DNA of 63,997 nt, filler included, from Stramenopiles sp. TOSAG23-6 (Eukaryota): assembly GCA_900128565.1 (NCBI GenBank). It is 13 parts of 13 records of this genome, joined end to end, with 100 filler letters (N's around TTAATTAATTAA, not from the genome) between each part and the next. Parts side by side here need not be neighbours in the genome. Positions count along the whole stretch, not along the records: positions 39,633 to 44,474 come from LT637039.1; 12 more parts are not named here. The stretch is one strand, 5' to 3'. Numbering within the stretch: position 1 is the first letter of the stretch; the number at the start of each line of letters is the position of its first letter. Below the pieces are notes generated by a model that saw only the letters and a program-made list of their open reading frames with translations, was not told where the DNA came from and made no database searches. The translations under genes were made by a program, and so were the position numbers. This document shows, piece by piece, positions 1 to 63,997 of this stretch.

Positions 1-798
1 TTTAGAAATCCAAATAATCATGTGATCACATGCGATGATCTCAAAGCATTTTCAGCAGCGTTTGGAACAACTTCTGGAGCACCCATGTTTCACATGTCAG
101 GTATTACACCAGAAGTATCTATTGTAGAAAATTCATTAGAAAATATAAAAACAGAGGAATATATTGAGTTAACTGTTGAAGATCTTGCGAATGTTTGGAT
201 TGATCTAGATAATTCAGATACGGTAATTAATAATAAAAAATCAAATGATGTAGAGAGCTCAAATAGTAAAAATATTAACACGGATAAGAATACAGTAGAA
301 TTAATAGCCATTGGTAATCCTCATCTTTCACTGAATGAGTGCGCTTGGCTTGCTTCAATGTGTAGTAATGGAGAATCAAAACATCCTGATGTTTCTGTTG
401 TGGCAACTTTAGGTAGAGAAGTGTTTACATTGGCTGAAGAAGCTGGATATATAAAAAAGCTAGAAAAATTCGGTATGAAATTTATCACTGATACATGTTG
501 GTGTATGTTAACAGAACCTGTTGTCCCTCCACTTTCAAAAACACTGATGACAAACTCAGCTAAGTTTGCACATTATGGCCCAGCACTATTACAGCGACAA
601 GTTCGATTTGGGTCCATGATTTCGTGTTTGAGCACTGCACGCACAGGAAAAGCACCTCCATTGCCTGCATGGGTTAAACAGCATGGTTATCGGGGATTCT
701 GTACAACCACAAATAATACTTTACAATATAATACGTTGTGTAGTGTAAGGCGTTTAACTTTATGCTTTCTTTCAAGAGGAAAACGTTATTTTCGATAG
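1..798 (+). CDS. Aconitase X (AcnX/DUF521) catalytic-domain protein, 5'-truncated
   Basis: Motifs LKAFSAAFGTTSGAPMFHMSGITPE, AIGNPHLS, DTCWCM and MTNSAKFAHYGP; the frame is open from the window start. Confidence 0.8.
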   Translation, partial: FRNPNNHVITCDDLKAFSAAFGTTSGAPMFHMSGITPEVSIVENSLENIKTEEYIELTVEDLANVWIDLDNSDTVINNKKSNDVESSNSKNINTDKNTVELIAIGNPHLSLNECAWLASMCSNGESKHPDVSVVATLGREVFTLAEEAGYIKKLEKFGMKFITDTCWCMLTEPVVPPLSKTLMTNSAKFAHYGPALLQRQVRFGSMISCLSTARTGKAPPLPAWVKQHGYRGFCTTTNNTLQYNTLCSVRRLTLCFLSRGKRYFR

Positions 799-961
799 TA
801 TTGAAATGTAAAATATATTGTAAAACATTCAACAGTGTGTATTGCTTTACAAACCGAAGACCATATAATCTAAAAGCATGACAATTATAAAAGAAAACTC
901 ATACAATTATTATTTCATTTTTATTGTCCTATCTAGCAAACAATAAGTTGAAAATATAAAT

Positions 962-1900
962 TTATCGCTTTTGTATTTTTTTCATTAAAAAACAAACAGT
1001 ACCTGATACAATTAAAGATTCTAAACCAAGTAATAAAAAATAAGAGCCCCATTTGAATACCTTGGTCATATTCGTCTGAGCAGCTTCCCTTTCTTGTTCT
1101 AGTTTTATACATTCTGCACGTTGTTCGGCAAGTACAAGCCATACCTGTGATTTAGATAAAGATGATGATGCACCTTCAGCAGCGCTTTTTGCAGCTTTTG
1201 CAGCATTTCTAGTGGATAGCTTTATTGATTCTACGTTATATATTGAGTTTTGAGTTGGTGGAAGAGCTGCATCGATGCGTCTACGAAGAGTTTCAACTAG
1301 TAACTTTTCACTACTATGTCCAACATTTAATTTCCGTTTTGCCAATGAAACTCTAGTACGGGTAGTACTAGTTGTTGAGATGTTTCCCAATTCTGCAGCT
1401 TGGCGAGAGACTTCCAAACGAGCGATGAGTTCCTTGGGCGGAGCTTCAACTGGTGTACATGGACCAGATAACTTTTTAAGTGTTTCCAGTTTTTCTACAA
1501 TATTAGAGCGTACTACATGAGGGCTGCACCACGTAGACTCTTGGGTTCGAGGATCATAAAAGTATGCAAGCTCTGGGTTTCGTTTGGACACCTTTAATTC
1601 AAAACCCTGAAGTACTTCAGCTTGGACATCTGAACCAAGATTACGGAGATGTGCTCGTGTAAATCCTGATTCTAGAGTCGGTTGAGGTAACTTTGGTTTT
1701 ACATTCTGACTTGGTATTTCTATTGCCGATTTTACTTGGTGGGGTAGCTTTAGATGAGGAGGTGGTCTCTGTGGCGTTGTGAGATTATTACTTACTTCAG
1801 AGAAAGGAATCACGTCTGGCTTTGTCTTAGTTAACTCTGACCGTTCTCGAGAACGGGAGCGTAATAGAGAGGTTCGTTTTTGCTTATTTCGTCGCCTCAT
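962..1900 (-). CDS. Hypothetical protein with coiled coil and C-terminal transmembrane helix
   Basis: 312-aa ATG ORF; hydrophobic C-terminus; weak WW-like YFYDPRTQESTW. Confidence 0.6.
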   Translation of the reverse strand: MRRRNKQKRTSLLRSRSRERSELTKTKPDVIPFSEVSNNLTTPQRPPPHLKLPHQVKSAIEIPSQNVKPKLPQPTLESGFTRAHLRNLGSDVQAEVLQGFELKVSKRNPELAYFYDPRTQESTWCSPHVVRSNIVEKLETLKKLSGPCTPVEAPPKELIARLEVSRQAAELGNISTTSTTRTRVSLAKRKLNVGHSSEKLLVETLRRRIDAALPPTQNSIYNVESIKLSTRNAAKAAKSAAEGASSSLSKSQVWLVLAEQRAECIKLEQEREAAQTNMTKVFKWGSYFLLLGLESLIVSGTVCFLMKKIQKR

Positions 1901-2221
1901 CCCAACTTCTAATCCAATTTTAATTTTTGATCTAATTTAATTGGTGTTTGTAACTTTTTTTCATTGAACATCATCCGTTTTTTTGACATCATGATTTTTG
2001 ACTCCTGTATACGCGCGAAACCCTAACCCTAATTACAGCTAAAGTGGGCAAAAATTGAATAATGTAAGCTGTAGCGAAATTTATAAAAAAATGCCTAAGG
2101 AGTAATGTCAACAAAGATTAGTTACGCTTCTCGTTACAATAAAAATACAATGAAAATAAAATAAAAAAAATTCGATTTTATCTCCATGATTTTATTCATT
2201 TGTGATAAAAACTTCACTCAC

Positions 2222-3883
2222 TCAAAGAATAGTTTGCAGTATAATCAAGAGCAAACTCAGCAAAAGTACATGTTTTGTAGAAATGCTTGCAGATGAATTA
2301 GTCATGTAAGGATAGTTAGCAGTTGCACATAAATTAGCTGGTGATAGTTCCCACGCTGTCTCTGGCAATACTCCAGCAGATGGCTTACACTTTACTTGTT
2401 TATTCAACTGTGCAGCAGCACCAAACCAATTCATAGGAGTATCACATTTTGGTGCTGGTGCAGAGCTTACAGTTGCCAAACCACTTGCAGTACCAAACTT
2501 ACCTTTTGAAAGAGATACTACTGGACTTTCACTCTTTTGTAGCATTGCTAGACTTGGTGAGCAACCAGCTTTACAATCGTTTAGTTCACCTTTGTGCAAT
2601 TTTACTTCACATTTTTCAAATTTTTCCGGATCTTTTGTCGCAGTACTATCCGTAATACAAGTGTTGAATGATGTTTCACAGGCGGATGTACACGTCGTAG
2701 ATAATCCTAGGCAACCAGCTTTCCATGCCCACTCATTCTCAGGAGCTTTATGTCCACCTTGAACATTTTGCGTTGCATTCTTTGAAAATGAAAATAAACG
2801 TGCATCATGACCCTCAGACGTTGTAGCTTCATACATATTGTGATCACTACCGCATAAGGAATCATTTGTATACATTGTTAAACAATGAACCAATTTCTTG
2901 CCACATGTTTTTGGGTATACCGGCCAATAGCGACAATCCTTACAAAAATCTTGTGCGCAACAGTTTCCTTTGTCTTTTTGATGACTTGAAAATGTACATT
3001 GCGCTTGATAGCCATCAACTACAGGATTCCAACCAGTTTTGGCCAGACCACTACCTCCTTGCCATACACCTGCAACTCTATCGGAAAAACAGATAGCAAT
3101 ATAAACAGCAAACATAGCTTCCTGCGAAAACCCCATAGTAAAGACCTTGTCTTTATCCAACGTTTTGGTTTCATCCGTTGGCGCGGTTTGAGTAGCAATG
3201 AATTCCATTATTCCTGCCAAGTAGGGGAAATCACGCGAATCAGACTCTTTACAGGGTGTTGGGTTTGAATCGTTCGCAATACCATTATTTGGGAATTCTA
3301 AGCTGTAGCTACCCAAATCCTTGAGAGGAGAAGAGACGTCGATAAGGGCAAAGCCGTATGTATCTGCAGCTTTAGCTTCTTGCCCATTTGGGTTGATTGT
3401 TTGAGTGTTGTCTTTATACCCATACCCATTTAATTTTAATACTACTGGGCGCGCTGTTTTACTTGTCTTGAAATTTCCTTGAGGGTAGTACACAGAAAAA
3501 ATTCTTTCGACGTCTTTATTAGCTCCAGTCATTGGATAGAAAGAATAAACTGCTGGGTTCGCATTGTCGGCAGAACATAAAGTTGGAGTCGTAGGTTTTC
3601 CGTTTATTGTTTGGGTACACGCTCCAGTTTTTGTACCACTTGATGCTTCACTACTTGTTTTCGCGGTTTTCATTTCCTCGGTGTCGGTACAATTTTTTAC
3701 GCAACCACTAGCTTTCATTTTCTGCGTTTCGGCGTCCAACTGAGTGCGGCATTTGCTGTAGTCATTTTTGTTAAAAGGCATGCAATTTTTGACGAATTCG
3801 GTAGAGCATGAAGTACTACAAACACTAGCAAATGCTGCGTTGAAACAAAGAATCGCGCATATCAGATGCATGCATGACTGCAT
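2222..3883 (-). CDS. Secreted, probably GPI-anchored, Cys-rich alpha/beta-hydrolase (PHB-depolymerase/esterase-like)
   Basis: Signal peptide; nucleophile-elbow-like VFTMGFSQ; GGH near the C-terminal part; hydrophobic tail. Confidence 0.6.
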   Translation of the reverse strand: MQSCMHLICAILCFNAAFASVCSTSCSTEFVKNCMPFNKNDYSKCRTQLDAETQKMKASGCVKNCTDTEEMKTAKTSSEASSGTKTGACTQTINGKPTTPTLCSADNANPAVYSFYPMTGANKDVERIFSVYYPQGNFKTSKTARPVVLKLNGYGYKDNTQTINPNGQEAKAADTYGFALIDVSSPLKDLGSYSLEFPNNGIANDSNPTPCKESDSRDFPYLAGIMEFIATQTAPTDETKTLDKDKVFTMGFSQEAMFAVYIAICFSDRVAGVWQGGSGLAKTGWNPVVDGYQAQCTFSSHQKDKGNCCAQDFCKDCRYWPVYPKTCGKKLVHCLTMYTNDSLCGSDHNMYEATTSEGHDARLFSFSKNATQNVQGGHKAPENEWAWKAGCLGLSTTCTSACETSFNTCITDSTATKDPEKFEKCEVKLHKGELNDCKAGCSPSLAMLQKSESPVVSLSKGKFGTASGLATVSSAPAPKCDTPMNWFGAAAQLNKQVKCKPSAGVLPETAWELSPANLCATANYPYMTNSSASISTKHVLLLSLLLIILQTIL

Positions 3884-4133
3884 CTTTCGTAGATAGTACC
3901 TTTGAAAATTGAAGAAAGAGTTAAAGTTTGAACTTCAGGCGCAGGCAGGCGCAACAGGAGCGAGTGCAACTTGCACCTGCTCTGAGATTAATTATTTCTA
4001 GCTAGGGTTAGGGTAATCTCGCAGATATCGGCGGTCATCGTCATCAATCATCGCGAAAACAACCTTTTCTTTTTCAAAGTTTTCTTTCATTTACGACAAA
4101 TCCATATTAGTAATAGTTCCTACGTATAATCAC

Positions 4134-4391
4134 ATGGGTATGTGGGATTTAGGTCAGTCTATTTATGTTTTATGTTTTATATTTTTAATAGTTTTAGTTA
4201 GTGTAGTTGTCAAACTACGCCGCCGCCGAGCAACGTCATCAATTAAGAAGACTGACACAGACTTGGAGGGTGCGTATGGTCAATCACAGTACCGCATGAA
4301 GGATTTACACCACCCCAGAAACTCAAACCAACATCTGAAAAAAGTAACTTTCCCTGAGCGGTCCCACCAACAAGTTCCTGTGCATACATGA
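4134..4391 (+). CDS. Small single-pass membrane protein
   Basis: 85 aa; TM helix followed by KLRRRR. Confidence 0.4.
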   Translation: MGMWDLGQSIYVLCFIFLIVLVSVVVKLRRRRATSSIKKTDTDLEGAYGQSQYRMKDLHHPRNSNQHLKKVTFPERSHQQVPVHT

Positions 4392-4867
4392 CTAGCTCTT
4401 GATTGGATCGAATTTTCAAATGATATTCATCACCATGTAACTACGAGCTTTGCCAATATTTTTGAAAATGAAGGTAATAAAATACTATACTACCACTCTC
4501 TCTGGGGTTTGAACTTTTGAAGATCACGTTTTTTTTGACTTTTGAAAATTTGACTTTTGACTTTTGACTTTTGACTTTTGCCTCGTGACGTCATCATTTA
4601 AATTAAATAAAGTTAATTAACACACTTTCAAGGATAAAGTCCTCGGGGAAGGAAGGAATATTTAAAATCTACTAAATATTTTTGATTTTTCATAATATTT
4701 TCAACAATTACTAGCAGGGGCAAAAGATATTGATTGAAATATATTCAGAATTTGTTCAATATATGTGTATTTTATCATTTCAATAAATATTTTGATTCAC
4801 GAATACTTTAGATTTTTTTTCAAATTCGATTTTTTTTTCATACGAAATTTTGTACCTAACAATTTTT

Positions 4868-4967
4868 NNNNNNNNNNNNNNNNNNNNNNNNNNNNNNNNN
4901 NNNNNNNNNNNTTAATTAATTAANNNNNNNNNNNNNNNNNNNNNNNNNNNNNNNNNNNNNNNNNNNN
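4868..4967. other. Artificial contig linker (N-run/TTAATTAATTAA/N-run). Also at 9828-9927, 14788-14887, 19742-19841, 24695-24794, 29645-29744, 34589-34688, 39533-39632, 44475-44574, 49416-49515, 54356-54455, 59296-59395
   Basis: Identical 100-nt six-frame-stop spacer about every 4.95 kb; contig lengths decrease slowly. Confidence 0.98.
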
Positions 4968-5039
4968 TTTTTTTTTTTGAAAATTTTGTACCTAACAAAT
5001 TTAAGTTTTTTTTTTTGAAATATTTTTTCATCATACATG

Positions 5040-5246
5040 ATTGGTTTAACAGAAAGCAATGACACAGTAGCAGATGTAGAACTTGACTCGAGCAGTGAGA
5101 TTAGATATGGTAGTTCAGGTAAACACAATACAGATATGAGTTATTATGAACTTCTTGCAAATGCTGATTTTGACCATTTGAAGGAGCTCTCGTTGGATGA
5201 GCGTGGACGACACCGAGGAACAAAAGATGGCACTATAAGCAACTGA
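5040..5246 (+). CDS. Last exon of an unidentified gene
   Basis: Follows a family intron 3' end (TTTTGTACCTAAC ... CATCATACAT at 5039). Confidence 0.45.
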   Translation: MGLTESNDTVADVELDSSSEIRYGSSGKHNTDMSYYELLANADFDHLKELSLDERGRHRGTKDGTISN

Positions 5247-5441
5247 TGGCACTATAAGCAACTGATGTAATCGTTTTGTTAATTAAACCTAAAGAATAAA
5301 TTTTAATCAAATGAATCATGTTTCATCGTATTGATATCTATAATATAAAAAAAAAAGCTATGACTACAACTCACTAAAAATAGATGGGGTAGAAAGTAAG
5401 CACTTTAAAAAATACAAGAATTGCCGTGTAACAATGATTTT

Positions 5442-5885
5442 TTATGTATGAAAAAAAGTGTATGAAATAATCCATGTAACCATGAAACAACCAAATGCAG
5501 GCATCGCACCTTCCATGAGAAGTTTTGTTATATCCCACTCATCTTCATCAAGACCCAAGAATCTAGCGTAGAAAAATACCAAGCTCGAATTCAAGATAAC
5601 AGAACTACCTAAACCAATTGTCCCTTGAAGCGGAATGATTCCCCATAAAATACCTTGCAATAACGCAAACACTTGCCGCGACCAGTATATAATTTCCGGC
5701 AATTCTTCAAATTCATGTTCGGATAAACTCTGACCTGGTGTAAAAGCTTTCTCAACTATTGATAACGCACTGGCGTCAAAGGTTTCGGACTCATTCTTGA
5801 TTTTATTAGCAGCAGCTGCTTCTCGACGTTCTTTACGCGAAACGTTGCGACGGACACGCCTTTTTGGCGCTTCAGTGACAGACAT
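5442..5885 (-). CDS. RAB5IF: Rab5-interacting protein (RAB5IF/OPTI family)
   Basis: IIYWSRQVFALLQGILWGIIPLQG ... LLMEG ... FMVTWIISYT. Confidence 0.85.
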   Translation of the reverse strand: MSVTEAPKRRVRRNVSRKERREAAAANKIKNESETFDASALSIVEKAFTPGQSLSEHEFEELPEIIYWSRQVFALLQGILWGIIPLQGTIGLGSSVILNSSLVFFYARFLGLDEDEWDITKLLMEGAMPAFGCFMVTWIISYTFFHT

Positions 5886-6397
5886 CCTCTAAATTTGTGT
5901 TCTATGTGTTTTTACAATCTAGCTAGATAGGAAATATGAGATTCGCTAGCACCAAAGTAACTTATTGTATTGATATCAATATTGAACTAAAAAAGAAGGC
6001 CATGTGTGTTTGACCGTGTCCAGTCGACTAGTCGACTTCGCGTTTTTTTTTGGCTACGTAGCTACTAAGCAGGTTTGTCAATACTTTACATACGTTTGCG
6101 CAGAATAAAGACTTGGTGATTTCAAAAGCTGGTAATTTTTTGTTTGTTTGAATGGTTTCAATCTATACTGTTGTTTTTTTATGATAAATACTGGGTATTC
6201 AGATTTATATAGACCAGGTATGGAATTCGTGTAAACAAACTGGGTATTGTGGTTTATATAAACTGGTAACAGGTAATGAAAGATGAAGATTCCCTTCTAT
6301 GGTAATGAAAGATGAAGATTCCCTTCTATGTCTATGACTTATTTTAGAAGAGTGAGTAAAGCTGATATGATATTGACACGTTTTATATTATAATAAA

Positions 6398-6628
6398 TTA
6401 TGCAGCATACACACCAACATATTCTACCGATTTCCCTGCCGCTGTTGACCACTTTGACAAAGCCGATTCGACGGCGTCGTTACCTAGATCTGTGACCACC
6501 AAAACTTGCTTCGTCTCCAAATTTGGTTCACCTTTGAGATCCATTCCTTCAGCCTTCCCAATGATTCGTTTAATAGCTCCAGAGCAGCCTCCACATGTCA
6601 TTCCAATTTTGAATTCTAAGACTGGCAT
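6398..6628 (-). CDS. ATX1: Copper chaperone ATX1/ATOX1 (HMA domain)
   Basis: MTCGGC motif; 76 aa; C-terminal GK. Confidence 0.9.
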   Translation of the reverse strand: MPVLEFKIGMTCGGCSGAIKRIIGKAEGMDLKGEPNLETKQVLVVTDLGNDAVESALSKWSTAAGKSVEYVGVYAA

Positions 6629-6877
6629 TTTAAATTAGTTTGCTCTGTTTCTAAAGAAAAATGACTTTGCGTTGATTTTCTTTCTCAAATCGCGCTCTTC
6701 GTTTTTTTTGACCTTCAAGTTCAAAAGAAGTGACGTCATTTTTTCATTTTTTGACAGTCTCAAAAAACTCTGCTTTTTTTAGGCCACCACCAATAATTCA
6801 ATTTGACTACTTTTTAACCAAGGTAAAACACTAACTATTGCTTCGTTCTTTTTGTAATTTTCTTACGAAACGACACA

Positions 6878-9376
6878 ATGGGAATCGCTGATTTTGAAGG
6901 AGAAGAAAGAGAGTCTGATTATGGTACTATTCTTAAAGTTGCTGGGCCCCTTGTTATTGCTGAGAAAATGAAGGGTGCAGCAATGTACGAACTTGTGAGG
7001 GTTGGCTACGTAAAGCTTGTCGGTGAAATCATTAAGTTGGAACGCGACACAGCTTATATTCAGGTTTATGAAGATACATCTGGTTTAAGTGTAGGTGACC
7101 CTGTATTGCGTAAACGTCAGTTGCTAAGTGTTGAATTAGGCCCTGGTATCATGAATTCCATTTACGATGGTATTCAACGGCCTTTGGACACAATAGAACA
7201 GGTTTGTAATTCGTCCTTCATTCCTCGTGGTGTTGACGTGCCTTCNCTAAGCCGTGATAAGTTATGGAATTTCAAACCTCTTAACTTTTCTGAAGGAGAG
7301 CCAATATCCGGAGGATCCGTGTTTGGTGAAGTGTATGAAAATGAAATTTTCACTTCCCACAAAATCATGTATGCTTTCAACCTTCAATTTCAAATTCATT
7401 TTTTTTATACAAAATTTTGTACCTAAGGTTTTCTTTTGTGACATATTTTCCAAAAATACATGGTCCCTCCTAACTTATTTAATGGTGGTGGTACAGTGAC
7501 GAAAGTGTATGGGAACTTAAGTGATGGCCATGATGAATGGAATGTGGACGAACCTGTTCTCGAAGTATTAGATGAAGTCACTCGCAAGAAACACACCTGT
7601 ATGTTATTTTTTTGGTACGAAATTTTGTACCTAATGAAATTTTTTTTTTTGAATTTTTAACCCTACCCCTACATTTATTTTTTTCAATATGGATTTGTTT
7701 TTTTAAAAATTATACCTAAAACAATTTGAAATTTGAAATATTTTTTCGCATTACATTAACTATGGCACACTTTTGGCCTGTTCGTATTCCTAGACCAGTC
7801 AAGGAAAAATTGGCTGGTGATTCTGCTCTCATTACTGGGCAGCGTGTCATCGATGTATGTGTTCAAGTGTTCAAAGAGACTAATTTCATTTTTTTTTTCT
7901 TTTTTTTTTCATTTTTTTTTTCTTTTATTTTTCTTTTTTTTTTCTTTTTTTTTTCTTTGAAAATTGTATACCAAACTTTTTTTTTATCCAAATATATATA
8001 TATATATATATATTTCACAATACATGTACTATTTCCATCAGTCTTGGGAGGTACATGTGCAGTTCCTGGAGCTTTTGGATGTGGGAAAACAGTTATTTCA
8101 CAAGCTCTCTCGAAATTTGCAAATACTGATGGTATTATATATGTTGGCTGTGGTGAACGAGGCAATGAAATGGCTGAAGTCTTGAACGATTTCCCAGAAT
8201 TAAAAATGGAATTCCCAAGAGGAAGTGGTAAGCAAGTTGGTGTAATGAATCGTACCTGTTTAGTAGCAAACACATCAAATATGTACGTTTTTATCATCAA
8301 TTTCCAAATTTNTNTTTTTTTATAAAAATTTCGTGCCTAACAAAAAAAATATAAAAAAAACATATTTTTTCACAATGTATGCCCGTAGCTGCACGCGAGG
8401 CTTCAATTTACACTGGTATTACTCTCGCCGAATATTATCGTGATATGGGACTCAACATTGCGATGATGGGTGACTCAACATCTCGTTGGGCAGAAGCTCT
8501 TCGTGAAATTTCTGGACGTCTCGTACGTTTTCATTTCAATTTCGAATTTATTTTTTTTTTCATACGAAATTTTGTACCTAACAAATTTTTTTAGATTTTT
8601 GAAATATTTTTCACAATACATGGGGAAATGCCTGCTGATTCTGGATATCCTGCATATTTGGGCGCTCGTCTTGCAGCATTTTATGAACGTGCTGGGTGCT
8701 GTAGTTTACTGGGGAGTCCTGATCGGCGTGGAAGTGTTACGGTGGTTGGAGTATGTTTTATTTTTTTCAATTTTTTATCTAAATGTTTTTTTCGTACGAA
8801 ATTTTGTACCTAAAGATTTTTTTTTGAAATGTGTTTTCACAATATATGCTGTCTCTCCACCTGGTGGAGATTTTTCAGATCCTGTCACTTCGGCCACACT
8901 AGCTATTGTTCAAGTATTTTGGGGACTGGATAAAAAACTTGCACAACGTAAACATTTCCCTTCCTTGAATTGGTTAACATCCTACACGAAATATGAAAGT
9001 GTTTTGCTACCTTATTTTGAAAATATTCAAGCAGGGTATAAAGACCTCCGTGCCACGTGTCGTCAAATTCTTCAAATAGAAGATTCTCTTCAGGAGACTG
9101 TATGTTTTATTTTTTTTTAACAAAAAAATCGATTTGTTTTTCGTACGAAATTTTGTACCTAACAAATTTTAAGTTTTTTTTTTCAAATATTTTTCCAAAA
9201 AACATGTTCAATTGGTTGGAAAAGATTCATTGTCCGAAGATCAAAAAGTTGTTCTCGAAACTGCGAAAATTATTCGAGAAGATTTCCTTCAACAAAATGC
9301 TTTTACGGAGTATGACTACACATGTCCAATTTATAAATCAGTTGGCATGCTACGTGTCATCATTCACTTTTATCAT
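6878..9376 (+). CDS. ATP6V1A: V-type ATPase catalytic subunit A, 3'-truncated. Exons 6878-7368, 7462-7598, 7757-7854, 8026-8282, 8381-8522, 8622-8750, 8848-9099, 9206-9376
   Basis: GAFGCGKT P-loop, [34 protein letters not shown] and GAVSPPGGD are restored on joining the exons. Confidence 0.97.
7369..9205 (+). other. Seven GT-AT introns: 7369-7461, 7599-7756, 7855-8025, 8283-8380, 8523-8621, 8751-8847, 9100-9205
   Basis: Boundaries are fixed by conserved V-ATPase A residues; all start GTAYG and end CAT or TAT. Confidence 0.9.
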
Positions 9377-9501
9377 GTACGTTCTCGTATTACATTAGGG
9401 TTAGTTTTTTTTTTTTTTTTTTTTTTTAAACCCAAAATTTTTTTTTTTTTTAAAATTTTGTTCCCAAAAATTTTTTTTTTTTTTTTTTTTTCACAATACG
9501 G

Positions 9502-9827
9502 ATGGATTTATTTTTCAAAGTGTGTCCGATTCCAGAGGAACGTAAACAAAGAGTTCATTTTCATGATTTTATGATGAATGTTCATAGTCGAATTCGTGCA
9601 GTTAAAGATAATCAATTATTGCAACAGAAAAAATTACAAAAATCACAAAATCAAACATTTACTGGTAACTTGGATTTATCAAATGTACGTTTTTATCATT
9701 TATTTCAAAAAAAAAAAAAAAAAAAAATATTTCGTACGAAATTTTGTACCTAACGATTTTTTTTTTAATTTCAAAAAAAAAAAAAAATATTTTTTCACAA
9801 GATATGAATCCGATGCAATATCAATTG
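9502..9827 (+). CDS. AFG1: AFG1/ZapE-family ATPase, internal exons (GT-AT intron 9685-9805)
   Basis: MDLFF ... [15 protein letters not shown]. Confidence 0.8.
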
Positions 9828-9972
9828 NNNNNNNNNNNNNNNNNNNNNNNNNNNNNNNNNNNNNNNNNNNNTTAATTAATTAANNNNNNNNNNNNNNNNN
9901 NNNNNNNNNNNNNNNNNNNNNNNNNNNTTTTGTACCTAACGATTTTTTTTGAAATATTTTTCCAAAATACAT

Positions 9973-11704
9973 GGGTTTTACATCCACCGAAGTTGAATTT
10001 TTAGTTAGAGAATCTGATACTGATGGTGATGGATCCGTTAACTTTTATGAATTTGCTCCCCTATGTTATGACATGCTTGTAGAGGTTATTGCAAAACAAT
10101 TACCAGATGAAGAAGAAGAAAGAATAGCAAATCAAAAGTTGATGGATGCGAATAAAAAAAAACTTGCCAAATTACTACAAAAACGATATCGAGGATATCT
10201 AGGTCGCCAAAAATCAAAGCAGCGCCGAGCATATCTAAATCGTGACTATAAAAAAAACGACAAAGTTGAAGTTTTATACGTATCAAATGGGTTTTGGTAT
10301 CCTGCCACTGTAGTTAAAAGGTACGCGGGTGGTTTAGATTCTTTTGGAAATTCTAGACTAGTGAACTCTTATAAAGTTCGTTGGTTGGTTGATAATTCCA
10401 TAGATGATAATATACCGCGTCGTAGAATGCGTGAAGGTAATGAACGACATTGGATTCTACATGAACGTTTGAAAGAGAAAGCTCGGATTGAGGCTAAAAT
10501 GGAACAGTTACGAATGGAAGTAGATAGAAAAAAGAAACGGAAAGAAGAACAATTAAAAATGATAGAAAGTTTTTGGGAAGCTGGATTCTCTGGCCCTCTT
10601 TTCCAAGTACAATACTCTGGCGAAACAGATGGGAAAACTGGTATTAGACACGGTGTAGGTAAAATAACTTGGCCAAATGGGGATATTTATGAAGGGGAAT
10701 TCAATAATGGCCTAAGACATGGCAATGGGACAATGTCGGGAAGAAAAGAAGGATCTCGCGAGGGATATATTTACAGAGGTCAATGGAGGAATAGTTTAAA
10801 ACATGGATTGGGTAGAGATGTACGTTTTTATCACTTATTCCAAATGTATTACTTACATGTATTGTTTAAGAATGTATCATTTAAATGTATCATTTAAATG
10901 TATCATTTAAATGTATCATTTAAATGTATCATTTAAAAATGTATTGCTTTACATTGTTCAAATTTTGTAATGGTATAATAACTTAACACCATTTTTGTGA
11001 CATATATGTTTTACTCAATATGAGTATGGTTCATGTGGATTTTATGAAGGTAAATTTTGTGATGGATTATATTCAGGGAAAGGCACACTGGTAACAACAA
11101 GTGGGGTCTATCAAGGACATTTTGTAAAAGGACAAAAAGAAGGCAAAGGAAGAATGAAATGGACATCTGGTGCATCATATGATGGTATGTGGCATAATGA
11201 TAAATTGCATGGCAGAGGACAATATATAGGGCGTAATCCAAGTACGTCTTTCATCATGAATTTCAAGTTTTAATTTCAAAAATAACCCTAATTTCTAAAA
11301 AAATTCTAAACAATTTGAATTTCTATTTTTTCACAATATATACACAACAAAGCAATATGATGGATTTTGGGAATGTGGTATTCGTTGCGGAACTGGTACT
11401 CAGGTGTATGGTAATACTATCGATCAACAAACATTTGTATTGAAAGAAGTGCTCAAGAACAAAAAAGATGTTATCCCTTTAAAATATCAAGGTGACTGGG
11501 TAGATGGTCAATGGCATGGTATGTACGTTTTCATCATTATTTTTTTTTTAAAGTTGTTTAAAAATGTTTTGTACCTAACGTTCTTTTTACTGAAAAACGA
11601 TAAAACGATCACAATACAGTGGTATTATTACACATATAGTTAATATGAAAAAGACTTCTAGACGGGGAGAATTTAGGTTAGGCAAATTGCACCATTGGAT
11701 GTAG
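9973..11704 (+). CDS. EF-hand + IQ + Tudor-like + MORN-repeat protein, 5'-truncated. Introns 10820-11021 (GT-AT), 11242-11341 (GT-AT), 11523-11619 (GT-AG)
   Basis: DTDGDGSVNFYEF; LQKRYRGYLGR; repeated YEGEF..G.RHG.G continuing across the joins. Confidence 0.8.
10871..10936 (+). repeat. Intronic 13-bp tandem repeat (AATGTATCATTTA), about 5 copies
   Basis: Directly visible. Confidence 0.85.
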
Positions 11705-12069
11705 ACAAAACATTTCATATAAAAAGTATTAATGAAATGAGGCTTCAATTTTCAATTTTCAATTTGTTTTCGTACGAAATTTTGTAGCTAATCAAAAAAA
11801 ACAAAAAAAACAAAATTATTTGCAATAAAAAAACTCAAAACAATTTAATTAATTTTGAAATTTATATAATAATTTATGTTTTTGTTTACAAAACAAATCC
11901 TGATATGTTATGTATATACCCGACTCTTTAGTTTGACAACATGGGATGCGTACTATAAGGGTAAGATTTTTTATATGAGATTTTTTATATGAGATTTTTT
12001 ATATTTTTTTTTTGTTGATGGAGAATTTGTCCTAACAAAAAAACTGTTTACAAAAAAAAAATTTAGATC

Positions 12070-13094
12070 TTACTCATCCAAAAAAATACCAGCCATGACA
12101 TCTCCCCATGCTCGTCTTTGAACATCACGAGCATTCCAACCACCCGCGGCTTTTGCGTGTTGTCTTTTCTTTCGTGCCCTACTAGTTTCCTCACCTGTCC
12201 CTATAACGTAAAAAAATATTTCAAAAAAAAATATTGTTTGTTAGGTACAAAATTTCGTACGAAAAAAAAAATTTTAAAAATTGTCAGTAACAAAAACGTA
12301 CATGCGTTGCGATTTCGTCTACTTCGAAATGAATGCATCAGAGGTACAGGTTGTGCTGTTCTCATGGCCCCATGAAATGGTTGATTTGTGTTTTGCGAAT
12401 TTAATCCTAAAAGAGCACCAGATGCAACATCAGCACCACCAGTTGACTGAACAGTTGATTGAGTTACGGATTCATTTACTATTGGGAGCGGTGCTATTTC
12501 TTCAGCATAGGATTCGACAATTCTAGATCTATGGCGGCTTCTACGCTCACGACGATGTTGTTTCTTTGATAGGAGAGACTCCTTTTCTATACGATTGGAT
12601 TCTTCACGTTTTTTCTTTTCAAGTTCAGTGGCTTGTCTCTCTCCCTGTGCTTTTTTAGAACTATTTAAGTCAATTTCGTCACGATGCTTTCTTCGGTATC
12701 GTTCTACTTCACGTTTTGTCGCATCTTCATCTACATGGAAAGCCAACTTATGCACAATCTCCTCTCGTGTTTCCAAATAATCATTAAATGCTCGAAGTGT
12801 TTCAAAGTCTGTCTCTGTTTTGTTGTACGATGCTAAAATACTCTGACGGATTTTGAATATTCGATCACAGTCCATTTGTGACTTTGTCTTTGTACTAAGC
12901 CCCGCTTTTGTAATAATTTTATTACATACTGGACATGGTACAGAAGACCGGCCCGTGAATATACGATTAATACATGTTCCACAAAAACAATGGCCACACT
13001 GCGATATAAGAAAACGGACAGTTCTGTCAAAATAACTAACATTTCGATTCTGACACTTCTGGCAAACTGCTGAACTTGAAGTATTTCCTCGCAT
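12070..13094 (-). CDS. MNAT1: CAK/TFIIH assembly factor MAT1; GT-AG intron 12201-12301
   Basis: RING CGHCFCGTC..CPVC; FNDYLETREEIV; the last exon gives AAGG..RRAW. Confidence 0.9.
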
Positions 13095-13435
13095 AGTCCA
13101 CTGCAGGCTTGATCTATAATACAAAACCTAATAAAATGTTTATAATAGTCTAGTTTCGACGCAATAAATTCAATCGCCTAGTTTACAATGATCACTTAGA
13201 ATTTTTGTTTGGCTTCTTGATCAATAGTATATATGCCACCAAGCAATCTTACACACCTGTAGATTCTTCTTATTCCAATTTCTGACCGTCGCAAAATTGT
13301 GACACGTGTCAAGCCAAGTTTGCATTTTTATTGATTATGGTATGAATTTCTGAATTTCTGTGGTCATTTTGTGTCTTCTCGAGTTCAGTCGTCAGCGCAA
13401 CTTCAGCGTATTATTTATGATAATTTATTTCAAAA

Positions 13436-14695
13436 ATGGAAAACTCAAGGGCCATGATGCTCTTGCCCGATGGGCGCAACGTAAATCTCGCTACACATGA
13501 GGGAGCAACTGCACTTGTGGAAGCGGTTCCATCATTCATTGAAGTCAATTGTAATTGTATTCTCAACGGAGAAGAAGCGAATATGAATATTAAAATGTTG
13601 TTTCAAAACTTTTATTGTCTCGCTTCAGCGTTGACACCGTCAGACTTCGCGTCCATACCAAACCAGGGAAAACGTGCATTTGCTAAACTAGTTAAGAAGC
13701 GATTTAGTGTTATTCACACACAACGTAAATGGAAACGCAAGGGACTGTTAAGTCCAGCTGATGAATCATTATTCGCGTGTCTAACTCCTTGGATGAAGGA
13801 CGTCGAATTCATTGATATGTTACTGGAGGGTGAAGTATTTTCAATAGTGTCAAAATTGTCCACAGAATGTCCGTCGAAAAAAGGACTTTCATTAGAATTT
13901 TGTTTGAGTTTGGTCTGCATGACAAGGAACTTAGTTGTTGCATTGCGACCTAATCCGAGAAAATACAAAGCATTTTTTCGGTGTGGTTTACTTGAGCAGA
14001 TTTTAAAACTCTGTTTACATCATAATAGCGACGTATACGGTAGATGTAACGAGACGCTCGATCTTTTGATAGAAGTGGAAGGGGGTCTTCGCATACTTTC
14101 GAAATATTTCAAGGAAGATTCGGCTCTGTACAAACAACTTGTGCTCTCTCACACAACAGCTTTTCATTTTATGTCAGGCCATCCATCAAAGTCCAGGTTG
14201 ATGAATATAATGTCAAAGTTAAAAGCAATGAAGTTAGTTGGAAAGGGAAAGGGTGCTATGGTTTTGGCTAAAGTGTGTCGATATTGTTCTAAGCCGGATC
14301 ATACAGATGATGGTACACGAATTCTTAAATTGTTGGCTTGTAGTAGATGTCAAGACACTTTTTATTGCTCAAAGGAATGCCAACGAGCTGATTGGAAGGC
14401 TGGCCACAAAAAGATATGCAACACTAGTGGAAAAAAAGATAAACGTCAAGTAGATAAAAAATCTCTAATGATGGGAATGTTGCGAATCCGGTTTGGAGAT
14501 ATCCACGCTTTGCTTTGGAAGAAGTATAAAAGCATAAGAGATGGTATCCCATATGAGGATTTAGTTTTATTTGTTGATTTTACAAAAATGACAGATGGTA
14601 AATGCCACATTGAAGTTTTGACGTATAGTGATTGCATAAATGATACAGGTGATGCTTATCCTGTATTCACTGAAATATTCTATCGAAACACTCAT
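13436..14695 (+). CDS. MYND zinc-finger protein, 3'-truncated at an intron
   Basis: CRYC ... CSRCQDTFYCSKECQRADWKAGHKKIC. Confidence 0.85.
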
Positions 14696-14949
14696 GTATG
14701 TTTTATTATTTTTTTTCCGGTAAAAAAAAATTGAATTTTTTTTATAGGAAATTTTGTACCTAACAAATTTTTTTAGATTTTTTTTGANNNNNNNNNNNNN
14801 NNNNNNNNNNNNNNNNNNNNNNNNNNNNNNNTTAATTAATTAANNNNNNNNNNNNNNNNNNNNNNNNNNNNNNNNNNNNNNNNNNNNTATTTCGTACGAA
14901 ATTTTGTACCTAACGATTTTTTTTTTTGAAATATTTTCCTAAAATATAT

Positions 14950-15783
14950 GTACGAATGATTCAAATAAATGAAAGTAATCATAGTGAAGAGTATTGTGGT
15001 TTACCTGGTATAATAATATTTGGAGGGCGTGGTAGAAAATATATGTTTAATGACATATTCATTTTACATTGCTGGTATCACTATACCCTTCGTGAAGAAG
15101 AAGAAGTTAAATCAATATCATGGAATTATAAATGGGAAGAAATTATGGTAAAAGGCATAAAACCATCTGCTCGCGATGGGCATACTGCTACAGCATTGAG
15201 TCATCCTCTTACACAGTCCAAAGATACACTTAGATGTAATAGTTTTAGAATGCTTGTTTTTGGAGGTAGCTCAGGGGATTCTGCGAGTGAAAAATTGAAT
15301 GATGTTTGGATTCTTGAATGCAACAAAGTAGTCGATAAAAGTATGACTCAGAGAGAAAATAAAAGTAATTGGAATTGGCATAAACTAGTTACCACAGGTA
15401 GAGCACCATCACCGAGATGTCATCATACTGCTGTCTCTATTAGTTGGGCAGTTTTGATTTATGGAGGCAGACAAAACAAACAAAAATGTGACAGTCCATC
15501 TATATTAAATGATGTTCATTTACTAGATATTGAATTAGGAATTTGGTCAATGCCCAGAGTTACTGGGCTAATTCCACCAGCTAGGGCATGGCATAGTTTA
15601 TGCCACATATCTTTAGACTATGATCATATCAATGATGTAGGAATCAAAAAAATATCTGTGCAACAATCAGAACAAGTCAAAAAAGAAAAACTTCAAGGAG
15701 ACGCAATCATTGTTTTTGGCGGAGGTAGTGTTCAAGGGCCTCTGAATGATGTTGCTATTTTGACATCTACATTGAGTATATGA
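14950..15783 (+). CDS. Kelch-repeat protein, last exon
   Basis: Repeated PSARDGH/PSPRCHH/PPARAWH and IFGG motifs. Confidence 0.85.
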   Translation, partial: VRMIQINESNHSEEYCGLPGIIIFGGRGRKYMFNDIFILHCWYHYTLREEEEVKSISWNYKWEEIMVKGIKPSARDGHTATALSHPLTQSKDTLRCNSFRMLVFGGSSGDSASEKLNDVWILECNKVVDKSMTQRENKSNWNWHKLVTTGRAPSPRCHHTAVSISWAVLIYGGRQNKQKCDSPSILNDVHLLDIELGIWSMPRVTGLIPPARAWHSLCHISLDYDHINDVGIKKISVQQSEQVKKEKLQGDAIIVFGGGSVQGPLNDVAILTSTLSI

Positions 15784-15846
15784 TGCATGATATAAGGAAA
15801 TAAATATCTTTTTTATAATTTTAATAATTTATCAATGAATCGCANA

Positions 15847-16667
15847 TCACAATTTTGCTCTATTCANAGATGAAGATTCTCGGTTCAATCCAAATCTATT
15901 AATATATTCAATATACTTCGGATGTGTAACTACTTCTTTTGTGACTACTCCGTAGAATTCAATTGGTGGGTATAATTTTCTCAGTGGTTTATTAAACCCC
16001 CTCTTTTTTTTCTTTTGTTTACTATCTTTGATATAGCTACATATATCATTTTGGAATTTACCTGAGAAATTCATATCTAATTGTTTATATATACGTTTTA
16101 CCTCTGCAATTGGATTCTTTTCTAGATTAGAGTAATACGTAACAGCTACTTTATTGTCATGATTTTCACTATTAGGCTTATCACTATCACAACTGTCTGG
16201 ACTGTAAGCAGCTCTGTGTTTCATTAAAAAATATATTTGTTGGGTCATACATAATCTATATACTTTCCACCAATCGTCATGTCTAACACCAGAACTACCC
16301 GCAACGTATTTAGATACTTCAGCAAATGTAAAGAAAGCAGACTCTAACGCATCGATTGGCGATCTAACACTAAGTATTAGTTGACTAGTAGGAAAAACGG
16401 CACGAAAATCTGTGATACATGTACTTGACTGTGGGCATTTTAATATTAAATGACCGGGGCTAAACAAACCACTACAAGCTTTTTTTTTTGAATCAGAAAC
16501 TTTTAAAACTCTATGAGGATTCCGCCATAATAATAACTGCAAAACCTTCTTATAATTTATGAATTGTTGACGCATACTATTGTTCAATAGAAAAGATGCC
16601 CAGTTAGGCATCATTCCACGAAGTCCATGACCCATAAAATTTGTACAATCTATAAACCCCCAAACAC
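15847..16667 (-). CDS. Sulfotransferase-family protein, C-terminal exon
   Basis: YKKVLQLL, LILKCP, VRSPIDALES, YSNLEKNPIAEVKRIY. Confidence 0.7.
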
Positions 16668-16758
16668 ATGTATTTTGGAAAAATATTTGAAAAAAAAACC
16701 GTTAGGTATAAAATTTCGTACGAAAAAAAAATCGAATTTGAAAAAAAATAAAACATAC

Positions 16759-17457
16759 ATTCCTCCTAAAAAACTTGTAAANACTGGGAAGACNGANAGA
16801 AAATATAACTGATAGTTCATTGCTCNTGTGGTCATGAAAGACGTTAAACAAAAATGTATTTNGAAANCATATNTTTTTTTAAATTTTTTGTTAGGTACAA
16901 AATTTTCATACAAAAAAAAAAAAAAAAAAACCCTAACCCTAGTAACCCACATTTGTAAACCAAGTCCCATTCACTTGACCAAAAAAAGTATTCGAATCAT
17001 TATCTTTCATTACCAAGAGAAAACCTGCAGTAAAACTACATGAACATATTATAACTCCATAAATCCAATTACGACGAGTGACGTTACCAAAAGGCGTTCG
17101 TAGATTGATGAATAAGTCGACAGCAATTGCCGTAAGACAACAGGATGAGCCAGTCAGACAAAACTGTGTAAAGAAACTGGCCAATTTACCCTCAGGGCCA
17201 CTGCAATAACATACATCATCTTTAAGTTCCGTGTTTATCACACTCAAGTTAAAGCCAATATCATAGCACGCTTTAAGNAACAGAAGTGGGTTTGGNTGTC
17301 GACGAAANGAAGGTCTAAGCATATAGGTTAATATAACAAACAAAGCACAAAAGCAAGATATTGTATTTCCAGTCACTGTAATCCTAACCATTGAAAGAGT
17401 ATTGAATACCAAGTATGTGTCTTTGTATTCATCATTTGTGCAGTGTAATAGATCCAT
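16759..17457 (-). CDS. GPCR-like 7TM receptor, N-terminal ~5 helices (GT-AT intron 16854-16950)
   Basis: Multiple TM segments; ISCFCALFVILTY, FFTQF, AVDLFINLRTPF. Confidence 0.65.
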
Positions 17458-17879
17458 GCTTTCAAGAGAAAAATGCTGATACTCTAGCTAGAAATTTAAG
17501 AATGAATTGAATTGCGTATGAAATTCTATGACTGGATGACGATGACAATTTAAATTGAATTGAAATTTTGACAAATTGAATTTGATTGATTGATGTCTCA
17601 TAATTTGGGCAAGAAACTCAGAAATTTCCGTTTCAAAAGTGAAGGTAGTCCAGTAGTCAACACATCAACAGAGACAACGCCACACACTCGCTACTAGCTA
17701 GATATAGGGTACAATATAGTGGCACTTACTATATATAGTTATACAATCACAATTATTNAGTAAGTAGATTAGATATTTGTTTCTTTACACAAAGTAGTAG
17801 ATTTGAAGTTGTCTATTACATCCTATAATTGACGGATATCGAAAGATTGACGTGAAACGTAAAAAAAAAGAATAAAAGC

Positions 17880-18461
17880 ATGTTTGTATTCGTTCAATAC
17901 GGTGCAGACCAAAAGCAAATATTCAATGCCGCTGTGCGAAATGCGCAACTGATGTCATATGTAGGTGAAATTTGTGTCCGCAATATGGAGGGCTATATTC
18001 GTACTCGGAAAAATGAGCTTGTTAGAGAAGGAGAAGAGGCGGCAGCNAGTGTTAATTATAACACTGATATGTTAGAGATGTTAGAAAAGGTAATTTCAAG
18101 TGTAGAAGCTGGAGAGCAAGAGCTTAACTCAGAAGCTCTTGAAAAAAAGAAATCAGAGGTGGCTGATNTAAAAGCCAAAAGTGAGATCTTACAAAAGACA
18201 AAAGAAAAATGTTCTGCTCAAATTGAAGCNCTTAATGTAGCAAAAGCGACGACAGCTGCACTATTGTCAAATATTACTAACGAGACATTNGAACTTTTAT
18301 CGATGGATTCGGAAGGGAAGAATCTCAATCTTAATAGAAAACCTACTACTAAAGCATCCGAGATACTTGTCCAGGGCGAAACGTATCAGTTGGCGCGNCG
18401 AAGAGGAGGAACAGGTGAAGACAAAGAAGAAATCACAAAAGTTGAAATAATTTTGCCATAA
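17880..18461 (+). CDS. Coiled-coil protein; N-terminus resembles the C22orf15/CXorf65-like family
   Basis: 193-aa ORF; MFVFVQYG....FN. Confidence 0.5.
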   Translation: MFVFVQYGADQKQIFNAAVRNAQLMSYVGEICVRNMEGYIRTRKNELVREGEEAAXSVNYNTDMLEMLEKVISSVEAGEQELNSEALEKKKSEVADXKAKSEILQKTKEKCSAQIEXLNVAKATTAALLSNITNETXELLSMDSEGKNLNLNRKPTTKASEILVQGETYQLAXRRGGTGEDKEEITKVEIILP

Positions 18462-18962
18462 TTTGATTTGAAGTATTCGTCACGTTATATTTTTCTGAAA
18501 TTAATTTATATAAATCGTTATTCTTCACAGCACGTTTACTAATTTCTACATTCTCAAGCTATGCATATATACTTTTACTGTTTTCTAATAATGTTCTAAT
18601 CAAACATGTTTTTAATTATTATATATATATAAATGAGTTGCTTGTAAAAAAATACCCACTGTAAAAGCAAGAAGTATTTATGAATAATAAATACTGGACG
18701 TCTTGTGAGATTCACAAATCACAACCAGCAGAATTTTATCTGAATTTAATTTCAATATTGAATTTATTATTTTTGATTTAGAATGTAGAATTTATTTCAA
18801 TTTATTTTTGTCATTTTTTTTCATTGATTTTCGTTATTACCAGGTACCCTTTTTTTTGACTCGCGCAAAAATCCGCAAAAATCTATCAAAAAAATTAAAT
18901 GAAAATTTCTCGAAAGAAAAACACGGAACAACACACGCACAAAACTTTCGACGAATAAAATA

Positions 18963-19741
18963 ATGCAACAAGAAATACCCAATGATTTACTATGCCCTAT
19001 AACACAAGACTTATTCAAAGATCCTGTGTTTGCTGCGGATGGTCACACGTATGAACGAACTGCAATTGTGCAACACTTTCGTACAAAAAATACGTCGCCT
19101 CTAACAAATGAAGTGTTGGATCATTTAAATCTTGTGCCAAACTATCTTTGTAAATCGCGATGTTTGGAATTTAAACAACGACAAGATAAAAAAACCATTG
19201 ATATAGATTCATTGTTATGGAAATGCTTTCAAGCGAAAAATTCAGCGGACATTATGAAGGCAATCACACAAATGATTGAGTTGGTCACAGAGTCTGATTC
19301 ATGCATTCTTCAAATGTCACGTCTCAAGAAATTAATACCTATAGACAAGGTAACCAAAGAAGTCGAATCTGCATTGGATACGCTACAAATGATGTGCAAA
19401 GCAAAAAATGATAAAGGATTTCAAAAANTNANTAAAATAAGAGAAATGAGAAAAGTCAATGAAGAATCCGTTGTTGCTTTGGAAAATGAGATTGATGAAG
19501 AAGTCAAAGTAGCAAAGGCTGCATTTGAAAAGGCAAAGAAGAAATTACCAGCAGCAAAGAAACGATTCAAAGATGCAAAAGCGAAAAGATCAGCGCAAAG
19601 TAATTTGAATCGGATAGAGAGTGCAATTTCAGAAACAAAGAAGAAATATGACGAAATTGTTCAAGCACAAATGGAGAAGATTGATTGTTTGAATGGTTTT
19701 AAAAAGTTGACAAAATCATTTATAGAAGAGGAGACAAAACT
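18963..19741 (+). CDS. U-box protein with coiled coil, 3'-truncated
   Basis: LLCPITQDLFKDPVFAADGHTYER ... SPLTNE. Confidence 0.9.
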
Positions 19742-19912
19742 NNNNNNNNNNNNNNNNNNNNNNNNNNNNNNNNNNNNNNNNNNNNTTAATTAATTAANNN
19801 NNNNNNNNNNNNNNNNNNNNNNNNNNNNNNNNNNNNNNNNNCATTTTCATTATGAATATTGTACCAATTTTGAAATTATTTTTTTTTTTTTTTTTTAAAA
19901 AAAATTTTTAAC

Positions 19913-19946
<34 letters not shown>

Positions 19947-19961
19947 TTTTTCACAATATAT

Positions 19962-21494
19962 AATAGCAACAAGTAATCGCCCCCCAAATGATTTATATTT
20001 AGATGGTTTAAATAGAGAATATTTTTTACCTTTTATTCAAACTTTACAATCACATTGTAAATTATATGACATGAATGAAATGAAAAATATAAAAATGATG
20101 GAAAAAACAGACCCTAACCCTAACCCTAACCCTAATCAAACAACTTTCAAAAAAAATAAAACAATGAAAAAAATTGATCATAGGAGACTTTCTACTGCTT
20201 TTAGTGATACGAATGAAACTTCATTATATAGATTTCCATTATCTAAAAAAACATCAATTGAATTTTATGATTTTTTAAATCGTAATTATGTAAAAAATTT
20301 GTATGTTTTTTTTTATATTTTCAATTTTTTTTTTTGGTTTTCATACGAAATTTTGTACCTAACAATAATTTTTTATTATCCAAAAAAAAAAAAAAAATAT
20401 TTTTAACAAAATATAAAATTTACAAAAATGAGTATACCAACCATCTTTGGTAGACATGTTACTATTGAAAATGGCTGTATTGATGGTGGAATTTGTTATT
20501 TTAGTTTTGAAGAAATTTGTGGGTACTCTAGTGATAAGAATGCCACGTGTTATCGTGCGATTTGTGAGCATGTTTGTTCTCATCATTTAATTTTTTTTGA
20601 AATGTTCAGAATTTTCAAAAAAAAAATTTTTTTTTTTTTTGAAATTTAAATTGTATACAAAATTGTATAGTAATACCTAACAAAAAAAAAATAGAATTTG
20701 ATATATTTTTTTACTCTACATTTCAATATAATTGCAATTGATGGAATACCAATATTAAATGCATTACCATCATGGGTCGTTCCATCAAGTGGTGGTCATA
20801 ACGCAGCTAGGAGATTTATTACAATGATTGATCAATGTACGTTTTTATTTTTTTTTCAATTTTTTATCGAAAAATTTTTTCATACGAAATTTTGTACCTA
20901 ACGAATTAAAATTTTTTTTTTTCACAATAAATGTTATGAAAGAGGAAATTTGTTATTATGTACTGCTAATGCAAAACCTGATGAATTGTTTATTTCAGAT
21001 GCAGCTATTAGTGCAACACCAAGTCCAATGGTGACTGATATTGATTATAATCCTTTAATGGAAACTGAAAGAAAGGATTTTATGAGTACAAATAAAAAAA
21101 ATAAAAACAATAAAAAAAATGAAAAAAATGAAAAAAATAAAAAAAATGAAAAAAATGAAAAAAATGAAAAAAATACTACAAATGACACAAACAATAATAT
21201 AGACCCATCACAAAGTGTACTAAATAATGATTCTAGAAATATTGCATCAGTAAAAGAATTAGAATTTGCTTTTCAAAGAGCTGTACGTTTTTCATATGAT
21301 GAATTTCGAATTTATTTTTTTATATCATGAATTTCGAATTTATTTTTTTCATAAATTTTTTTTTTGTATTTCACATTTTTTTTTGACCAATTTCAAATGT
21401 AAAATATTTCTTCACAATACACACATCTCGTTTAATTGAAATGAATAGTACAACGTATGTAGAAAAATGGAAAGAAAAATATAGAAATGAATAA
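19962..21494 (+). CDS. AFG1: AFG1/ZapE ATPase, C-terminal part. Introns 20301-20414, 20572-20721, 20837-20932 (GT-AT) and 21283-21422 (GT-AC)
   Basis: IATSNRPPNDLY, FLPFI, ARRFITMIDQCYE and FAFQRATSRLIEM are restored. Confidence 0.88.
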
Positions 21495-21717
21495 ATTTAA
21501 AATTTAAAATTTCGTGTACTCTTCAAGAGAGAAGTAGAGCAAAAACTGAACAAGCAGTTTTGTTCCGAAATATTGTCAGCTGATCAAGGAGCTGATCAGG
21601 TAGATTCCTCTACCTTAGGTACCGAACACAAGTGGAATAATCGCGTAAGACTTGCGCATTGCGCAATCTGCGCACTAAAAGTAGAAGGCTAAGTAAGTAT
21701 TCATTAACACGACTCAA

Positions 21718-33436: not shown

Positions 33437-33979
33437 TTATATTGTATCGATAGAAATGCTCTCAAGAAAAGGAATGCCTTTCTCTTTTTTCGTCAAATTT
33501 CTGATGTACCCTTTCGCTCCAAGAATTAGATCTTCTTGGTTTTGCATTTTTATATGATCTGATTTTGTTTCATGATCAAAGCCAAGAAGGTGACAAATTC
33601 CATGTGCAAATAAAACAGGCATGTGATCTTCTAGTTCTAAATATGTGCTCTGCTCTTTACAGTATGTTTCGGCGTAGGGGATAGAAATAATTAAGTCGCC
33701 AAGTCCTCGATCTGACTCTCGTAAAGTGTTCAAAGGGGGTAGTCGACCAGGTGTACGTAGGTAAGAATGGCGGGGGAATGAAAGAATATCAGTTGCTCGA
33801 GGTATTCCTCTGTGTTCTTCATTGATATTGCGCATCGTTTCATTGTCTGTAAGCCATAGAGAAACTCCCCAGTCTTTTAGTTCTAGAAACTCTAACATAC
33901 TACGTAATCTTGAGTGACACCAATTTGTATTGACTGGAACCACAAGTTGAGTGCTTCGAACACGAATCAACGGTGACAT
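33437..33979 (-). CDS. YBEY: Endoribonuclease YbeY
   Basis: TDILSFP, LGDLIIS, HGICHLLGFDH. Confidence 0.92.
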   Translation of the reverse strand: MSPLIRVRSTQLVVPVNTNWCHSRLRSMLEFLELKDWGVSLWLTDNETMRNINEEHRGIPRATDILSFPRHSYLRTPGRLPPLNTLRESDRGLGDLIISIPYAETYCKEQSTYLELEDHMPVLFAHGICHLLGFDHETKSDHIKMQNQEDLILGAKGYIRNLTKKEKGIPFLESISIDTI

Positions 33980-34555
33980 TTATATAACTACTTGGGTTAG
34001 AAACTTTTGTGTGTGTAATGTATCTACTGCGTCAAATAAATGTGCAGCTTTTTTTTATTATCAATTTCTTTGGATTCTTAATGGTGTATCTGGTGCATAT
34101 GTAGGAGGAGTATAGGTAATACACTACTCCACCTGGACTAGCTTGTATGACAACTCTCAATTCCTCGCGGATTTCGTGTTAGTTTGTACAGGCTCTTCGA
34201 CTCGGTCCAAACAATATAACAAAGAGGTTGAAGATGTATAAGATGTGAATACTTGGACAACGCTTGTTGGACAAGGTCCTATTGAAAAATAAGCTTTTAT
34301 TATTATGATAAACAATAGATGAAGAGTATCGACTGTGACTATCGTCGTGTCTGTTATGACCAGTTGATCGCATTCAATGATTGGTCAAAATTCATTATGT
34401 ATTTTGTCCAAGGTTTCGTGTTATTCTTACTGCCGCTACACTGCCCACGAGTTTATTTCATATTTACTAAAATATGAGATGAAATCCAATACTAAGAATA
34501 TTTATGAGCATTAAATGTAATATATTGCTTATACATATCGGCGTTTAGAATAATT

Positions 34556-34588
<33 letters not shown>

Positions 34589-34725
34589 NNNNNNNNNNNN
34601 NNNNNNNNNNNNNNNNNNNNNNNNNNNNNNNNTTAATTAATTAANNNNNNNNNNNNNNNNNNNNNNNNNNNNNNNNNNNNNNNNNNNNTTTTTGAAAAAA
34701 ATTTTTTTTTAAAATTTTTTTTTGG

Positions 34726-34766
<41 letters not shown>

Positions 34767-34836
34767 CGTAAAAAAACTTTTACAATTTTTTTTTTTTTTT
34801 TTTCGTAAAAAAAAAAAATCAAATTTGAAAACGTAC

Positions 34837-35906
34837 TTAATATATACGAATGCTCTATTAAACGCTCCATTATAAAAGAGACATAGCACAAAAATTGTTG
34901 AGACATTATTAGCAAGATATGTGGGCACATTTCATTTTTTTGAGCTTTGAGATCTTCCGAGATGTTTGTATTGTGAAAAAATATTTTTTTTTTAATTCGT
35001 TAGGTACAAAATTTACTATGAAAAAAAAATGGTATGTAAAAATGCACGATTTGAAAACTTACATTTACCAACATATTTAATCAACGAATTTAAAACTATA
35101 AAATTATGTGGTTTTGATAATAATTCGCCGATATGGCCGATACGATATCCAAGAACATGTATAAATGATAGACAGACAAACACAAATTTAATTTGAACGG
35201 AAATTTTCTTCTCAGAGCATTTGGAATTGTTAGGATTACTAGGGTTGGGGCTCCCGATACATTTGAGTTCACTAAATACTTCAAATAGCTGGTGTAAAAG
35301 TAATGGACCAGTTTCATCTGGTATATGAGGGCATAACATCACGTGTACAATAAATGGAACTAATATTCGAAATATCATCGCGTGTTGCTTCGTCTCATTG
35401 AACAAAAGATGCACATCAGATAGAATGTTAGCTGATGTTGATGGACAGACACGAATCAGCGAAATAAAGGGATGTATATTTTCAGTAATGGAGTACTGTG
35501 GAAGTGACTGGTTATTATCATACGCTGTTTCAACTTCGCATATAAGTAGTTGACGAATTGCAGCTGAAACATGACAAGACGACATGCCTGGTTCAATCTT
35601 GGTGGCTGCATCTAAAAGAGAAGTGTAACACTGTAACGCTGAAAGCACGCCCATCTCGTAAAGCTGTATTAACCCAAAACATGCTGCGTGTGCAACAATT
35701 GGAACCTCATAGAATGATGCGCAAAATTCACAGAGAAGCTTAAAATATGCGGATTTCATTGTGATCGTCTGTGGTGTCTGTGGTAACTTTGAGCTTTCAT
35801 ATATTAACTTTAGCAATTGACGAACTGATTCACGCTGGATATTTCTTTGAACAGTCCGTGAACGCACACGAAGGAGACTAATAATTTTATCATAATCCTT
35901 TTTCAT
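34837..35906 (-). CDS. HEAT/ARM-like protein N-terminus (possibly focadhesin-like); intron about 34966-35062
   Basis: Helical 280-aa exon with HPFISLI; the frame continues after a family intron. Confidence 0.5.
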
Positions 35907-36218
35907 TATTTCAAAGAGATGTTGCAGTCCTTTCTAATATTTCTAATTCTTTGGGATGAATATTTATAATAGTATGAGCCAGAAGGACTGTCGTAAATAC
36001 CTGTAGCTGTTCGTACAAAAGGTACGAGTCACTCTACGACTAGTCAAATCAAATCTGTTGACATCATTATTGACAATTCACATTAAGCGTCACAATTTTT
36101 CAGATTTTCGTGTGTGAAAAACGGCGCAACATCGGCGCACAACATCGGCGCGGCGCGACAGACTGTCATTTTTTTACTTAGACGCCATTTTCCTTTTTTC
36201 TTGAAAATTGAATCAACA

Positions 36219-37427
36219 ATGTCTTATCTGGAAAGTATTGGATTATATCAACGGAAGGATGGATCCTTTTACGAGAATGGTTGTGCTGTACCATTTGTTA
36301 TTCGTGCTCAAATTGTAGATTTGCTGTTTAAAAGTAGGATTGAAAAGCAAGAGAAAAACTTTAACAGTGTTCACTACATTGAGAATGAAGAATTCTATAT
36401 TAGAGACAAATTTCATGTATGCCGCAAAACATACACAAAGTACTTTGATGCGTTTCTTACAATATTTTCAGACGCTTCAAAGTATTTCAATATTAGAAAT
36501 AAGGATGAATTTTTGAGAGTATACGCTTTAAGCATAGATTCACTACGACCTGACGACAAGAGAGAAAGATCACTACGAAGTGAAGTTATAGATGTTGTGT
36601 TGAGGGATATAGTAGAAAGAGATAGAAGTGGTTTAATTAGAGAATATCAAAATGATCTTGGTGAAGCAACTGGTGTATGGCTTTGTGAATCTGCAATCTG
36701 TGTAAGGCTTAAGAAGTTGGGATTAACTAGAAAAAAACTATATAAAAACTTTGCTGAGAGATTAACTGAAGAGATTCTAGAAGACTTAGAGAGATATGGT
36801 CAGGTTTTAAACGCGATAGACCACAAGAGAATACATTACTTTGATGAATCTGGTTTCTGTGGTCAGCTTATAGGGAGGACATATGCTCGAAATGATCCGG
36901 GTAGAAATACAACCAGTGATACAGTTAATCCCAGTCGAACTCATTATACATTAATGGGTGTTACTTCAATACGGAAATCAAAACCTGCTTTGCTATGGAA
37001 GACAATGAAAGGTGGTGCCAAGCGAAGTGATATGCTCAAATTCCTATGCTCTAAAAGGGTTCTTTCTAGTTTCAAACGTGGAGATGTCCTTGTTTTAGAT
37101 AATTGCCGTACACACAAATTTCAAGGGCAGGAGGCCCTTGAAGAAGTATATGGTTTAATTGGGTGCCATGTTTTCTTTTTACCTGCATATCATCCGATGT
37201 GTAATGGGATTGAATATCTTTTTGGGTGGTTAAAGAAAATACTCCGCCGTGTCGACACATTCACTAGAGATGACGAATCTCTACTTACCTATGTTGAATA
37301 CTATTTGCGAAAAGTAAATACAAAATTAATTAAATCATTTTACAAACTTGCTGACAAAAAATTGAAAAAAGAAATGAACCTACTAGATACCAGATTGGAG
37401 GCTATTAGGAATGTACAAAATGAATAA
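36219..37427 (+). CDS. DDE transposase (DD37E) with paired-domain-like N-terminus
   Basis: YFDESG, VLDNCRTH, FLPAYHPMCNGIE; 37 residues lie between the second D and E. Confidence 0.92.
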   Translation: MSYLESIGLYQRKDGSFYENGCAVPFVIRAQIVDLLFKSRIEKQEKNFNSVHYIENEEFYIRDKFHVCRKTYTKYFDAFLTIFSDASKYFNIRNKDEFLRVYALSIDSLRPDDKRERSLRSEVIDVVLRDIVERDRSGLIREYQNDLGEATGVWLCESAICVRLKKLGLTRKKLYKNFAERLTEEILEDLERYGQVLNAIDHKRIHYFDESGFCGQLIGRTYARNDPGRNTTSDTVNPSRTHYTLMGVTSIRKSKPALLWKTMKGGAKRSDMLKFLCSKRVLSSFKRGDVLVLDNCRTHKFQGQEALEEVYGLIGCHVFFLPAYHPMCNGIEYLFGWLKKILRRVDTFTRDDESLLTYVEYYLRKVNTKLIKSFYKLADKKLKKEMNLLDTRLEAIRNVQNE

Positions 37428-37464
37428 AAATAAATGAAAGAATATGGATAAATTTATTTTAAAA

Positions 37465-39378
37465 TTAATTTTCTGAATTTGCTTTGTCCATTTCTTTTCT
37501 CAGGAGCTCCACTTGCTTTTCCAAATCCTCCTTTTGATTTTGCAAATCCTTTATTTTTTTTTGATTTTTACCCCCCTTTTTTGTTTCATTTGTTTTAGAT
37601 ATATCAATGTGTGTTATAGCAGCTTTAGCTGCTTCATTTATTTTCTCTTTGTTTTTCTCTGATTCATCTTCACTAGACAATTCCGATTCATCTTCACTAG
37701 ACGATTCCGTTTCATCTTCACTAGACGATTCCAATTTACGCTTTTTACGACGCTTTTTACGACGCTTTTTACGACGCTTTTTATTACACTTTTTATGATG
37801 CTTTTTATGATGCTTTTTACGTAAAATTTTTAATAATTTCTTTTGTTCTTTGTCGCTGATATCCTTTTTACGGTTTTTACGTAAAATTTTTAATAATTTC
37901 TTTTGTTCTTTGTAGCTGATACCATCGGAATCGGACGACGTATCAGAATCGGACGTATCAGAATTGGACGTATCAGAATTGGATGAGCCATTTGACTCTT
38001 CATTTGACTCTTCATTTGACTCTTCACAATATTTTGTTTTTTGATTTTTGGTTGGTCTTTTTCGTTTTCCTTTTTTTGTTTTTTTTGGTGTTTCTTCTAA
38101 GTGTTCTATTAAACGATGTTTTGTTTTTTTGGTAGTCGACATTGTTGACAAAATTGCTGCACGTGTTTGGTCTTTTTTTAGTTGGTTTTCTCTTCTTTTT
38201 TTTTCTTTTTTTGTTTCCAAATTATTTTCATCTCGAAGTTGTTTGTTTTTTTTCGCTGTTTCTATATCCGACTTCTCTAACATTGATTGCTGATGCTTTT
38301 CTTTTCTATTTGCAATTTCCTGATCATGTTTTTTCTGTTCAAATGCTAGCTTTTTCTCTTCAAATGCTAGCTTTGCATTCTCTTTGTCCAGGTCAAATGT
38401 TGCTGCTTTTGATGTAGCATTTCTTTTCTGTTTTTTGGTTGTTTTTGGAGTAAGACCAATTACAATATATCTCCTTACGAAGCCACTTTGACGTAAAAGC
38501 TCTTGATAATCTAATTCTCGCCAGCTTCTTGGACTGCTAACTGCAGACTTCCTGGTCCGAAGCATAAAGAAGTCAGAACGTTTGTTATCCTTGAATTGCT
38601 TTGAGTATTCTCTTATTGCATCATTAACTTGGTCTGTAAAATCACCCAACTTTCGACTACCGTTCAGAAAACCAGTTGCATACGCTACGCAACACAATTC
38701 TGATCTGATTCTTCCAGAAAAAAATAATATAGAGTCACCGTGGTATTTCTCATCTCGATCGAAAGGTGGTGGTTCCACATGTACTAAATCGTTGAAGTTA
38801 ACAAGACCTTTGGACAGAAAATTTTCTCCATTGTTTGAATCTTCATTTGGAGTTTGTGAACTTTGTGATTCCTTATTGATGTATTCATTAATGCTTTTCT
38901 CAAGCATCTCTTTTATATAAGTAGTGTTGTTTGTGTATATGGCTTGACGAGTAAGATGTTGATGCGAGGCACAGTATGGTAGACCGCCTGAATCAACTGA
39001 TATATCATTTTCTAAAGTATTGAAAGAATTGCCAAAAGAAAGAGAATTGTCAGTGTTTGAGCACTCTTTTCTGAATAAATTGGCAATATCCTTTTCAAAA
39101 TTAGCATCTCCATTGGAAGCACTAGTTGAAACAAATGAATCAGAACTCAAAGGAGGAAGGTTACCAGGACTGTAACCAGGATTGTAACCAATACGAGTGG
39201 AAGGGTTGCCTGAAGAACCCATGAGTAACCGTGGATTTCTTACCCTTTGAAAAGGTGTTTCAGGCATATTTTGTAGTCCTTGTGTACCACTTTGGCCAGA
39301 AGTGAGAAGATTTGTTGGAATAATCAAATTATTATCATTAAATGGCGGAAAGGAATCTACATCAAGTAACGAAGACAT
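37465..39378 (-). CDS. Unknown K/E/S-rich low-complexity protein (candidate transposon ORF2)
   Basis: 637-aa intronless ORF with short tandem repeats and basic tracts. Confidence 0.7.
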   Translation of the reverse strand: MSSLLDVDSFPPFNDNNLIIPTNLLTSGQSGTQGLQNMPETPFQRVRNPRLLMGSSGNPSTRIGYNPGYSPGNLPPLSSDSFVSTSASNGDANFEKDIANLFRKECSNTDNSLSFGNSFNTLENDISVDSGGLPYCASHQHLTRQAIYTNNTTYIKEMLEKSINEYINKESQSSQTPNEDSNNGENFLSKGLVNFNDLVHVEPPPFDRDEKYHGDSILFFSGRIRSELCCVAYATGFLNGSRKLGDFTDQVNDAIREYSKQFKDNKRSDFFMLRTRKSAVSSPRSWRELDYQELLRQSGFVRRYIVIGLTPKTTKKQKRNATSKAATFDLDKENAKLAFEEKKLAFEQKKHDQEIANRKEKHQQSMLEKSDIETAKKNKQLRDENNLETKKEKKRRENQLKKDQTRAAILSTMSTTKKTKHRLIEHLEETPKKTKKGKRKRPTKNQKTKYCEESNEESNEESNGSSNSDTSNSDTSDSDTSSDSDGISYKEQKKLLKILRKNRKKDISDKEQKKLLKILRKKHHKKHHKKCNKKRRKKRRKKRRKKRKLESSSEDETESSSEDESELSSEDESEKNKEKINEAAKAAITHIDISKTNETKKGGKNQKKIKDLQNQKEDLEKQVELLRKEMDKANSEN

Positions 39379-39494
39379 GATATGAATGCGCTACGTAGTT
39401 CTCGAGATTAATATTACCTTTTATAGACGTAATAGTTTTGACAGCGCTGTCACCGCCGAAGATCTGCGCCGAATTGTCCGCCGAATTTGCACCG

Positions 39495-39532
<38 letters not shown>

Positions 39533-39632
39533 NNNNNNNNNNNNNNNNNNNNNNNNNNNNNNNNNNNNNNNNNNNNTTAATTAATTAANNNNNNNNNNNN
39601 NNNNNNNNNNNNNNNNNNNNNNNNNNNNNNNN

Positions 39633-39727
39633 CCCTGACGGACAGCCTGCATTGCATACTCGACCTGGAATAATCGACCATTTGGTGACCACGTTGTCAC
39701 GTCAGTGTCATAGTGATTACGATGCAT
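39633..39727 (-). CDS. PSMA1: 20S proteasome alpha subunit (PSMA1 type), 5' fragment
   Basis: Manual translation [32 protein letters not shown]. Confidence 0.9.
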
Positions 39728-40162
39728 CCTACTAGCTTATATATTAATGTATTTCTGTGTATTTTCTAAAAAAATGATCTCCTCGCAGTGTGTGGGGGAG
39801 TAAGAGGACGAAGAAGAAGACGACTTTCTTCTTTTCAATCAATGACACGGTGTGAGAAAAATGACATTAGGGTTAGGGTTAGACAACAACTTCGGAATTC
39901 GTGTTTTTGAGATACGCGGCAATTGCTTTGACTTTGTGGCATCAAAAAAATTCAAAAGAATAATATTCTTGGAAAAAGAAAATAGAAAGAAAGAACTGTG
40001 TAAAAAGAAAGACTGTAATTAGAGGGGAAATTAGTTCATATATTCTTTCATCCCTCAACTTCTAGTATCAAAGTATACGTCATACTACTGTTGTTCAGTT
40101 GGCGCTCATTATTTAATATCGGTTAAGCTTTGATTCATTGATTTTATTCCTATTCAATAACA

Positions 40163-43100
40163 ATGAAGACAGAAAACATTACCGTGTCTGTTCGTTTTCG
40201 TCCCATGAATGAGCGGGAGTTGAATAAAAATGCAAAGACGTCGTGGGGTTGGTATGTTTTATTTCCACATTAAAGTATTTGCGTGTTGCATTATGTACTG
40301 GTTTGTGTTTCTATCGAGTCAAGCTGTGAAAATACTTTCTAACATCAATTTGTATTCATTTGTATTATTTTTTTGTCCTCCTATTTTACACTACACAGTA
40401 TGACAGAGCATAAAAGTGTGTGTCGCAAAGATAAAGATGGTAAATTAGATACATCAATGGCATTTTCATATGATCATGTATTTAATGGTGATGATGGGAC
40501 AAGTCATGTATACAATCAAGTGGCAAAACCGATTGTTCAACAATTCTTGGCTGGCATCAATGGAACAATTTTTGCTTATGGTCAAACCTCAAGTGGAAAG
40601 ACATATACAATGCAGGGTGATGGTACAGTAAAAGGTTGTGGAATTCTACAAAACAGTGTTACTGAGCTATTTGAATGTATCAAGCAAAATCAAAAACGTC
40701 AATATATTATTCATGTCTCATATATTGAAATATATAATGAAAATATTAGAGATCTTCTACGAAGCGACGGACCAATGTGTAAAGTACGTGAAGATAGAGA
40801 TCGCGGTATATATGTTGAATCATGTGATTTATTAGTACTTAATGCTTCTGATGTGTTATCTCTATTATCTCGTGGTGAAAGAAATCGACACGTGGCATCA
40901 ACTGCAATGAATGATACATCGAGTCGGTCACATACTATTTTTAAAATGTCTCTGGAATCTCAAGAATTAGAAATTAATTCAGAGACTGGAGAGTCAACTA
41001 CAATAGGTCCCGTGCTACAAAGTTCTCTAAGTCTTGTCGATTTAGCAGGATCAGAAAATGCAAAAAACACGCGCGCTAGTGGAACTCGACTTCGAGAAGG
41101 TGGAAATATTAATAAATCATTACTTTCATTATCTCGTGTAATGTGTCAAATATCAGATGGACATNCTCATGTACGTTTTTATTAGACATTTCAAATGTAT
41201 CATATCATGTAAATGTATTTTTTTTACAAAGAAAATTTTGTAGCTAACGAATTTCATACTTGAAAGATATTTTTTCACAAAACATCCAAGTTTCAGAGAT
41301 TCAAAATTAACTTGGATACTAAAACCATCTTTAGCTGGTAATTGCCGAACTGCATTAATTGCATGTGCAACTTTAGCTGATCAATTTGTAGAAGAAACTC
41401 AATCAACGTTAAAATTTGCAAGTCGTGCTAAAAACATTAAAACAAGTGTTGCAGTGAATATGTATGTTTTATTTTTTTTTTTCAAATTCGATTTTTTTTC
41501 GTACGAAGTTTCGTACCTAACGATTTTTTTAGATTTTTTTTTAATATTTTTCCAAAATACATGATTTTAGATGATAAAGCAAGAATGAATCAATTGAATA
41601 AAGAAGTGAAGCACTTACGTGCAAAACTACGTGTTTTTGAAGAAGGAAATTCAAACTTCAAAAAGAGATTAAGTGGTGGCAGTACAAAAGGATTGATGAG
41701 ATTTGATGATGATGATGAAATGACGCATAATCAAAAATTACAAACACAATTACATTGTTCTGAGAATGAAAAGTTGAAGCTTGAGCAAAAAGTAAATGAT
41801 CTAAAAAATATGATTGTTAAAAATGGGTTTTTATCTCGTACTAAACATTCACAAAATGGAGGCATGAAACGATCTGGAGAGTGGATGGCACCTTTAAGTG
41901 TTGAAAAATTGCGAGGAGCGAACAAAAGGCGTAAGAAAATTCGTGGCACTTGTATGATTTATTTTCATCATTTTAATTTTAAATGTATTCTTCAAATGTA
42001 TTTTTTTGTATCATGTCTAACAAATTTCAAATTTGATATACTTTTTAACAATATCTGGTATAATTTATCTGATAATTTTAATTGGCGAGATGACATTGTT
42101 GGTGGTGATAAAGATGAATTTAAGAGAATTAAAGCATCTCATTCACAAGACACGAAATCAATGTTGGATGGAAAGTTTGCTAAATTAGCTAATGGTTGTG
42201 ATGAGAATGAAAATGTTGTAAATACTAAAAAATCCGAAATTCCAAAAGTAAAAAGAAGCGTAAGTTTTGACGTTAATTTTGAAAATGATAATTGTAAAAC
42301 ACCAACACAAAAAAAAACACCAGTGTCTCGTTTTTTTAGTGTACATGCAGCATTAACACCAAGTGCAGATACACCACGTAAAGCAGCTTTAAAACAAGCT
42401 CTTGTTAATATGTACGTTTTCATCATGAATTTCAATGCAAATGTTTTGTTTCCATTTTTTTTTTATTGTTGAAAATTTTATATCTAGGAATTTTTGTAAC
42501 GTTTTCTTTTATGATCTATTTTTCACAATACATGGAAGAGAAATTAGAAATTGCAGATGCCAAGTCTGTAGAATCGAGCAAAATCGTTGAAGATATGAAA
42601 ACAAAATTAAACGAAATTCAAGAAAAGGCTGAAATGGCTGAAACGCAAAAAAAAGATTTAGAGAAAGCAAATGCTGAATTGAATGCTGCTGAATTAGAAG
42701 TAGAGAGAGCACGTATGTTTTGTGTATCCCTATTTTGAAAAATATTTTTCAAATTTCAAATGTATCTATTTTTCAAATTTACAATTTCTGATGTCTCCTA
42801 CATTTCTAATATATTATTTTTTCTAATACATTTCAAATTTATGTATATATATATCCCCGAAACTATAGTAATGAGAGCTGAAGATTTGAGTGGAAATTTG
42901 TTGGAAATTCATCAAGCAAAACAACTTGAAGAAGAAATTGAACAACATGAAAATGAAATTCAAAGACATGAAGATGAAAAAAGGTTGGTTGAAATGGATC
43001 AATATCGCAAAAGATTAGCACAAATGGAAGAAGAAAAAACTAATTTAAATGAAAAAAACTGCGAAAATGAAAAAAATTTTGATAAGATAAATTTGAAATT

Positions 43101-44474
43101 GGAATCATTGACACATCAACATGATGAAGTAAAAGCAGAACACGAAAAAACAAAAAAAGCATTGAATACAAAAATGTCTGAAGAAGCAAAACTTCGTCAA
43201 AAATTGGAAGAAGCTCAAGAAAAATTGTCCATTACACAATTAGCATTACACGATAAGCCTCAAAAATCAATTCAAATACAACAATTTGATGAAAAGATAC
43301 AANGTTTAGAAGCACAATTNCAATCTTTNACTNATGAACGTGATTGTGTAACTCAAAAATGCAAGGATACTTCGTTATTGCTTGAAGAAGCGGTTGTAAC
43401 AAGTGATAAATATCAAATGCAAACGAATGAAAAAGATCTTGAAATACAACAATTTGAAGAAAAGATACAAAGTTTAGAAGTGCAATTACAATCTTTAACG
43501 TATGAAAGGAGTATTATGCATGAAAAGCTTGAGTCGTCTAATAACGATATGCATTTATTAATGTCACAATTAAATGAAATCACAAAACAGAAAGATATGG
43601 CTGAAGCTTCATTGTTACAATATCAGAAAGAAAAGGAAGAAATGTCAAAAAAAGAATCGGAAAAAAATAATGTCATTGATGAAGGTGTTCAATGTAATTC
43701 TCTTTCTCTAAATGTCATTGATGAAACAATTGTAGTACAAAGTGAAATGTATAAAAATCTACAGCTTGAAAAAAATGATTTATTAAAAACAAATACTGAA
43801 TTGATTGAAATAAATTCTCAAATTGAGTTAGAAAAAAGTGAACTGTGTTCTCAAAATGCATTATTATTGGATAAAGCATCTGTGCATCAAGATGAGATCA
43901 TTACTGCTGGTCAAATGTTAGTAGAAAGTGAAAAAACAATTGAACAGTCAAAGGCCGAATGTTTCAATTTAGAACAGAAAATTCACGAAATGGAAGAATT
44001 ATTGGAACAAGCAAATAACACAAAATCCGATGTTAAAGTGGGATCTGATAAATCAACTGAAACTACAGATTTTGATCAAAGCAATACAACAGATAAAAAA
44101 TACGATGAATTACAAAATTTACACAATAAATGTAGTGAAGATTTGGCAGAAAAAACGAAACAGTATGATGAATTATTCGCAACACATGAAAATGCATGTA
44201 CCGAATTTAATACAAAATCAACTGAATTTGATTATGAACGAGAACATTTATTAGAAGAGTTGGCAAATTCACAAATCGAAATGACAAAAACGAAAGAAGA
44301 AAATGATCTTATTCAAAATGAGATTTCGTGCTTGCGTGAATCTTTGGAAAAGTCGGAAAAACTTTATGACGAACAAAAGAAAGAATATCAAAAACTTTAT
44401 GACGAACAAAAGAAAGAATATCAAAAACTAATTGAAGAAAATGCTGCATTAGAAAATGCTTCTGATAGTGAACG
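40163..44474 (+). CDS. CENPE: Kinesin-7/CENP-E-like, 3'-truncated. Introns 40252-40398 (AG), 41171-41285 (AT), 41462-41562 (AT), 41952-42056 (CT), 42412-42533 (AT), 42713-42868 (AG)
   Basis: VSVRFRP, GQTSSGKT, SSRSH, VDLAGSE, FRDSKLT; long coiled coil. Confidence 0.85.
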
Positions 44475-44715
44475 NNNNNNNNNNNNNNNNNNNNNNNNNN
44501 NNNNNNNNNNNNNNNNNNTTAATTAATTAANNNNNNNNNNNNNNNNNNNNNNNNNNNNNNNNNNNNNNNNNNNNAAAAAAACAAAAAAAACAAAAACTTT
44601 TTATGTATTTTTTTTTCATCATGACATTTTTTTTTTTTTTTTTTTTTTCATACGAAATTTCATACCTAACAAATTTTTTTTAGATTTTTTTTCGAAATAT
44701 TTTTTCACAATATAT

Positions 44716-44841
44716 AATAATAAAAGTGTTATTACACTATATTCAAAATGGGATTCACACGAAATGGTACGAATTATTGGTAGAAAGAGAGCAAAACATA
44801 TGCTGCACTCAAAAGCAAAAGATGCGTTTTTGTTTTGTTGA
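44716..44841 (+). CDS. Small last exon missed by the ORF track (NNKSVITLYSKWDSHEMVRIIGRKRAKHML...FC)
   Basis: Follows the family acceptor CACAATATAT; open frame to TGA. Confidence 0.45.
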   Translation, partial: NNKSVITLYSKWDSHEMVRIIGRKRAKHMLHSKAKDAFLFC

Positions 44842-45294
44842 TTTTAAAATTTCTTAGGTACAAAATTTCCTATGAAAAATAAATTCGATTTTTTTGTTTA
44901 AAAAAAAAATTTTACAATTTTGTTTTATATAATAATATATGATTTGTTAACATAGTATTTAATAAAAACTAAAAATAAAAATTTTACATTTTTGTTTTTT
45001 ATTTACAAATTGTTTTTGATAAAACAATGAATGAATTTTTTTTTTTCAATTTTGATTTTGTTTTCGTACGGAATTTTGTACCTAATGGGTTTTTTTTGAA
45101 ATATTTTCCAAAATACATAATAAAGAATGAATGATTCATTATATATATAATTATTTTCATTTACCAATTTTGATATTGAATGGTGTTATTTTGGGTTGCG
45201 GTTTTAAATTTTTTGATTTCGCTTCTTTTTTTGATTCTTCTTCTTTAATTTTTATATTGTTTTTTTATTTTTCCCAATTTTCGTATTGAATCTA

Positions 45295-48200
45295 TTATAT
45301 ATACACAAATACATTTGGAGAAATTCCATTTGGAATTGGACCAGATAGATTGTTGTCTTTCAAGATCACGTTTTGGAGCTTTGTAAGTCGTAGAATTTCC
45401 TTTGGTATTGAGCCAGATAGTGTGTTGTTGCCCAAATGCAATTTAACGAGATTTGTTAGTTGACCAATTTCTTTTGGAATTGAACCAGATAGTTCGTTTC
45501 CCGACAAGTACAATCTTGTAAGATTCGTTAGTTGACCAATTTCCGTTGGAATTGGACCAGATAATTTGTTGCCATTCAAGTACAAATATTCGAGATTTGT
45601 TAGTTGACCAATTTCACTTGGTATTGGACCAAATAGTCTGTTGTTTGACAAGTACAAAGTAGTGAGTTTTGTTAATTGACCAATTTCCTTTGGTATTGGA
45701 CCAGTTAGTTTGTTCATTGACAAGTTCAATTCAATAACACTTCCTTCTTTATTACACTTGACTCCTTGCCATTTACAAATATCTGGATCTTTTATCCAAT
45801 TATCTTTACGATTCCAATTGATTCCATCATTATTATCATACAATACAGTTAAAGCATGTTTGTCCAATAACTCGCGATAAATACCTTCTACACGTTGTAA
45901 CCATTGGGTTGATGACTCCTCTGGTATTTTTTTATTGACTGATTTAATATCTGCATTTGCATCTAGAGATTTAATCAGTTTTATCACATTTTTAGATATA
46001 ACACGTGCGCGGCTGCCAAATTCAGCGTTACTTACCTCGTTCATCCCACGTGAAACAGGAGCTAAACGAGCTAATTCATCATTAGTTAAATTGGAACCGA
46101 AGCTTGAACTTACGTCGTGCCCTGCTTGTAGTACTTGTTCTACCATAGTTCCTGTACTTTCTCCGTTAGTCGCACCAATACCAATATCGGTATGAATTCT
46201 ATTAATCCCGAATGTTACTCGTGTCCCATCTTTAAAGTGAAAAATAGAAATATTCTCAGTTGCTTCAACTTTCACAACTTTTTTACTGTTTAATTTTTCG
46301 TCTCGAACAATTTTAGGTATGAGTTGATCATTTTTATTACCATGACCAAATTGACCATAAGTTCCATCTCCCCATGTGTATACATCACCATTTTCAAGTA
46401 ATACAACAGTGTGTTTATAACCAGCTGATATCTGCTTTACTTTTTTATCTTTTAATTCTTGAACAAGTGTAGGTATGAGTTGATCTTTGGTATCACCATG
46501 ACCAAGTTGACCATTATATCCACTTCCCCATGTGTATACATCACCATTATCTAATAATGCAACAGTGTGAAAAGAACCAACTGATATTTGTTTTACTTTT
46601 TTACCTTTTAATCCTTTTATAAGTTTAAATGTTTTTTGATAAGTTCTATTACCATGACCAAGTTGACCATTAGATCCATCTCCCCATGTGTATACATCAC
46701 CATTTTCAAGTAATACAACAATGTGTCGAGGTCGAGTAAACATGTATTTTGGAAAAATATTTCAAAAAAAAAACTTTAATTTGTTAGGTACAATTTTTTT
46801 TTACCAAAAAAAAAGGAAAAGTTCCTACAAAAAAAATAAAAAATAAATAAAAGTAAAACATACATCTGCTTCACTTTTGTATTTCCAAATTCTTCAACAA
46901 TCCTAGGAAGAAGTTGATTTCGATTATCTAAAGGACCATAATATGCCCATATGTATACAGTACCATTCTGAAGAAATGCAACACAATAGAGAGTATGACA
47001 AAACATTTTTCCTTTTTCAGATGTATATGTCATTTTTTTATCAATACCTGTTGCTTGATGTTTTTTATCAATAACTGTTGCCGAAGTGGCGGCCATACTT
47101 CTATACGTTGCTGAAGTGGCGGCCATACTTCTATACGTTGTTGGACTTGATATTGCTGAAGAGGCGGCCATACTTCTATACTTTGTTGGACTTGATATAT
47201 ATGTATAAGTAGATGATCTGTTTAGTAATGGTTGAAATAATTTTGAAATTGCTGTACTTTGTATTCTTGTATTCCAATCTGGTACTGTCTCAGCTTTTTG
47301 TTGTTCCCAAAATTGTTTTGATTTCATTTCAGGAGAAATATAATTCAAATAATTATATCTAAATGATACAATTAAAGAAAGTAATGGCAAAATAATACGG
47401 GATTGTAATTTTTGTGCTTCAACTTGTGCTTCAACTAGTGTCCTATAGGGTTCTTTTGGAGAATCCAGATATCTGATTATAGAGGCTGGAGGTTTTCTTC
47501 GTGAAATATTTTCCATATTTTGTGTATTCCTTTTTCCAGATGATGATATATTCGATGGAAACAAAGATGGCTTTTGAATATTTGCCGCCGCCGCAGCTCG
47601 AGCTGCCCCTGATGTGGGTGTGGTAGTGCTCCCCTTCGCCACAGCTGTCCCTGTTGTCATAATAGCTATCGTCGTTGCCGCCATTTTGTTAAATTCATCA
47701 AAAGTAGACGGTTTCAAAACTTTAGGTGAAACTCTGCGGAAACTACCGCGTGGTTTCAAAGATAATGGTAAAATGTTATGACGTATGGTCGGTGCCGCCA
47801 CAGCTGCTCCTGCTGCCGTTGCCGCCGTTGCCGCCGCAGCTGCCCGTGTCAGCACCATTTTGGGGAATTTCTTGTGTACATTTGTTTGTAAAGATTTGCC
47901 TAATGGATTTTTGAGAGCTTGTTTTCGAAGAGGCTGAACTATTGTATCATCCTTATTTTTTACAGTACTATTTAATGGGGATTCATCTCTATCATTAGTC
48001 TGAATGATATTTGCACCAGCAGCAACAAGCAATTGAACTATTTTTTCATGTCCATTCTTTGAAGCAATAAGCAATGCAGTTTCTCCGTCTTCATCAGCCA
48101 GATTGACATCAGCACCAGCAGCGATAAGTCGTTCAACTATATCTTCATTACCATTCTCTGAAGCATGATACAATGCAGTTTCTCCGTATTCATCAAGATG

Positions 48201-49223
48201 ATTGACATCAGCACCAGCAGCAATTAGTTTTTCAACTACTTCTTCATGACCTTCCCATGAAGCAATATACAATGGGGTGGCACCGCTTTTGTTAGCCTTG
48301 TTGACATCAGCACGAGCAGCAATTAGTTGTTGAACTACATCCCAATAACCTTTATATGAAGCAATATACAATGGGGTTCTTGTGTATTTATCAGCCTTAT
48401 TAACATCAATTCCCTCTGCATCAAGAAGTAATTCAATTACTCCTTTATGACCAAACTTTGAAGCAATATACAATGGCGTAAATCCGGTCAATGGTCCACT
48501 TGTCGCAACCTGATTGACATTTGCACCTTTTTTGATAAGTAGTTCAACTACTTCTTCATGACCTTTCTGTGAAGCAATCATCAATGGTTCATCTCCATTG
48601 ATATACGCTTTATCTATTGCAATCTCTTGAAGTTTGGCAGCAGCGGCTGCTTCTTTTTTACGTTTCTTCAACTCTGAACGGGCAAACTTTGCACGTAAAG
48701 CATTCGCAATGGTTGTTGCTGCTGCTTCTTTTTTAATGGTTGTTGCTGCTGCTGCTTCTTCTACTGCTTTTTCTGCGTTATGAAACATCATTGCTGCATC
48801 ACTATTAACTCCACTATAGTCATATGTTTTTGCAATTTCTTCTGCTTTTTTAGCTGCTGCTGCTTCTTCTGCTTTTTCTGCGTTATGAAACATCACTGCT
48901 GCATCACTATTAACTCCACTATAGTCATATGTTATTGCTTCTTTTTTACCACCTGTATTTTTACCACCTGTATTTTTACCACCTGTATTTGTACCACCTC
49001 TTGGATTATCACCTGTATTTGCATTATTACCTGTTGCATTATCTATTGGATTTTCATCTTGAGAAGGTTTATATTCTGTATCAAACTTTGTAGGAAATTT
49101 TTCTATATAAATAGAAACATTATTTTTAATCATTGACATTTTCAATAATTTTTCCATTTCTTTTGTTGTTGTTTTTTCATACGTTTTTCGTGTTTTGATA
49201 ATCATTAGAAAAAAATATTTCAT
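45295..49223 (-). CDS. Ankyrin + RCC1 + LRR multidomain protein; GT-AT intron 46742-46863; 5' end uncertain
   Basis: About 7 ANK repeats, RCC1 repeats (VYTWG..GQLGHG) and LxxLxLxxNxLSGxIP repeats; the join KVKQM|FTRPRHIV keeps the RCC1 register. Confidence 0.8.
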
Positions 49224-49571
49224 TTTTTCTTCTTCAAAAATACATTTTTCAAGTATACATTCATCTATTAGAGATCCGTTTGTATATATTGTAAAGACAT
49301 ATATAAATATATATATATATATTTTTAGTACAAAAAAAATTCTATGAAAAAAAAAAAAAAAAAAAAAAATTTTTTAAAAAAAAAAAAAAAAATTTTTTAA
49401 AAAAATTTTTAAAAANNNNNNNNNNNNNNNNNNNNNNNNNNNNNNNNNNNNNNNNNNNNTTAATTAATTAANNNNNNNNNNNNNNNNNNNNNNNNNNNNN
49501 NNNNNNNNNNNNNNNTAGGTACAAAATTTCGTACGAAAAAAAAATTGGAATTTGAAAAAAAATAAAACATA

Positions 49572-50195
49572 CATTCCAGTGTCATCAAAAAATGATATCT
49601 TGATATTATCCATGGCAGCCCGGCAGCATCGCTTAAATTGGGTGTTTTTATGATCTAAAGTTTTCAGCTGTACTTGTCCACTTGTTTCATTCTCTAAATG
49701 TAATGCAAATAACTTCAGCTTCACTTGCGCTTTTACCTGACTCATTGACAAAGCATACGAATTTTCTTCCCACGCTAATAGTTCACTCTGCATCTGCTTC
49801 ACTCTATTCAACACAGCATATGCTCTAAGAGTTAATGCAATAATTCTCCGTTCTAGTGATATTCTTAATTCACTGGATCGTTGTTTATATTGAACAAATG
49901 AATTTTCAACTTCACTCCTTTCAGAAATTCCTAGTGTAATGTTCTGAGCAGTTTTGAGGCTATCCTGAAGTACTTTAATACGTAACTTTCGTACTAATCG
50001 TCTCTTTGAAGCCAATTCTTTGATATGAGACGACAAACCTCCTACATGCTTTGAAATAACTGAGATATCTGTGGTTATTTTCAAAAAATTGAAAAGAGTA
50101 GGACCAATAGCTTTGGCGAAATCGCTTTTCATATCTTCTCCAACTCCACTTGCCTGGTCAAGCTTTAGCTCTGCAAATGTTTGCGGAAAAAGCAT
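49572..50195 (-). CDS. Hypothetical coiled-coil protein, truncated at an intron
   Basis: ORF ending at the donor AT|GTATGT. Confidence 0.55.
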
Positions 50196-50492
50196 CGCTA
50201 AGCAGCAATTCTTAAGTCAAATTCTAGGCATCGTATATATAATGTTTCGACTATTTAGTATTTATTCAGAGGTTTCATCTGAAGATCATCTTGAAGATAA
50301 AGATTTTCAAGATATTTTAATGAAATTTGTATCGAAGAAAAATTTTTTCTGGGACGAATGGAACAAACCTGCTTTTTATTAGTATTAGTGTATTATGACG
50401 TCATTTCAAAGTAGTCAGTGGGACTACACGATGATGATCAGCATCATCTCTTACTCACACACCTACCTATAGTTAACGTGCATCGAAATACA

Positions 50493-51041
50493 ATGAGACC
50501 TCTTACAGATGAAGAGACGATGCTTTTCTTTAAAAAGTTAAATCAGTTTGTTGGAAAGAATATTGAGAAACTCATTAACAGACCGGATGAGATTCCATAT
50601 GTATTTCGCGTCCACAGAGAACGCGTATTTTACATCAGTGAGAGCATGCTTAAACAAGCCACCAGTGTAGGACGCAAACAACTTATGTCATTAGGCACAA
50701 AATTCGGTCGTTTCACACACAAAGGCAACTTTCGTCTTCATATCACATGTCTTGATTACTTGCAACAACTTGCCCTTCACAAAGTATGGGTAAAACCTAG
50801 TGCAGAAATGTCTTTTCTATATGGTAATCATATATCAAAAGCTGGTTTAGGACGAATGACTGAAGCCGTTCCAAAGTATTCTGGGGTAGTAGTGTTAAAT
50901 ATGAGTGGCGTTCCACTTGGTTTTGGTGTCGCAGCTCAATCAACAGAATTTGCACGCGAAATGGATCCAGCCGCGTATGTTGTATTGCATCAGGCAGACG
51001 TAGGAGAATATCTTAGAGATGAGACTGCTGCGGCAATGTAA
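50493..51041 (+). CDS. NIP7: 60S biogenesis factor NIP7
   Basis: MRPLTDEET, FRLHITCLD, FLYGNHI, HQADVGEYLRDE. Confidence 0.96.
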   Translation: MRPLTDEETMLFFKKLNQFVGKNIEKLINRPDEIPYVFRVHRERVFYISESMLKQATSVGRKQLMSLGTKFGRFTHKGNFRLHITCLDYLQQLALHKVWVKPSAEMSFLYGNHISKAGLGRMTEAVPKYSGVVVLNMSGVPLGFGVAAQSTEFAREMDPAAYVVLHQADVGEYLRDETAAAM

Positions 51042-51555
51042 ATATCCTTTTATTTTTCTTTCAACAGTTATCACTGAATACGTATGACTATTTATAAACG
51101 TATTAGACAAAAACTTTTATTTATTGTACTTTTAATAGTAGTATTTTGGTGTAACATATGCATCTAATAGAGCCAAGTCATCGTTGTTACTCAAGTTCAC
51201 TCCAAATTCAATTCAACTTATTGCTTTTATGTCGAATATCGGAGTCTATTTTGTTTGTTTATTTTGACAAAATTTACGTAGAAAATTTAAACAGTAGAAA
51301 AACCTCAGTAAACATTTGTGAATGTCCATATTATTTAACAAGTGAGAAGGAACTATGGCAAACAAAAAAAAACAACCTTTACATTTAGAAAATATAAAAG
51401 TTAAGTAGATGAATTCTCACCATTTTAGACTTTTTCAAAAATTTTCAATAGTTTATTTTAGATGTAGATTTGAAATCAAATGGAAATTGATTAACAATTT
51501 TCCTTATTTTTATACTATGTTCGGATTATGTTCACAATTATATTTATAAATATCA

Positions 51556-52089
51556 TTAACTCACAACAATTACTGTTTTGGATCCTGGGGAATTGTTGTT
51601 CGGCAAAGTCGGCAAAGTCACTGGGGTGGTTTCGTGTCGTAGAAGTGTTGTACTTGGTATTGCTGAAGTAGCTATAACTGGTTGTTCAGCTGGGAGAAGT
51701 ACTTCAGTGGGTGGAATTGATGTTAACAAATGGGGAGGATGTAAGAAATCTGACGGTGTCATTTGGTACGTGTTCATCCAGTTATGAGGAAGCGGCATTG
51801 CGTTATATCCCAGGTTATATCCTCCCGGTGCAAGTGGTGGAATAAAACCTCCCCCGCCCAGTAAAGGGGGAAACCATTTAGCGGGATGTCCATCGGGTAT
51901 TTTTTTCATCTTCTTTTTCTCCCAATCATATATTAAACCAGGTGGATATGCCAATGGTGGATGGAAACCATACGGCATTCCTCCTAATAAACTGTTTGAC
52001 TGAGTAATAGGTGCCATTGGTACTCCTGGTGGTAGCCAAACGGGACCCTGAACTATAGAAAGTAAAGCAATAAAAATGAGCAAAATCAT
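51556..52089 (-). CDS. Secreted proline-rich protein
   Basis: Signal peptide; P/G-rich. Confidence 0.5.
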   Translation of the reverse strand: MILLIFIALLSIVQGPVWLPPGVPMAPITQSNSLLGGMPYGFHPPLAYPPGLIYDWEKKKMKKIPDGHPAKWFPPLLGGGGFIPPLAPGGYNLGYNAMPLPHNWMNTYQMTPSDFLHPPHLLTSIPPTEVLLPAEQPVIATSAIPSTTLLRHETTPVTLPTLPNNNSPGSKTVIVVS

Positions 52090-52475
52090 TTAGCCATCCA
52101 AGAATTTTGTTATTCGTCTATGTAACCAACAAGTATGATAATAGGTTAATGAATTAAATCACGCTTGAAACTACTTTTAGTAATTATTTAGTTATTGTAG
52201 AGCTAGTTAGTAGCTCTATCCTCTACTATACTATTGTAGTAGTAGTAGCTAGATAAAAAAAAAAGGAAAAACGTATCCAGAAAATTCGAATTCTGTTCCT
52301 ATTAATCCCGAAGACACTGGATTTCGTGTGCATACGTTATGCGCCATCTAGCCTAGGTACTTACGTTAGTATTTTACCACCTACAGTATACAGAGAGTAG
52401 TAGCTCTCTTTTCATTCTTCATTAAGTTTATTTTTCTAGTATTAGTAAAGATCTCTTAAAATTGATTGGAAACCA

Positions 52476-53321
52476 ATGGCATATAACCTTAACAATTGTA
52501 CGCCTCAGTGTGCTACTGTAGTAGCCTTATTATTTTTCTCTTATTGCGTGCCCAATTTTGGTGCTAGTAATTATTTTCGTGGAGTGCGCGGTGATGATGA
52601 CTCCAAGGCTGCTGATTTACGTGGTGCAGCATTTTACCCCTACGACACCTACTCCAACTACTCCCGTCAAAGGTCTCAATTGAATGACAAAGAAATCCCC
52701 ACAAATCAGAGAGATCCTCGATGGAATGACCGAAAAGAATCGCTTGATTTAATCAAACAGCATCCAAATTTATTTTCGATGGTGTCGCCTGAGTTGAGGC
52801 TTGATGCCAAGTTTGTTGAAGCAGCAATACACGCAACTAAGGGTAAAGTCATCGACGACGACGGAACGTTTGATACACTCTTTAAACGCGGAGAAGTCAT
52901 CGTCAATAAAAACGTCGCAAAAGCTATTGTTTTGTACATTCCTCCTCTTATTCATTCGACGTTAATCGCCGAAGATTTTCTGAAAGATCCAGAATTTATT
53001 GAAGAATGTCTTAGAGCAAATTATCTGGGCGAAGGAATTGAAGGATCTCCTTACAACGATGCACTGCTGGGTCTCCCAGTTGATTTCAATAACAAATTTA
53101 TCTTCGATTACGCTAAAGAGGAAGCTGAAGAAAAAGTAAAAAATGATCAAAAACTTTTTCTGGACCTCATTGACCGCCATGGTTTTGGTATGTCATGGTA
53201 TGCTTCTGATAAATTAAAAAAAAACGCTGCTTTTATCGAAAAAGTTCTGAGGAAAATTCCAGAAGAACGTCTTGAAAGTGCAAAGCAGCGATTCAAATAT
53301 CTTAACATTCCCAGGAGGTGA
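52476..53321 (+). CDS. Secreted/membrane protein with DUF4116-like repeats
   Basis: VSPELRLDAKFVEAAI, ASDKLKKNAAFI. Confidence 0.55.
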   Translation: MAYNLNNCTPQCATVVALLFFSYCVPNFGASNYFRGVRGDDDSKAADLRGAAFYPYDTYSNYSRQRSQLNDKEIPTNQRDPRWNDRKESLDLIKQHPNLFSMVSPELRLDAKFVEAAIHATKGKVIDDDGTFDTLFKRGEVIVNKNVAKAIVLYIPPLIHSTLIAEDFLKDPEFIEECLRANYLGEGIEGSPYNDALLGLPVDFNNKFIFDYAKEEAEEKVKNDQKLFLDLIDRHGFGMSWYASDKLKKNAAFIEKVLRKIPEERLESAKQRFKYLNIPRR

Positions 53322-53569
53322 AGAGACCGGGAAGAAAGAGACTGGGTGAAAAGACTGAAACTGAAAAGAGTGTTTTTTACAAATTATATTATTTTTATCG
53401 ATTTTTCGAGATTTTTTTAATTTAATTTCAAGAATGGAATGCAAATGAAATAAATGAAATAATCGAAATTGATGGCCAACCAAACTATCCGTTTTTTTCG
53501 TACAAGCTGGCCATCCGAAGGTTAAATTTCTGAAATTCCAATTTTACAGTTGACTTTTTATTTGTAAAA

Positions 53570-54304
53570 ATGTCAAATGAATTAACCACTAGTAATGACG
53601 ATACATTGCTTGACTCTGATAATGATAAGGATGATTTTTTCCGCATATATTGCTCGCCAGCAATGACACAAAAACAGGTATTATTAATGATGGTCTTTGC
53701 ATATTTTGCAGGATACTTCAATGTATCACACTCGTCTTTTTTCTTGTTATTTTGTTTTTGGGGTTATAGTATATATATTCAAGTAGTTAGTACCAAGGAA
53801 ATGAAACAAATGAGTTACACTCTTTACCTAGATAGAAATAAGAAAATGAGTCGAGTGCTTTCAAAGAAGCCTACGTGGATTGTTGATGGAACTTATAAAT
53901 CATATAGCACAGTGCCAAGCTGGTGTGGGAGTGGTGTTCGGTCAAATAAAGCAGGTGATTCATCGTATGATACAGCACAGTGGTTGAATACATTTTTAAA
54001 GGGTCACTGGCCTGAATGGTCTGAAGCCATTGAAAATACTGTCAAGGTAGGAATTGACTCGTCCATGGAACTTTATAAACCTAAAGCTCTCCGGCGTCTC
54101 ATCACTACGTCATGTCAACTAAAAGAATTACAACCGCTCATTCAGCATATACATACATGGTCTACTGACGAAATTACAAAACACAATGAAAATGAAGCTG
54201 ATGAGTCAAAATGGTTAGACCCTGAGAAAACGACACTTGATATTAAATTAACTGTCGGTTCGGGTACAAAAGTTTCAGATTCAGCTTTGGTCATTACTGC
54301 ATAT
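53570..54304 (+). CDS. Extended-synaptotagmin/SMP-domain protein N-terminus
   Basis: TM hairpin, then PSW ... AQWLNTFLKGHWP. Confidence 0.65.
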
Positions 54305-54505
54305 GTATGTTTTATTTTTTTTCAAATTCGATTTTTTTTTCGTACGAAATTTTGTNNNNNNNNNNNNNNNNNNNNNNNNNNNNNNNNNNNNNNNNNNNNT
54401 TAATTAATTAANNNNNNNNNNNNNNNNNNNNNNNNNNNNNNNNNNNNNNNNNNNNAAAAATGAAAATGTTTCTCCCCAACAACAACGTAAAAAAAAAAAA
54501 AAACC

Positions 54506-54537
<32 letters not shown>

Positions 54538-55384
54538 TGAAATTTTCAAAATGTGGCGCGTTTTTGTAGCGAAACTCCTCTTCATAAAAAAAACAGGTTT
54601 GTGACTCTTTTTTTTTTTCTCATTCGCTTAAAAAAACATCATCCAATTTGTGAAGTATTCATTATATATATAATAGATACAATGTGTCATATATATATAT
54701 ATTATATATATATATATAGATCTTATGGTAGTGTAGAATAAAATTGGCTCTAATGAATGAGCAGTGTTGTACACAGTGTGAGATTCCGTACCATTTTTTC
54801 GTACTTATTACATCATATCTATTCACAAATTTTTAATTTTTAATTTTAAAAAATTTGTTCAAAATTCATGGTTGGTGGTATACATTTATTTAGGATCAGA
54901 TCGATTTAAAGTGATTAATGAAAGTGCGCGATTTGTTATAGACAAGTATGGATTTTAAATATAAAAAAATAAAAACATTTTTTTTTTCTTTTTTTTGATT
55001 TTCAATATGAAAAAAATAAAAACATTTTTTTTTGTTGTTCGAATCAAAAACAAATAATTTCAAGATATTTCATTTTATACTTAATCAAGTCAATGTGTAC
55101 TCGTAAAAACCCGTAGGAAAGGATAATAGTTTTGTAAATTGATGACCATCAAACTATTTCATCCATTGAGTATACTAATTAATATAAATTTTCAATATCT
55201 TTTTATATATGGCAACACCACATCAATGAAATTTCTTCATTGGTTCATTACTTCCATATTTATAGCTATTTTTTTTTATTTTTCCCAATTTTTCTATTGT
55301 TTTTTATTTTTCCCAATTTTTCTATTGTTTTTTTATTTTTCCCAATTTTTCTATTGTGTTTATGATCACCCACAAACTCTGGGT

Positions 55385-57088
55385 CTAAGAATCTGGTTTT
55401 ATTCGATCAGCTTTTAGGATTTCCTCCCAATCGACATATGATCTTTGAATTTCTACTGGTATTGTGCGAGACATTTTGTTGTTGTTCCACAAAGTAAATT
55501 TTTTGAGTTTTGTTAGTTTACCAATTTCACTTGGAATTGAGCCAGTTAGTTCATTGTTGTTCAAAAGCAATTCTTTGAGACTTGTTGTTAGTTCACCAAT
55601 TTCCGTTGGTATTGTACCAGTTAGTTTGTTATATGCCAAGTCCAAAACTTCAACCTTTTTTAGTTGACCAATTTCCGATGGAATTGAGCCAGATAGTTCA
55701 TTGTTGTGCAAAAAGTTCAACCATATGAGCTTTGTTAGTTGACCAATTTCTTTTGGAATCGTACCACTTAGTTTGTTGTATGACAAGTTCAATTCTTCGA
55801 GTTTTTCTAGTTGGTCAATTGTTATTGGAATTGAGCCTTCTAGTTTGTTGTATTGCAAATTCAAAGCTTCGAGAGTTTTTTTTAGTTTACCAATTTCACT
55901 TGGTATTGTACCAGTTAGTTTGTTAAATGCCAAGTACAAAACATCAACCTTTTCTAGTTGACCAATTTCACTTGGTATTTCATCAGATAGTTTGTTATTA
56001 TACAACAACAATTCTTCGAGTTTTTTTAGTTTGCCAATTTCTTTTGGAATCGTACCAGATAGTTTGTTATGAAACAAATACAATCCTTTGAGATTTGTTA
56101 GTAGACCAATTTCCGTTGGAATCGTACCAGATATTAATTGTCTTTTCTCTGATCCTGAACCTAGGTTTGACAAGTCCAAATATTCGAGATTTGTTAGTTG
56201 ACCAATTTCCGTTGGAATGTTACCAGTTAGATTGTTTTCTGGCAATTTCAATTCAGTAACACTTCCGTCTTCATTACATTTGACTTTATACCACTCGCAA
56301 AAATCATCTTCAATATTCCAATACATTTTCCGTGACGGAAAATTATACGACGACGACCACCATGATTGTCCGTTGGTTGCATCATAGAATTTTTTTAAAG
56401 CTTTTCTTTCTTTTGCTTTTGCTGCTTCTGCTGCATCTAGCCGTTTCGTTCTTTTTTTTCCTTCTGCTGCTGCTTCTTTGGCTACTTTTAGTCGTATTGC
56501 GGCCCGTTTTTCGTCAGCTTTATTGTTTGTCTCTCGAATTGCTGCTTGACGCATTCTTTCTATTGCTACTGTTGCTGCTTCTCCGGCTACCATTTTTGCT
56601 TCTGCTACTGCTGCTACTCTAGAAACACCAGAATGATGATGATGATCATCATCATCATCATCACCAAAAAAATCATCATCATCATCACCAAAAAGATCAT
56701 CCTCATCGTCAAATAGATAAATTGGATCCATGGATAAGATACACTTGTTTTCTGGACTTGTTGTTTTATGTGAACAAAAAGTGGTACCTTCAAAGTCTTC
56801 CTCAGTTTCACATTGAGTCCATTTTTCATGAACACAACACCAACATGTTTTATCCAAACTAATCGTATCTTCGTTACGGTAGCATGGGCGGGGCGAATTA
56901 CATTCTTTGCCGTAATCTACTGGGCAGCCGTCTTGATCGTCCGGGTCAACCATATTTGGGTACTTTGCGTTAAACCCTTGGTGTTCGTCAGAACATTTCC
57001 CACAAAATTCATTCGCATTACTACTCCACAACCGACACAAAAGAATGAATAACGTAATGACAACAACGTCCTGTTGCAATTTCATCAT
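55385..57088 (-). CDS. Secreted LRR protein (Cys-rich N-terminus, LRRNT cap, plant-type LRRs)
   Basis: ALKKFYDATNG..W, CEWYKVKC, about 11 repeats of NKLSGTIP.EIG.L. Confidence 0.88.
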   Translation of the reverse strand: MMKLQQDVVVITLFILLCRLWSSNANEFCGKCSDEHQGFNAKYPNMVDPDDQDGCPVDYGKECNSPRPCYRNEDTISLDKTCWCCVHEKWTQCETEEDFEGTTFCSHKTTSPENKCILSMDPIYLFDDEDDLFGDDDDDFFGDDDDDDHHHHSGVSRVAAVAEAKMVAGEAATVAIERMRQAAIRETNNKADEKRAAIRLKVAKEAAAEGKKRTKRLDAAEAAKAKERKALKKFYDATNGQSWWSSSYNFPSRKMYWNIEDDFCEWYKVKCNEDGSVTELKLPENNLTGNIPTEIGQLTNLEYLDLSNLGSGSEKRQLISGTIPTEIGLLTNLKGLYLFHNKLSGTIPKEIGKLKKLEELLLYNNKLSDEIPSEIGQLEKVDVLYLAFNKLTGTIPSEIGKLKKTLEALNLQYNKLEGSIPITIDQLEKLEELNLSYNKLSGTIPKEIGQLTKLIWLNFLHNNELSGSIPSEIGQLKKVEVLDLAYNKLTGTIPTEIGELTTSLKELLLNNNELTGSIPSEIGKLTKLKKFTLWNNNKMSRTIPVEIQRSYVDWEEILKADRIKPDS

Positions 57089-57518
57089 AAATCAATTGAC
57101 GTATTTCCTATCGTTGAATTGATTGAATCTTGAGAGAGAAAAGTAATTTGAGGAGGTGATAAAAATGGAACACCAATCAAATAATATTCTTGTTCACTCA
57201 CAACCAATCAATAAAAAAATTCCGACAATTTTGTTTTTTCACGTTTTTCGTGACATTTCCTCATCATCAAATTAGGTATGAAATATTTCGTACGAATTTC
57301 AATAATTTTCGATATATATCCTATAATTTGTACCAATGGTACTTATACAAAAAAACAAATCATTATACATAAAACTACATAATAACATTGTATCATTATT
57401 TTATCAAAAAATCAACAAAATCTTATTAAAGGATCACTACTTGTACAAAAACACAAAAAAAATCTCCAAAGATTTTTTTGGTACAAAATTTCATACCTAA
57501 AGAGTCAAATTCATTTTT

Positions 57519-58394
57519 TTACCATTTCTTTTCTCTTGGTTTCGAATAATCTATGCGAATTGATCGGCCGAGTAAATCAGTACCATTCAATTTGACAAAT
57601 TCATCAACACCATCAGATGTTGCAAAATCAATAAATCCACAACCTTTAAATTCACCAGATTCACGATCAGTCAACCAACGAATTGATGTGACCTCACCGC
57701 AAGCTTTTGCAAATTCGCGCATCTGATCTTCATCAATGTTAAAACTGAGATTACCCATGAAACATGTTTTACAGTTATCTGGACGTTCAGATAATCCACG
57801 TGGCGCACGAGAACCTCCACCAGATTTTTGTGCACGTGGTTTTGCAGGGTTGATTTTGACTGGGCGACCGCACAAATCTTGTCCCTCTTTAAGGCATGCT
57901 TTTGCTGCTGCAGCAGGAGAATCAAAGGTAAGAAAACCAGAACCAAAGAATTTTCCAGTTTCTTTATCGGTGAGCCAATAAATATCAGTTAATTCACCAC
58001 AATCAGCAAAGAATTCCTTGACAATATCATCATTAATGTCGTAGCTGAGGTTTCCGCAGAATACTTTAGGATTCCCATCCGCAGAAGCGATAGGAGATGG
58101 TTTTTGTACTACAGGTGCTTCAGAAACAACTTCTGGTGTAGCTTCAACTTTTTGCTTCTTAGCAACAGGTTCTTCTGCCGCTGGAGTTTCAGCAGATCGT
58201 TTTGCAGCAGCTTTTGCAGCTTTCTTTGCGGCCTTGCGTGCAGCTTTGCGTGCTGCTTTTGCTTCTGGAGAATTATCTTTTTCTACCTTGACTGGAGCTG
58301 CAGCAGCGCCATTCTTTGCAGCAAGTTTTGCTGCCTTACGTGCAGCTTTACGTGCAGCCTTTGCTTCTGGAGAGTTATCTTTAGTAGCAGCCAT
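57519..58394 (-). CDS. Nucleolin/NSR1-like protein with two RRMs
   Basis: VFCGNLSY and KGCGFIDF RNP motifs; K/A-rich N-terminus. Confidence 0.85.
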   Translation of the reverse strand: MAATKDNSPEAKAARKAARKAAKLAAKNGAAAAPVKVEKDNSPEAKAARKAARKAAKKAAKAAAKRSAETPAAEEPVAKKQKVEATPEVVSEAPVVQKPSPIASADGNPKVFCGNLSYDINDDIVKEFFADCGELTDIYWLTDKETGKFFGSGFLTFDSPAAAAKACLKEGQDLCGRPVKINPAKPRAQKSGGGSRAPRGLSERPDNCKTCFMGNLSFNIDEDQMREFAKACGEVTSIRWLTDRESGEFKGCGFIDFATSDGVDEFVKLNGTDLLGRSIRIDYSKPREKKW

Positions 58395-58749
58395 TATTAT
58401 AGGATATATATATTAGTTTTTGTATATAGAATTATATATATAGAAATCAACCCAGAACAAACGAAAACGATTGTCAGGTCAAAAACGAAATGTTCACTGG
58501 CTCTAAAAGGGCTGAATCAATTTGGAACAAACCTGTTATTTTCACAAATTTGATCGGCAAAATCAGTTACAGAATGTCTCTCAGACTCTCTCTCTCATAT
58601 TTACAAGTATAATACTATAAAGAAAGCATCAAAATACTTTTAAATAGTATTTTCAATCTATTGAATTTGATATATATAAACAAATCCGTCGTATACGCCA
58701 CACAAAGGACCATCGTGATTACCTCTACTTACATACTTGACTATAAAAA

Positions 58750-59181
58750 ATGCCAACGCAAACAAACCAACAAAAACTGCGAAAATCTAAAAATGAACGA
58801 AAGAAAAAAAAGGAAAAAAAAAGGTTAGCTTTCCAATATATGAAAGAACCACCCAATGTTGATTATCTGTTACCTCCAATATCAGGATCATTTGATGATA
58901 TCAAAGAAGAACATTATGACGTTGGAGAGAATTCTGGTATATCAATAGACATCGATGAATCCGTCGGTGGACCGTGCATCCGAATTTTTGATGATTCTGA
59001 ACTAACATTTGACGTAAATACAAACAAAAAGTTTCTCACTTTGTTTATTAAAAATGTTGAAAAATTTATGGAATTACATGTTGAAATGAAATTACAGAAT
59101 GGAAATAGTGTATTATTTATTTTAACAAACAAACAATCAGTAACACGTGTCAACTTTGATGCTGAAAATGGTGGAGGTACA
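58750..59181 (+). CDS. CFAP20/DUF667-domain protein, truncated
   Basis: FLTLFIKNVEKFMELHVE ... TNKQSVTRV. Confidence 0.6.
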
Positions 59182-59193
59182 TGTACGTCTTCA

Positions 59194-59229
<36 letters not shown>

Positions 59230-59242
59230 GAAAATTTTGTAC

Positions 59243-59291
<49 letters not shown>

Positions 59292-59752
59292 TTTTNNNNN
59301 NNNNNNNNNNNNNNNNNNNNNNNNNNNNNNNNNNNNNNNTTAATTAATTAANNNNNNNNNNNNNNNNNNNNNNNNNNNNNNNNNNNNNNNNNNNNTTTTC
59401 AGGATCAATTTTAAATTTATTTATTTTTCATACGAAATTTTGTACCTAACAAAAACTTTACTACAAAAAATATTTTTCCAAAATACATGGATACCATGAA
59501 TATTCAATCAGAGAAAAAATAGCAAGCTCTTGTACAGTTCAAAGTAGTATCTCAGATTCTAGTAGTATCAGATGTTTATCAACGGATGAAATCTATTCCA
59601 GTATTCACAAAATATATAGTCCTACTCATCTTTGTGGGTGTCACGATTGTCAGTGTATGTATGTTTTAATTTTTTTTTTGTATGATTTTTTTTTCGTACG
59701 AAATTTTGTACCTAACGAGTTTTTTTTTTTGAAATATTTTTCCAAAACGTAT

Positions 59753-62508
59753 TTCTCCTAAAAAGGTCCAGTGAAACTCGAGGTGAAGAACTAGATGATT
59801 TTGATTATGCTTTATTATCTGGAATCTTTGTTGCAAGTGCTAGATTGTTACATGAAAAAAAGGTACGCAAATCTAATTTAGATAGCCATGAAAAGTTGAA
59901 AAAAGATTTGGGTACAATTTTAATTAAGAATCTCGTGCCATTGTACGTTTTCAATTTCATTTTGTTTTTATTTTTGGTACGAAATTTTGTACCTAACGAT
60001 TTTTTTACTTAAAAAAATATTTTTCACAATACGGACTCCGTAAGTTTCAGGCTGATAGTGCCACCATTGAACAATTAGTATCTTTGCCTCGATATTTTGA
60101 CATTGAAAGTTATGAAGTTCATCGTCAGCAAAAAAGTTTCTCTAGACTTTTAAACATGTTGTCAGATTTATATTTAAAACACGGAGATGAACGCGTTTTA
60201 CAATCAATTTCAAACACATTTTTATTTCTAAAAGATGGAAAGCATTCTCTAAAAGACGAAGTCGTTGTACTCGCTCAGAAACTCACAAGTAATATAGTTA
60301 ATAGAGTTCAAGAACTACTACGTGATGATGAGACCGATTACCAAAAGGCACAATCTGTTAAAGAAACGTCATCAAAAATGAAGACTAAGGCACGCGCATC
60401 AAGTGTGAAAATTTCAAAAGAGAACGACAAAGAGACTAACCTTCTATGTTTCCTACGCCGTTTGCGAGCTTTATTTGAAAAAATTGATGTCAGTTCGAGT
60501 CTCCCCGCTAATCTATATAGCGCTTTACATACAGTCATTTCTCGACGCACTGAGGATGGCCTCCATTTACGTTCATATAGAGAAGATCCGCATTCTGGTG
60601 TTGTTGTGCAATCACTTTCTATTTTAGCGACTACATTGGGTCATGTATGTTTTTATCTTCAATTTCAAATGTATCAAACTTATTTTATTTTCGTACGACA
60701 TTTTGTACCTAACAGTTTTTTTTCGAAAAATACTTTTCACAATACAGGAAGTGTATACACTCCAGCGTCTTTTGGAAGATCAGTCAGATTCTGTCGGTGT
60801 TACCGGTGGCGATGATAATGAAGAAATGAAAGAAACCGATGAACTAGATGAAGCCCGGCTCATTGTAGAATCGTTAGGCAGCTACCGTGATAATATCAGT
60901 AATCGTTTATGCTCTATCATGGCAATTGATAGTTCCGATTGTCAGTCAATCAAGGAAATAAATCTCATCCGTGCATATAAACTTCAAGCATATTCTATCG
61001 GATTTGATATGCGCTCACTTTTTAGTGAAGCTGCTTCAAACGGTAGTGGACCGTATCAGAAAGATTCAACATATAATGAAAAAGGTTTCATATATCCACT
61101 CAAATCTCTTCAATATGACATGCCACCAACACTTATCCGTGATTGTCATCGATTTTTCAATGAAGAAATGGTCACAGGACGTGAGCGAAATGCAAAGCTG
61201 CTTTTAAGAAAAGAGAGAAAGAAAAAAGGAGATACATTTGCAGAAAAAATGGCAAAAGCTGAGCGTAATACAGCATTACTTCGATTATCAGATTCAGAAA
61301 TTTCAAAGACGGTATTTCCTCTTTTCCCAGCATTAGCTCGAGTTCTCAACTCTAATCCTAAGGCAAAACGTGAAGCAGCTGTTCTTGTATCTTTAATTAA
61401 TGAATCAGGAAAAACTGGATCCGGTATTGTAAATGATTGTACAAAGACATTACAGCGTCGGGTCGGTGGTAAAGAATCATATCTAAAAGTTCAAATGGCG
61501 GCACTTCGTCATACATATCGACAATTGCAAACATTAGCTGAAACCGGATCTGATGAAGATGAGGATTCCGATAATGAAGAATCGAGTTCTGCTTCTAAAG
61601 TATACCAAGCATATACAAATCTCCTGTCTCTCGCTAGTCGTCTTTCTTCGTTCTATGGAGTCGGTACTGTACCTGTAAATCTCCGCGTCGCATGGGAAGA
61701 TCATATATTAAGTGGTGTAAAGTTCGCGTTTCAGCAACTACCTAATCAATTAGGATTCCTCGATGTGATGGATTATTATGTGCGTAAATTGCCAAAAGCT
61801 GCCAAATCCAGTGTATTGAAAAAGTTTGAACTTTTGGCAGATGAAATGGGTGTCATAAAAGCCGCGCGTGAGAATCAGTTGAAAGTTCGTGCTCAAGGCA
61901 ACCATTCTGATGATGAAGACGATGATGACGATGACGTAAGTGAAAGTATGTGGGCTGCGTATACTGCTTTTCGTGACAGACTTGAAGAAGATTGTCAAAC
62001 AAATAAACGTAAACGTGGTGGTGTCGTTACTAAAGAATCGTTACATAAAAATGATGAAAGTCAACAAAATATTCGTCCGAGTAAAATATCTCGGAGATCT
62101 ACTGATGGATCGAGAATATCTCGAGAAAACAATGATACAGAATTTGCTATAAACAATCTCAGNGATGATGAGTCGGATAATGGTTTTGGTATAGAGTCAA
62201 AAAGTGCAAGTGCGCGTTTGATTGAAGCTGTAGACTCTGATGTGAGTGATTTTGATAATTCTATCGATCATGAATTTGGTAATTCTATGAGCAATAATCG
62301 CCGAAAACGACAGAAGACACTTAAACCTGAGTTATCATTTGCGAAGCATCGACGTCATAGTACACATAGGTCATCATATGATACATCTAGTGCTAGTTTA
62401 AAAAGTGGTCAGAAACGGTCCGCTGTGGATATTGACTCTGATGATTCAAGTGTAAATGAAGGAGATTACGATGGGCTTCCTGAACCTGTCATGAGTCAAG
62501 AGTTCTAA
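59753..62508 (+). CDS. Cohesin subunit STAG/SCC3, C-terminal part. Introns 59943-60034 (GT-GG) and 60645-60747 (GT-AG)
   Basis: LVPLLRKFQAD, LPRYFDIESY, KHGDERVL; acidic tail. Confidence 0.7.
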
Positions 62509-62817
62509 AATGTACATAAATTATATGAAATTACAAAAAATAACGTGTAAAAGAAGATATGACAACATTAATACCTCCTTTGACTTTATACTGTCTTTGT
62601 GGGTATTATATGCAAAAGCAACACATTATAAAGGATTATCGTAATCACAATACCATTATGTTATATATTCTAAACCATAGATAAAACATAAGATATACTA
62701 AACAATTGGTGCGACGAATAATTGTATTTTTATTTCTTCATTGAAAAGAAAACTATTTGTTAAAATAAAAACATGTATTTCTTGACTATAATGTTCTCGT
62801 AATAACTTTAGCCAAAG

Positions 62818-63997
62818 ATGGTGAAAGCTCGCTGTCTTGCACTAAATGTCTTGAGCTCTATATCCAAGATAGAAGCAGGTCGAGAAGCAATTATAAAAGA
62901 GAGCGTGGTACCGATACTATTTGGCTTGTTATCCGATTCAAGAGCAGAACAACGTTTCGCAGCTCTTCAGGTAGTTAACGTTCTTTCGGGATTTAAAAGT
63001 GGAAGAAAGGCGCTTCTTGCTGGAGAATTTCCAAAAAGTGCTCTACTATCAGCTTTGAGCGACGAGTCTAGTGGTGGAGCTCTCCAACTATGTATGCTCC
63101 AATCAATAGCAAATTTGACGGAGATGTCAACTGGAATTGATCTGATACTGGAGTGTAATGCATTACCAATTATTATACAAATACTGCGTGGATCCAACCA
63201 AAACGAAAAAGAAGAATCTGATGAAGTGGAAAAAGATTCTACCTTTCGTCGGAAAGTATTGATTGCGACACTTCAAACTGTCTGGAATCTTTCACACGAC
63301 GCTAAAGGTAACGAAATGTGTATGAAAGAGGATAGTGTTGCTGCTATATGCAAATCAGATGCGAAAATTCTTGAAAAAGCACCTGAATGGTCCATTGTAG
63401 AGAGATGTGCGAGTGGTGCGTACGTTTTCAAAATTGAATTTCCAATTTTTTTTTCTTAGAAAATTTCATACCTAACAAAACAAAATATATATATTTTTCA
63501 CAATATATTTTAATGGCATTGTCCACTTCCTTAGGTGGTAAAGTGTGCATATCAGAAACTTCAGAAGGAGTTGATGTCTTATCTGCACTAGCAGCAAGAG
63601 AAGATAAATCAATATCAACAAATGCATGGCAGTGTATGCGAATGACTGCGAAATATCTTCCTGTTGGACCTAGATTTGTCCTTTCCCTACTCGATCAAAC
63701 AAAACTACTCGTTGATGTCTTTGGTGTCGCTGCTTTACATCATCTTGGAAATCTTCTCAATGACAATGAAGGTCGAAGTGAGATTGCAGAATTAGCAGCA
63801 GATGCTATTGAGCTTATTACACGAAATGAGGAAGGACAAAAAGCAGCACAACAGGTATTATACATGGAAATAGGTCTTGCTCGAGTATTGTGTAATAATA
63901 AAAGTAATAGAGCTCAAAGAAGTGCTGCATCTGCACTTAATTGTGTCTGTACTGGAAACAGTGGTAAGGGCTGTTGTCGAGAACTAAACAAGGCGAT
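62818..63997 (+). CDS. Armadillo-repeat protein (RSPH14-like); GT-AT intron 63420-63508; runs off the window
   Basis: ARM-like helices; the join gives CASGALMALS. Confidence 0.6.

Follow-up and report, generated by a model that had tools for sequence, protein, structure and literature searches.

Few signals of eukaryotic genes are as constant as the AG that closes introns, and only a few lineages are known to have abandoned GT-AG at large scale. The gene for the V-ATPase catalytic subunit A in the assembly of Stramenopiles sp. TOSAG23-6 (GCA_900128565.1) raises the question of whether introns can be removed without this signal, since the original prediction, made from the sequence by eye, held that its introns and those of genes on other contigs run predominantly from GT to AT, and that a 3' AG is not required. 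The window (the whole stretch of DNA analysed, 63,997 nucleotides including filler) consists of 13 joined contigs of about 4.85 kb each. Single N are frequent in this assembly, which is of low quality and broken into contigs of this short length.

The host belongs to an uncultured, marine stramenopile clade: in a tree of V-ATPase A homologues the gene groups with stramenopiles, outside Euglenozoa. A diplonemid origin was set aside in view of this grouping and the list of homologues. Pfam matches in the window bore out the gene names V-ATPase A, kinesin, AFG1, MORN and ANK/RCC1/LRR that had been assigned by eye, and also, through weak matches, SIN1 (SIN1-CRIM) and ARM. No snRNA gene was matched within the window at Rfam gathering scores, and at E values up to 1 there were just three weak snoRNA-like matches and no snRNA.

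The V-ATPase A gene and exact removal of its introns

Exon ends were placed by tblastn with three full-length homologues (P0004, P0011 and P0013), and the seven predicted intron sites, which interrupt the motifs HKIM/VPP, KHTL/TMAH, RVID/VLFP, NTSNM/PVAARE, GRL/GEMPAD, VVG/AVSPP and QET/VQLVG, proved to be real (Table 1). All seven introns start with GTAYG and end in AT. Their removal left 1677 nt without a stop (559 aa), with a product 87% identical to P0004 and no gap at any of the 7 junctions in the alignment with 8 of 8 homologues; the conserved motifs are thus restored by cutting at AT, as had been claimed. A cut can be shifted by 0-3 bases leftwards and by 0-3 rightwards with the product unchanged. 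The slide of intron 1 (-3/+1) makes AT..AC also possible there, and for introns 2, 5, 6 and 7 no slide reached GT-AG, GC-AG or AT-AC. Further downstream, contigs from runs X9 and X3 read through the donor of a putative intron 8 (from 9377), and the presumed exon 9 gave no alignment to the C-terminus of the homologues and resembles the last part of exon 8, repeated and diverged.

Contigs from sequencing runs were compared with positions 8315-9827 only (there are N at 8312 and 8314), so that the comparison takes in the gene from within intron 4 onwards; there, most exon bins had no cover, many apparent joints were cross-matches among copies of the intron family described below, and the very high depth over intron cores does not measure copy number. 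Run X6 is a polyA RNA metatranscriptome, the kind of data that the original prediction had proposed as a check, and one of its contigs (record 16) lacks introns 4 and 5, cut at AT: position 8522 is joined to 8622 with ends GT..AT and 1 base of play, and the 94 letters of its loose end before 8378 are those that close exon 4 (3 bases of play), so intron 4 is absent too. In a contig from run X3 (record 9), labelled only “DNA?”, exon 6 is joined to exon 7 without 8751-8847, with one letter different at 8750; this form could be a presence/absence allele or cDNA, and if X3 is DNA it is an intron-free allele and not spliced RNA. Both joined contigs are short and of low depth (3.3-3.5), and they differ from the window by 1-3 letters, and therefore come from other strains. 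Within 8315-9827, no contig of X9 or X10 joined one exon to another.

Ends and signals of 26 curated introns

The curated set comprised 26 introns in at least 8 genes. All of them start with GT (25 GTAYG and 1 GTAAG), while the 3' ends were AT in 21 cases (spread over 8 contigs), AG in 3, GG in 1 and AA in 1. For 19 of the 26, among them those that end in GG, AA or AG, placement was by frame and family alignment, and these are the weaker calls. The majority of AT ends announced by the original prediction was therefore recovered, and its figures (about 22 GT-AT against about 5 GT-AG) were revised. Position -2 was A in 25 of 26.

Except at the 3' end, these introns resemble U2-type introns. The donor agrees with GTRNGT, which would pair with U1 and U6 (all 26 have GTA at +1 to +3 and G at +5, and 25 have T at +6). 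CTAAN was present in 24 of the introns, in 23 of them at a distance of 31-52 nt from the end, which corresponds to a YTRAY branch motif upstream of a pyrimidine tract, the branch point being putative and placed by its motif. Half of the bases were T (50%). Removal was exact, as for U2-type introns, in the 3 of 26 covered by run contigs (V-ATPase introns 4 and 5 in the polyA RNA contig, and intron 6 in X3), but the 3' AG of U2-type introns was found in only 3 of 26. Between CTAAN and the true end an AG was skipped in 8 of the 24 CTAAN introns, including the RNA-checked intron 5, in which an unused AG lies 27 nt 5' of the end. With 23 of the 26 introns lacking AG, exact removal at AT and AGs skipped upstream, a 3' AG is not needed, in agreement with the original claim; the spliceosome may be modified, as that claim further proposed.

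The reading frame was used as a further test, with the intron end set by aligning the 3' block of the family minus its last two bases. A long downstream frame opened at shift 0, and not at shifts of 1 or 2 in either direction, in nearly all usable rows, counting those with a usable motif match; the exception was 16758-16668, a stretch rich in N. This intron was left out of the 26 (frame inconsistent, N nearby), as were those at 21283 (AC or AT), at 42713 (end in a TA repeat) and at 9685-9805 (at a contig end, where the 7-8 codons left deprive the frame test of power), and five introns with the 3' end off the contig. In the kinesin gene, the exon before the intron at 41171..41285 matches the Kinesin profile up to position 272, and the exon after it takes the profile up again at 279, from its residue 3. 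The end of the longest MORN intron was taken to lie where the 23-residue MORN period is kept.

Table 1. Positions of the V-ATPase A gene and of the introns in the window. Slide, bases by which the cut can move left/right.
Feature	Positions	Strand	Ends	Evidence and details
V-ATPase catalytic subunit A, exons 1-8	6878..9376	+		tblastn, joined frame, gap-free junctions
V-ATPase A exons 1-4	6878-7368, 7462-7598, 7757-7854, 8026-8282	+		
V-ATPase A exons 5-8	8381-8522, 8622-8750, 8848-9099, 9206-9376	+		
V-ATPase intron 1	7369..7461	+	GTATG...ACAT	93 nt, phase 2; homology; frame-consistent, 65 codons open downstream
V-ATPase intron 2	7599..7756	+	GTATG...ACAT	158 nt, phase 1; homology; slide -1/+0
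V-ATPase intron 3	7855..8025	+	GTATG...ACAT	171 nt, phase 0, core degenerate; homology; slide -2/+3
V-ATPase intron 4	8283..8380	+	GTACG...GTAT	98 nt, phase 2; homology; polyA RNA contig X6 record 16
V-ATPase intron 5	8523..8621	+	GTACG...ACAT	99 nt, phase 0; homology; X6 record 16
Family core, example	8560..8582	+		CATACGAAATTTTGTACCTAAC; short GTAC palindrome, then CTAAC branch-site-like motif
V-ATPase intron 6	8751..8847	+	GTATG...ATAT	97 nt, phase 0; homology; X3 record 9
V-ATPase intron 7	9100..9205	+	GTATG...ACAT	106 nt, phase 0; homology; frame-consistent
Family intron by contig end, outside the 26	9685..9805	+	GTACG...ATAT	family alignment
MORN intron	10820..11021	+	GTACG...ATAT	202 nt, internal tandem repeat; in-frame acceptor
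MORN intron	11242..11341	+	GTACG...ATAT	frame-consistent, 99 codons; both flanking exons match MORN family
MORN intron, ends AG	11523..11619	+	GTACG...ACAG	translation preserves MORN HGxG motif
Intron, ends AG	12201..12301	-	GTACG...ATAG	frame-consistent
AFG1 intron	20301..20414	+	GTATG...ATAT	frame-consistent, 77 codons; AFG1 family match
AFG1 intron	20837..20932	+	GTACG...AAAT	frame-consistent, 131 codons
Intron	23839..23995	-	GTACG...ACAT	alternative in-frame end TA 3 nt earlier
Intron with doubled core	24145..24301	-	GTACG...ATAT	frame-consistent, 88 codons
SIN1-like gene intron	26459..26629	-	GTACG...CTAT	frames read manually
SIN1-like gene intron	28187..28277	-	GTATG...ATAT	frame, 232 codons upstream, 553 downstream; weak CRIM match
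Intron, ends AA	34966..35062	-	GTAAG...ACAA	frame, 290 codons upstream, 84 downstream
Kinesin intron	41171..41285	+	GTACG...ACAT	frame-consistent; Kinesin profile spans junction
Kinesin intron	41462..41562	+	GTATG...ACAT	frame-consistent, 302 codons
Kinesin intron	42412..42533	+	GTACG...ACAT	frame, 323 codons upstream, 67 downstream
Intron separating ANK from RCC1-LRR parts of one gene	46742..46863	-	GTATG...ACAT	frame, 836 codons upstream, 481 downstream; domains
Intron	59655..59752	+	GTATGTATG...GTAT	sole donor/end pair giving frame
Intron, ends GG	59943..60034	+	GTACG...ACGG	frame, 75 codons upstream, 259 downstream
Intron, ends AG	60645..60747	+	GTATG...ACAG	frame, 216 codons upstream, 586 downstream
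ARM-repeat gene intron	63420..63508	+	GTACG...ATAT	frame, 202 codons upstream, 162 downstream; weak Arm match

One repeat family in unrelated genes

The introns belong to one repeat family, which the original prediction had not remarked, and in which a core (CGTACGAAATTTTGTACCTAAC) stands between GTAYGTTTT as the 5' block and TTTTYMCAAWAYAT as the 3' block. The 20-mer core, with 3 mismatches or fewer, was matched 33 times (30 unique) in about 63 kb, with 0 matches expected by chance, and 21 introns from 9 contigs, in unrelated genes, align over their whole length, as is characteristic of introners, known by their many similar copies in unrelated genes. Family introns are short (89-202 nt) and T-rich, and fall into two subfamilies; donor and 3' block are associated in type, GTATG occurring with CCAAAA and GTACG with CACAA (counts 6/3/0/9, Fisher p=0.009). 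Six of the 24 contig ends inspected break within the family core.

The exon ends in AT right before 15 of the 26 introns, where the background frequency is 8-10% (p=3e-9, binomial test), and the other 11 have no preceding exonic AT; the exonic AT could alternatively reflect a preference of the splice site or of the insertion site. Taken together, the single family, its subfamilies and the probable duplication of an AT target site indicate that these introns derive from a transposon (“introner” origin), which is also held to be probable for the family as a whole, and such an origin accounts for the AT. Inverted ends are just 4-6 nt (GTAT/ATAC, 4 nt, or 6 nt counting AT), and no empty insertion site was seen. 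No autonomous partner element was tied to the family within the window; a DDE_3 transposase ORF in contig 8 (36087-37424) had no convincing inverted ends and no tie to the family. Scans with the core pattern gave 0 matches in genome_contigs and viral_contigs and two in metagenome_contigs: a chimeric 1-kb contig with no more of a family intron than its 5' two-thirds (L001), and a match (L002) rejected as a family copy, being a chance match inside a bacterial gene.

Most of the introns seen in these genes of the host are, then, copies of one GT...AT element that is removed exactly, so the host picks the intron end without needing AG. As to how this came about, copies of a family element would have invaded the genes of this uncultured marine stramenopile. 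With every copy came a 5' splice site of its own (GTAYGTTTT), a small GTAC palindrome with a CTAAC branch-site motif behind it, a tract rich in U and, as 3' block, the conserved TTTTYMCAAWAY. At the very end stand two bases, in most cases AT, that seem to repeat the AT of the exon ahead of the insertion, as a 2-bp target-site duplication would; a cut behind this AT would take out the element together with one of the duplicated ATs and leave the coding sequence exactly restored. Donor and branch motifs suggest that the major (U2-type) spliceosome of the host performs the removal; the next-to-last A would be kept and the last base left free (T > G > A), and the 3' site would be chosen through the conserved 3' block and not by scanning to the first AG. 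We consider it likely that these are introner-like, transposon-derived spliceosomal introns, with AT as the duplicated target site and splicing that tolerates a last base other than G. The wider statement, that in this free-living marine stramenopile most nuclear introns are one mobile AT-ending family and that its major spliceosome has dropped the G at the last base, uses the 12-nt 3' block of the element and skips upstream AGs, seems to us evenly poised between true and false.

Other explanations, parallels and meaning

An improbable alternative is that minor-spliceosome (U12-type) introns have multiplied in this lineage, as described for Physarum polycephalum, where a single class of introns likewise expanded in one lineage and its 3' ends, which include GT-AT, are relaxed. 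GTAT, the first four bases, is common to the U12 donor, but RTATCCTT was found in none of the 26 introns, the bases at +5 and +6 are G and T as given above, and GTACG makes up half of the donors. The usual distance from U12 branch site to intron end is about 10-20 nt. CTAAN lies far from the end compared with the 9-12 nt described for the minor branch motif of Physarum, so neither donor nor branch motif is U12-like, though a second, unrecognised branch site may lie near the intron end.

It is quite improbable that the joined forms come from insertion-free strains or from removal at the DNA level, and so represent presence/absence and not splicing at AT. Young introners are commonly polymorphic for presence/absence, the contig without intron 6 comes from the run whose kind was merely guessed as DNA, and both joined contigs are slightly unlike the window; the contig without introns 4 and 5, however, came from a polyA RNA library. 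Moreover, the V-ATPase exons of the window are all intact despite at least seven elements, and a copy of an essential, highly conserved gene that stays intact though cut in this way must be mended in the RNA. The elements also bear strong 5' splice-site and branch-site motifs, and programmed DNA elimination is not known from stramenopiles.

It is very improbable that pairing between the two ends of the intron, with no spliceosome, directs the removal, as it does for nonconventional introns in euglenids and hemistasiid diplonemids; those introns, too, are suspected to derive from transposons. One fold (41462-41562) does pair GUAU with AUAC, but those introns are described as having unconserved borders and extensive end pairing, whereas here the borders are strongly conserved, RNAalifold gave 0 consensus pairs among 21 aligned introns, and five single folds were no better than shuffles (z -0.1 to -0.9). 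GTACG donors occur with ATAT, GTAT and AAAT ends, with no co-change that would keep pairing, and a U-rich tract and CTAAC are present. The poor assembly might suggest an artefact (consensus error from AG to AT, or a dead gene copy), but the chance of this is close to nil, given that AT ends 21 separate introns across 8 contigs, that another family copy in the independent run X9 ends ...CCAAAATACAT followed by exon-like sequence, that no alternative letter was seen at 8620-8621, 8846-8847 and 9204-9205 (where cover is mostly from other family copies), and that the V-ATPase exons are intact.

Returning to introner-like introns spliced at AT, no description of a GT-AT-dominated genome was found in the literature searched. 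The original prediction knew of no described genome of this kind, but genomes dominated by non-GT-AG introns have been published for Fritillaria (PMC13326754), hemistasiid diplonemids (PMC12621601) and Amoebophrya (PMC11282704), which are the closest parallels. Among the diplonemids, Artemidia and Namystynia are reported with about 97% non-GT-AG introns (PMC12621601), and non-GT-AG introns are also reported in marine diplonemid single cells.

The introners of Micromonas pusilla, Aureococcus and dinoflagellates, among others, are described as near-identical short introns in unrelated genes of aquatic protists, with one splice site in the element and the other made at the target-site duplication (PMC11282704, PMC12130899). 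The stramenopile family is alike in its 30 core copies in about 63 kb, its subfamilies and the exonic AT before 15 of 26 introns, and differs in being mostly GT-AT, where described introners are GT/GC-AG introns, and in that neither clear inverted ends nor an empty site were seen. According to PMC12130899, introner surveys begin with annotated introns, and families with unfamiliar splice sites are re-checked or dropped, so that an AT-ending family would escape them.

In the tunicate Fritillaria borealis most introns likewise depart from GT-AG and come from small transposons, the 3' end being taken from duplicated exon sequence (exonic TAC giving ...AC), and the accounts describe a U2-type spliceosome with changed 3'-site recognition and duplicated, diverged U2AF subunits (PMC11282704, PMC13326754). 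Its 5' ends are described as non-canonical too (AG-AC, AG-AT) and its ends as diverse, whereas here GTAYGT is strictly kept at the 5' site and the departure is confined to the last base; Fritillaria is an animal, and the present host is a stramenopile protist. The family ties a change of the 3' end to a spreading intron whose 3' end seems built from the insertion site, and the logic proposed for Micromonas introners and Fritillaria, of splice sites made in part by the element and in part by the target-site duplication (PMC11282704), seems to hold in a third, unrelated lineage.

Since the 5' site and branch motif are textbook-like and only the last base is changed, the choice of the 3' site can be studied here in isolation. 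Software for gene finding or spliced alignment will break up most of this host's genes if it takes AG for granted. Assemblies of uncultured marine stramenopiles were annotated with 0.36-0.56 introns per gene (PMC5269757), and one may speculate that these low values were caused by annotation that assumes AG. If the present reading is true, published gene sets for the group based on GT-AG would miss most introns, and the second-step check of the 3' site (U2AF35, Prp8, Slu7, Prp18, Prp22) would have been re-tuned in this protist lineage independently of Fritillaria.

Exons and introns of the V-ATPase A gene

The seven sites at which the original prediction had placed AT-ending introns in the V-ATPase A gene were the ends of the exon blocks recovered by tblastn. 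Joined without introns 1-7, the exons gave 1677 nt with zero stops and a product of 559 aa, whose identity to P0004 (environmental, encoded on a 2258-nt contig) was 87%, and 7 of 7 junctions were gap-free within 8 residues on each side (MAFFT, 8 homologues). Because of short repeats at both intron ends, the cut could slide by 0-3 bases: AT..AC was formally possible for introns 1 and 3, and no slide yielded GT-AG, GC-AG or AT-AC for introns 2, 5, 6 and 7. GT..AT was the sole reading fitting all seven introns.

Features located in the window
Feature	Position	Strand	Basis or detail
Aconitase X (PF04412, E 5e-48)	open frame 1-795, contig start	+	Pfam match
V-ATPase catalytic subunit A gene	contig 2 (4968-9827)	+	tblastn with three full-length homologues
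V-ATPase A intron 1	7369-7461	+	GTAYG...AT
V-ATPase A intron 2	7599-7756	+	GTAYG...AT
V-ATPase A intron 3	7855-8025	+	GTAYG...AT
V-ATPase A intron 4	8283-8380	+	GTAYG...AT
V-ATPase A intron 5	8523-8621	+	GTAYG...AT
V-ATPase A intron 6	8751-8847	+	GTAYG...AT
V-ATPase A intron 7	9100-9205	+	GTAYG...AT
Open frame with a DDE_3 transposase domain (PF13358, E 1.5e-14)	36087-37424	+	Pfam; 446-aa open frame
snoRNA-like match	22492-22541	+	C/D-box, weak
snoRNA-like match	58474-58536	+	C/D-box, weak
snoRNA-like match	61405-61483	-	C/D-box, weak

Among public runs, the stretch was located in one small data set as well as among the seawater metagenomes and polyA metatranscriptomes that 8 studies had produced; runs were compared over 8315-9827 of contig 2 (N at 8312 and 8314). 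One contig from the polyA RNA run X6 (record 16, 272 nt, depth 3.5) covered 8378-8522 and 8622-8653, and its joint from 8522 to 8622 skipped 99 nt with GT..AT ends and one base of play (intron 5), leaving unused an AG 27 nt before the intron end. Compared by eye, the 94 loose letters before 8378 finished on the terminal bases of exon 4; intron 4 was therefore absent too, with three bases of play. In run X3, whose library was guessed to be DNA, a contig (record 9, 196 nt, depth 3.3) ran from 8749 directly into 8848, one letter being replaced, and so fused exon 6 to exon 7 without intron 6. No exon-exon joints were found in runs X9 and X10 over 8315-9827. Both joined contigs differed from the window sequence by 1-3 letters and thus represented other strains. 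Introns 4, 5 and 6 were exactly absent from these contigs, for one of the three certainly in RNA. Absence at the DNA level only could account for the X3 contig but not for the polyA contig, and it would leave unexplained how an essential gene interrupted by seven elements stays intact.

The end of the V-ATPase gene (9377-9684) was odd: exon 9 (from about 9501) showed no alignment with the C-terminal part of the homologues and appears to contain a diverged repeat of the segment ending exon 8 (CPI...RV..HF...S..RA.KD), and X9 and X3 contigs continued through the putative donor at 9377. An exon duplication or an alternative exon may be the explanation.

Intron ends and splicing signals across the window

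For the wider tally, 3' ends were set by aligning the family 3' block minus its last two bases and checked by whether a long downstream reading frame opened there, a few cases being read by hand. Twenty-six introns were placed on 8 contigs, 19 of them by reading frame and family alignment alone; all started with GT and they ended in AT (21), AG (3), GG (1) or AA (1), close to the approximately 22 GT-AT and 5 GT-AG introns counted originally. Omitted were 16758-16668, a family intron failing the frame test beside an N, three ambiguous ends, one intron at a contig end and five truncated by contig ends. The predicted gene list was upheld by Pfam for V-ATPase A, kinesin, AFG1, MORN and an ANK/RCC1/LRR protein; the hits for the SIN1 and ARM proteins were weak. 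One further intron is required in the AFG1 gene (20540-20720), its start resembling a family 5' end in which GTAYG has diverged to GTGAG or GTTTG.

Judged by their motifs, these introns appear to be of the major-spliceosome type: the donor was yeast-like (+5 G in 26 of 26, +6 T in 25), and a CTAAN motif, found in 24 of 26 introns and in 23 of these located 31-52 nt ahead of the intron end, was followed by a U-rich tract. Position -2 was A in 25 of 26 introns and the last base T in 21, G in 4 and A in 1; the last intron base alone appears to be free. In spliceosome structures, the last G of an intron normally pairs with its first G, and the preceding A with the branch adenosine. U in place of the last G would be a minor alteration. 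CTAAN lay at varying distances from the end, and upstream AGs and TATs were passed over, suggesting that the 3' site is probably marked by the well-kept 3' block and not by scanning or measuring. The original interpretation holds in part: a 3' AG is dispensable, as shown by the predominance of AT ends and the AG bypassed in intron 5, but a changed spliceosome is so far a proposal.

Euglenid-like, structure-guided removal was countered by zero RNAalifold consensus pairs and by five folds no better than shuffles. Among U12-type introns, GT-AT termini are known but rare. The U12 type does not fit here, donor and branch position being mismatched. Consensus error is not credible with 21 introns affected and another copy ending ACAT in an independent run. 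Matches to C/D-box snoRNAs in the window were weak (E 0.04-0.9, far under gathering scores), and all three are probably chance.

A repeat family with a probable target-site signal

Sequence comparison shows that the introns belong to a single repeat family, a point absent from the original prediction. With at most 3 mismatches allowed, a 20-base core gave 33 matches (30 unique), vs. 0 expected, and 21 introns from 9 contigs aligned in four blocks: GTAYGTTTT, a T-run into CGTACGAAATTTTGTACCTAAC, a U-rich stretch, and AAATATTTTTYMCAAWAYAT. Two subfamilies combined a GTATG donor with a CCAAAA 3' block and GTACG with CACAA (6/3/0/9, Fisher p=0.009). Six of 24 contig ends inspected broke within the core, as expected of a high-copy repeat. 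Five cores had no GTAYG donor nearer than 130 nt. Three of these, at 44650-45085 (both orientations, span about 450 nt), adjoined the ANK/RCC1/LRR gene at its 3' end and may be copies in non-coding regions, which, if so, would favour a mobile element.

The exon ended in AT before 15 of 26 introns, vs. a background of 8-10% (p=3e-9), and G was the first exon base 3' of the intron in 17 of 26. Exonic AT and intron-end AT would fit a 2-bp target-site duplication, and a cut after the second copy would restore the gene; the family is introner-like, with a probable AT target-site duplication. PMC11282704 describes the same logic for Micromonas introners, where the duplication helps form the splice site, and for Fritillaria, in which an intron end in AC derives from exonic TAC.

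The MORN-gene family intron (10820-11021) contained five copies of an internal tandem repeat (AATGTATCATTTAA-like, unit about 15 nt). A metagenome contig matching the core (L001, 1-1076) opened with the end of an exon, ran through the first two-thirds of a family intron and then changed to unrelated AT-rich sequence; we take its tail to be sequencing adaptor, and the contig is probably a chimera. Around the DDE_3 frame, presumably of the IS630/Tc1-mariner kind, no convincing inverted repeats and no link to the intron family were found.

Host lineage and significance

The 13 contigs (4.6-4.9 kb each, with N-linkers) represent several loci; their G+C content is about 33%, and single Ns are numerous. 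The named best matches of V-ATPase A exon 1 were all stramenopiles (Fucus, Phaeothamnion, diatoms, oomycetes). In an IQ-TREE analysis of 23 sequences, the window sequence clustered with unnamed environmental sequences (support 100/99), nested in a 19-row clade including oomycetes and ochrophytes (100/99), outside which fell an alveolate, a green alga and animals. Together these place the source in an uncultured marine stramenopile clade; a marine diplonemid origin was rejected, since the gene falls with stramenopiles.

No description of a GT-AT-dominated genome was found in the literature searched (mostly papers open without subscription, main texts). Non-canonical introns of other types dominate the genomes of Fritillaria (PMC13326754), Amoebophrya (PMC11282704) and hemistasiid diplonemids (PMC12621601). 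The GT-AT observation is confirmed here, and to it is added an introner-like family with a probable AT target-site duplication. Introner surveys start from introns already annotated, and families whose ends look unfamiliar are checked again or discarded (PMC12130899), so that an AT-ending family would escape them.

Follow-up and report, generated by a model that had tools for sequence, protein, structure and literature searches.

A conserved 20-nt block, probably ending in the branch site, in an abundant family of short and mostly AT-ending introns of an uncultured marine protist

Few eukaryotic signals are conserved as strongly as the acceptor AG, and the usual layout of an intron places a branch site ahead of a polypyrimidine tract. 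Hemiascomycete yeasts, which are intron-poor and keep the AG acceptor, combine a GTATGT donor with a TACTAAC box, while introns of the U12 type have a donor of their own class, a branch box about 10–25 nt from the acceptor and, at times, termini other than AG. In the available part of a survey of intron signals (PMC2483917), extended branch boxes reach 8 bases at most, strong branch motifs (with the threshold for “strong” set at 50%) are confined to intron-poor genomes, and the hexamer shared among introns stays below 22% in every intron-rich species surveyed.

Introners are described from Micromonas, Aureococcus, fungi and many aquatic protists, and the published families, in the accessible text of that account, have GY/AG ends (PMC9860276). 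In the literature consulted, the only comparable non-AG cases are the tunicate Fritillaria and Amoebophrya, both of which, to judge from the accessible portions of the reports, differ in kind from the introns described here. In Fritillaria borealis, neither end conforms to GT/AG in 95% of introns, the core spliceosome is kept, and recognition of the new 3′ ends falls to divergent U2AF paralogs (PMC13326754, available part). More than 60% of Amoebophrya introns are non-canonical and form repeated intron families; according to the same partial source they have no clear terminal dinucleotides, 8–20-nt inverted repeats join their ends, 3–5-nt direct repeats accompany them, and the genome is GC-rich, about 54–58% in the cited genes (PMC7789003).

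Here we describe short introns that form a very abundant family in Stramenopiles sp. TOSAG23-6, an uncultured marine protist, and whose conserved middle is the 20-mer TACGAAATTTTGTACCTAAC. The window, i.e., the whole stretch of 63,997 nt (filler included) that was analysed, is not a single locus: it consists of ~13 unrelated contigs of ~4.85 kb, placed in order of length and joined by N44+TTAATTAATTAA+N44 linkers, and a truncated copy of the repeated intron adjoins at least 7 of the 12 linkers. An earlier note on this DNA had placed a conserved internal intron element at 8563–8582 (+), and the 20-mer sits exactly there, as the central block of an intron at 8523–8621 (+), where it ends in CTAAC and precedes a T-tract and, as in most of the family, a non-AG acceptor. 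The same note held that the element recurs dozens of times, nearly always in the sense of the host gene. Both statements hold: 31 matches with up to 3 mismatches occur in the window (12 exact; 21 on the + strand and 10 on the −) against 0.01 expected by chance (from 100 shuffles that preserve dinucleotides, all of which stayed below 31), and 24 of these copies lie on the coding strand of their flanks, none on the opposite one and seven without a clear coding flank, as called by a codon-usage model with the 32 long ORFs of the window as its training set. The palindromes it had pointed out can also be read from the sequence, TTCGTACGAA being its own reverse complement and GTACGAAATTTTGTAC self-complementary apart from one G/T position pair. 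The final C of the motif lies mostly 30–51 nt from the 3′ cut, so that the putative branch A would stand 31–52 nt from the intron end, a branch-like distance as had been claimed, but with a wider range than the 38–45 nt then given.

Alignment of 22 introns shows that those carrying the 20-mer are ~90–170 nt long and have three conserved blocks: a 5′ GTAYGTTTT (8523–8531, +, in the focal copy), a T-run plus C[G/A]TACGAAATTTTGTACCTAAC, and a 3′ AAATATTTTTYCAMAATAYAT. Mean pairwise identity is 0.92 in the 5′ block and 0.71 in the T-run plus C[G/A] (8553–8562, +), with T in 88–94% at the four columns preceding the C; within the 20-mer it drops leftwards, from 0.92 in CTAAC (8578–8582, +), whose C, T and first A are invariant and whose second A reaches at least 90%, through 0.82 in the next 8 nt, TTTTGTAC, to 0.70 in the left 7 nt, TACGAAA, and it amounts to 0.43 and 0.60 in the spacers, all of these figures being inflated by the many young, near-identical copies and covering 62.9 kb of a fragmented assembly. 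The right 13–17 nt of the motif are kept where the spacers and the left half have diverged (introns at 8283, 11523, 41171, 46863 and 63420). Twenty-six introns are complete, 17 of them found partly via the motif itself. In these, a GT donor with an extended consensus of the U1/U6 type is GTAYGT in every case bar one, GTAAGT; CCTAAC is common to 18 of the 26, and the AT content of the introns is 81%.

The clearest view of the splicing comes from the V-ATPase A gene, which contains the focal intron (99 nt, GTACG...ACAT) and eight others, all on the + strand. A polyA metatranscriptome contig (X6 record 16) joins 8522 to 8622, skipping an internal AG at 8593–8594 (+), and the residues across this joint are continuous with those of the homologue P0004; contigs were placed on a 1.5-kb clean piece, with bins such as 8978–9079 and 9590–9827 without cover. 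When the nine introns are removed by a rule that cuts from GT to the end of the 3′ block, the gene encodes 627 aa with 0 stops, collinear with P0004 (483 of 565 residues identical), and the alignment has gaps only at aa 186, 305–308 and 406, none of them at junctions. Junctions 1–7 are validated by this homology, and all are GT..AT: intron 1 (7369–7461), with the motif TACAAAATTTTGTACCTAAG; intron 2 (7599–7756), with one motif copy at 7616 and a degenerate one ~41 nt from its 3′ end; intron 3 (7855–8025), with the degenerate GAAAATTGTATACCAAAC; intron 4 (8283–8380), which retains the right half of the motif, TTTCGTGCCTAAC, beside a decayed left half; the focal intron; intron 6 (8751–8847), whose spliced form also agrees with contigs X6 record 17 and X3 record 11; and intron 7 (9100–9205), with the exact 20-mer. 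Intron 8 (9377–9501), with the degenerate motif AAAATTTTGTTCCCAAAA, is predicted to end ...ACGG at the edge of the alignment, and intron 9 (9685–9805), with the exact 20-mer, has a predicted cut beyond the aligned region and is GT..AT by rule. CCTAA is present in seven of the nine introns of this homology-defined set. The DNA label of run X3, which holds one of the spliced-form contigs, is a guess.

Splicing is thus real, and it occurs mostly at non-AG ends. In the focal intron the 3′ block (8600–8621, +; ...GAAATATTTTTCACAATACAT) is followed directly by the cut, as both the alignment and a frame test indicate, and across the family a cut at the end of this block keeps the frame in 19 of 23 candidates, or 15 of 17 confident ones, against one third by chance. 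Frames were called by codon usage; calls from the longest upstream ORF mis-assigned some of them, for instance at 8751, and the extension of ORFs is uninformative for 3′ ends, since some frames of T-rich introns stay open. Of the complete introns, 20 are GT..AT and the others end in AG (3), GG (2) or AA (1), so that the terminal AG of spliceosomal introns is found in 3/26 versus AT in 20/26; an unused AG lies downstream of the CTAAC box in nine. The premise of a lost AG, on which part of the earlier interpretation was built, agrees with these termini, with the RNA joint and with the splicing of the V-ATPase A gene. RNA joints that go back along the sequence were considered as lariats and rejected, since they arise from other copies of the repeat.

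A profile search recovered 41 family members in the 62.9 kb, spread over the ~13 unrelated contigs. Several of them form subfamilies with near-identical spacers, such as CAAATTCGA in the copies at 16758, 28277, 41462, 49572 and 54305; subfamily A includes 16668–16758 (−; GTATGTTTTATTTTTTTTCAAATTCGA...), 28187–28277 (−; exact 20-mer, GT..AT) and 41462–41562 (+; GT..AT, on the contig of a kinesin-like gene). Other members end in AG, namely 11523–11619 (+), where the left half of the motif is lost and the right 13 nt are perfect, 12201–12301 (−), in a MAT1-like gene and with the exact 20-mer, and 60645–60747 (+), while the one at 59943–60034 (+), again with the exact 20-mer, ends ...ACGG. Two introns with the 5′ and 3′ blocks have either no recognisable 20-mer (11242–11341, +) or a strongly decayed one (42412–42533, +; GAAAATTTTATATCTAGG), and since they work in this state the full 20-mer is not strictly required. 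Decayed copies in both orientations also lie in non-genic DNA: one in AT-rich DNA with no coding flank and no clear GTAYGT donor upstream (44641–44714, +), a partial copy on the strand opposite to both its neighbours and without splice blocks (44846–44898, −), one in non-coding DNA without a GTAYG donor (45048–45117, +), and an intergenic fragment that lacks both the donor and the 3′ block (11745–11791, +). Apparently every intron of the organism shares this architecture, including all nine of one housekeeping gene. Because of the near-identical subfamilies and the decayed non-genic copies we regard the family as introner-like; as in introners, many similar introns stand at unrelated positions, and common descent from a mobile intron, one of the origins suggested earlier, is borne out by the similarity over the whole length together with the subfamilies, the 41 members and the decayed copies.

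These short spliceosomal introns probably have the 20-mer as their central signal block, with the branch site at its 3′ end. The CTAAC box is very probably the branch site because it lies 31–52 nt upstream of the cut and is followed by a T-tract, a combination that fits a YURAY-type box ahead of a pyrimidine tract. The introns would make up one homogeneous, very high-copy, introner-like population with the layout GUAYGUUUU, then, ~35–60 nt on, the T-run and C[G/A]UACGAAAUUUUGUACCUAAC, a T-tract, and a 3′ block ...AAAUAUUUUUYCAMAAUAYAU, directly behind which the transcript would be cut, so that the mRNA loses GU...AU introns; an AG would be neither needed nor favoured, and internal AGs would be passed over. 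Most likely CUAAC pairs with the branch-binding box of the U2 snRNA, and the penultimate A (in the focal copy 8581, computed to lie 40 nt before the last intron base) would bulge out as the nucleophile. Beside the CUAAC, a further 12 nt or so, made up of GUAC and the A/U stretch, may form an extension that is less strongly constrained and probably gives U2 or a branch-binding protein an additional contact, which would help to commit the intron when the AG or a U2AF-type signal is missing; the conservation of the leftmost TACG could largely reflect the shared ancestry of young copies. An extended duplex of this kind would need a U2 branch-binding region complementary to GUACCUAAC and to the bases upstream. 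A search of the window with Rfam gave 0 matches at the gathering threshold, for snRNAs as for other families, a scan for a U2 gene with an altered branch-binding box gave 0 hits in a collection that does not include this organism, and a manual tally of the donor GUAYG against the C[G/A]UAC of the motif gave no sign of pairing, the two varying positions combining freely, C-A mismatches included. Eight loci in metagenome contigs that match the donor, the gap and the right half of the motif were set aside as chance, being single-copy and without the 3′ block.

A rather unlikely competitor is that everything in the 20-mer beyond CTAAC is functionless and simply shared by descent, after a recent spread of introners that have not yet decayed. 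Near-identity of the subfamily copies over their whole length, spacers included, is what such a spread would leave, and so are the 41 members in 62.9 kb, the assembly contigs that break inside copies and the decay of the left half of the motif in older-looking copies. The contig depth summed over intron bins, which is very large in three seawater runs, points the same way, although it is not a copy number. Descent alone does not explain, however, why the right 13 nt hold 0.82–0.92 where spacers are at 0.43, nor why V-ATPase A introns 3 and 8 retain the pattern of A-run, T-run and GT even with CTAAC altered. The branch point could instead lie in the 3′ block (...CACAAUAYAU) near the cut, as it does in the introns of diplomonads and parabasalids, leaving the 20-mer as an intronic splicing enhancer or a protein-binding site. 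The 3′ block keeps a constant position with respect to the cut, while the distance of the 20-mer from it varies by ~20 nt, and a choice at fixed distance from a nearby branch would make the non-AG acceptors easier to explain; yet no internal element is conserved as well as CTAAC, which matches the branch consensus perfectly, no YURAY-type sequence occurs in the 3′ block, and behind the 20-mer comes a T-tract of the kind that a branch site should have downstream, all of which makes this arrangement improbable.

The near-palindrome has invited two further readings. That it is an RNA hairpin, or a symmetric site for a dimeric protein, compensating for the lost AG takes up the hairpin or protein site of the earlier note, which had proposed covariation across the copies as a check. 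GTACGA and TTGTAC could indeed form 6 pairs around an AATT loop, and RNAfold draws the stem in two of six folded sequences (41462 and 59943), but the copies do not covary: 79.0% of cells pair versus 78.5% in shuffles (206 of 500 as high), a single cell is compensatory, the outer G-C is present in 13 of 30 copies and the C-G is broken in 10 of 30. Folding z-scores run from 0.0 to −1.3, RNAalifold finds 0 consensus pairs, the left arm decays where the right arm persists, and a consensus structure of the whole intron is likewise unsupported, so we find the compensating hairpin or dimer site scarcely credible. Nor do we give much credit to a signal acting on DNA, in which the motif, and especially the palindrome TTCGTACGAA, would be the transposase or nuclease site of a mobile element that copies the intron. 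Such a signal would suit the decayed copies in non-coding DNA, one of them opposite in strand to its neighbours, the junctions that are mutual reverse complements (ATGTAT...ATACAT, only with the exonic AT counted) and a DDE_3 transposase ORF in the window. That ORF, however, has no flanking terminal inverted repeats, and its surroundings are unlike the intron ends; no target-site duplication appears beyond the AT/G consensus (mean run 1.31 versus 1.36 shuffled, in a test that would be powerless with an invariable AT target), and conservation within the motif is lowest in its palindromic left part, which leaves a DNA-level role very doubtful.

Taking the 20-mer as a branch-site block, the family can be set beside the systems known. 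With hemiascomycete introns it shares a near-invariant GTAYGT donor and a near-invariant box ending in CTAAC, tens of nt from the acceptor; it differs from them in the extra C of the box (TACCTAAC), in conservation that continues ~12 nt further upstream, and in an acceptor that is mostly AT, with nine introns in one gene. CCTAAC, in 18 of 26 introns, exceeds the 50% threshold, and this intron-dense window (41 members in 62.9 kb) would be an exception, plausibly owing to introner spread, to the rule as stated in the accessible part of PMC2483917. There is a loose likeness between the TACCTAAC box and the branch consensus of U12 introns, a class in which termini other than AG are also known, but the comparison with U12 made in the earlier note fails on the GTAYGTTTT donor, which is not of the U12 type, and on the box 31–52 nt from the acceptor; the T-tract and the fact that these introns are the majority class also set them apart. 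Like the introners of PMC9860276 (available text), they are short, near-identical introns in unrelated genes, spliced in sense, some of them extragenic, with splice signals of their own, whereas the published families are GY/AG and here 20/26 end in AT, with no target-site duplication or terminal inverted repeat shown. Fritillaria borealis has likewise departed from the AG acceptor, and genome-wide, but the GT donor is here kept and strengthened, and the long conserved branch block and the 3′ block go unmentioned in the accessible part of that report (PMC13326754). Amoebophrya is also a marine protist with mostly non-canonical introns in repeated families, yet the present ones have uniform GT..AT termini, no covariation of pairing between their ends and 81% AT (PMC7789003, same limits). 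Searches of the literature on introners, single-cell genomes, GT-AT introns, non-AG introns and extended branch sites, with the supplementary tables of PMC9860276 outside their scope, found no published description of such introns, and a search on the motif string returned primer matches only.

A bolder possibility, which we put forward tentatively and would on balance bet against, is that the 3′ splice site has been redefined in this protist, so that a ~20-nt AU-ending 3′ block and a ~17–20-nt branch block, read by co-evolved components, replace the AG read by U2AF, one introner lineage having replaced or homogenised nearly all introns. The U2 branch-binding box might, for example, have gained a G and pair with UACCUAAC and beyond; U1 might match AU/GUAYGUUUU, and U2AF1 might be lost or diverged. 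An intron-rich organism would then have signals of yeast strength, and the GUAYG...AY termini would echo the ends of group II introns. In any case, this introner family comes with a full set of non-standard signals. The prevalence of GT...AT introns in a free-living marine protist, together with skipped internal AGs and a strengthened donor, makes a natural setting in which to study an AG-less second step and the choice of the 3′ site, and a branch block conserved over 13–20 nt in an intron-dense genome would break the rule given in the available part of PMC2483917. For annotation there is a practical side, too. Such introns would escape standard gene predictors, which assume GT-AG, and the gene models both of this organism and of its relatives are therefore probably wrong. 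As for who these relatives may be, the best named matches of the V-ATPase A protein are diatom sequences, at 66–72% identity, a weak taxonomic hint.

The earlier note had described a 20-nt element at 8563-8582 as recurring dozens of times, nearly always in the sense orientation of its host genes, and both observations hold. Allowing up to three mismatches, the 20-mer has 31 matches in the window, including 12 exact ones, where 0.01 would be expected, and a codon-usage model trained on the window's 32 long ORFs places 24 of the 31 copies on the same strand as their coding flank and none on the opposite one, the other 7 having no clear coding flank. The 20-mer is not free-standing: it forms the middle of whole intron units of 89-171 nt (median 101 nt, 81% AT), and searching the window's 62,910 non-N bases with a profile of 22 full-length units recovers 41 members. 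In each unit, T/A-rich spacers that vary in length set apart three conserved blocks: a 5′ GTAYGTTTT, a T-run followed by C[G/A]TACGAAATTTTGTACCTAAC, and, downstream of a T-tract, the 3′ block AAATATTTTTYCAMAATAYAT. The 20-mer starts 35-61 nt from the intron 5′ end, and its final C precedes the 3′ cut by 30-51 nt in most cases.

These repeated units are introns, the majority of which lack a terminal AG. In a 272-nt contig from a polyA metatranscriptome (X6 record 16), positions 8378-8522 and 8622-8653 are adjacent and, therefore, exactly 8523-8621 (GTACG...ACAT) has been removed from the V-ATPase A transcript, with a one-base G/G ambiguity; this RNA joint skips an AG at 8593-8594. Two other contigs fit the removal of 8751-8847: X6 record 17 shows 129 unaligned letters, the length of exon 8622-8750, between 8521 and 8847, and record 11 of the seawater run X3, whose library kind (DNA) is only a guess, runs from 8749 straight to 8848 with a single intervening letter. 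The spliced contig in X3 reflects either RNA in that run or an intron-less allele, that is, a presence/absence polymorphism. In both contigs, the last base of the exon upstream of this intron seems to differ from that in the window.

When each of the nine V-ATPase A introns is excised as the stretch that begins with GT and closes with the 3′ block, the product is a protein of 627 aa with no stop, identical at 483 of 565 positions to its homologue P0004 (639 aa, encoded on a 2,258-nt contig). Gaps in this alignment occur only at aa 186, 305-308 and 406, and no junction is affected. Homology thus validates junctions 1-7 to the residue, all seven being GT..AT, and stops before junction 8 (...ACGG, at the alignment edge) and junction 9 (beyond the aligned region). 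Frames called independently on each side agree with the 3′-block cut in 19 of 23 candidates, and in 15 of the 17 confident ones, where chance would give one third; of the four misses, one is a duplicate donor, two have a misplaced 3′ block and one has a flank riddled with Ns. The ends of the 26 complete introns, for which a 3-nt shift is possible outside the validated set, are GT..AT (20), GT..AG (3), GT..GG (2) and GT..AA (1), and in nine of these introns an AG downstream of the CTAAC box is passed over in favour of the true end. AT closes the upstream exon in 17/26 cases and the downstream exon begins with G in 16/26, so that AT|G seems to stand in place of the usual AG|G proto-splice site, mirroring the AT end of the intron.

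The mean pairwise identity of 22 aligned units is 0.92 for the 5′ block, 0.43 for spacer 1, 0.71 for the T-run, 0.70 for TACGAAA, 0.82 for TTTTGTAC, 0.92 for CTAAC, 0.60 for spacer 2 and 0.69 for the 3′ block, and conservation of the motif declines leftwards from CTAAC. Because this pentamer is a perfect branch consensus at the motif's end, is the most conserved internal element, is followed by a T-tract and sets the putative branch A 31-52 nt from the acceptor, it would be the branch box, with its penultimate A as the nucleophile. Judged from sequence, the layout is the normal one, with a branch site, then a pyrimidine tract, then the acceptor, and the 20-mer is most likely a branch-site element with a predicted branch position, as had been proposed. 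TTTTGTACCTAAC or a near-match is kept in the introns at 8283, 11523, 41171, 46863 and 63420 despite drifted spacers and left halves; some 13-17 nt of the motif therefore look constrained, and its leftmost TACG looks like family heritage. Two degenerate V-ATPase A introns retain the A-run/T-run/GT pattern even where CTAAC is altered. Of the 26 complete introns, 18 contain CCTAAC, 13 the 13-mer and 9 the full 20-mer, and CCTAA is found in 7/9 V-ATPase A introns, a set defined by homology. The introns at 11242 and 42412 keep both end blocks with an unrecognisable motif; an intron can therefore do without the full motif.

How the bases upstream of CTAAC are read allows several explanations. Given the usual U2 sequence next to its branch-binding box, a standard U2 would not be expected to pair with them, so that either an altered U2 or a protein would read these bases; no snRNA genes were found in the window. 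An RNA hairpin formed by the near-palindrome had also been put forward, with covariation across copies as its check, and this idea finds no support: across 30 copies, the proportion of paired cells is 79.0%, where shuffles give 78.5% (206/500 equally high), a single cell is compensatory, the outer G-C is present in 13/30 copies and the C-G pair is disrupted in 10/30. Six single folds gave z-scores of 0.0 to -1.3, and RNAalifold returned no consensus pair for the 22-intron alignment. Neither the donor nor the distance of the branch box fits a U12-type intron. Descent from a common mobile intron, another suggestion of the earlier note, is supported by subfamilies alike even in their spacers, by the density of copies, and by four decayed copies in non-coding DNA, one on the strand opposite its neighbours. 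Summed contig depth in three seawater runs, which is not copy number, reaches ~8.6e3-3.6e4 in intron bins vs 0-8 in exon bins. The two flanks of one intron are no more alike than flanks of different introns (mean matching run 1.31 vs 1.36 when shuffled), a measure blind to a fixed AT target; the junctions are mutual reverse complements once the exonic AT is counted. A DDE_3 (PF13358) transposase ORF of 446 uninterrupted aa lies at 36087-37424 (+) (E 1.5e-14), with no terminal inverted repeats found around it and no likeness between its surroundings and the intron ends.

There is thus good support for a protist dense in introns, most of them GT...AT and carrying long conserved branch and 3′ blocks, an unusual combination worth pursuing. 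The family behaves like introners, although these are described with GY/AG splice sites in PMC9860276. Donor and branch box resemble those of yeast introns. A 50-species survey (PMC2483917) reports extended branch boxes of ≤8 bases, strong branch motifs confined to intron-poor genomes and a shared hexamer below 22% in all intron-rich species, whereas this intron-dense window has CCTAAC in 18/26. The AG rule has been lost genome-wide in Fritillaria (PMC13326754) and Amoebophrya (PMC7789003); the former has lost GT too, which the window introns keep, and the latter is reported to show no terminal signature, inverted repeats at intron ends and a GC-rich genome. Searches of the literature, where a prior listing in supplementary tables is possible, turned up no GT..AT introns with blocks of this kind, and neither did passages of PMC5778133, PMC8237690, PMC5269757, PMC8163842 and 10.64898/2026.04.17.719054. 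Scanning public metagenome contigs for the intron structure gave 8 matches, all by chance; this collection thus lacks the organism, and the absence of hits in it for one specific altered U2 motif carries no weight.

The window is AT-rich and eukaryotic (GC 0.29-0.38), and its genes are ordinary nuclear ones (V-ATPase A, kinesin, 6-phosphogluconate dehydrogenase, MAT1, THOC7, NIP7, cohesin SCC3) as well as RCC1, ankyrin and LRR proteins. It is not a single locus: about 13 unrelated contigs, in descending length from 4,867 to 4,840 bases, are joined by 12 linkers (N44+TTAATTAATTAA+N44) at 4868, 9828, 14788, 19742, 24695, 29645, 34589, 39533, 44475, 49416, 54356 and 59296, and genes on opposite sides of a linker have no genomic linkage. 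A truncated intron copy adjoins at least 7 of the 12 linkers, and therefore the assembly broke on the intron repeat. The sequence is present in two small DNA runs of a single organism, from which the assembly probably derives, in seawater DNA runs and in seawater polyA metatranscriptomes. Diatoms are the best named V-ATPase A relatives (66-72% identity), no more than a weak hint of affinity.

Some introns are internally duplicated. The one at 24145-24301 (-) has the 20-mer twice (24182 and 24245), that at 7599-7756 (+) has it at 7616 plus a degenerate copy, and in 21283-21422 (+) a spacer segment is duplicated; in all three, it is the copy closest to the 3′ block that keeps the usual distance. 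Several family introns contain short telomere-like TTAGGG/CCCTAA stretches, at 7655-7675, 9395-9410, 11280-11295 and 16925-16945. A longer intron at 10820-11000 (+), with the family donor block and no recognisable 20-mer, holds a tandem array of ~5 copies of a ~13-nt unit, AATGTATCATTTA. Elsewhere, an Rdx-family (PF10262) ORF at 30813-31307 (-) is probably a selenoprotein gene, reading C-T-N-U if its in-frame TGA encodes selenocysteine; a CxxU motif is typical of the Rdx selenoprotein family. Finally, a 297-aa ORF at 57522-58412 (-) contains two RRM domains (E 7e-30), and directly beyond its stop codon, at 57476-57495, lies a weak look-alike of the motif that lacks CTAAC.

What the first reader, a model, noticed from the sequence alone, without database searches (positions are those of the whole stretch)
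41460..41562. Donor context is AT|GT instead of AG|GT, and the ends read AT[GTAT...ATAC]AT: an introner-like signature
Of about 38 donors counted by hand, about 23 have an exon ending AT, about 30 ending T, and none ending AG. In consensus copies (41462-41562, 28187-28277, 46742-46863, 7855-8025) the junction ATGTAT is the reverse complement of the terminal ATACAT. This can be read as a 4-bp inverted repeat plus an AT target duplication, as end-to-end RNA pairing, or as an altered U1 5' end. Caveat: where the exon does not end in AT, the intron end does not copy it (CT/AT, TC/AT, GA/AT, TT/GG), so a strict TSD model fails.
Basis: partly seen in the sequence, partly recalled or inferred. Interest (0 to 1): 0.75.

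Follow-up and report, generated by a model that had tools for sequence, protein, structure and literature searches.

The report
Mobile intron family spliced GT–AT
A short repeated sequence has spread through the genes of this marine protist as introns that end in AT instead of the near-universal AG, showing how a mobile sequence can create introns that break the usual splicing rule.

Summary
Of 33 donors I curated, 22 follow an exon ending in AT, 28 follow T, and none follows AG. Only 11.5% of GT sites in long ORFs follow AT.

The stretch 41462-41562 is one copy of a T-rich intron family of about 90-120 nt. A profile finds 39 hits in the 64-kb window, which is really 13 unrelated contigs of an AT-rich stramenopile. 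Copies sit in unrelated genes, including V-ATPase A, a kinesin, a cohesin SCC3-like gene and a Sin1-like gene.

The larger finding is at the 3' end. These introns run GT...AT. They are neither AT...AC nor GT...AG. An RNA contig skips 8523-8621 exactly. Transcript-derived relatives align without gaps across all seven V-ATPase junctions.

The cut falls two bases after a conserved ATAY box. It ends in AT in 28 of 35 cases (AG 3, GG 2, AC 1, AA 1). A T-tract+AG site upstream is bypassed.

No non-AT exon end is copied at the intron end. The perfect 6-nt palindrome occurs in 5 of 29 introns. There is no covariation between the ends.

The closest known cases are introners and the MITE-derived non-canonical introns of Fritillaria and Amoebophrya. 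I found no description of a family dominated by GT-AT introns.

The parts
41462..41562 (+). The finding's copy: 101-nt intron in a kinesin gene, exon AT | GTATGT...CCAAAATACAT | G, phase 2
   Evidence: The frame is open only if the removed length is 101 nt or differs from it by a multiple of 3. An in-frame T-tract+AG site 30 nt upstream is not excluded for this copy itself.
41171..41285 (+). Family intron inside the kinesin motor domain, AT | GTACGT...CACAAAACAT | C
   Evidence: The flanking exons match the kinesin motor profile and PDB kinesin chains on both sides of the intron (profile 24-279; chain residues 277-332).
42412..42533 (+). Family intron in the kinesin tail, AT | GTACGT...CACAATACAT | G
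7369..7461 (+). V-ATPase A intron 1, AT | GTATGC...AAAAATACAT | G
   Evidence: gapless alignment to P0126, P0127 and P0130
7599..7756 (+). V-ATPase A intron 2, CT | GTATGT...CGCATTACAT | T
7855..8025 (+). V-ATPase A intron 3, AT | GTATGT...CACAATACAT | G
8283..8380 (+). V-ATPase A intron 4, AT | GTACGT...CACAATGTAT | G
   Evidence: In one search the X6 RNA contig runs on from 8378 into upstream exon sequence.
8523..8621 (+). V-ATPase A intron 5, TC | GTACGT...CACAATACAT | G. It contains a bypassed TTTTTTTAG.
   Evidence: an RNA contig joins 8522 to 8622, 'skips 99, GT..AT'; the conserved RL-G-EMPAD is kept.
8751..8847 (+). V-ATPase A intron 6, GA | GTATGT...CACAATATAT | G
   Evidence: VG|AVSPPGG is kept; a contig of run X3 lacks this stretch.
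9100..9205 (+). V-ATPase A intron 7, CT | GTATGT...CCAAAAAACAT | G
   Evidence: ET|VQLVGK as in P0125 and P0126
9377..9501 (+). Possible V-ATPase A intron 8, AT | GTACGT...CACAATACGG | A (uncertain)
   Evidence: frame only. The downstream protein is poorly alignable.
10820..11003 (+). Intron in a MORN-repeat gene, AT | GTACGT...GTGACAT | A
11242..11341 (+). Intron, AA | GTACGT...CACAATATAT | A
11523..11619 (+). Intron ending in AG at the same position, AT | GTACGT...CACAATACAG | T
   Evidence: The downstream exon is short.
12201..12301 (-). Intron in a MAT1-like gene ending in AG, AT | GTACGT...ACGTTATAG | G
16668..16758 (-). Near-consensus copy, AT | GTATGT...CCAAAATACAT | G. The frame is not resolved; it may be a 5'UTR intron, and the nearby bases include N.
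20301..20414 (+). Intron, TT | GTATGT...AACAAAATAT | A
20837..20932 (+). Intron, AT | GTACGT...CACAATAAAT | G
21283..21422 (+). Intron ending in AC, CT | GTACGT...CACAATACAC | A
   Evidence: The last exon is short.
23839..23995 (-). Intron, AT | GTACGT...CAATACTACAT | G
24145..24301 (-). Intron, GT | GTACGT...TACAATATAT | G
26459..26629 (-). Intron in a Sin1-like gene, CG | GTACGT...ACTTTCTAT | G
28187..28277 (-). Near-consensus copy in the Sin1-like gene, AT | GTATGT...CCAAAATATAT | G
34966..35062 (-). Intron ending in AA, AT | GTAAGT...CACAATACAA | A
   Evidence: The protein has no relatives.
46742..46863 (-). Intron in an ankyrin/RCC1/LRR gene, AT | GTATGT...CCAAAATACAT | G
59659..59752 (+). 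Intron in a cohesin SCC3-like gene, AT | GTATGT...CCAAAACGTAT | T
59943..60034 (+). Intron ending in GG, TT | GTACGT...CACAATACGG | A
   Evidence: the homologue P0241 reads PLLRKFQAD with no gap across the junction. Shifting the junction by 2 nt lowers the alignment score by 8.
60645..60747 (+). Intron ending in AG, AT | GTATGT...CACAATACAG | G
63420..63508 (+). Intron, GC | GTACGT...CACAATATAT | T
14696..14787 (+). 5' part of a copy cut by a contig end, AT | GTATGT
49516..49572 (-). 5' part of a copy cut by a contig end, AT | GTATGT
54305..54355 (+). 5' part of a copy cut by a contig end, AT | GTATGT
59183..59249 (+). 5' part of a copy near a contig end, AT | GTACGT
4978..5038 (+). 3' part of a copy at a contig start, ...CATCATACAT | G
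9928..9972 (+). 3' part of a copy at a contig start, ...CCAAAATACAT | G
14888..14949 (+). 3' part of a copy at a contig start, ...CTAAAATATAT | G
29745..29799 (+). 3' part of a copy at a contig start, ...CCAAAATACAT | G
59415..59488 (+). 3' part of a copy at a contig start, ...CCAAAATACAT | G
9730..9803 (+). 3' part of a copy, ...CACAAGATAT | A
45029..45118 (+). Full-length copy outside any recognisable ORF. The 5' splice site is decayed (GAATGA for GTATGT), but AT still stands before the copy and at its own 3' end.
16856..16921 (-). 5'-truncated copy between two genes, just after a telomere-like box
4813..4867 (+). Copy lacking its first ~10 nt and cut by a contig end

Best explanation
Positions 41462-41562 are one copy of a short (about 90-120 nt), T-rich intron family that has multiplied through the genes of an AT-rich marine stramenopile. 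In other words, it is an introner.

Each copy carries:
- its own 5' splice site, GTAYGTTTT;
- a conserved inner box, TTTCRTACGAAATTTTGTACCTAAC, whose CTAAC looks like a branch site and lies a median 38 nt from the 3' end;
- a T tract;
- a 3' box, TTTTTC(A/C)CAA(A/T)AY.

The RNA is cut before the G of GT and two bases after the ATAY box. The introns are therefore GT...AT. The position of the 3' cut is fixed. Its last two letters are AT by default, but AG, GG, AA and AC occur at the same place.

The AT in front of GT reflects where copies sit. The spliced junction usually reads (C)AT|G, as if the element had entered at an AT followed by G. Splicing then restores the original message.

Shown: the family, its removal from RNA, the GT..AT boundaries, the fixed 3' position, and the AT|GT excess.

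Inferred: that the major spliceosome does the cutting, that copies spread by insertion, and that AT is a preferred target. Whether that AT is duplicated on insertion or not cannot be decided here.
For: Family:
- 39 profile hits in 62.9 kb of non-N sequence.
- Copies in kinesin, sulfotransferase-like, Sin1-like, V-ATPase A and SCC3-like genes are 74-90% identical end to end.
- The inner box has 23 matches against 0.07 expected.
- 6 of 24 contig ends lie inside a copy, where 4.3% of bases are covered (P = 4e-4).
- Summed contig depth over copy sequence is three to four orders of magnitude above that over the flanking exons in three seawater runs.

Removal from RNA and boundaries:
- A poly(A) metatranscriptome contig joins 8522 to 8622, 'skips 99, GT..AT', and runs on into the exon upstream of the previous intron.
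- Splicing seven V-ATPase A introns as GT..AT gives a 1677-nt frame with no stop. It is 86.8% identical to P0126, with no alignment gap at any of the 7 junctions against three relatives.
- At exon ends TC and GA the AT..AC reading would change conserved residues, and at CT it would change a residue kept in the two closest relatives.

Fixed 3' position:
- In 10 copies with long ORFs on both sides, the cut two bases after ATAY is in frame. Chance is one in three for each copy.
- The GG-ending 59943-60034 is confirmed by P0241.
- 12 of 26 introns that do not end in AG have no in-frame AG within -60..+45 nt.
- A T-tract+AG site is bypassed in the RNA-verified 8523-8621.

Spliceosome-like signals: +5 is G in 29 of 29, and a CTAA box is present in 25 of 29.

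Orientation: 27 of 39 hits lie next to or inside a same-strand coding ORF, and none is antisense to an identified gene.

AT|GT: 22 of 33, P = 1e-13. The next exon base is G in 22 of 35.

Other copies in environmental contigs read ...GGACAT|GTACGT and ...AAAATACAT|G (table 7).
Against: - No target duplication can be shown. None of the 11 non-AT exon ends is mirrored, and 5'/3' matches equal the shuffled expectation at -1 and -2.
- Exon-end AT is no commoner in copies closer to the consensus (0.83 against 0.82, P = 0.59). So erosion of an original AT target with age is not supported.
- The terminal inverted repeat is at most 3-4 nt.
- The only transposase-like ORF in the window (36219-37424, DDE_3) has no ends like the family's.
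- Only one junction is seen directly in RNA, and that in a single contig at depth 3.5. A second is implied by that contig's other end.
- For 41462-41562 itself, an in-frame T-tract+AG site 30 nt upstream is not excluded.
- One near-consensus copy (16668-16758) does not fit the long downstream frame.
- The census was guided by motifs, so introns unlike the family could have been missed.
- Which spliceosome acts is unknown.
Confidence: 0.65

Rival explanations
1. The AT before GT is a splicing signal, not an insertion trace. In this reading the U1 snRNA, or another 5' exon-binding part, has changed so that it pairs with U rather than G at exon position -1. Selection then keeps AT|GT at all introns, whatever their origin.
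For: - AT is equally common in diverged and near-consensus copies, as a maintained signal would be.
- Position -1 is T in 28 of 33 and -2 is A in 23 of 33.
- Donor +4 is C or T in 28 of 29, which could fit a changed U1 pairing face (inference).
- From recalled knowledge of U1, exon -1 pairs with U1 position 9.
Against: - This does not explain why the intron's own last two bases and the next exon base repeat the same AT|G. The 3' end is read by other factors.
- In Fritillaria, where 5' sites changed far more, the U1 5' end is strictly conserved (PMC13326754, introduction read).
- No U1 could be read here.
Confidence: 0.25
2. The family is removed by a minor (U12-type) or minor-like spliceosome. 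That machinery is known to tolerate many 3' terminal dinucleotides and to choose the 3' site by distance rather than by AG.
For: - The 3' cut is defined by position and tolerates AT, AG, GG, AA and AC.
- The 5' and branch boxes are long and conserved.
Against: - Donors read GTAYGT. None of 29 has the C at +5 of [AG]TATCC.
- The CTAAC box lies 31-52 nt from the 3' end (median 38). The U12 branch motif lies about 10-12 nt from it in Physarum.
- A T tract follows the box, as in U2-type introns.
- The AT..AC boundaries proper are excluded by homology.
Confidence: 0.12
3. There is no mobile element. These are ordinary old introns of a lineage with unusually long, strict splice signals, and they have converged on the same motifs. 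Such lineages are known; earlier notes e1-562441 and e1-567715 reached that verdict for Ostreococcus.
For: - The best-conserved parts are the donor, the box next to CTAAC, and the 3' box.
- Many members align to the consensus only in those parts (partial hits).
- T-rich filler inflates the apparent similarity.
Against: - The young subgroup shares the filler as well (TTCAAATTCGA is exact in 5 copies), and its end-to-end identity is 74-90%.
- The assembly breaks inside copies.
- Depth over copies is thousands of times that over exons.
- Decayed and truncated copies lie outside ORFs (45029-45118, 16856-16921).
- P0125, a 93%-identical relative predicted on a 4963-nt contig, reads straight through three of the V-ATPase intron positions. 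Whether that contig is DNA is not known.
Confidence: 0.07
4. The ends of the intron pair in the RNA (AUGUAU with AUACAU), and this helix sets the two cut sites, as proposed for the nonconventional introns of euglenids.
For: - GUA can pair with UAC or UAU in 24-28 of 29 introns.
- The end helix appears in the minimum-energy fold of 3 of 8 copies and in the centroid of a fourth.
- The 3' cut lies at a fixed place relative to ATAY.
Against: - Pair counts equal the shuffled expectation at every position, so there is no covariation.
- +4 pairs with -6 in only 11 of 29, and the perfect 6-nt palindrome occurs in 5 of 29.
- Fold energies have z-scores from -1.0 to +1.0 against shuffles.
- Exon ends TC, GA and CT cannot pair with AT, yet those introns are spliced.
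Confidence: 0.08
5. The elements are cut out of the DNA, like the internal eliminated sequences of ciliates, and are not spliced from RNA.
For: - They are short, AT-rich and dense in coding sequence, and are bounded by a direct repeat of which one copy remains.
- A contig of run X3, guessed to be DNA, lacks 8751-8847.
- A transposase-like gene without its own terminal repeats lies in the window.
Against: - Every copy in an identified gene is in the sense orientation, which DNA excision would not require.
- The copies carry donor, branch-like and T-tract signals.
- The kind of run X3 is only a guess, and its contig may be cDNA or an intron-free allele.
- I recall no nuclear dimorphism in stramenopiles (recalled, not from a call).
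Confidence: 0.03

Closest known systems
Introner elements of Micromonas pusilla, Aureococcus anophagefferens and other aquatic protists (review PMC11282704; Gozashti et al. 2022, PMC9860276; passages read)
   Same: Many near-identical short introns in unrelated genes. They carry some or all of their own splice signals. A short repeat sits at the junction, so that splicing restores the message. They occur in aquatic unicellular hosts, including other stramenopiles.
   Different: Those families use GY-AG boundaries, and their target duplications are 3-9 bp, often with clear terminal inverted repeats. Here the 3' end is AT in 28 of 35, the junction repeat is 2-3 nt and invariant, and the inverted repeat is at most 3-4 nt.
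MITE-derived non-canonical introns of the tunicate Fritillaria borealis (PMC11282704, passages; PMC13326754, abstract and introduction read)
   Same: Transposon-like introns with non-AG 3' ends, AT among them. [quoted passage not shown] They are removed by the major spliceosome, in Fritillaria with diverged U2AF paralogues that recognise the new 3' ends.
   Different: In Fritillaria the 5' end is also non-canonical (AG-AC, AG-AT) and boundaries are diverse. Here GT and a yeast-like GTAYGT are invariant, and only the 3' dinucleotide departs. The host is a protist, not an animal. No U2AF gene could be examined here.
Introners and non-canonical introns of Amoebophrya (PMC7789003, passages read)
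   Same: Repeated introns with an inverted repeat at the ends and a 3-5 nt direct repeat across the boundaries. They are non-canonical and found in a marine protist.
   Different: Amoebophrya shows no preferred dinucleotide pair, has 8-20 nt inverted repeats, and lacks a recognisable U1. Here a single pair (GT-AT) dominates and the inverted repeat is minimal.
Expanded U12-type introns of Physarum polycephalum (bioRxiv 10.1101/2020.10.12.336362, passages read)
   Same: Mass gain of introns with long conserved signals, short terminal inverted repeats and a 2-nt direct repeat (TA). GT-AT occurs there as a tolerated boundary.
   Different: The Physarum introns have the U12 donor [AG]TATC[CT]TT and a branch motif 10-12 nt from the 3' end. 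GT-AT is a small minority there. Here the donor is GTAYGT and the branch-like box lies about 38 nt upstream.
Nonconventional introns of euglenids (PMC11282704, passages; abstracts of PMC4770533 and PMC6221363 in search listings)
   Same: Non-canonical 3' ends, short repeats at the junctions, and possible pairing between the intron ends.
   Different: Euglenid nonconventional introns lack a GT donor, U1 complementarity and a pyrimidine tract. All three are present here.

Membership tests
Introner elements | Many introns of one genome share sequence over their whole length, beyond splice signals, in unrelated genes | tested here: met
   39 profile hits. End-to-end identity of 74-90% in five genes. 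Inner box 23 matches against 0.07 expected.
Introner elements | Copies act as introns: they are removed from mRNA and the reading frame is restored | tested here: met
   An RNA contig skips 8523-8621. All 7 V-ATPase junctions align without gaps to relatives. One SCC3-like junction is confirmed. The other copies rest on frame only.
Introner elements | Canonical GY-AG boundaries | tested here: not met
   GT in 29 of 29, but the 3' dinucleotide is AT in 28 of 35 and AG in 3 of 35.
Introner elements of the DNA-transposon (MITE) kind | Target-site duplication with a locus-specific match | tested here: inconclusive
   AT stands on both sides in 14 of the 29 full introns, but matches equal the shuffled expectation, and none of 11 non-AT exon ends is copied. 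This is undecidable by the criterion in PMC9860276.
Introner elements of the DNA-transposon (MITE) kind | Terminal inverted repeats of 6 nt or more | tested here: not met
   Perfect 4-nt repeat in 6 of 29. Perfect 6-nt repeat (counting the exon AT) in 5 of 29.
U12-type (minor) introns | Donor [AG]TATCCTT | tested here: not met
   The donor consensus is GTAYGTTTT, with +5 G in 29 of 29.
U12-type (minor) introns | Branch motif TTCCTTRAC close to the 3' end, with no pyrimidine tract | tested here: not met
   The CCTAAC box lies 31-52 nt (median 38) from the 3' end and is followed by a T tract.
U12-type (minor) introns | AT-AC or GT-AG termini | tested here: not met
   AT..AC is excluded at exon ends TC and GA by conserved residues, and at CT by the two closest relatives. 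The termini are GT..AT.
U12-type (minor) introns | U11, U12, U4atac and U6atac snRNAs present in the genome | not testable with these tools
   No genome is held, and no snRNA lies in the window.
Euglenid-type nonconventional introns | Variable borders, no GT donor, and ends held together by a stable helix | tested here: not met
   The GT donor is invariant. There is no covariation between the ends. Folds are no better than shuffles.
Ciliate-type eliminated DNA sequences | Excision from DNA, independent of gene orientation | tested here: not met
   No copy is antisense to an identified gene, and the form without the intron is seen in an RNA library. One contig without an intron, in a run guessed to be DNA, stays unexplained.

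The most novel reading that the evidence does not exclude
In this stramenopile lineage the major spliceosome no longer selects its 3' splice site by AG. It cuts at a fixed place, two bases past a conserved ATAY box about 38 nt after the branch box. It takes AT by default, tolerates other dinucleotides, and passes over good T-tract+AG sites. This changed rule would have evolved together with one introner family, which supplies most or all of the genome's introns and enters genes at AT|G. That would make GT-AT the rule for a whole genome rather than a rare exception.
Probability: 0.35. Interest if true: 0.85.

Novelty: new variant of a known kind. Interest (0 to 1): 0.75.

Why it matters
The GT-AG rule holds for about 99% of introns in nearly all eukaryotes. 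The few known mass departures (Fritillaria, Amoebophrya, euglenids, Physarum) are the main sources of evidence on how spliceosome specificity can change.

A protist in which one introner family yields introns that keep a textbook donor and branch box but end in AT would isolate the change to the 3' splice site alone. That gives a cleaner test of how the 3' site is chosen, and of whether mobile introns drive changes in the spliceosome.

There is also a practical point. Gene callers that enforce GT-AG will mis-annotate most multi-exon genes of this lineage in single-cell and metagenome assemblies. In this window, 12 of the 26 introns that do not end in AG have no in-frame AG alternative nearby.

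Tried and rejected
- **AT..AC and TG..CA boundaries.** Rejected by homology at exon ends TC, GA and CT and by the RNA joint.
- **GT..AG for the finding's intron using the AG at 41570.** Out of frame (read).
- **More copies from public collections.** A 19-base core pattern found only 3 metagenome loci that match the core alone, and none in viral contigs. No further insertion sites could be gathered.
- **Whole genome.** None is held.
- **snRNAs.** Rfam gave nothing at gathering scores and one weak snoRNA-like match at E 0.04.
- **Homologues for the AA-ending intron's gene.** None among 1.84 billion representatives.
- **PDB match for the exon after 41562.** Only a chance hit, so this junction is not checked by homology.
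- **Age test.** Exon-end AT against similarity to the consensus showed no difference.
- **Terminal repeats around the DDE_3 ORF.** None convincing, and none like the family's ends.
- **A Tc1/mariner-style TA target reading of the ends.** Rejected, because it would require the same flanking bases in every host gene (reasoning).
- **Earlier notes of this scan.** Nothing on this genome or this sequence.
- **Read laying.** Most exon bins of 8315-9827 have no cover in the RNA runs X10 and X9. No conclusion is drawn from that. The intron-free contig of X3 cannot be assigned to DNA or RNA.
- **Literature.** Searches for a GT-AT-dominated intron class or a stramenopile case like this one found none. 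Supplementary tables of PMC9860276 were not seen and might list such a family.


Full report
**What the window is.** The 63,997 bases are not one locus. They are 13 contigs of about 4.86 kb each, joined by N44-TTAATTAATTAA-N44 spacers, so neighbouring pieces need not be neighbours in the genome. GC is about 26-41% in 2-kb windows. The genes are eukaryotic. They include:
- an intron-free 6-phosphogluconate dehydrogenase;
- V-ATPase subunit A;
- a kinesin and a cohesin SCC3-like gene;
- MAT1-like, Sin1-like and THOC7 genes, among others.

The best named relatives of the dehydrogenase and of V-ATPase A are stramenopiles. Dictyochophytes score 68-80%, followed by raphidophytes, brown algae, labyrinthulids and oomycetes. 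No whole genome is held.

**The observation.** I curated 29 full introns, 4 donors cut off by contig ends, and 6 acceptors at contig starts.
- The exon ends in AT at 22 of 33 donors, in T at 28 of 33, and in AG at none.
- Of 2157 GT sites inside long ORFs, 11.5% follow AT (P = 1e-13 for the excess) and 4.5% follow AG.
- The lack of AG is therefore striking against other eukaryotes, but not significant on composition alone (P = 0.22).

**It is a repeat family.** A profile built from four copies and iterated finds 39 hits in the window.
- Copies in a kinesin, a sulfotransferase-like gene, a Sin1-like gene, V-ATPase A and the SCC3-like gene are 74-90% identical over their full length.
- The inner box TTTCRTACGAAATTTT, which matches no splice signal I recall, occurs 23 times with at most one mismatch. 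Shuffles give 0.07.
- Six of 24 contig ends fall inside a copy, although copies cover only 4.3% of the bases. So the assembler broke at them.
- In three seawater runs, summed contig depth over copy sequence is 10^4 against about 3 over the flanking exons. The tool warns that such sums may include other organisms.
- This answers the caution raised by two earlier notes on Ostreococcus. There, apparent introners were only strict splice signals.

**The boundaries are GT...AT.** Because AT stands on both sides, the frame alone cannot tell AT..AC, TG..CA and GT..AT apart. Three V-ATPase A introns follow exons ending in TC, GA and CT, and they settle it.
- P0126 is a 639-residue relative from a 2258-nt transcript-like contig. 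P0127, P0130 and P0125 are further relatives.
- All read ...ISGRL-G-EMPAD... and ...VVG-AVSPPGG..., and the two closest (P0125, P0126) read ...LQET-VQLVGK.... Only GT..AT yields these.
- Splicing all seven introns as GT..AT gives 1677 nt with no stop and 86.8% identity to P0126. No alignment gap falls at any junction.
- Directly, a poly(A) metatranscriptome contig joins 8522 to 8622 ('skips 99, GT..AT', ambiguity of one base). Its other end continues as the exon before the previous intron.

**The 3' site is set by position.**
- In 10 copies with long ORFs on both sides, the cut two bases after the ATAY box is in frame. One more copy (59660) is ambiguous because two upstream frames are open there. 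One (16668-16758) does not fit the long downstream frame.
- Copy 16668-16758 lies among N letters and may be a 5'UTR intron.
- The last two bases are AT in 28 of 35 cases, AG in 3, GG in 2, AC in 1 and AA in 1.
- The GG case, 59943-60034, is confirmed by a homologue that reads PLLRKFQAD across the junction with no gap.
- A CTAAC branch-like box lies a median 38 nt upstream in the 25 of 29 introns that have one.
- Nine of 29 introns contain an AG between that box and the cut. One of them is TTTTTTTAG in the RNA-verified 8523-8621, and it is passed over.
- Twelve of the 26 introns that do not end in AG have no in-frame AG within -60..+45 nt.
- For 41462-41562 itself, an in-frame TTTTTTAG 30 nt upstream remains formally possible. 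It would add ten mostly hydrophobic residues. I discount it by analogy with 8523-8621, not by direct evidence.

**What the AT before GT means.** The spliced junction usually reads AT|G. The intron's own end reads AT, followed by G in 22 of 35 cases. So the same three letters stand at both cut sites, much as AG|G does in ordinary eukaryotes.
- The simplest account is insertion of the element at an AT followed by G, so that splicing restores the message.
- Whether that AT is duplicated cannot be decided. Matches between the two sides equal the shuffled expectation. Gozashti et al. describe this same ambiguity for AG (PMC9860276, methods passage).
- Exon-end AT is no more frequent in copies near the consensus. 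That is mildly against erosion of an original AT target with age. It leaves room for a signal kept by selection, for instance a changed U1.
- AT|G junctions split Met codons more often than expected (8 of 13 against 3.7, P = 0.02). The numbers are small.

**Inverted repeat and RNA pairing.**
- GTA can pair with TAC or TAT in 24-28 of 29 introns, but only through the shared consensus.
- The fourth pair holds in 11 of 29.
- No position covaries.
- Eight folded copies have z-scores from -1.0 to +1.0.
- The one recurrent hairpin pairs GUACGA with UUGUAC, just before CTAAC.

**Other readings.**
- U12-type splicing would explain the tolerant 3' end. Physarum shows that U12-type introns can multiply with short inverted repeats and a TA repeat, and with GT-AT as a minor class (10.1101/2020.10.12.336362). 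But the donor here lacks ATCC, and the branch-like box is too far from the 3' end.
- DNA-level excision is unlikely, because no copy is antisense to an identified gene.
- Some copies do lie outside ORFs and are decayed or truncated (45029-45118, 16856-16921, 4813-4867). That fits a sequence that also lands outside genes.

**Comparison with the literature.** Introners with GY-AG ends are known from Micromonas, Aureococcus and many aquatic protists (PMC11282704 and PMC9860276, passages read). Mass non-canonical introns of transposon origin are known from:
- Fritillaria, with AG-AC and AG-AT ends read by diverged U2AF (PMC13326754);
- Amoebophrya (PMC7789003);
- euglenids.

In seven searches I found no report of a family or genome in which GT-AT is the main class. 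The two papers on uncultured-stramenopile genomes I opened (PMC5778133; 10.1101/2020.10.15.341214; passages with 'intron' or 'splice') do not mention one. Supplementary tables were closed.

**Limits.**
- Direct RNA evidence is one contig at low depth.
- The census was guided by the family's own motifs.
- The window samples about 63 kb of a fragmentary assembly.
- The spliceosome's RNAs and proteins could not be examined.

Noticed in passing
window 4868-4967 and eleven further places about 4.96 kb apart: The window is 13 separate contigs of similar length, joined by N44-TTAATTAATTAA-N44 spacers. Adjacent pieces need not be linked in the genome.
   Followed up: yes
window 2020, 4003, 7660, 16930, 20111-20134, 31597, 31630, 39868: A telomere-like box, TAGGGTTAGGGT, occurs 10 times against 0.06 expected. 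Most sites lie between genes, for example on both sides of the gap before the 6PGD gene. It may be a promoter element of the telo-box kind.
   Followed up: partly
window 36219-37424 (+): An intron-free 402-residue ORF with a DDE_3 (PF13358) transposase domain. It is squeezed between two host genes, with no convincing terminal repeats and no PDB relative. A link to the intron family is neither shown nor excluded.
   Followed up: partly
window 8751-8847, run X3: A 196-nt contig of a seawater run whose kind is only guessed ('DNA?') covers 8670-8749 and 8848-8962 without the intron. It may be cDNA or an intron-free allele in the population.
   Followed up: no
protein P0125: A 243-residue protein, 93% identical, predicted on a 4963-nt contig. 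It reads straight through three V-ATPase intron positions and then runs into an Arg/Ser/Gly-rich tail. This suggests a relative, perhaps GC-richer, that lacks these three introns. Its DNA could not be fetched.
   Followed up: no
window 24795-24835: A contig starts with what looks like the 3' half of a tRNA (..GGTTCGAGTCCC). ARAGORN finds no whole tRNA in the window.
   Followed up: partly
13 junctions that read AT|G: Eight of the 13 split a Met codon (phase 2). The frame usage of ATG in long ORFs predicts 3.7 (P = 0.02, small numbers).
   Followed up: partly
window 10820-11003: This intron holds a short tandem array of AAATGTATCATTT units.
   Followed up: no
window 44575-45298: Three family copies or fragments, on both strands, lie in 700 nt downstream of a minus-strand gene, with no clear ORF between them.
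   Followed up: partly

Follow-up and report, generated by a model that had tools for sequence, protein, structure and literature searches.

A GT..GG intron in an SCC3 gene of a marine stramenopile and its introner-like family of mostly AT-ending introns

The window analysed here is a stretch of 63,997 nucleotides, filler included, in which 13 contigs of Stramenopiles sp. TOSAG23-6 are joined end to end. Its last part carries a cohesin SCC3/SA gene, in which the initial annotation had described a GT-GG intron and the protein join LVPL|LRKFQAD. The features of this gene are as follows.

59659..59750, plus strand: preceding intron, GT..GT, ending in CCAAAACGT; probable, 2 nt short of the rule-predicted end at 59752
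59751..59942, plus strand: upstream SCC3 exon, aligned to the SCC3 relative P0241; translation ends in ..LVP plus TT
59943..60034, plus strand: GT..GG intron of 92 nt, family member by nhmmer (E 1.7e-14); junction fixed by homologues and a register test
59943..59951, plus strand: 5' splice site GTACGTTTT of the target intron, GTACG subfamily
59976..59997, plus strand: conserved central block GGTACGAAATTTTGTACCTAAC (alignment A1), a local hairpin in the minimum-energy structure
59990-59997, plus strand: branch-site-like TACCTAAC inside the central block, with the putative branch point
60020..60034, plus strand: 3' block TTTTTCACAATACGG; junction after 60034
60035..60644, plus strand: downstream SCC3 exon, starting (TT)A CTC CGT, read as L LRKFQAD
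60645..60747, plus strand: next intron, GT..AG, ending in CACAATACAG

The target donor GTACGTTTTC at 59943 opens with GTACGT, and the intron ends with CACAATACGG at 60034. With this acceptor the frame stays open and the score against P0241, the closest SCC3 relative, is the highest obtained (624). Acceptors shifted by three nucleotides score 609 (-3) and 605 (+3), and those shifted by six score 612 (-6) and 599 (+6). The entry for P0241 in its protein collection is a gene model (g516.t1) rather than a transcript. The AGs downstream of the acceptor, which end at 60044 and 60050, had been dismissed as out of phase and are indeed unusable, since both yield stop codons and scores of only 136 and 139. 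Nineteen of the alignments with 21 SCC3 homologues span the junction; offset 0 is the best in 18 of them and tied in one (P0253), and 14 of the 19 are free of gaps within +/-8 residues. The sequence LVPLLRKFQAD also fits the homologue pattern L-P-x-L-L-x-K-[FY]-x-x-D. The downstream exon matches the Pfam family PF24571 (HEAT_SCC3-SA, E 2.8e-21) and shares 54% identity with P0241. The 63-aa upstream exon by itself gave no Pfam match, and a protein search with exon 60036-60644 returned no near-length match. With the homologue junction best or tied in 19 of 19 alignments, the GT-GG intron and its join can be regarded as established at the protein level, as far as sequence comparison reaches. The next SCC3 intron ends in CACAATACAG as annotated and aligns without a gap to P0241.

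The RNA sources were polyA metatranscriptome runs from seawater, which contain small shares (0.05-0.20 of the words). They contain exon contigs that are 100% identical to the window, including contigs that match the upstream SCC3 exon across 59751-59935, and they also contain unspliced contigs with introns, one of which runs through 60645-60747. Two runs cover 60012-60165, to a depth of only about 2, and the comparison over 59396-63997 lists no read or contig that joins 59942 to 60035. The presumed spliceosomal removal of the 59943-60034 copy in vivo therefore rests on protein homology. Because the RNA joints that are listed have short sides and lie inside the repeated intron core, they were taken as cross-matches between copies; neither uncovered parts nor the depth over the intron core, which is thousands-fold, counted as evidence. 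JGI metagenome contigs gave no matches to a 26-nt exon stretch and none to a 20-nt intron core.

An introner-like family supplies most introns in the window. Searches with nhmmer found about 45 copies, some complete and some partial, which lie on either strand, both outside coding sequence and in a wide range of unrelated genes; across the 13 contigs, the genes with matches include V-ATPase A, SCC3, kinesin, MAT1 and AFG1. The family consensus leads from GTAYGTTTT through TCGTACGAAATTTTGTACCTAAC and a T-run to C(A/C)MAATAYNN, and alignment A1 of the copies contains three conserved blocks. GTA[CTA]G opens 25 of 25 complete copies and GT is invariant, TACCTAAC followed by T-runs reads at the sequence level as a branch-site sequence upstream of a pyrimidine tract, and the last 24 nt are conserved as a whole, beyond CACAATA. 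The word CACAATAY occurs 23 times in the window against 6.08 expected, a number that none of 100 shuffles reached. Variants at the two ends are linked: GTACG is paired with CACAA in 11 copies, GTATG with CCAAAA in 7 and with CACAA in 3, while the pair GTACG and CCAAAA does not occur (Fisher p 0.001). This linkage points to descent from master copies, and since it is what copying of master elements would be expected to leave, a reader of CACAATA is not needed to explain it. The conservation of the 3' block may merely reflect that the copies are young. The relative P0125 (91.9% identity), an open frame of a 4963-nt contig, has no interruption where three of the family introns lie.

The dinucleotide AT stands directly before the donor in 15 of 25 copies, and the consensus ends ATGTAT..ATACAT are complementary. 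A target-site duplication as the source of the 3' AT was considered and rejected. Copies such as 8523, 8751, 59943 and 63420 contradict a duplication; copy 8523-8621 has CTC upstream against CAT at its end, and the codon that precedes 8523 is for Leu and thus cannot have AT as its last two bases.

Homology and open frames place further members of the family in other genes of the window.

7369..9205, plus strand: V-ATPase subunit A gene region (tblastn) with seven GT..AT family introns, at 7369-7461, 7599-7756, 7855-8025, 8283-8380, 8523-8621, 8751-8847 and 9100-9205
9377..9501, plus strand: assembled 'intron' with a second CACAATACGG end (9492-9501), joining V-ATPase A exon 8 to an AFG1-like exon
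21283..21422, plus strand: family intron ending in CACAATACAC (AC), in phase, with open frames of 381 nt upstream and 69 nt downstream
34966..35062, minus strand: family intron GTAAGT...CACAATACAA (AA), in phase, with open frames of 870 nt upstream and 252 nt downstream

The spliced V-ATPase A model is 93.4% identical to the spliced relative P0314 over 558 aa with 0 gaps, and all seven junctions are gap-free against this protein and also against a second relative, P0126. The junction is retained in intron 7599-7756 with the degenerate box CGCATTACAT, and in intron 8283-8380 with CACAATGTAT. The initial annotation had also listed CACAATACGG before the AFG1 exon at 9501. The sequence is present there, and the exon that follows matches PF03969 (E 4.3e-06; 26.4 bits, slightly below the cut-off of 27). 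However, V-ATPase A exon 8 lies upstream and an AFG1-like exon downstream, hence the contig is chimeric at 9377-9501, which we read as an assembly through T-runs, and the GG acceptor on the AFG1 side cannot serve as a second example.

The 35 acceptors in the window end in AT (28), AG (3), GG (2), AC (1) and AA (1), and AT is thus by far the predominant ending. All endings that had been proposed for the last two bases are found except CT, which occurs at none of the 35; two CACAATACTC sites (from 14991 and from 63885) that were considered as CT acceptors both lie within coding sequence and lack a T-run. The claim that the acceptor is set by position rather than by its last two bases holds in part. 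The last base varies (T 28, G 5, A 1, C 1) while the register stays constant, but 33 of 35 acceptors have A at -2, a position conserved as strongly as the motif, so that the final two bases are not free. When donor and acceptor are shifted together, shift 0 alone preserves all nine homology-checked proteins; register -1 introduces a stop in the target and register +1 a stop in 7599-7756. In an open-frame test the rule put 16 of 22 introns in phase, and a further 2 of 2 (binomial p 3.6e-05). Homology places two of the six misses in phase as well. Intron 16758-16668, which is out of phase and counts as an exception to a fixed cutting place, lies in a stretch rich in Ns. For the AC and AA introns an acceptor at +4 (ACAT) is out of phase. 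At the kinesin junction 41170|41286 the Pfam profile resumes from 272 to 279, within one residue. AGs upstream of the junction are skipped in homology-checked introns, for example in 8523-8621, where a TAG lies 27 nt upstream of the junction. The triplets CAC and CAA that end two introns recur earlier within the same motif, and therefore the last three bases alone cannot define the site. A rule that takes the first Y-R-U after the T-run fails too, with UGU passed over in 8283-8380. The non-family introns 40252-40398 and 42713-42868 may still use AG.

The intron that precedes the target bears on the proposed fixed distance from CACAATA. Register 0 fits all nine homology-checked introns, but 59659-59750 is probably cut 2 nt ahead of the predicted place. 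Its standard donor is in phase solely with the end at 59750, and two RNA contigs begin at 59751, directly after the intron. Homology scoring of the alternative junctions gives differences of at most 2, too little to choose between them.

We favour the reading, to which we give a probability of roughly 0.62, that 59943-60034 is a genuine U2-type intron and a copy of the introner-like family, with a 3' junction placed by an extended 3' signal and not by scanning for AG. The terminal AG by which a U2-type 3' end is recognised is replaced by GG in the target, and it occurs at 3 of the 35 acceptors. Each copy would bring along a 5' splice site of yeast-like type (GTAYGTTTT), a branch-site block (..TTTTGTACCTAAC) whose CTAAC would contain the branch point, a U-run and a 3' block C(A/C)MAAUAY followed by two nucleotides. 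Splicing would remove the copy exactly, from G1 through the last base, and the default final dinucleotide of the organism would be A-U rather than A-G. The GG intron would then be an uncommon form within the CACAA subfamily, with its cut at the position homologous to that of other copies. We infer that the 3' junction is placed via the U-run and the A-rich box with its A at -2. The agent would most likely be a U2AF-like protein with altered specificity, or else an active site that accepts U, G, C or A at -1 in the second step, and which base ends the intron would then be of little weight.

A stricter version of positional choice had been proposed, in which CACAATA/CAAAATA is bound by a factor or an snRNA, putatively complementary to UUUUCACAAUA, and the intron is cut exactly 3 nt further on, whatever the bases. 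In the homology-checked introns the junction does keep a constant place with respect to the box, the last base varies, and CAC and CAA earlier in the box go unused. However, a cut at any bases does not predict the A at -2, the junction is held despite the boxes CGCATTACAT and CACAATGTAT, the cut at 59750 is probably 2 nt early, and subfamily descent accounts for a conserved region that spans 24 nt. Rfam gave no matches on the window, and thus no snRNA. We consider such a ruler unlikely. It is less probable still that the GG arose from an ordinary CACAATACAG or ACAT acceptor through a private mutation or an error in sequencing or amplification, with no tolerance of GG and an allele that is spliced poorly or elsewhere. 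The assembly is fragmentary, contains Ns and has at least one chimeric join (9377-9501), which leaves room for an error or private mutation behind the G at 60033; only 2 of the 35 acceptors end in GG, and the RNA cover around the acceptor is thin, with no joint listed. Against random error speaks the identical ACGG end at 9501, an independent recurrence. Moreover, no alternative in-phase acceptor lies near 60034, the other endings that are neither AT nor AG (AC and AA) are likewise in phase, and no variant is listed at 60033, under thin RNA cover.

Pairing of the intron ends, as in the hairpin models for euglenids, diplonemids and Amoebophrya, could set both junctions if exon -2 to intron +4 (AUGUAU) paired with the last six bases (AUACAU). 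In the consensus the two ends are complementary, 78.6% of cells are paired, and in the target the upstream TT and the terminal GG could make two U-G wobble pairs. Yet shuffles reach the same level (78.2%, with 235 of 500 as high), one cell alone changes on both sides, which is no covariation, and RNAalifold found no consensus structure. Copy 8523-8621, with TC upstream, is in register without pairing, and the minimum-energy fold of the target leaves its ends unpaired. End pairing is hence very improbable. We give even less credence to U12-type introns of the minor spliceosome. Such introns choose their 3' site by how far it lies from the branch site and can end in dinucleotides such as AT, GG or AA, which resembles the odd 3' dinucleotides and the positional choice seen here. 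The U12-type consensus is RTATCCTT at the 5' site and TCCTTRAY at the branch site, 10-15 nt from the 3' end. The stramenopile family fits neither of these nor the distance, with GTAYGTTTT as 5' site and the CTAAC block about 30-50 nt from the 3' end. Finally, the elements might be excised at the DNA level or never be removed, leaving broken genes. Their ends are palindromic and transposon-like, but intron-containing contigs occur in polyA RNA libraries, the elements carry spliceosomal signals, and the genes that they interrupt, in perfect register, are essential and highly conserved; this explanation is scarcely credible.

The GT-AG rule is near-universal. The few organisms that break it wholesale, namely Fritillaria, Amoebophrya, euglenids and some diplonemids, offer the chief natural tests of how the ends of introns are read by the spliceosome and of how transposon-like introners reshape it. 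A stramenopile with a dominant GT..AT class would be an independent case, in which the 5' end and the branch site are canonical and yeast-like and the 3' end alone is altered, so that recognition of the 3' site is isolated as the variable. With caution, and holding it to be possible rather than probable, we propose a wider view. Once a single introner family had invaded, a marine stramenopile lineage would have changed the default 3' site of its major spliceosome from A-G into A-U, with an altered reader of its own and independently of the tunicates. The junction would be found by its register in the introner-borne box, leaving the last base and occasionally the base at -2 free. If true, this re-setting would be a natural and tractable instance of a replaced AG rule. 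Gene finders that demand AG would mis-annotate nearly every intron-bearing gene in this organism and its relatives, and annotation-based introner surveys would overlook a GT..AT family.

Our literature search found no report of GT-AT introns or of an introner family in heterotrophic marine stramenopiles, and the available sections of the genome papers on uncultured stramenopiles make no mention of unusual introns (PMC5778133, PMC3998028, PMC8163842). The introners of Micromonas pusilla, Aureococcus anophagefferens, dinoflagellates and many aquatic protists are likewise near-identical introns in unrelated genes that carry splice signals. According to the accessible text of two surveys they also share subfamilies, copies outside coding sequence and, probably, lineage-specific positions with the stramenopile family (PMC11282704, PMC9860276). 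Introners as described are GY..AG and often gain one splice site from target-site duplication, whereas the stramenopile family has the A-U 3' end of the element itself. In the same sections, which are based on annotated introns, GC and GA 5' sites are the only deviations mentioned (PMC11282704, PMC9860276), and target-site duplications or terminal inverted repeats are not universal among described introners (PMC9860276).

Among the rule-breakers, Amoebophrya is also a marine protist, with most introns off GT-AG and a transposon-like spread of intronic repeats, as far as the consulted part of the report describes it (PMC7789003). It has no dominant dinucleotide, and its introns carry inverted repeats of 8-20 nt and direct repeats of 3-5 nt, with a hairpin proposed to join the exons (PMC7789003, same part). 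In the stramenopile family, in contrast, GT is invariant, AT is dominant and end pairing is not supported. The nonconventional introns of euglenids and hemistasiid diplonemids resemble it in lacking GT-AG and in junctions that are not set by the terminal dinucleotides, at least in the portion of the source at hand (PMC12621601). They differ in their extensive end pairing and in having no conserved GT, neither of which applies to the stramenopile family. The introns of Fritillaria are similar at the 3' end. In the available portion of that study AT is the commonest 3' ending, with 44% in F. pellucida and 34% in F. borealis, introns close with a YAY triplet, divergent U2AF paralogues bind the non-canonical 3' ends, and an introner origin is proposed (PMC13326754). 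A larvacean host of the Fritillaria type was considered for the present sequences and rejected, the best named matches of 6PGD and V-ATPase A being stramenopiles. Most copies of the stramenopile family end in CAT or TAT (YAT) and thus resemble this pattern. However, in the tunicate Fritillaria the 5' ends are mostly AG and the introns are diverse, while here the 5' end is GT and the introns belong to one family.

The 92-nt GT..GG intron at 59943-60034 interrupts a cohesin SCC3/SA gene, and when it is spliced with the acceptor at 60034 (...CCA TT|GTACGTTTTC ... TTTTTCACAATACGG|A CTC CGT AAG TTT CAG GCT GAT) the frame stays open and LVPL is joined to LRKFQAD. The exon downstream encodes a HEAT_SCC3-SA domain (E 2.8e-21). 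Scanning 1.84 billion representatives without a profile returned 73 relatives, and the closest, P0241 (1402 aa, 54% identical), aligns gap-free at the junction, with ..LIKSLTPLLRKFQADAAT.. set against ..LIKNLVPLLRKFQADSAT.. in the spliced window. Acceptor 60034 scores 624 against P0241, compared with 609 and 605 when it is moved by -3 and +3 nt and 612 and 599 for -6 and +6 nt. The junction is spanned by 19 of 21 homologue alignments; 60034 is the best acceptor in 18 of them and tied in one. Protein homology confirms the GT..GG assignment of the initial annotation, which also holds in that the AGs at 60044 and 60050 are unusable, both yielding stops, and in the next intron of the gene (60645-60747, CACAATACAG), which is likewise gap-free against the homologue. 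It is unlikely that the GG is a sequencing error, since such an error would have to give the same ACGG twice. A small predicted hairpin (ACGGA/UCCGU) spans the junction at 60030-60042 and is peculiar to this copy.

About 45 members of this introner-like family, some complete and some partial, are picked up in the window by a profile made from 12 of them; they lie on both strands. Their alignment shows three conserved blocks, separated by T or A runs of variable length:
Block 1, 5' end: GTAYGTTTT
Block 2, middle: TTTTTC(G/A)TACGAAATTTTGTACCTAAC
Block 3, 3' end: (G)AAATATTTTT-C(A/C)MAATAY-NN
For the motif CACAATAY the window contains 23 occurrences, where 6.08 would be expected.

The rule that the cut follows the final base of the 3' block can be checked best in the gene at 6878-9376, for which AFG1 was rejected as an identity; it encodes V-ATPase subunit A. 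All seven of its family introns are GT..AT. Spliced by this rule, the protein is 93.4% identical over 558 residues, with zero gaps, to a close relative (P0314, a 628-aa protein on a 2129-nt contig), and a further relative (P0126, 639 aa, 2258-nt contig) is gap-free at 7/7 junctions. At a kinesin junction the Pfam profile continues to within one residue. When donor and acceptor were slid jointly, all nine homology-checked proteins remained unchanged at shift 0 only, so, provided that all copies are cut at equivalent positions, the intron is exactly GT...NN. An open-frame test of the rule put 16/22 junctions and 2/2 further ones in phase (p 3.6e-05). Of the six misses, two (8523 and 8751) prove to be in phase when homology is used, and the others are chimeric (9377), ambiguous (12301), N-rich (16758) or the intron at 59659.

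Paired with the standard donor of the family, the acceptor predicted for this last intron (59752) breaks the frame, while 59750 (..CCAAAACGT|AT) keeps it. In one study, two runs each gave an RNA contig that begins precisely at 59751; one of these has 121 extra letters upstream, which do not match the intron. The intron 59659-59750 is probably cut 2 nt early; a donor at 59655 together with acceptor 59752 is also compatible with homology. The assembled intron 9377-9501 joins V-ATPase exon 8 (ending ..IIHFYH) to an AFG1-like exon, with T-runs and telomere-like TTAGGGTTAG / AAACCC in between. What is lost is the C-terminus of V-ATPase, about 66 aa long in relatives; a second AFG1 piece lies on a different contig (19912-20406). 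This is a chimeric join through T-runs, and the GG acceptor at 9501, once offered as a second case, therefore does not count.

The 35 acceptors of the window end in AT (28), AG (3), GG (2), AC (1) or AA (1); CT, which had been listed with these five endings, was not found among them. The final base is the only loose one (T 28, G 5, A 1, C 1): position -2 is A in 33/35, matching the conservation of the A's in the CACAATA-like box. In 8523-8621 a TAG 27 nt upstream of the junction is skipped, and its use would put nine extra residues into an invariant motif; hence AG is not the cue for the family 3' splice site. An A follows 4/4 acceptors with an ending other than AT or AG, against 9/35 overall, and the same eight exon bases, ACATCTCG, follow the AC-ending and AA-ending introns (21413-21430; 34958-34975, minus strand). 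Four other introns (40252-40398, 42713-42868, 10820-11021 and 26629-26459, minus strand) share the GTAYGTTTT start and have unrelated interiors. For two of them a candidate AG end lies in phase (ACACAG, CTATAG), one possibly finishes with TTTACTTTCTAT (AT) and lacks the CACAATA box, and one contains the tandem repeat AATGTATCATTTA five times. The non-family introns 40252-40398 and 42713-42868 may end in AG, in which case both endings are in use.

Several mechanisms were weighed. A U12-type identity was rejected because the family does not fit the U12 consensus. Pairing of intron ends, as in euglenids or Amoebophrya, might be expected from the complementary consensus ends (ATGTAT/ATACAT), but pairing over 21 copies was 78.6% versus 78.2% in shuffles; RNAalifold found no structure in the family, and the predicted fold of the GT..GG intron itself leaves the ends unpaired. 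AT stands directly 5' of the donor in 15/25 copies, which suggests an insertion preference; a target-site duplication does not account for copies in which AT is impossible as the exon end. We propose that the GT..GG intron is a U2-type intron carried by an introner-like element. An extended 3' signal, consisting of a U-run and an A-rich box with A at -2, would place the 3' junction. Its reader could be a U2AF-like factor with altered specificity, or a tolerant second-step site could accept it. In either case the last base would matter little.

The initial annotation had a factor or snRNA recognise CACAATA/CAAAATA, with the cut a fixed 3 nt downstream. Part of this stands: CAC and CAA, the ends of the AC and AA introns, also stand further upstream within the box, where they are unused, so some positional information is needed. 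A dedicated reader of the box is not required, and -2 is not free. The final 24 nt of the family are all conserved to a similar degree, and the junction is kept despite an altered box in 7599-7756 (CGCATTACAT) and 8283-8380 (CACAATGTAT). Given the subfamily structure, descent suffices to explain the conservation of the 3' block.

Two subfamilies are evident from the end variants (GTACG with CACAA in 11 copies, GTATG with CCAAAA in 7, GTATG with CACAA in 3, GTACG with CCAAAA in 0; Fisher p 0.001), the linkage of 5' and 3' variants being expected of copies from different master elements. Copies also occur in apparently non-coding sequence and in opposite orientation (44575-45120). A relative 92-93% identical (P0125 / P0314) has an uninterrupted 243-aa open frame (4963-nt contig) across introns 8523, 8751 and 9100, a sequence comparison which suggests that these are recent gains in the lineage of the window. 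In polyA seawater RNA the summed depth over intron cores (59396-60011 and 60628-60781), which is not a copy number, reaches hundreds to thousands against 2-8 for SCC3 exons; possible sources are a high copy number, intron retention, stability of the excised introns or DNA carry-over.

The pieces of the window are joined by N44-TTAATTAATTAA-N44 linkers spaced about 4.95 kb apart (12 linkers, 4868-59395) and are ordered by falling size, from 4860 to 4840 bases. The window is thus a size-sorted chain of contigs, and genes across a linker are unrelated and not neighbours. Many contigs start or stop inside a family copy, which indicates that the assembly broke on this repeat. Two features of this chain are:
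59396-63997, last piece, containing the GT..GG intron
31820-33334, 6-phosphogluconate dehydrogenase (6PGD) gene, intronless
The best named relatives of 6PGD and V-ATPase subunit A are stramenopiles at 60-80% identity (dictyochophytes, Incisomonas, labyrinthulomycetes, oomycetes, brown algae and diatoms), and the RNA runs with pieces of the contig bearing the GT..GG intron are seawater metatranscriptomes. Telomere-like repeats (CCCTAA / TTAGGG) lie within or adjoining intron copies (31580-31650, 7650-7670, 9395-9405, 16880-16900), with an inverted pair upstream of the 6PGD gene (CACCCTAACCCTAG ... TAGGGTTAGGGTT). The open frame 36087-37427 (plus strand) has a DDE_3 (Tc1/mariner-type) endonuclease domain (E 1.5e-14) and may be an autonomous transposon.

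We class this genome as one dominated by introner-derived, non-AG introns. In the mainly open-access literature covered, including passages of genome papers on uncultured stramenopiles, we found neither GT..AT introns nor the family described. Introners are the closest known system (PMC11282704, PMC9860276). The introns of Amoebophrya (PMC7789003) and of diplonemids (PMC12621601) rely on paired ends, unlike the family in the window. Next closest after introners are the non-canonical introns of Fritillaria, where the commonest 3' ending is AT, the last three bases are YAY and such 3' ends are bound by divergent U2AF paralogues (PMC13326754).
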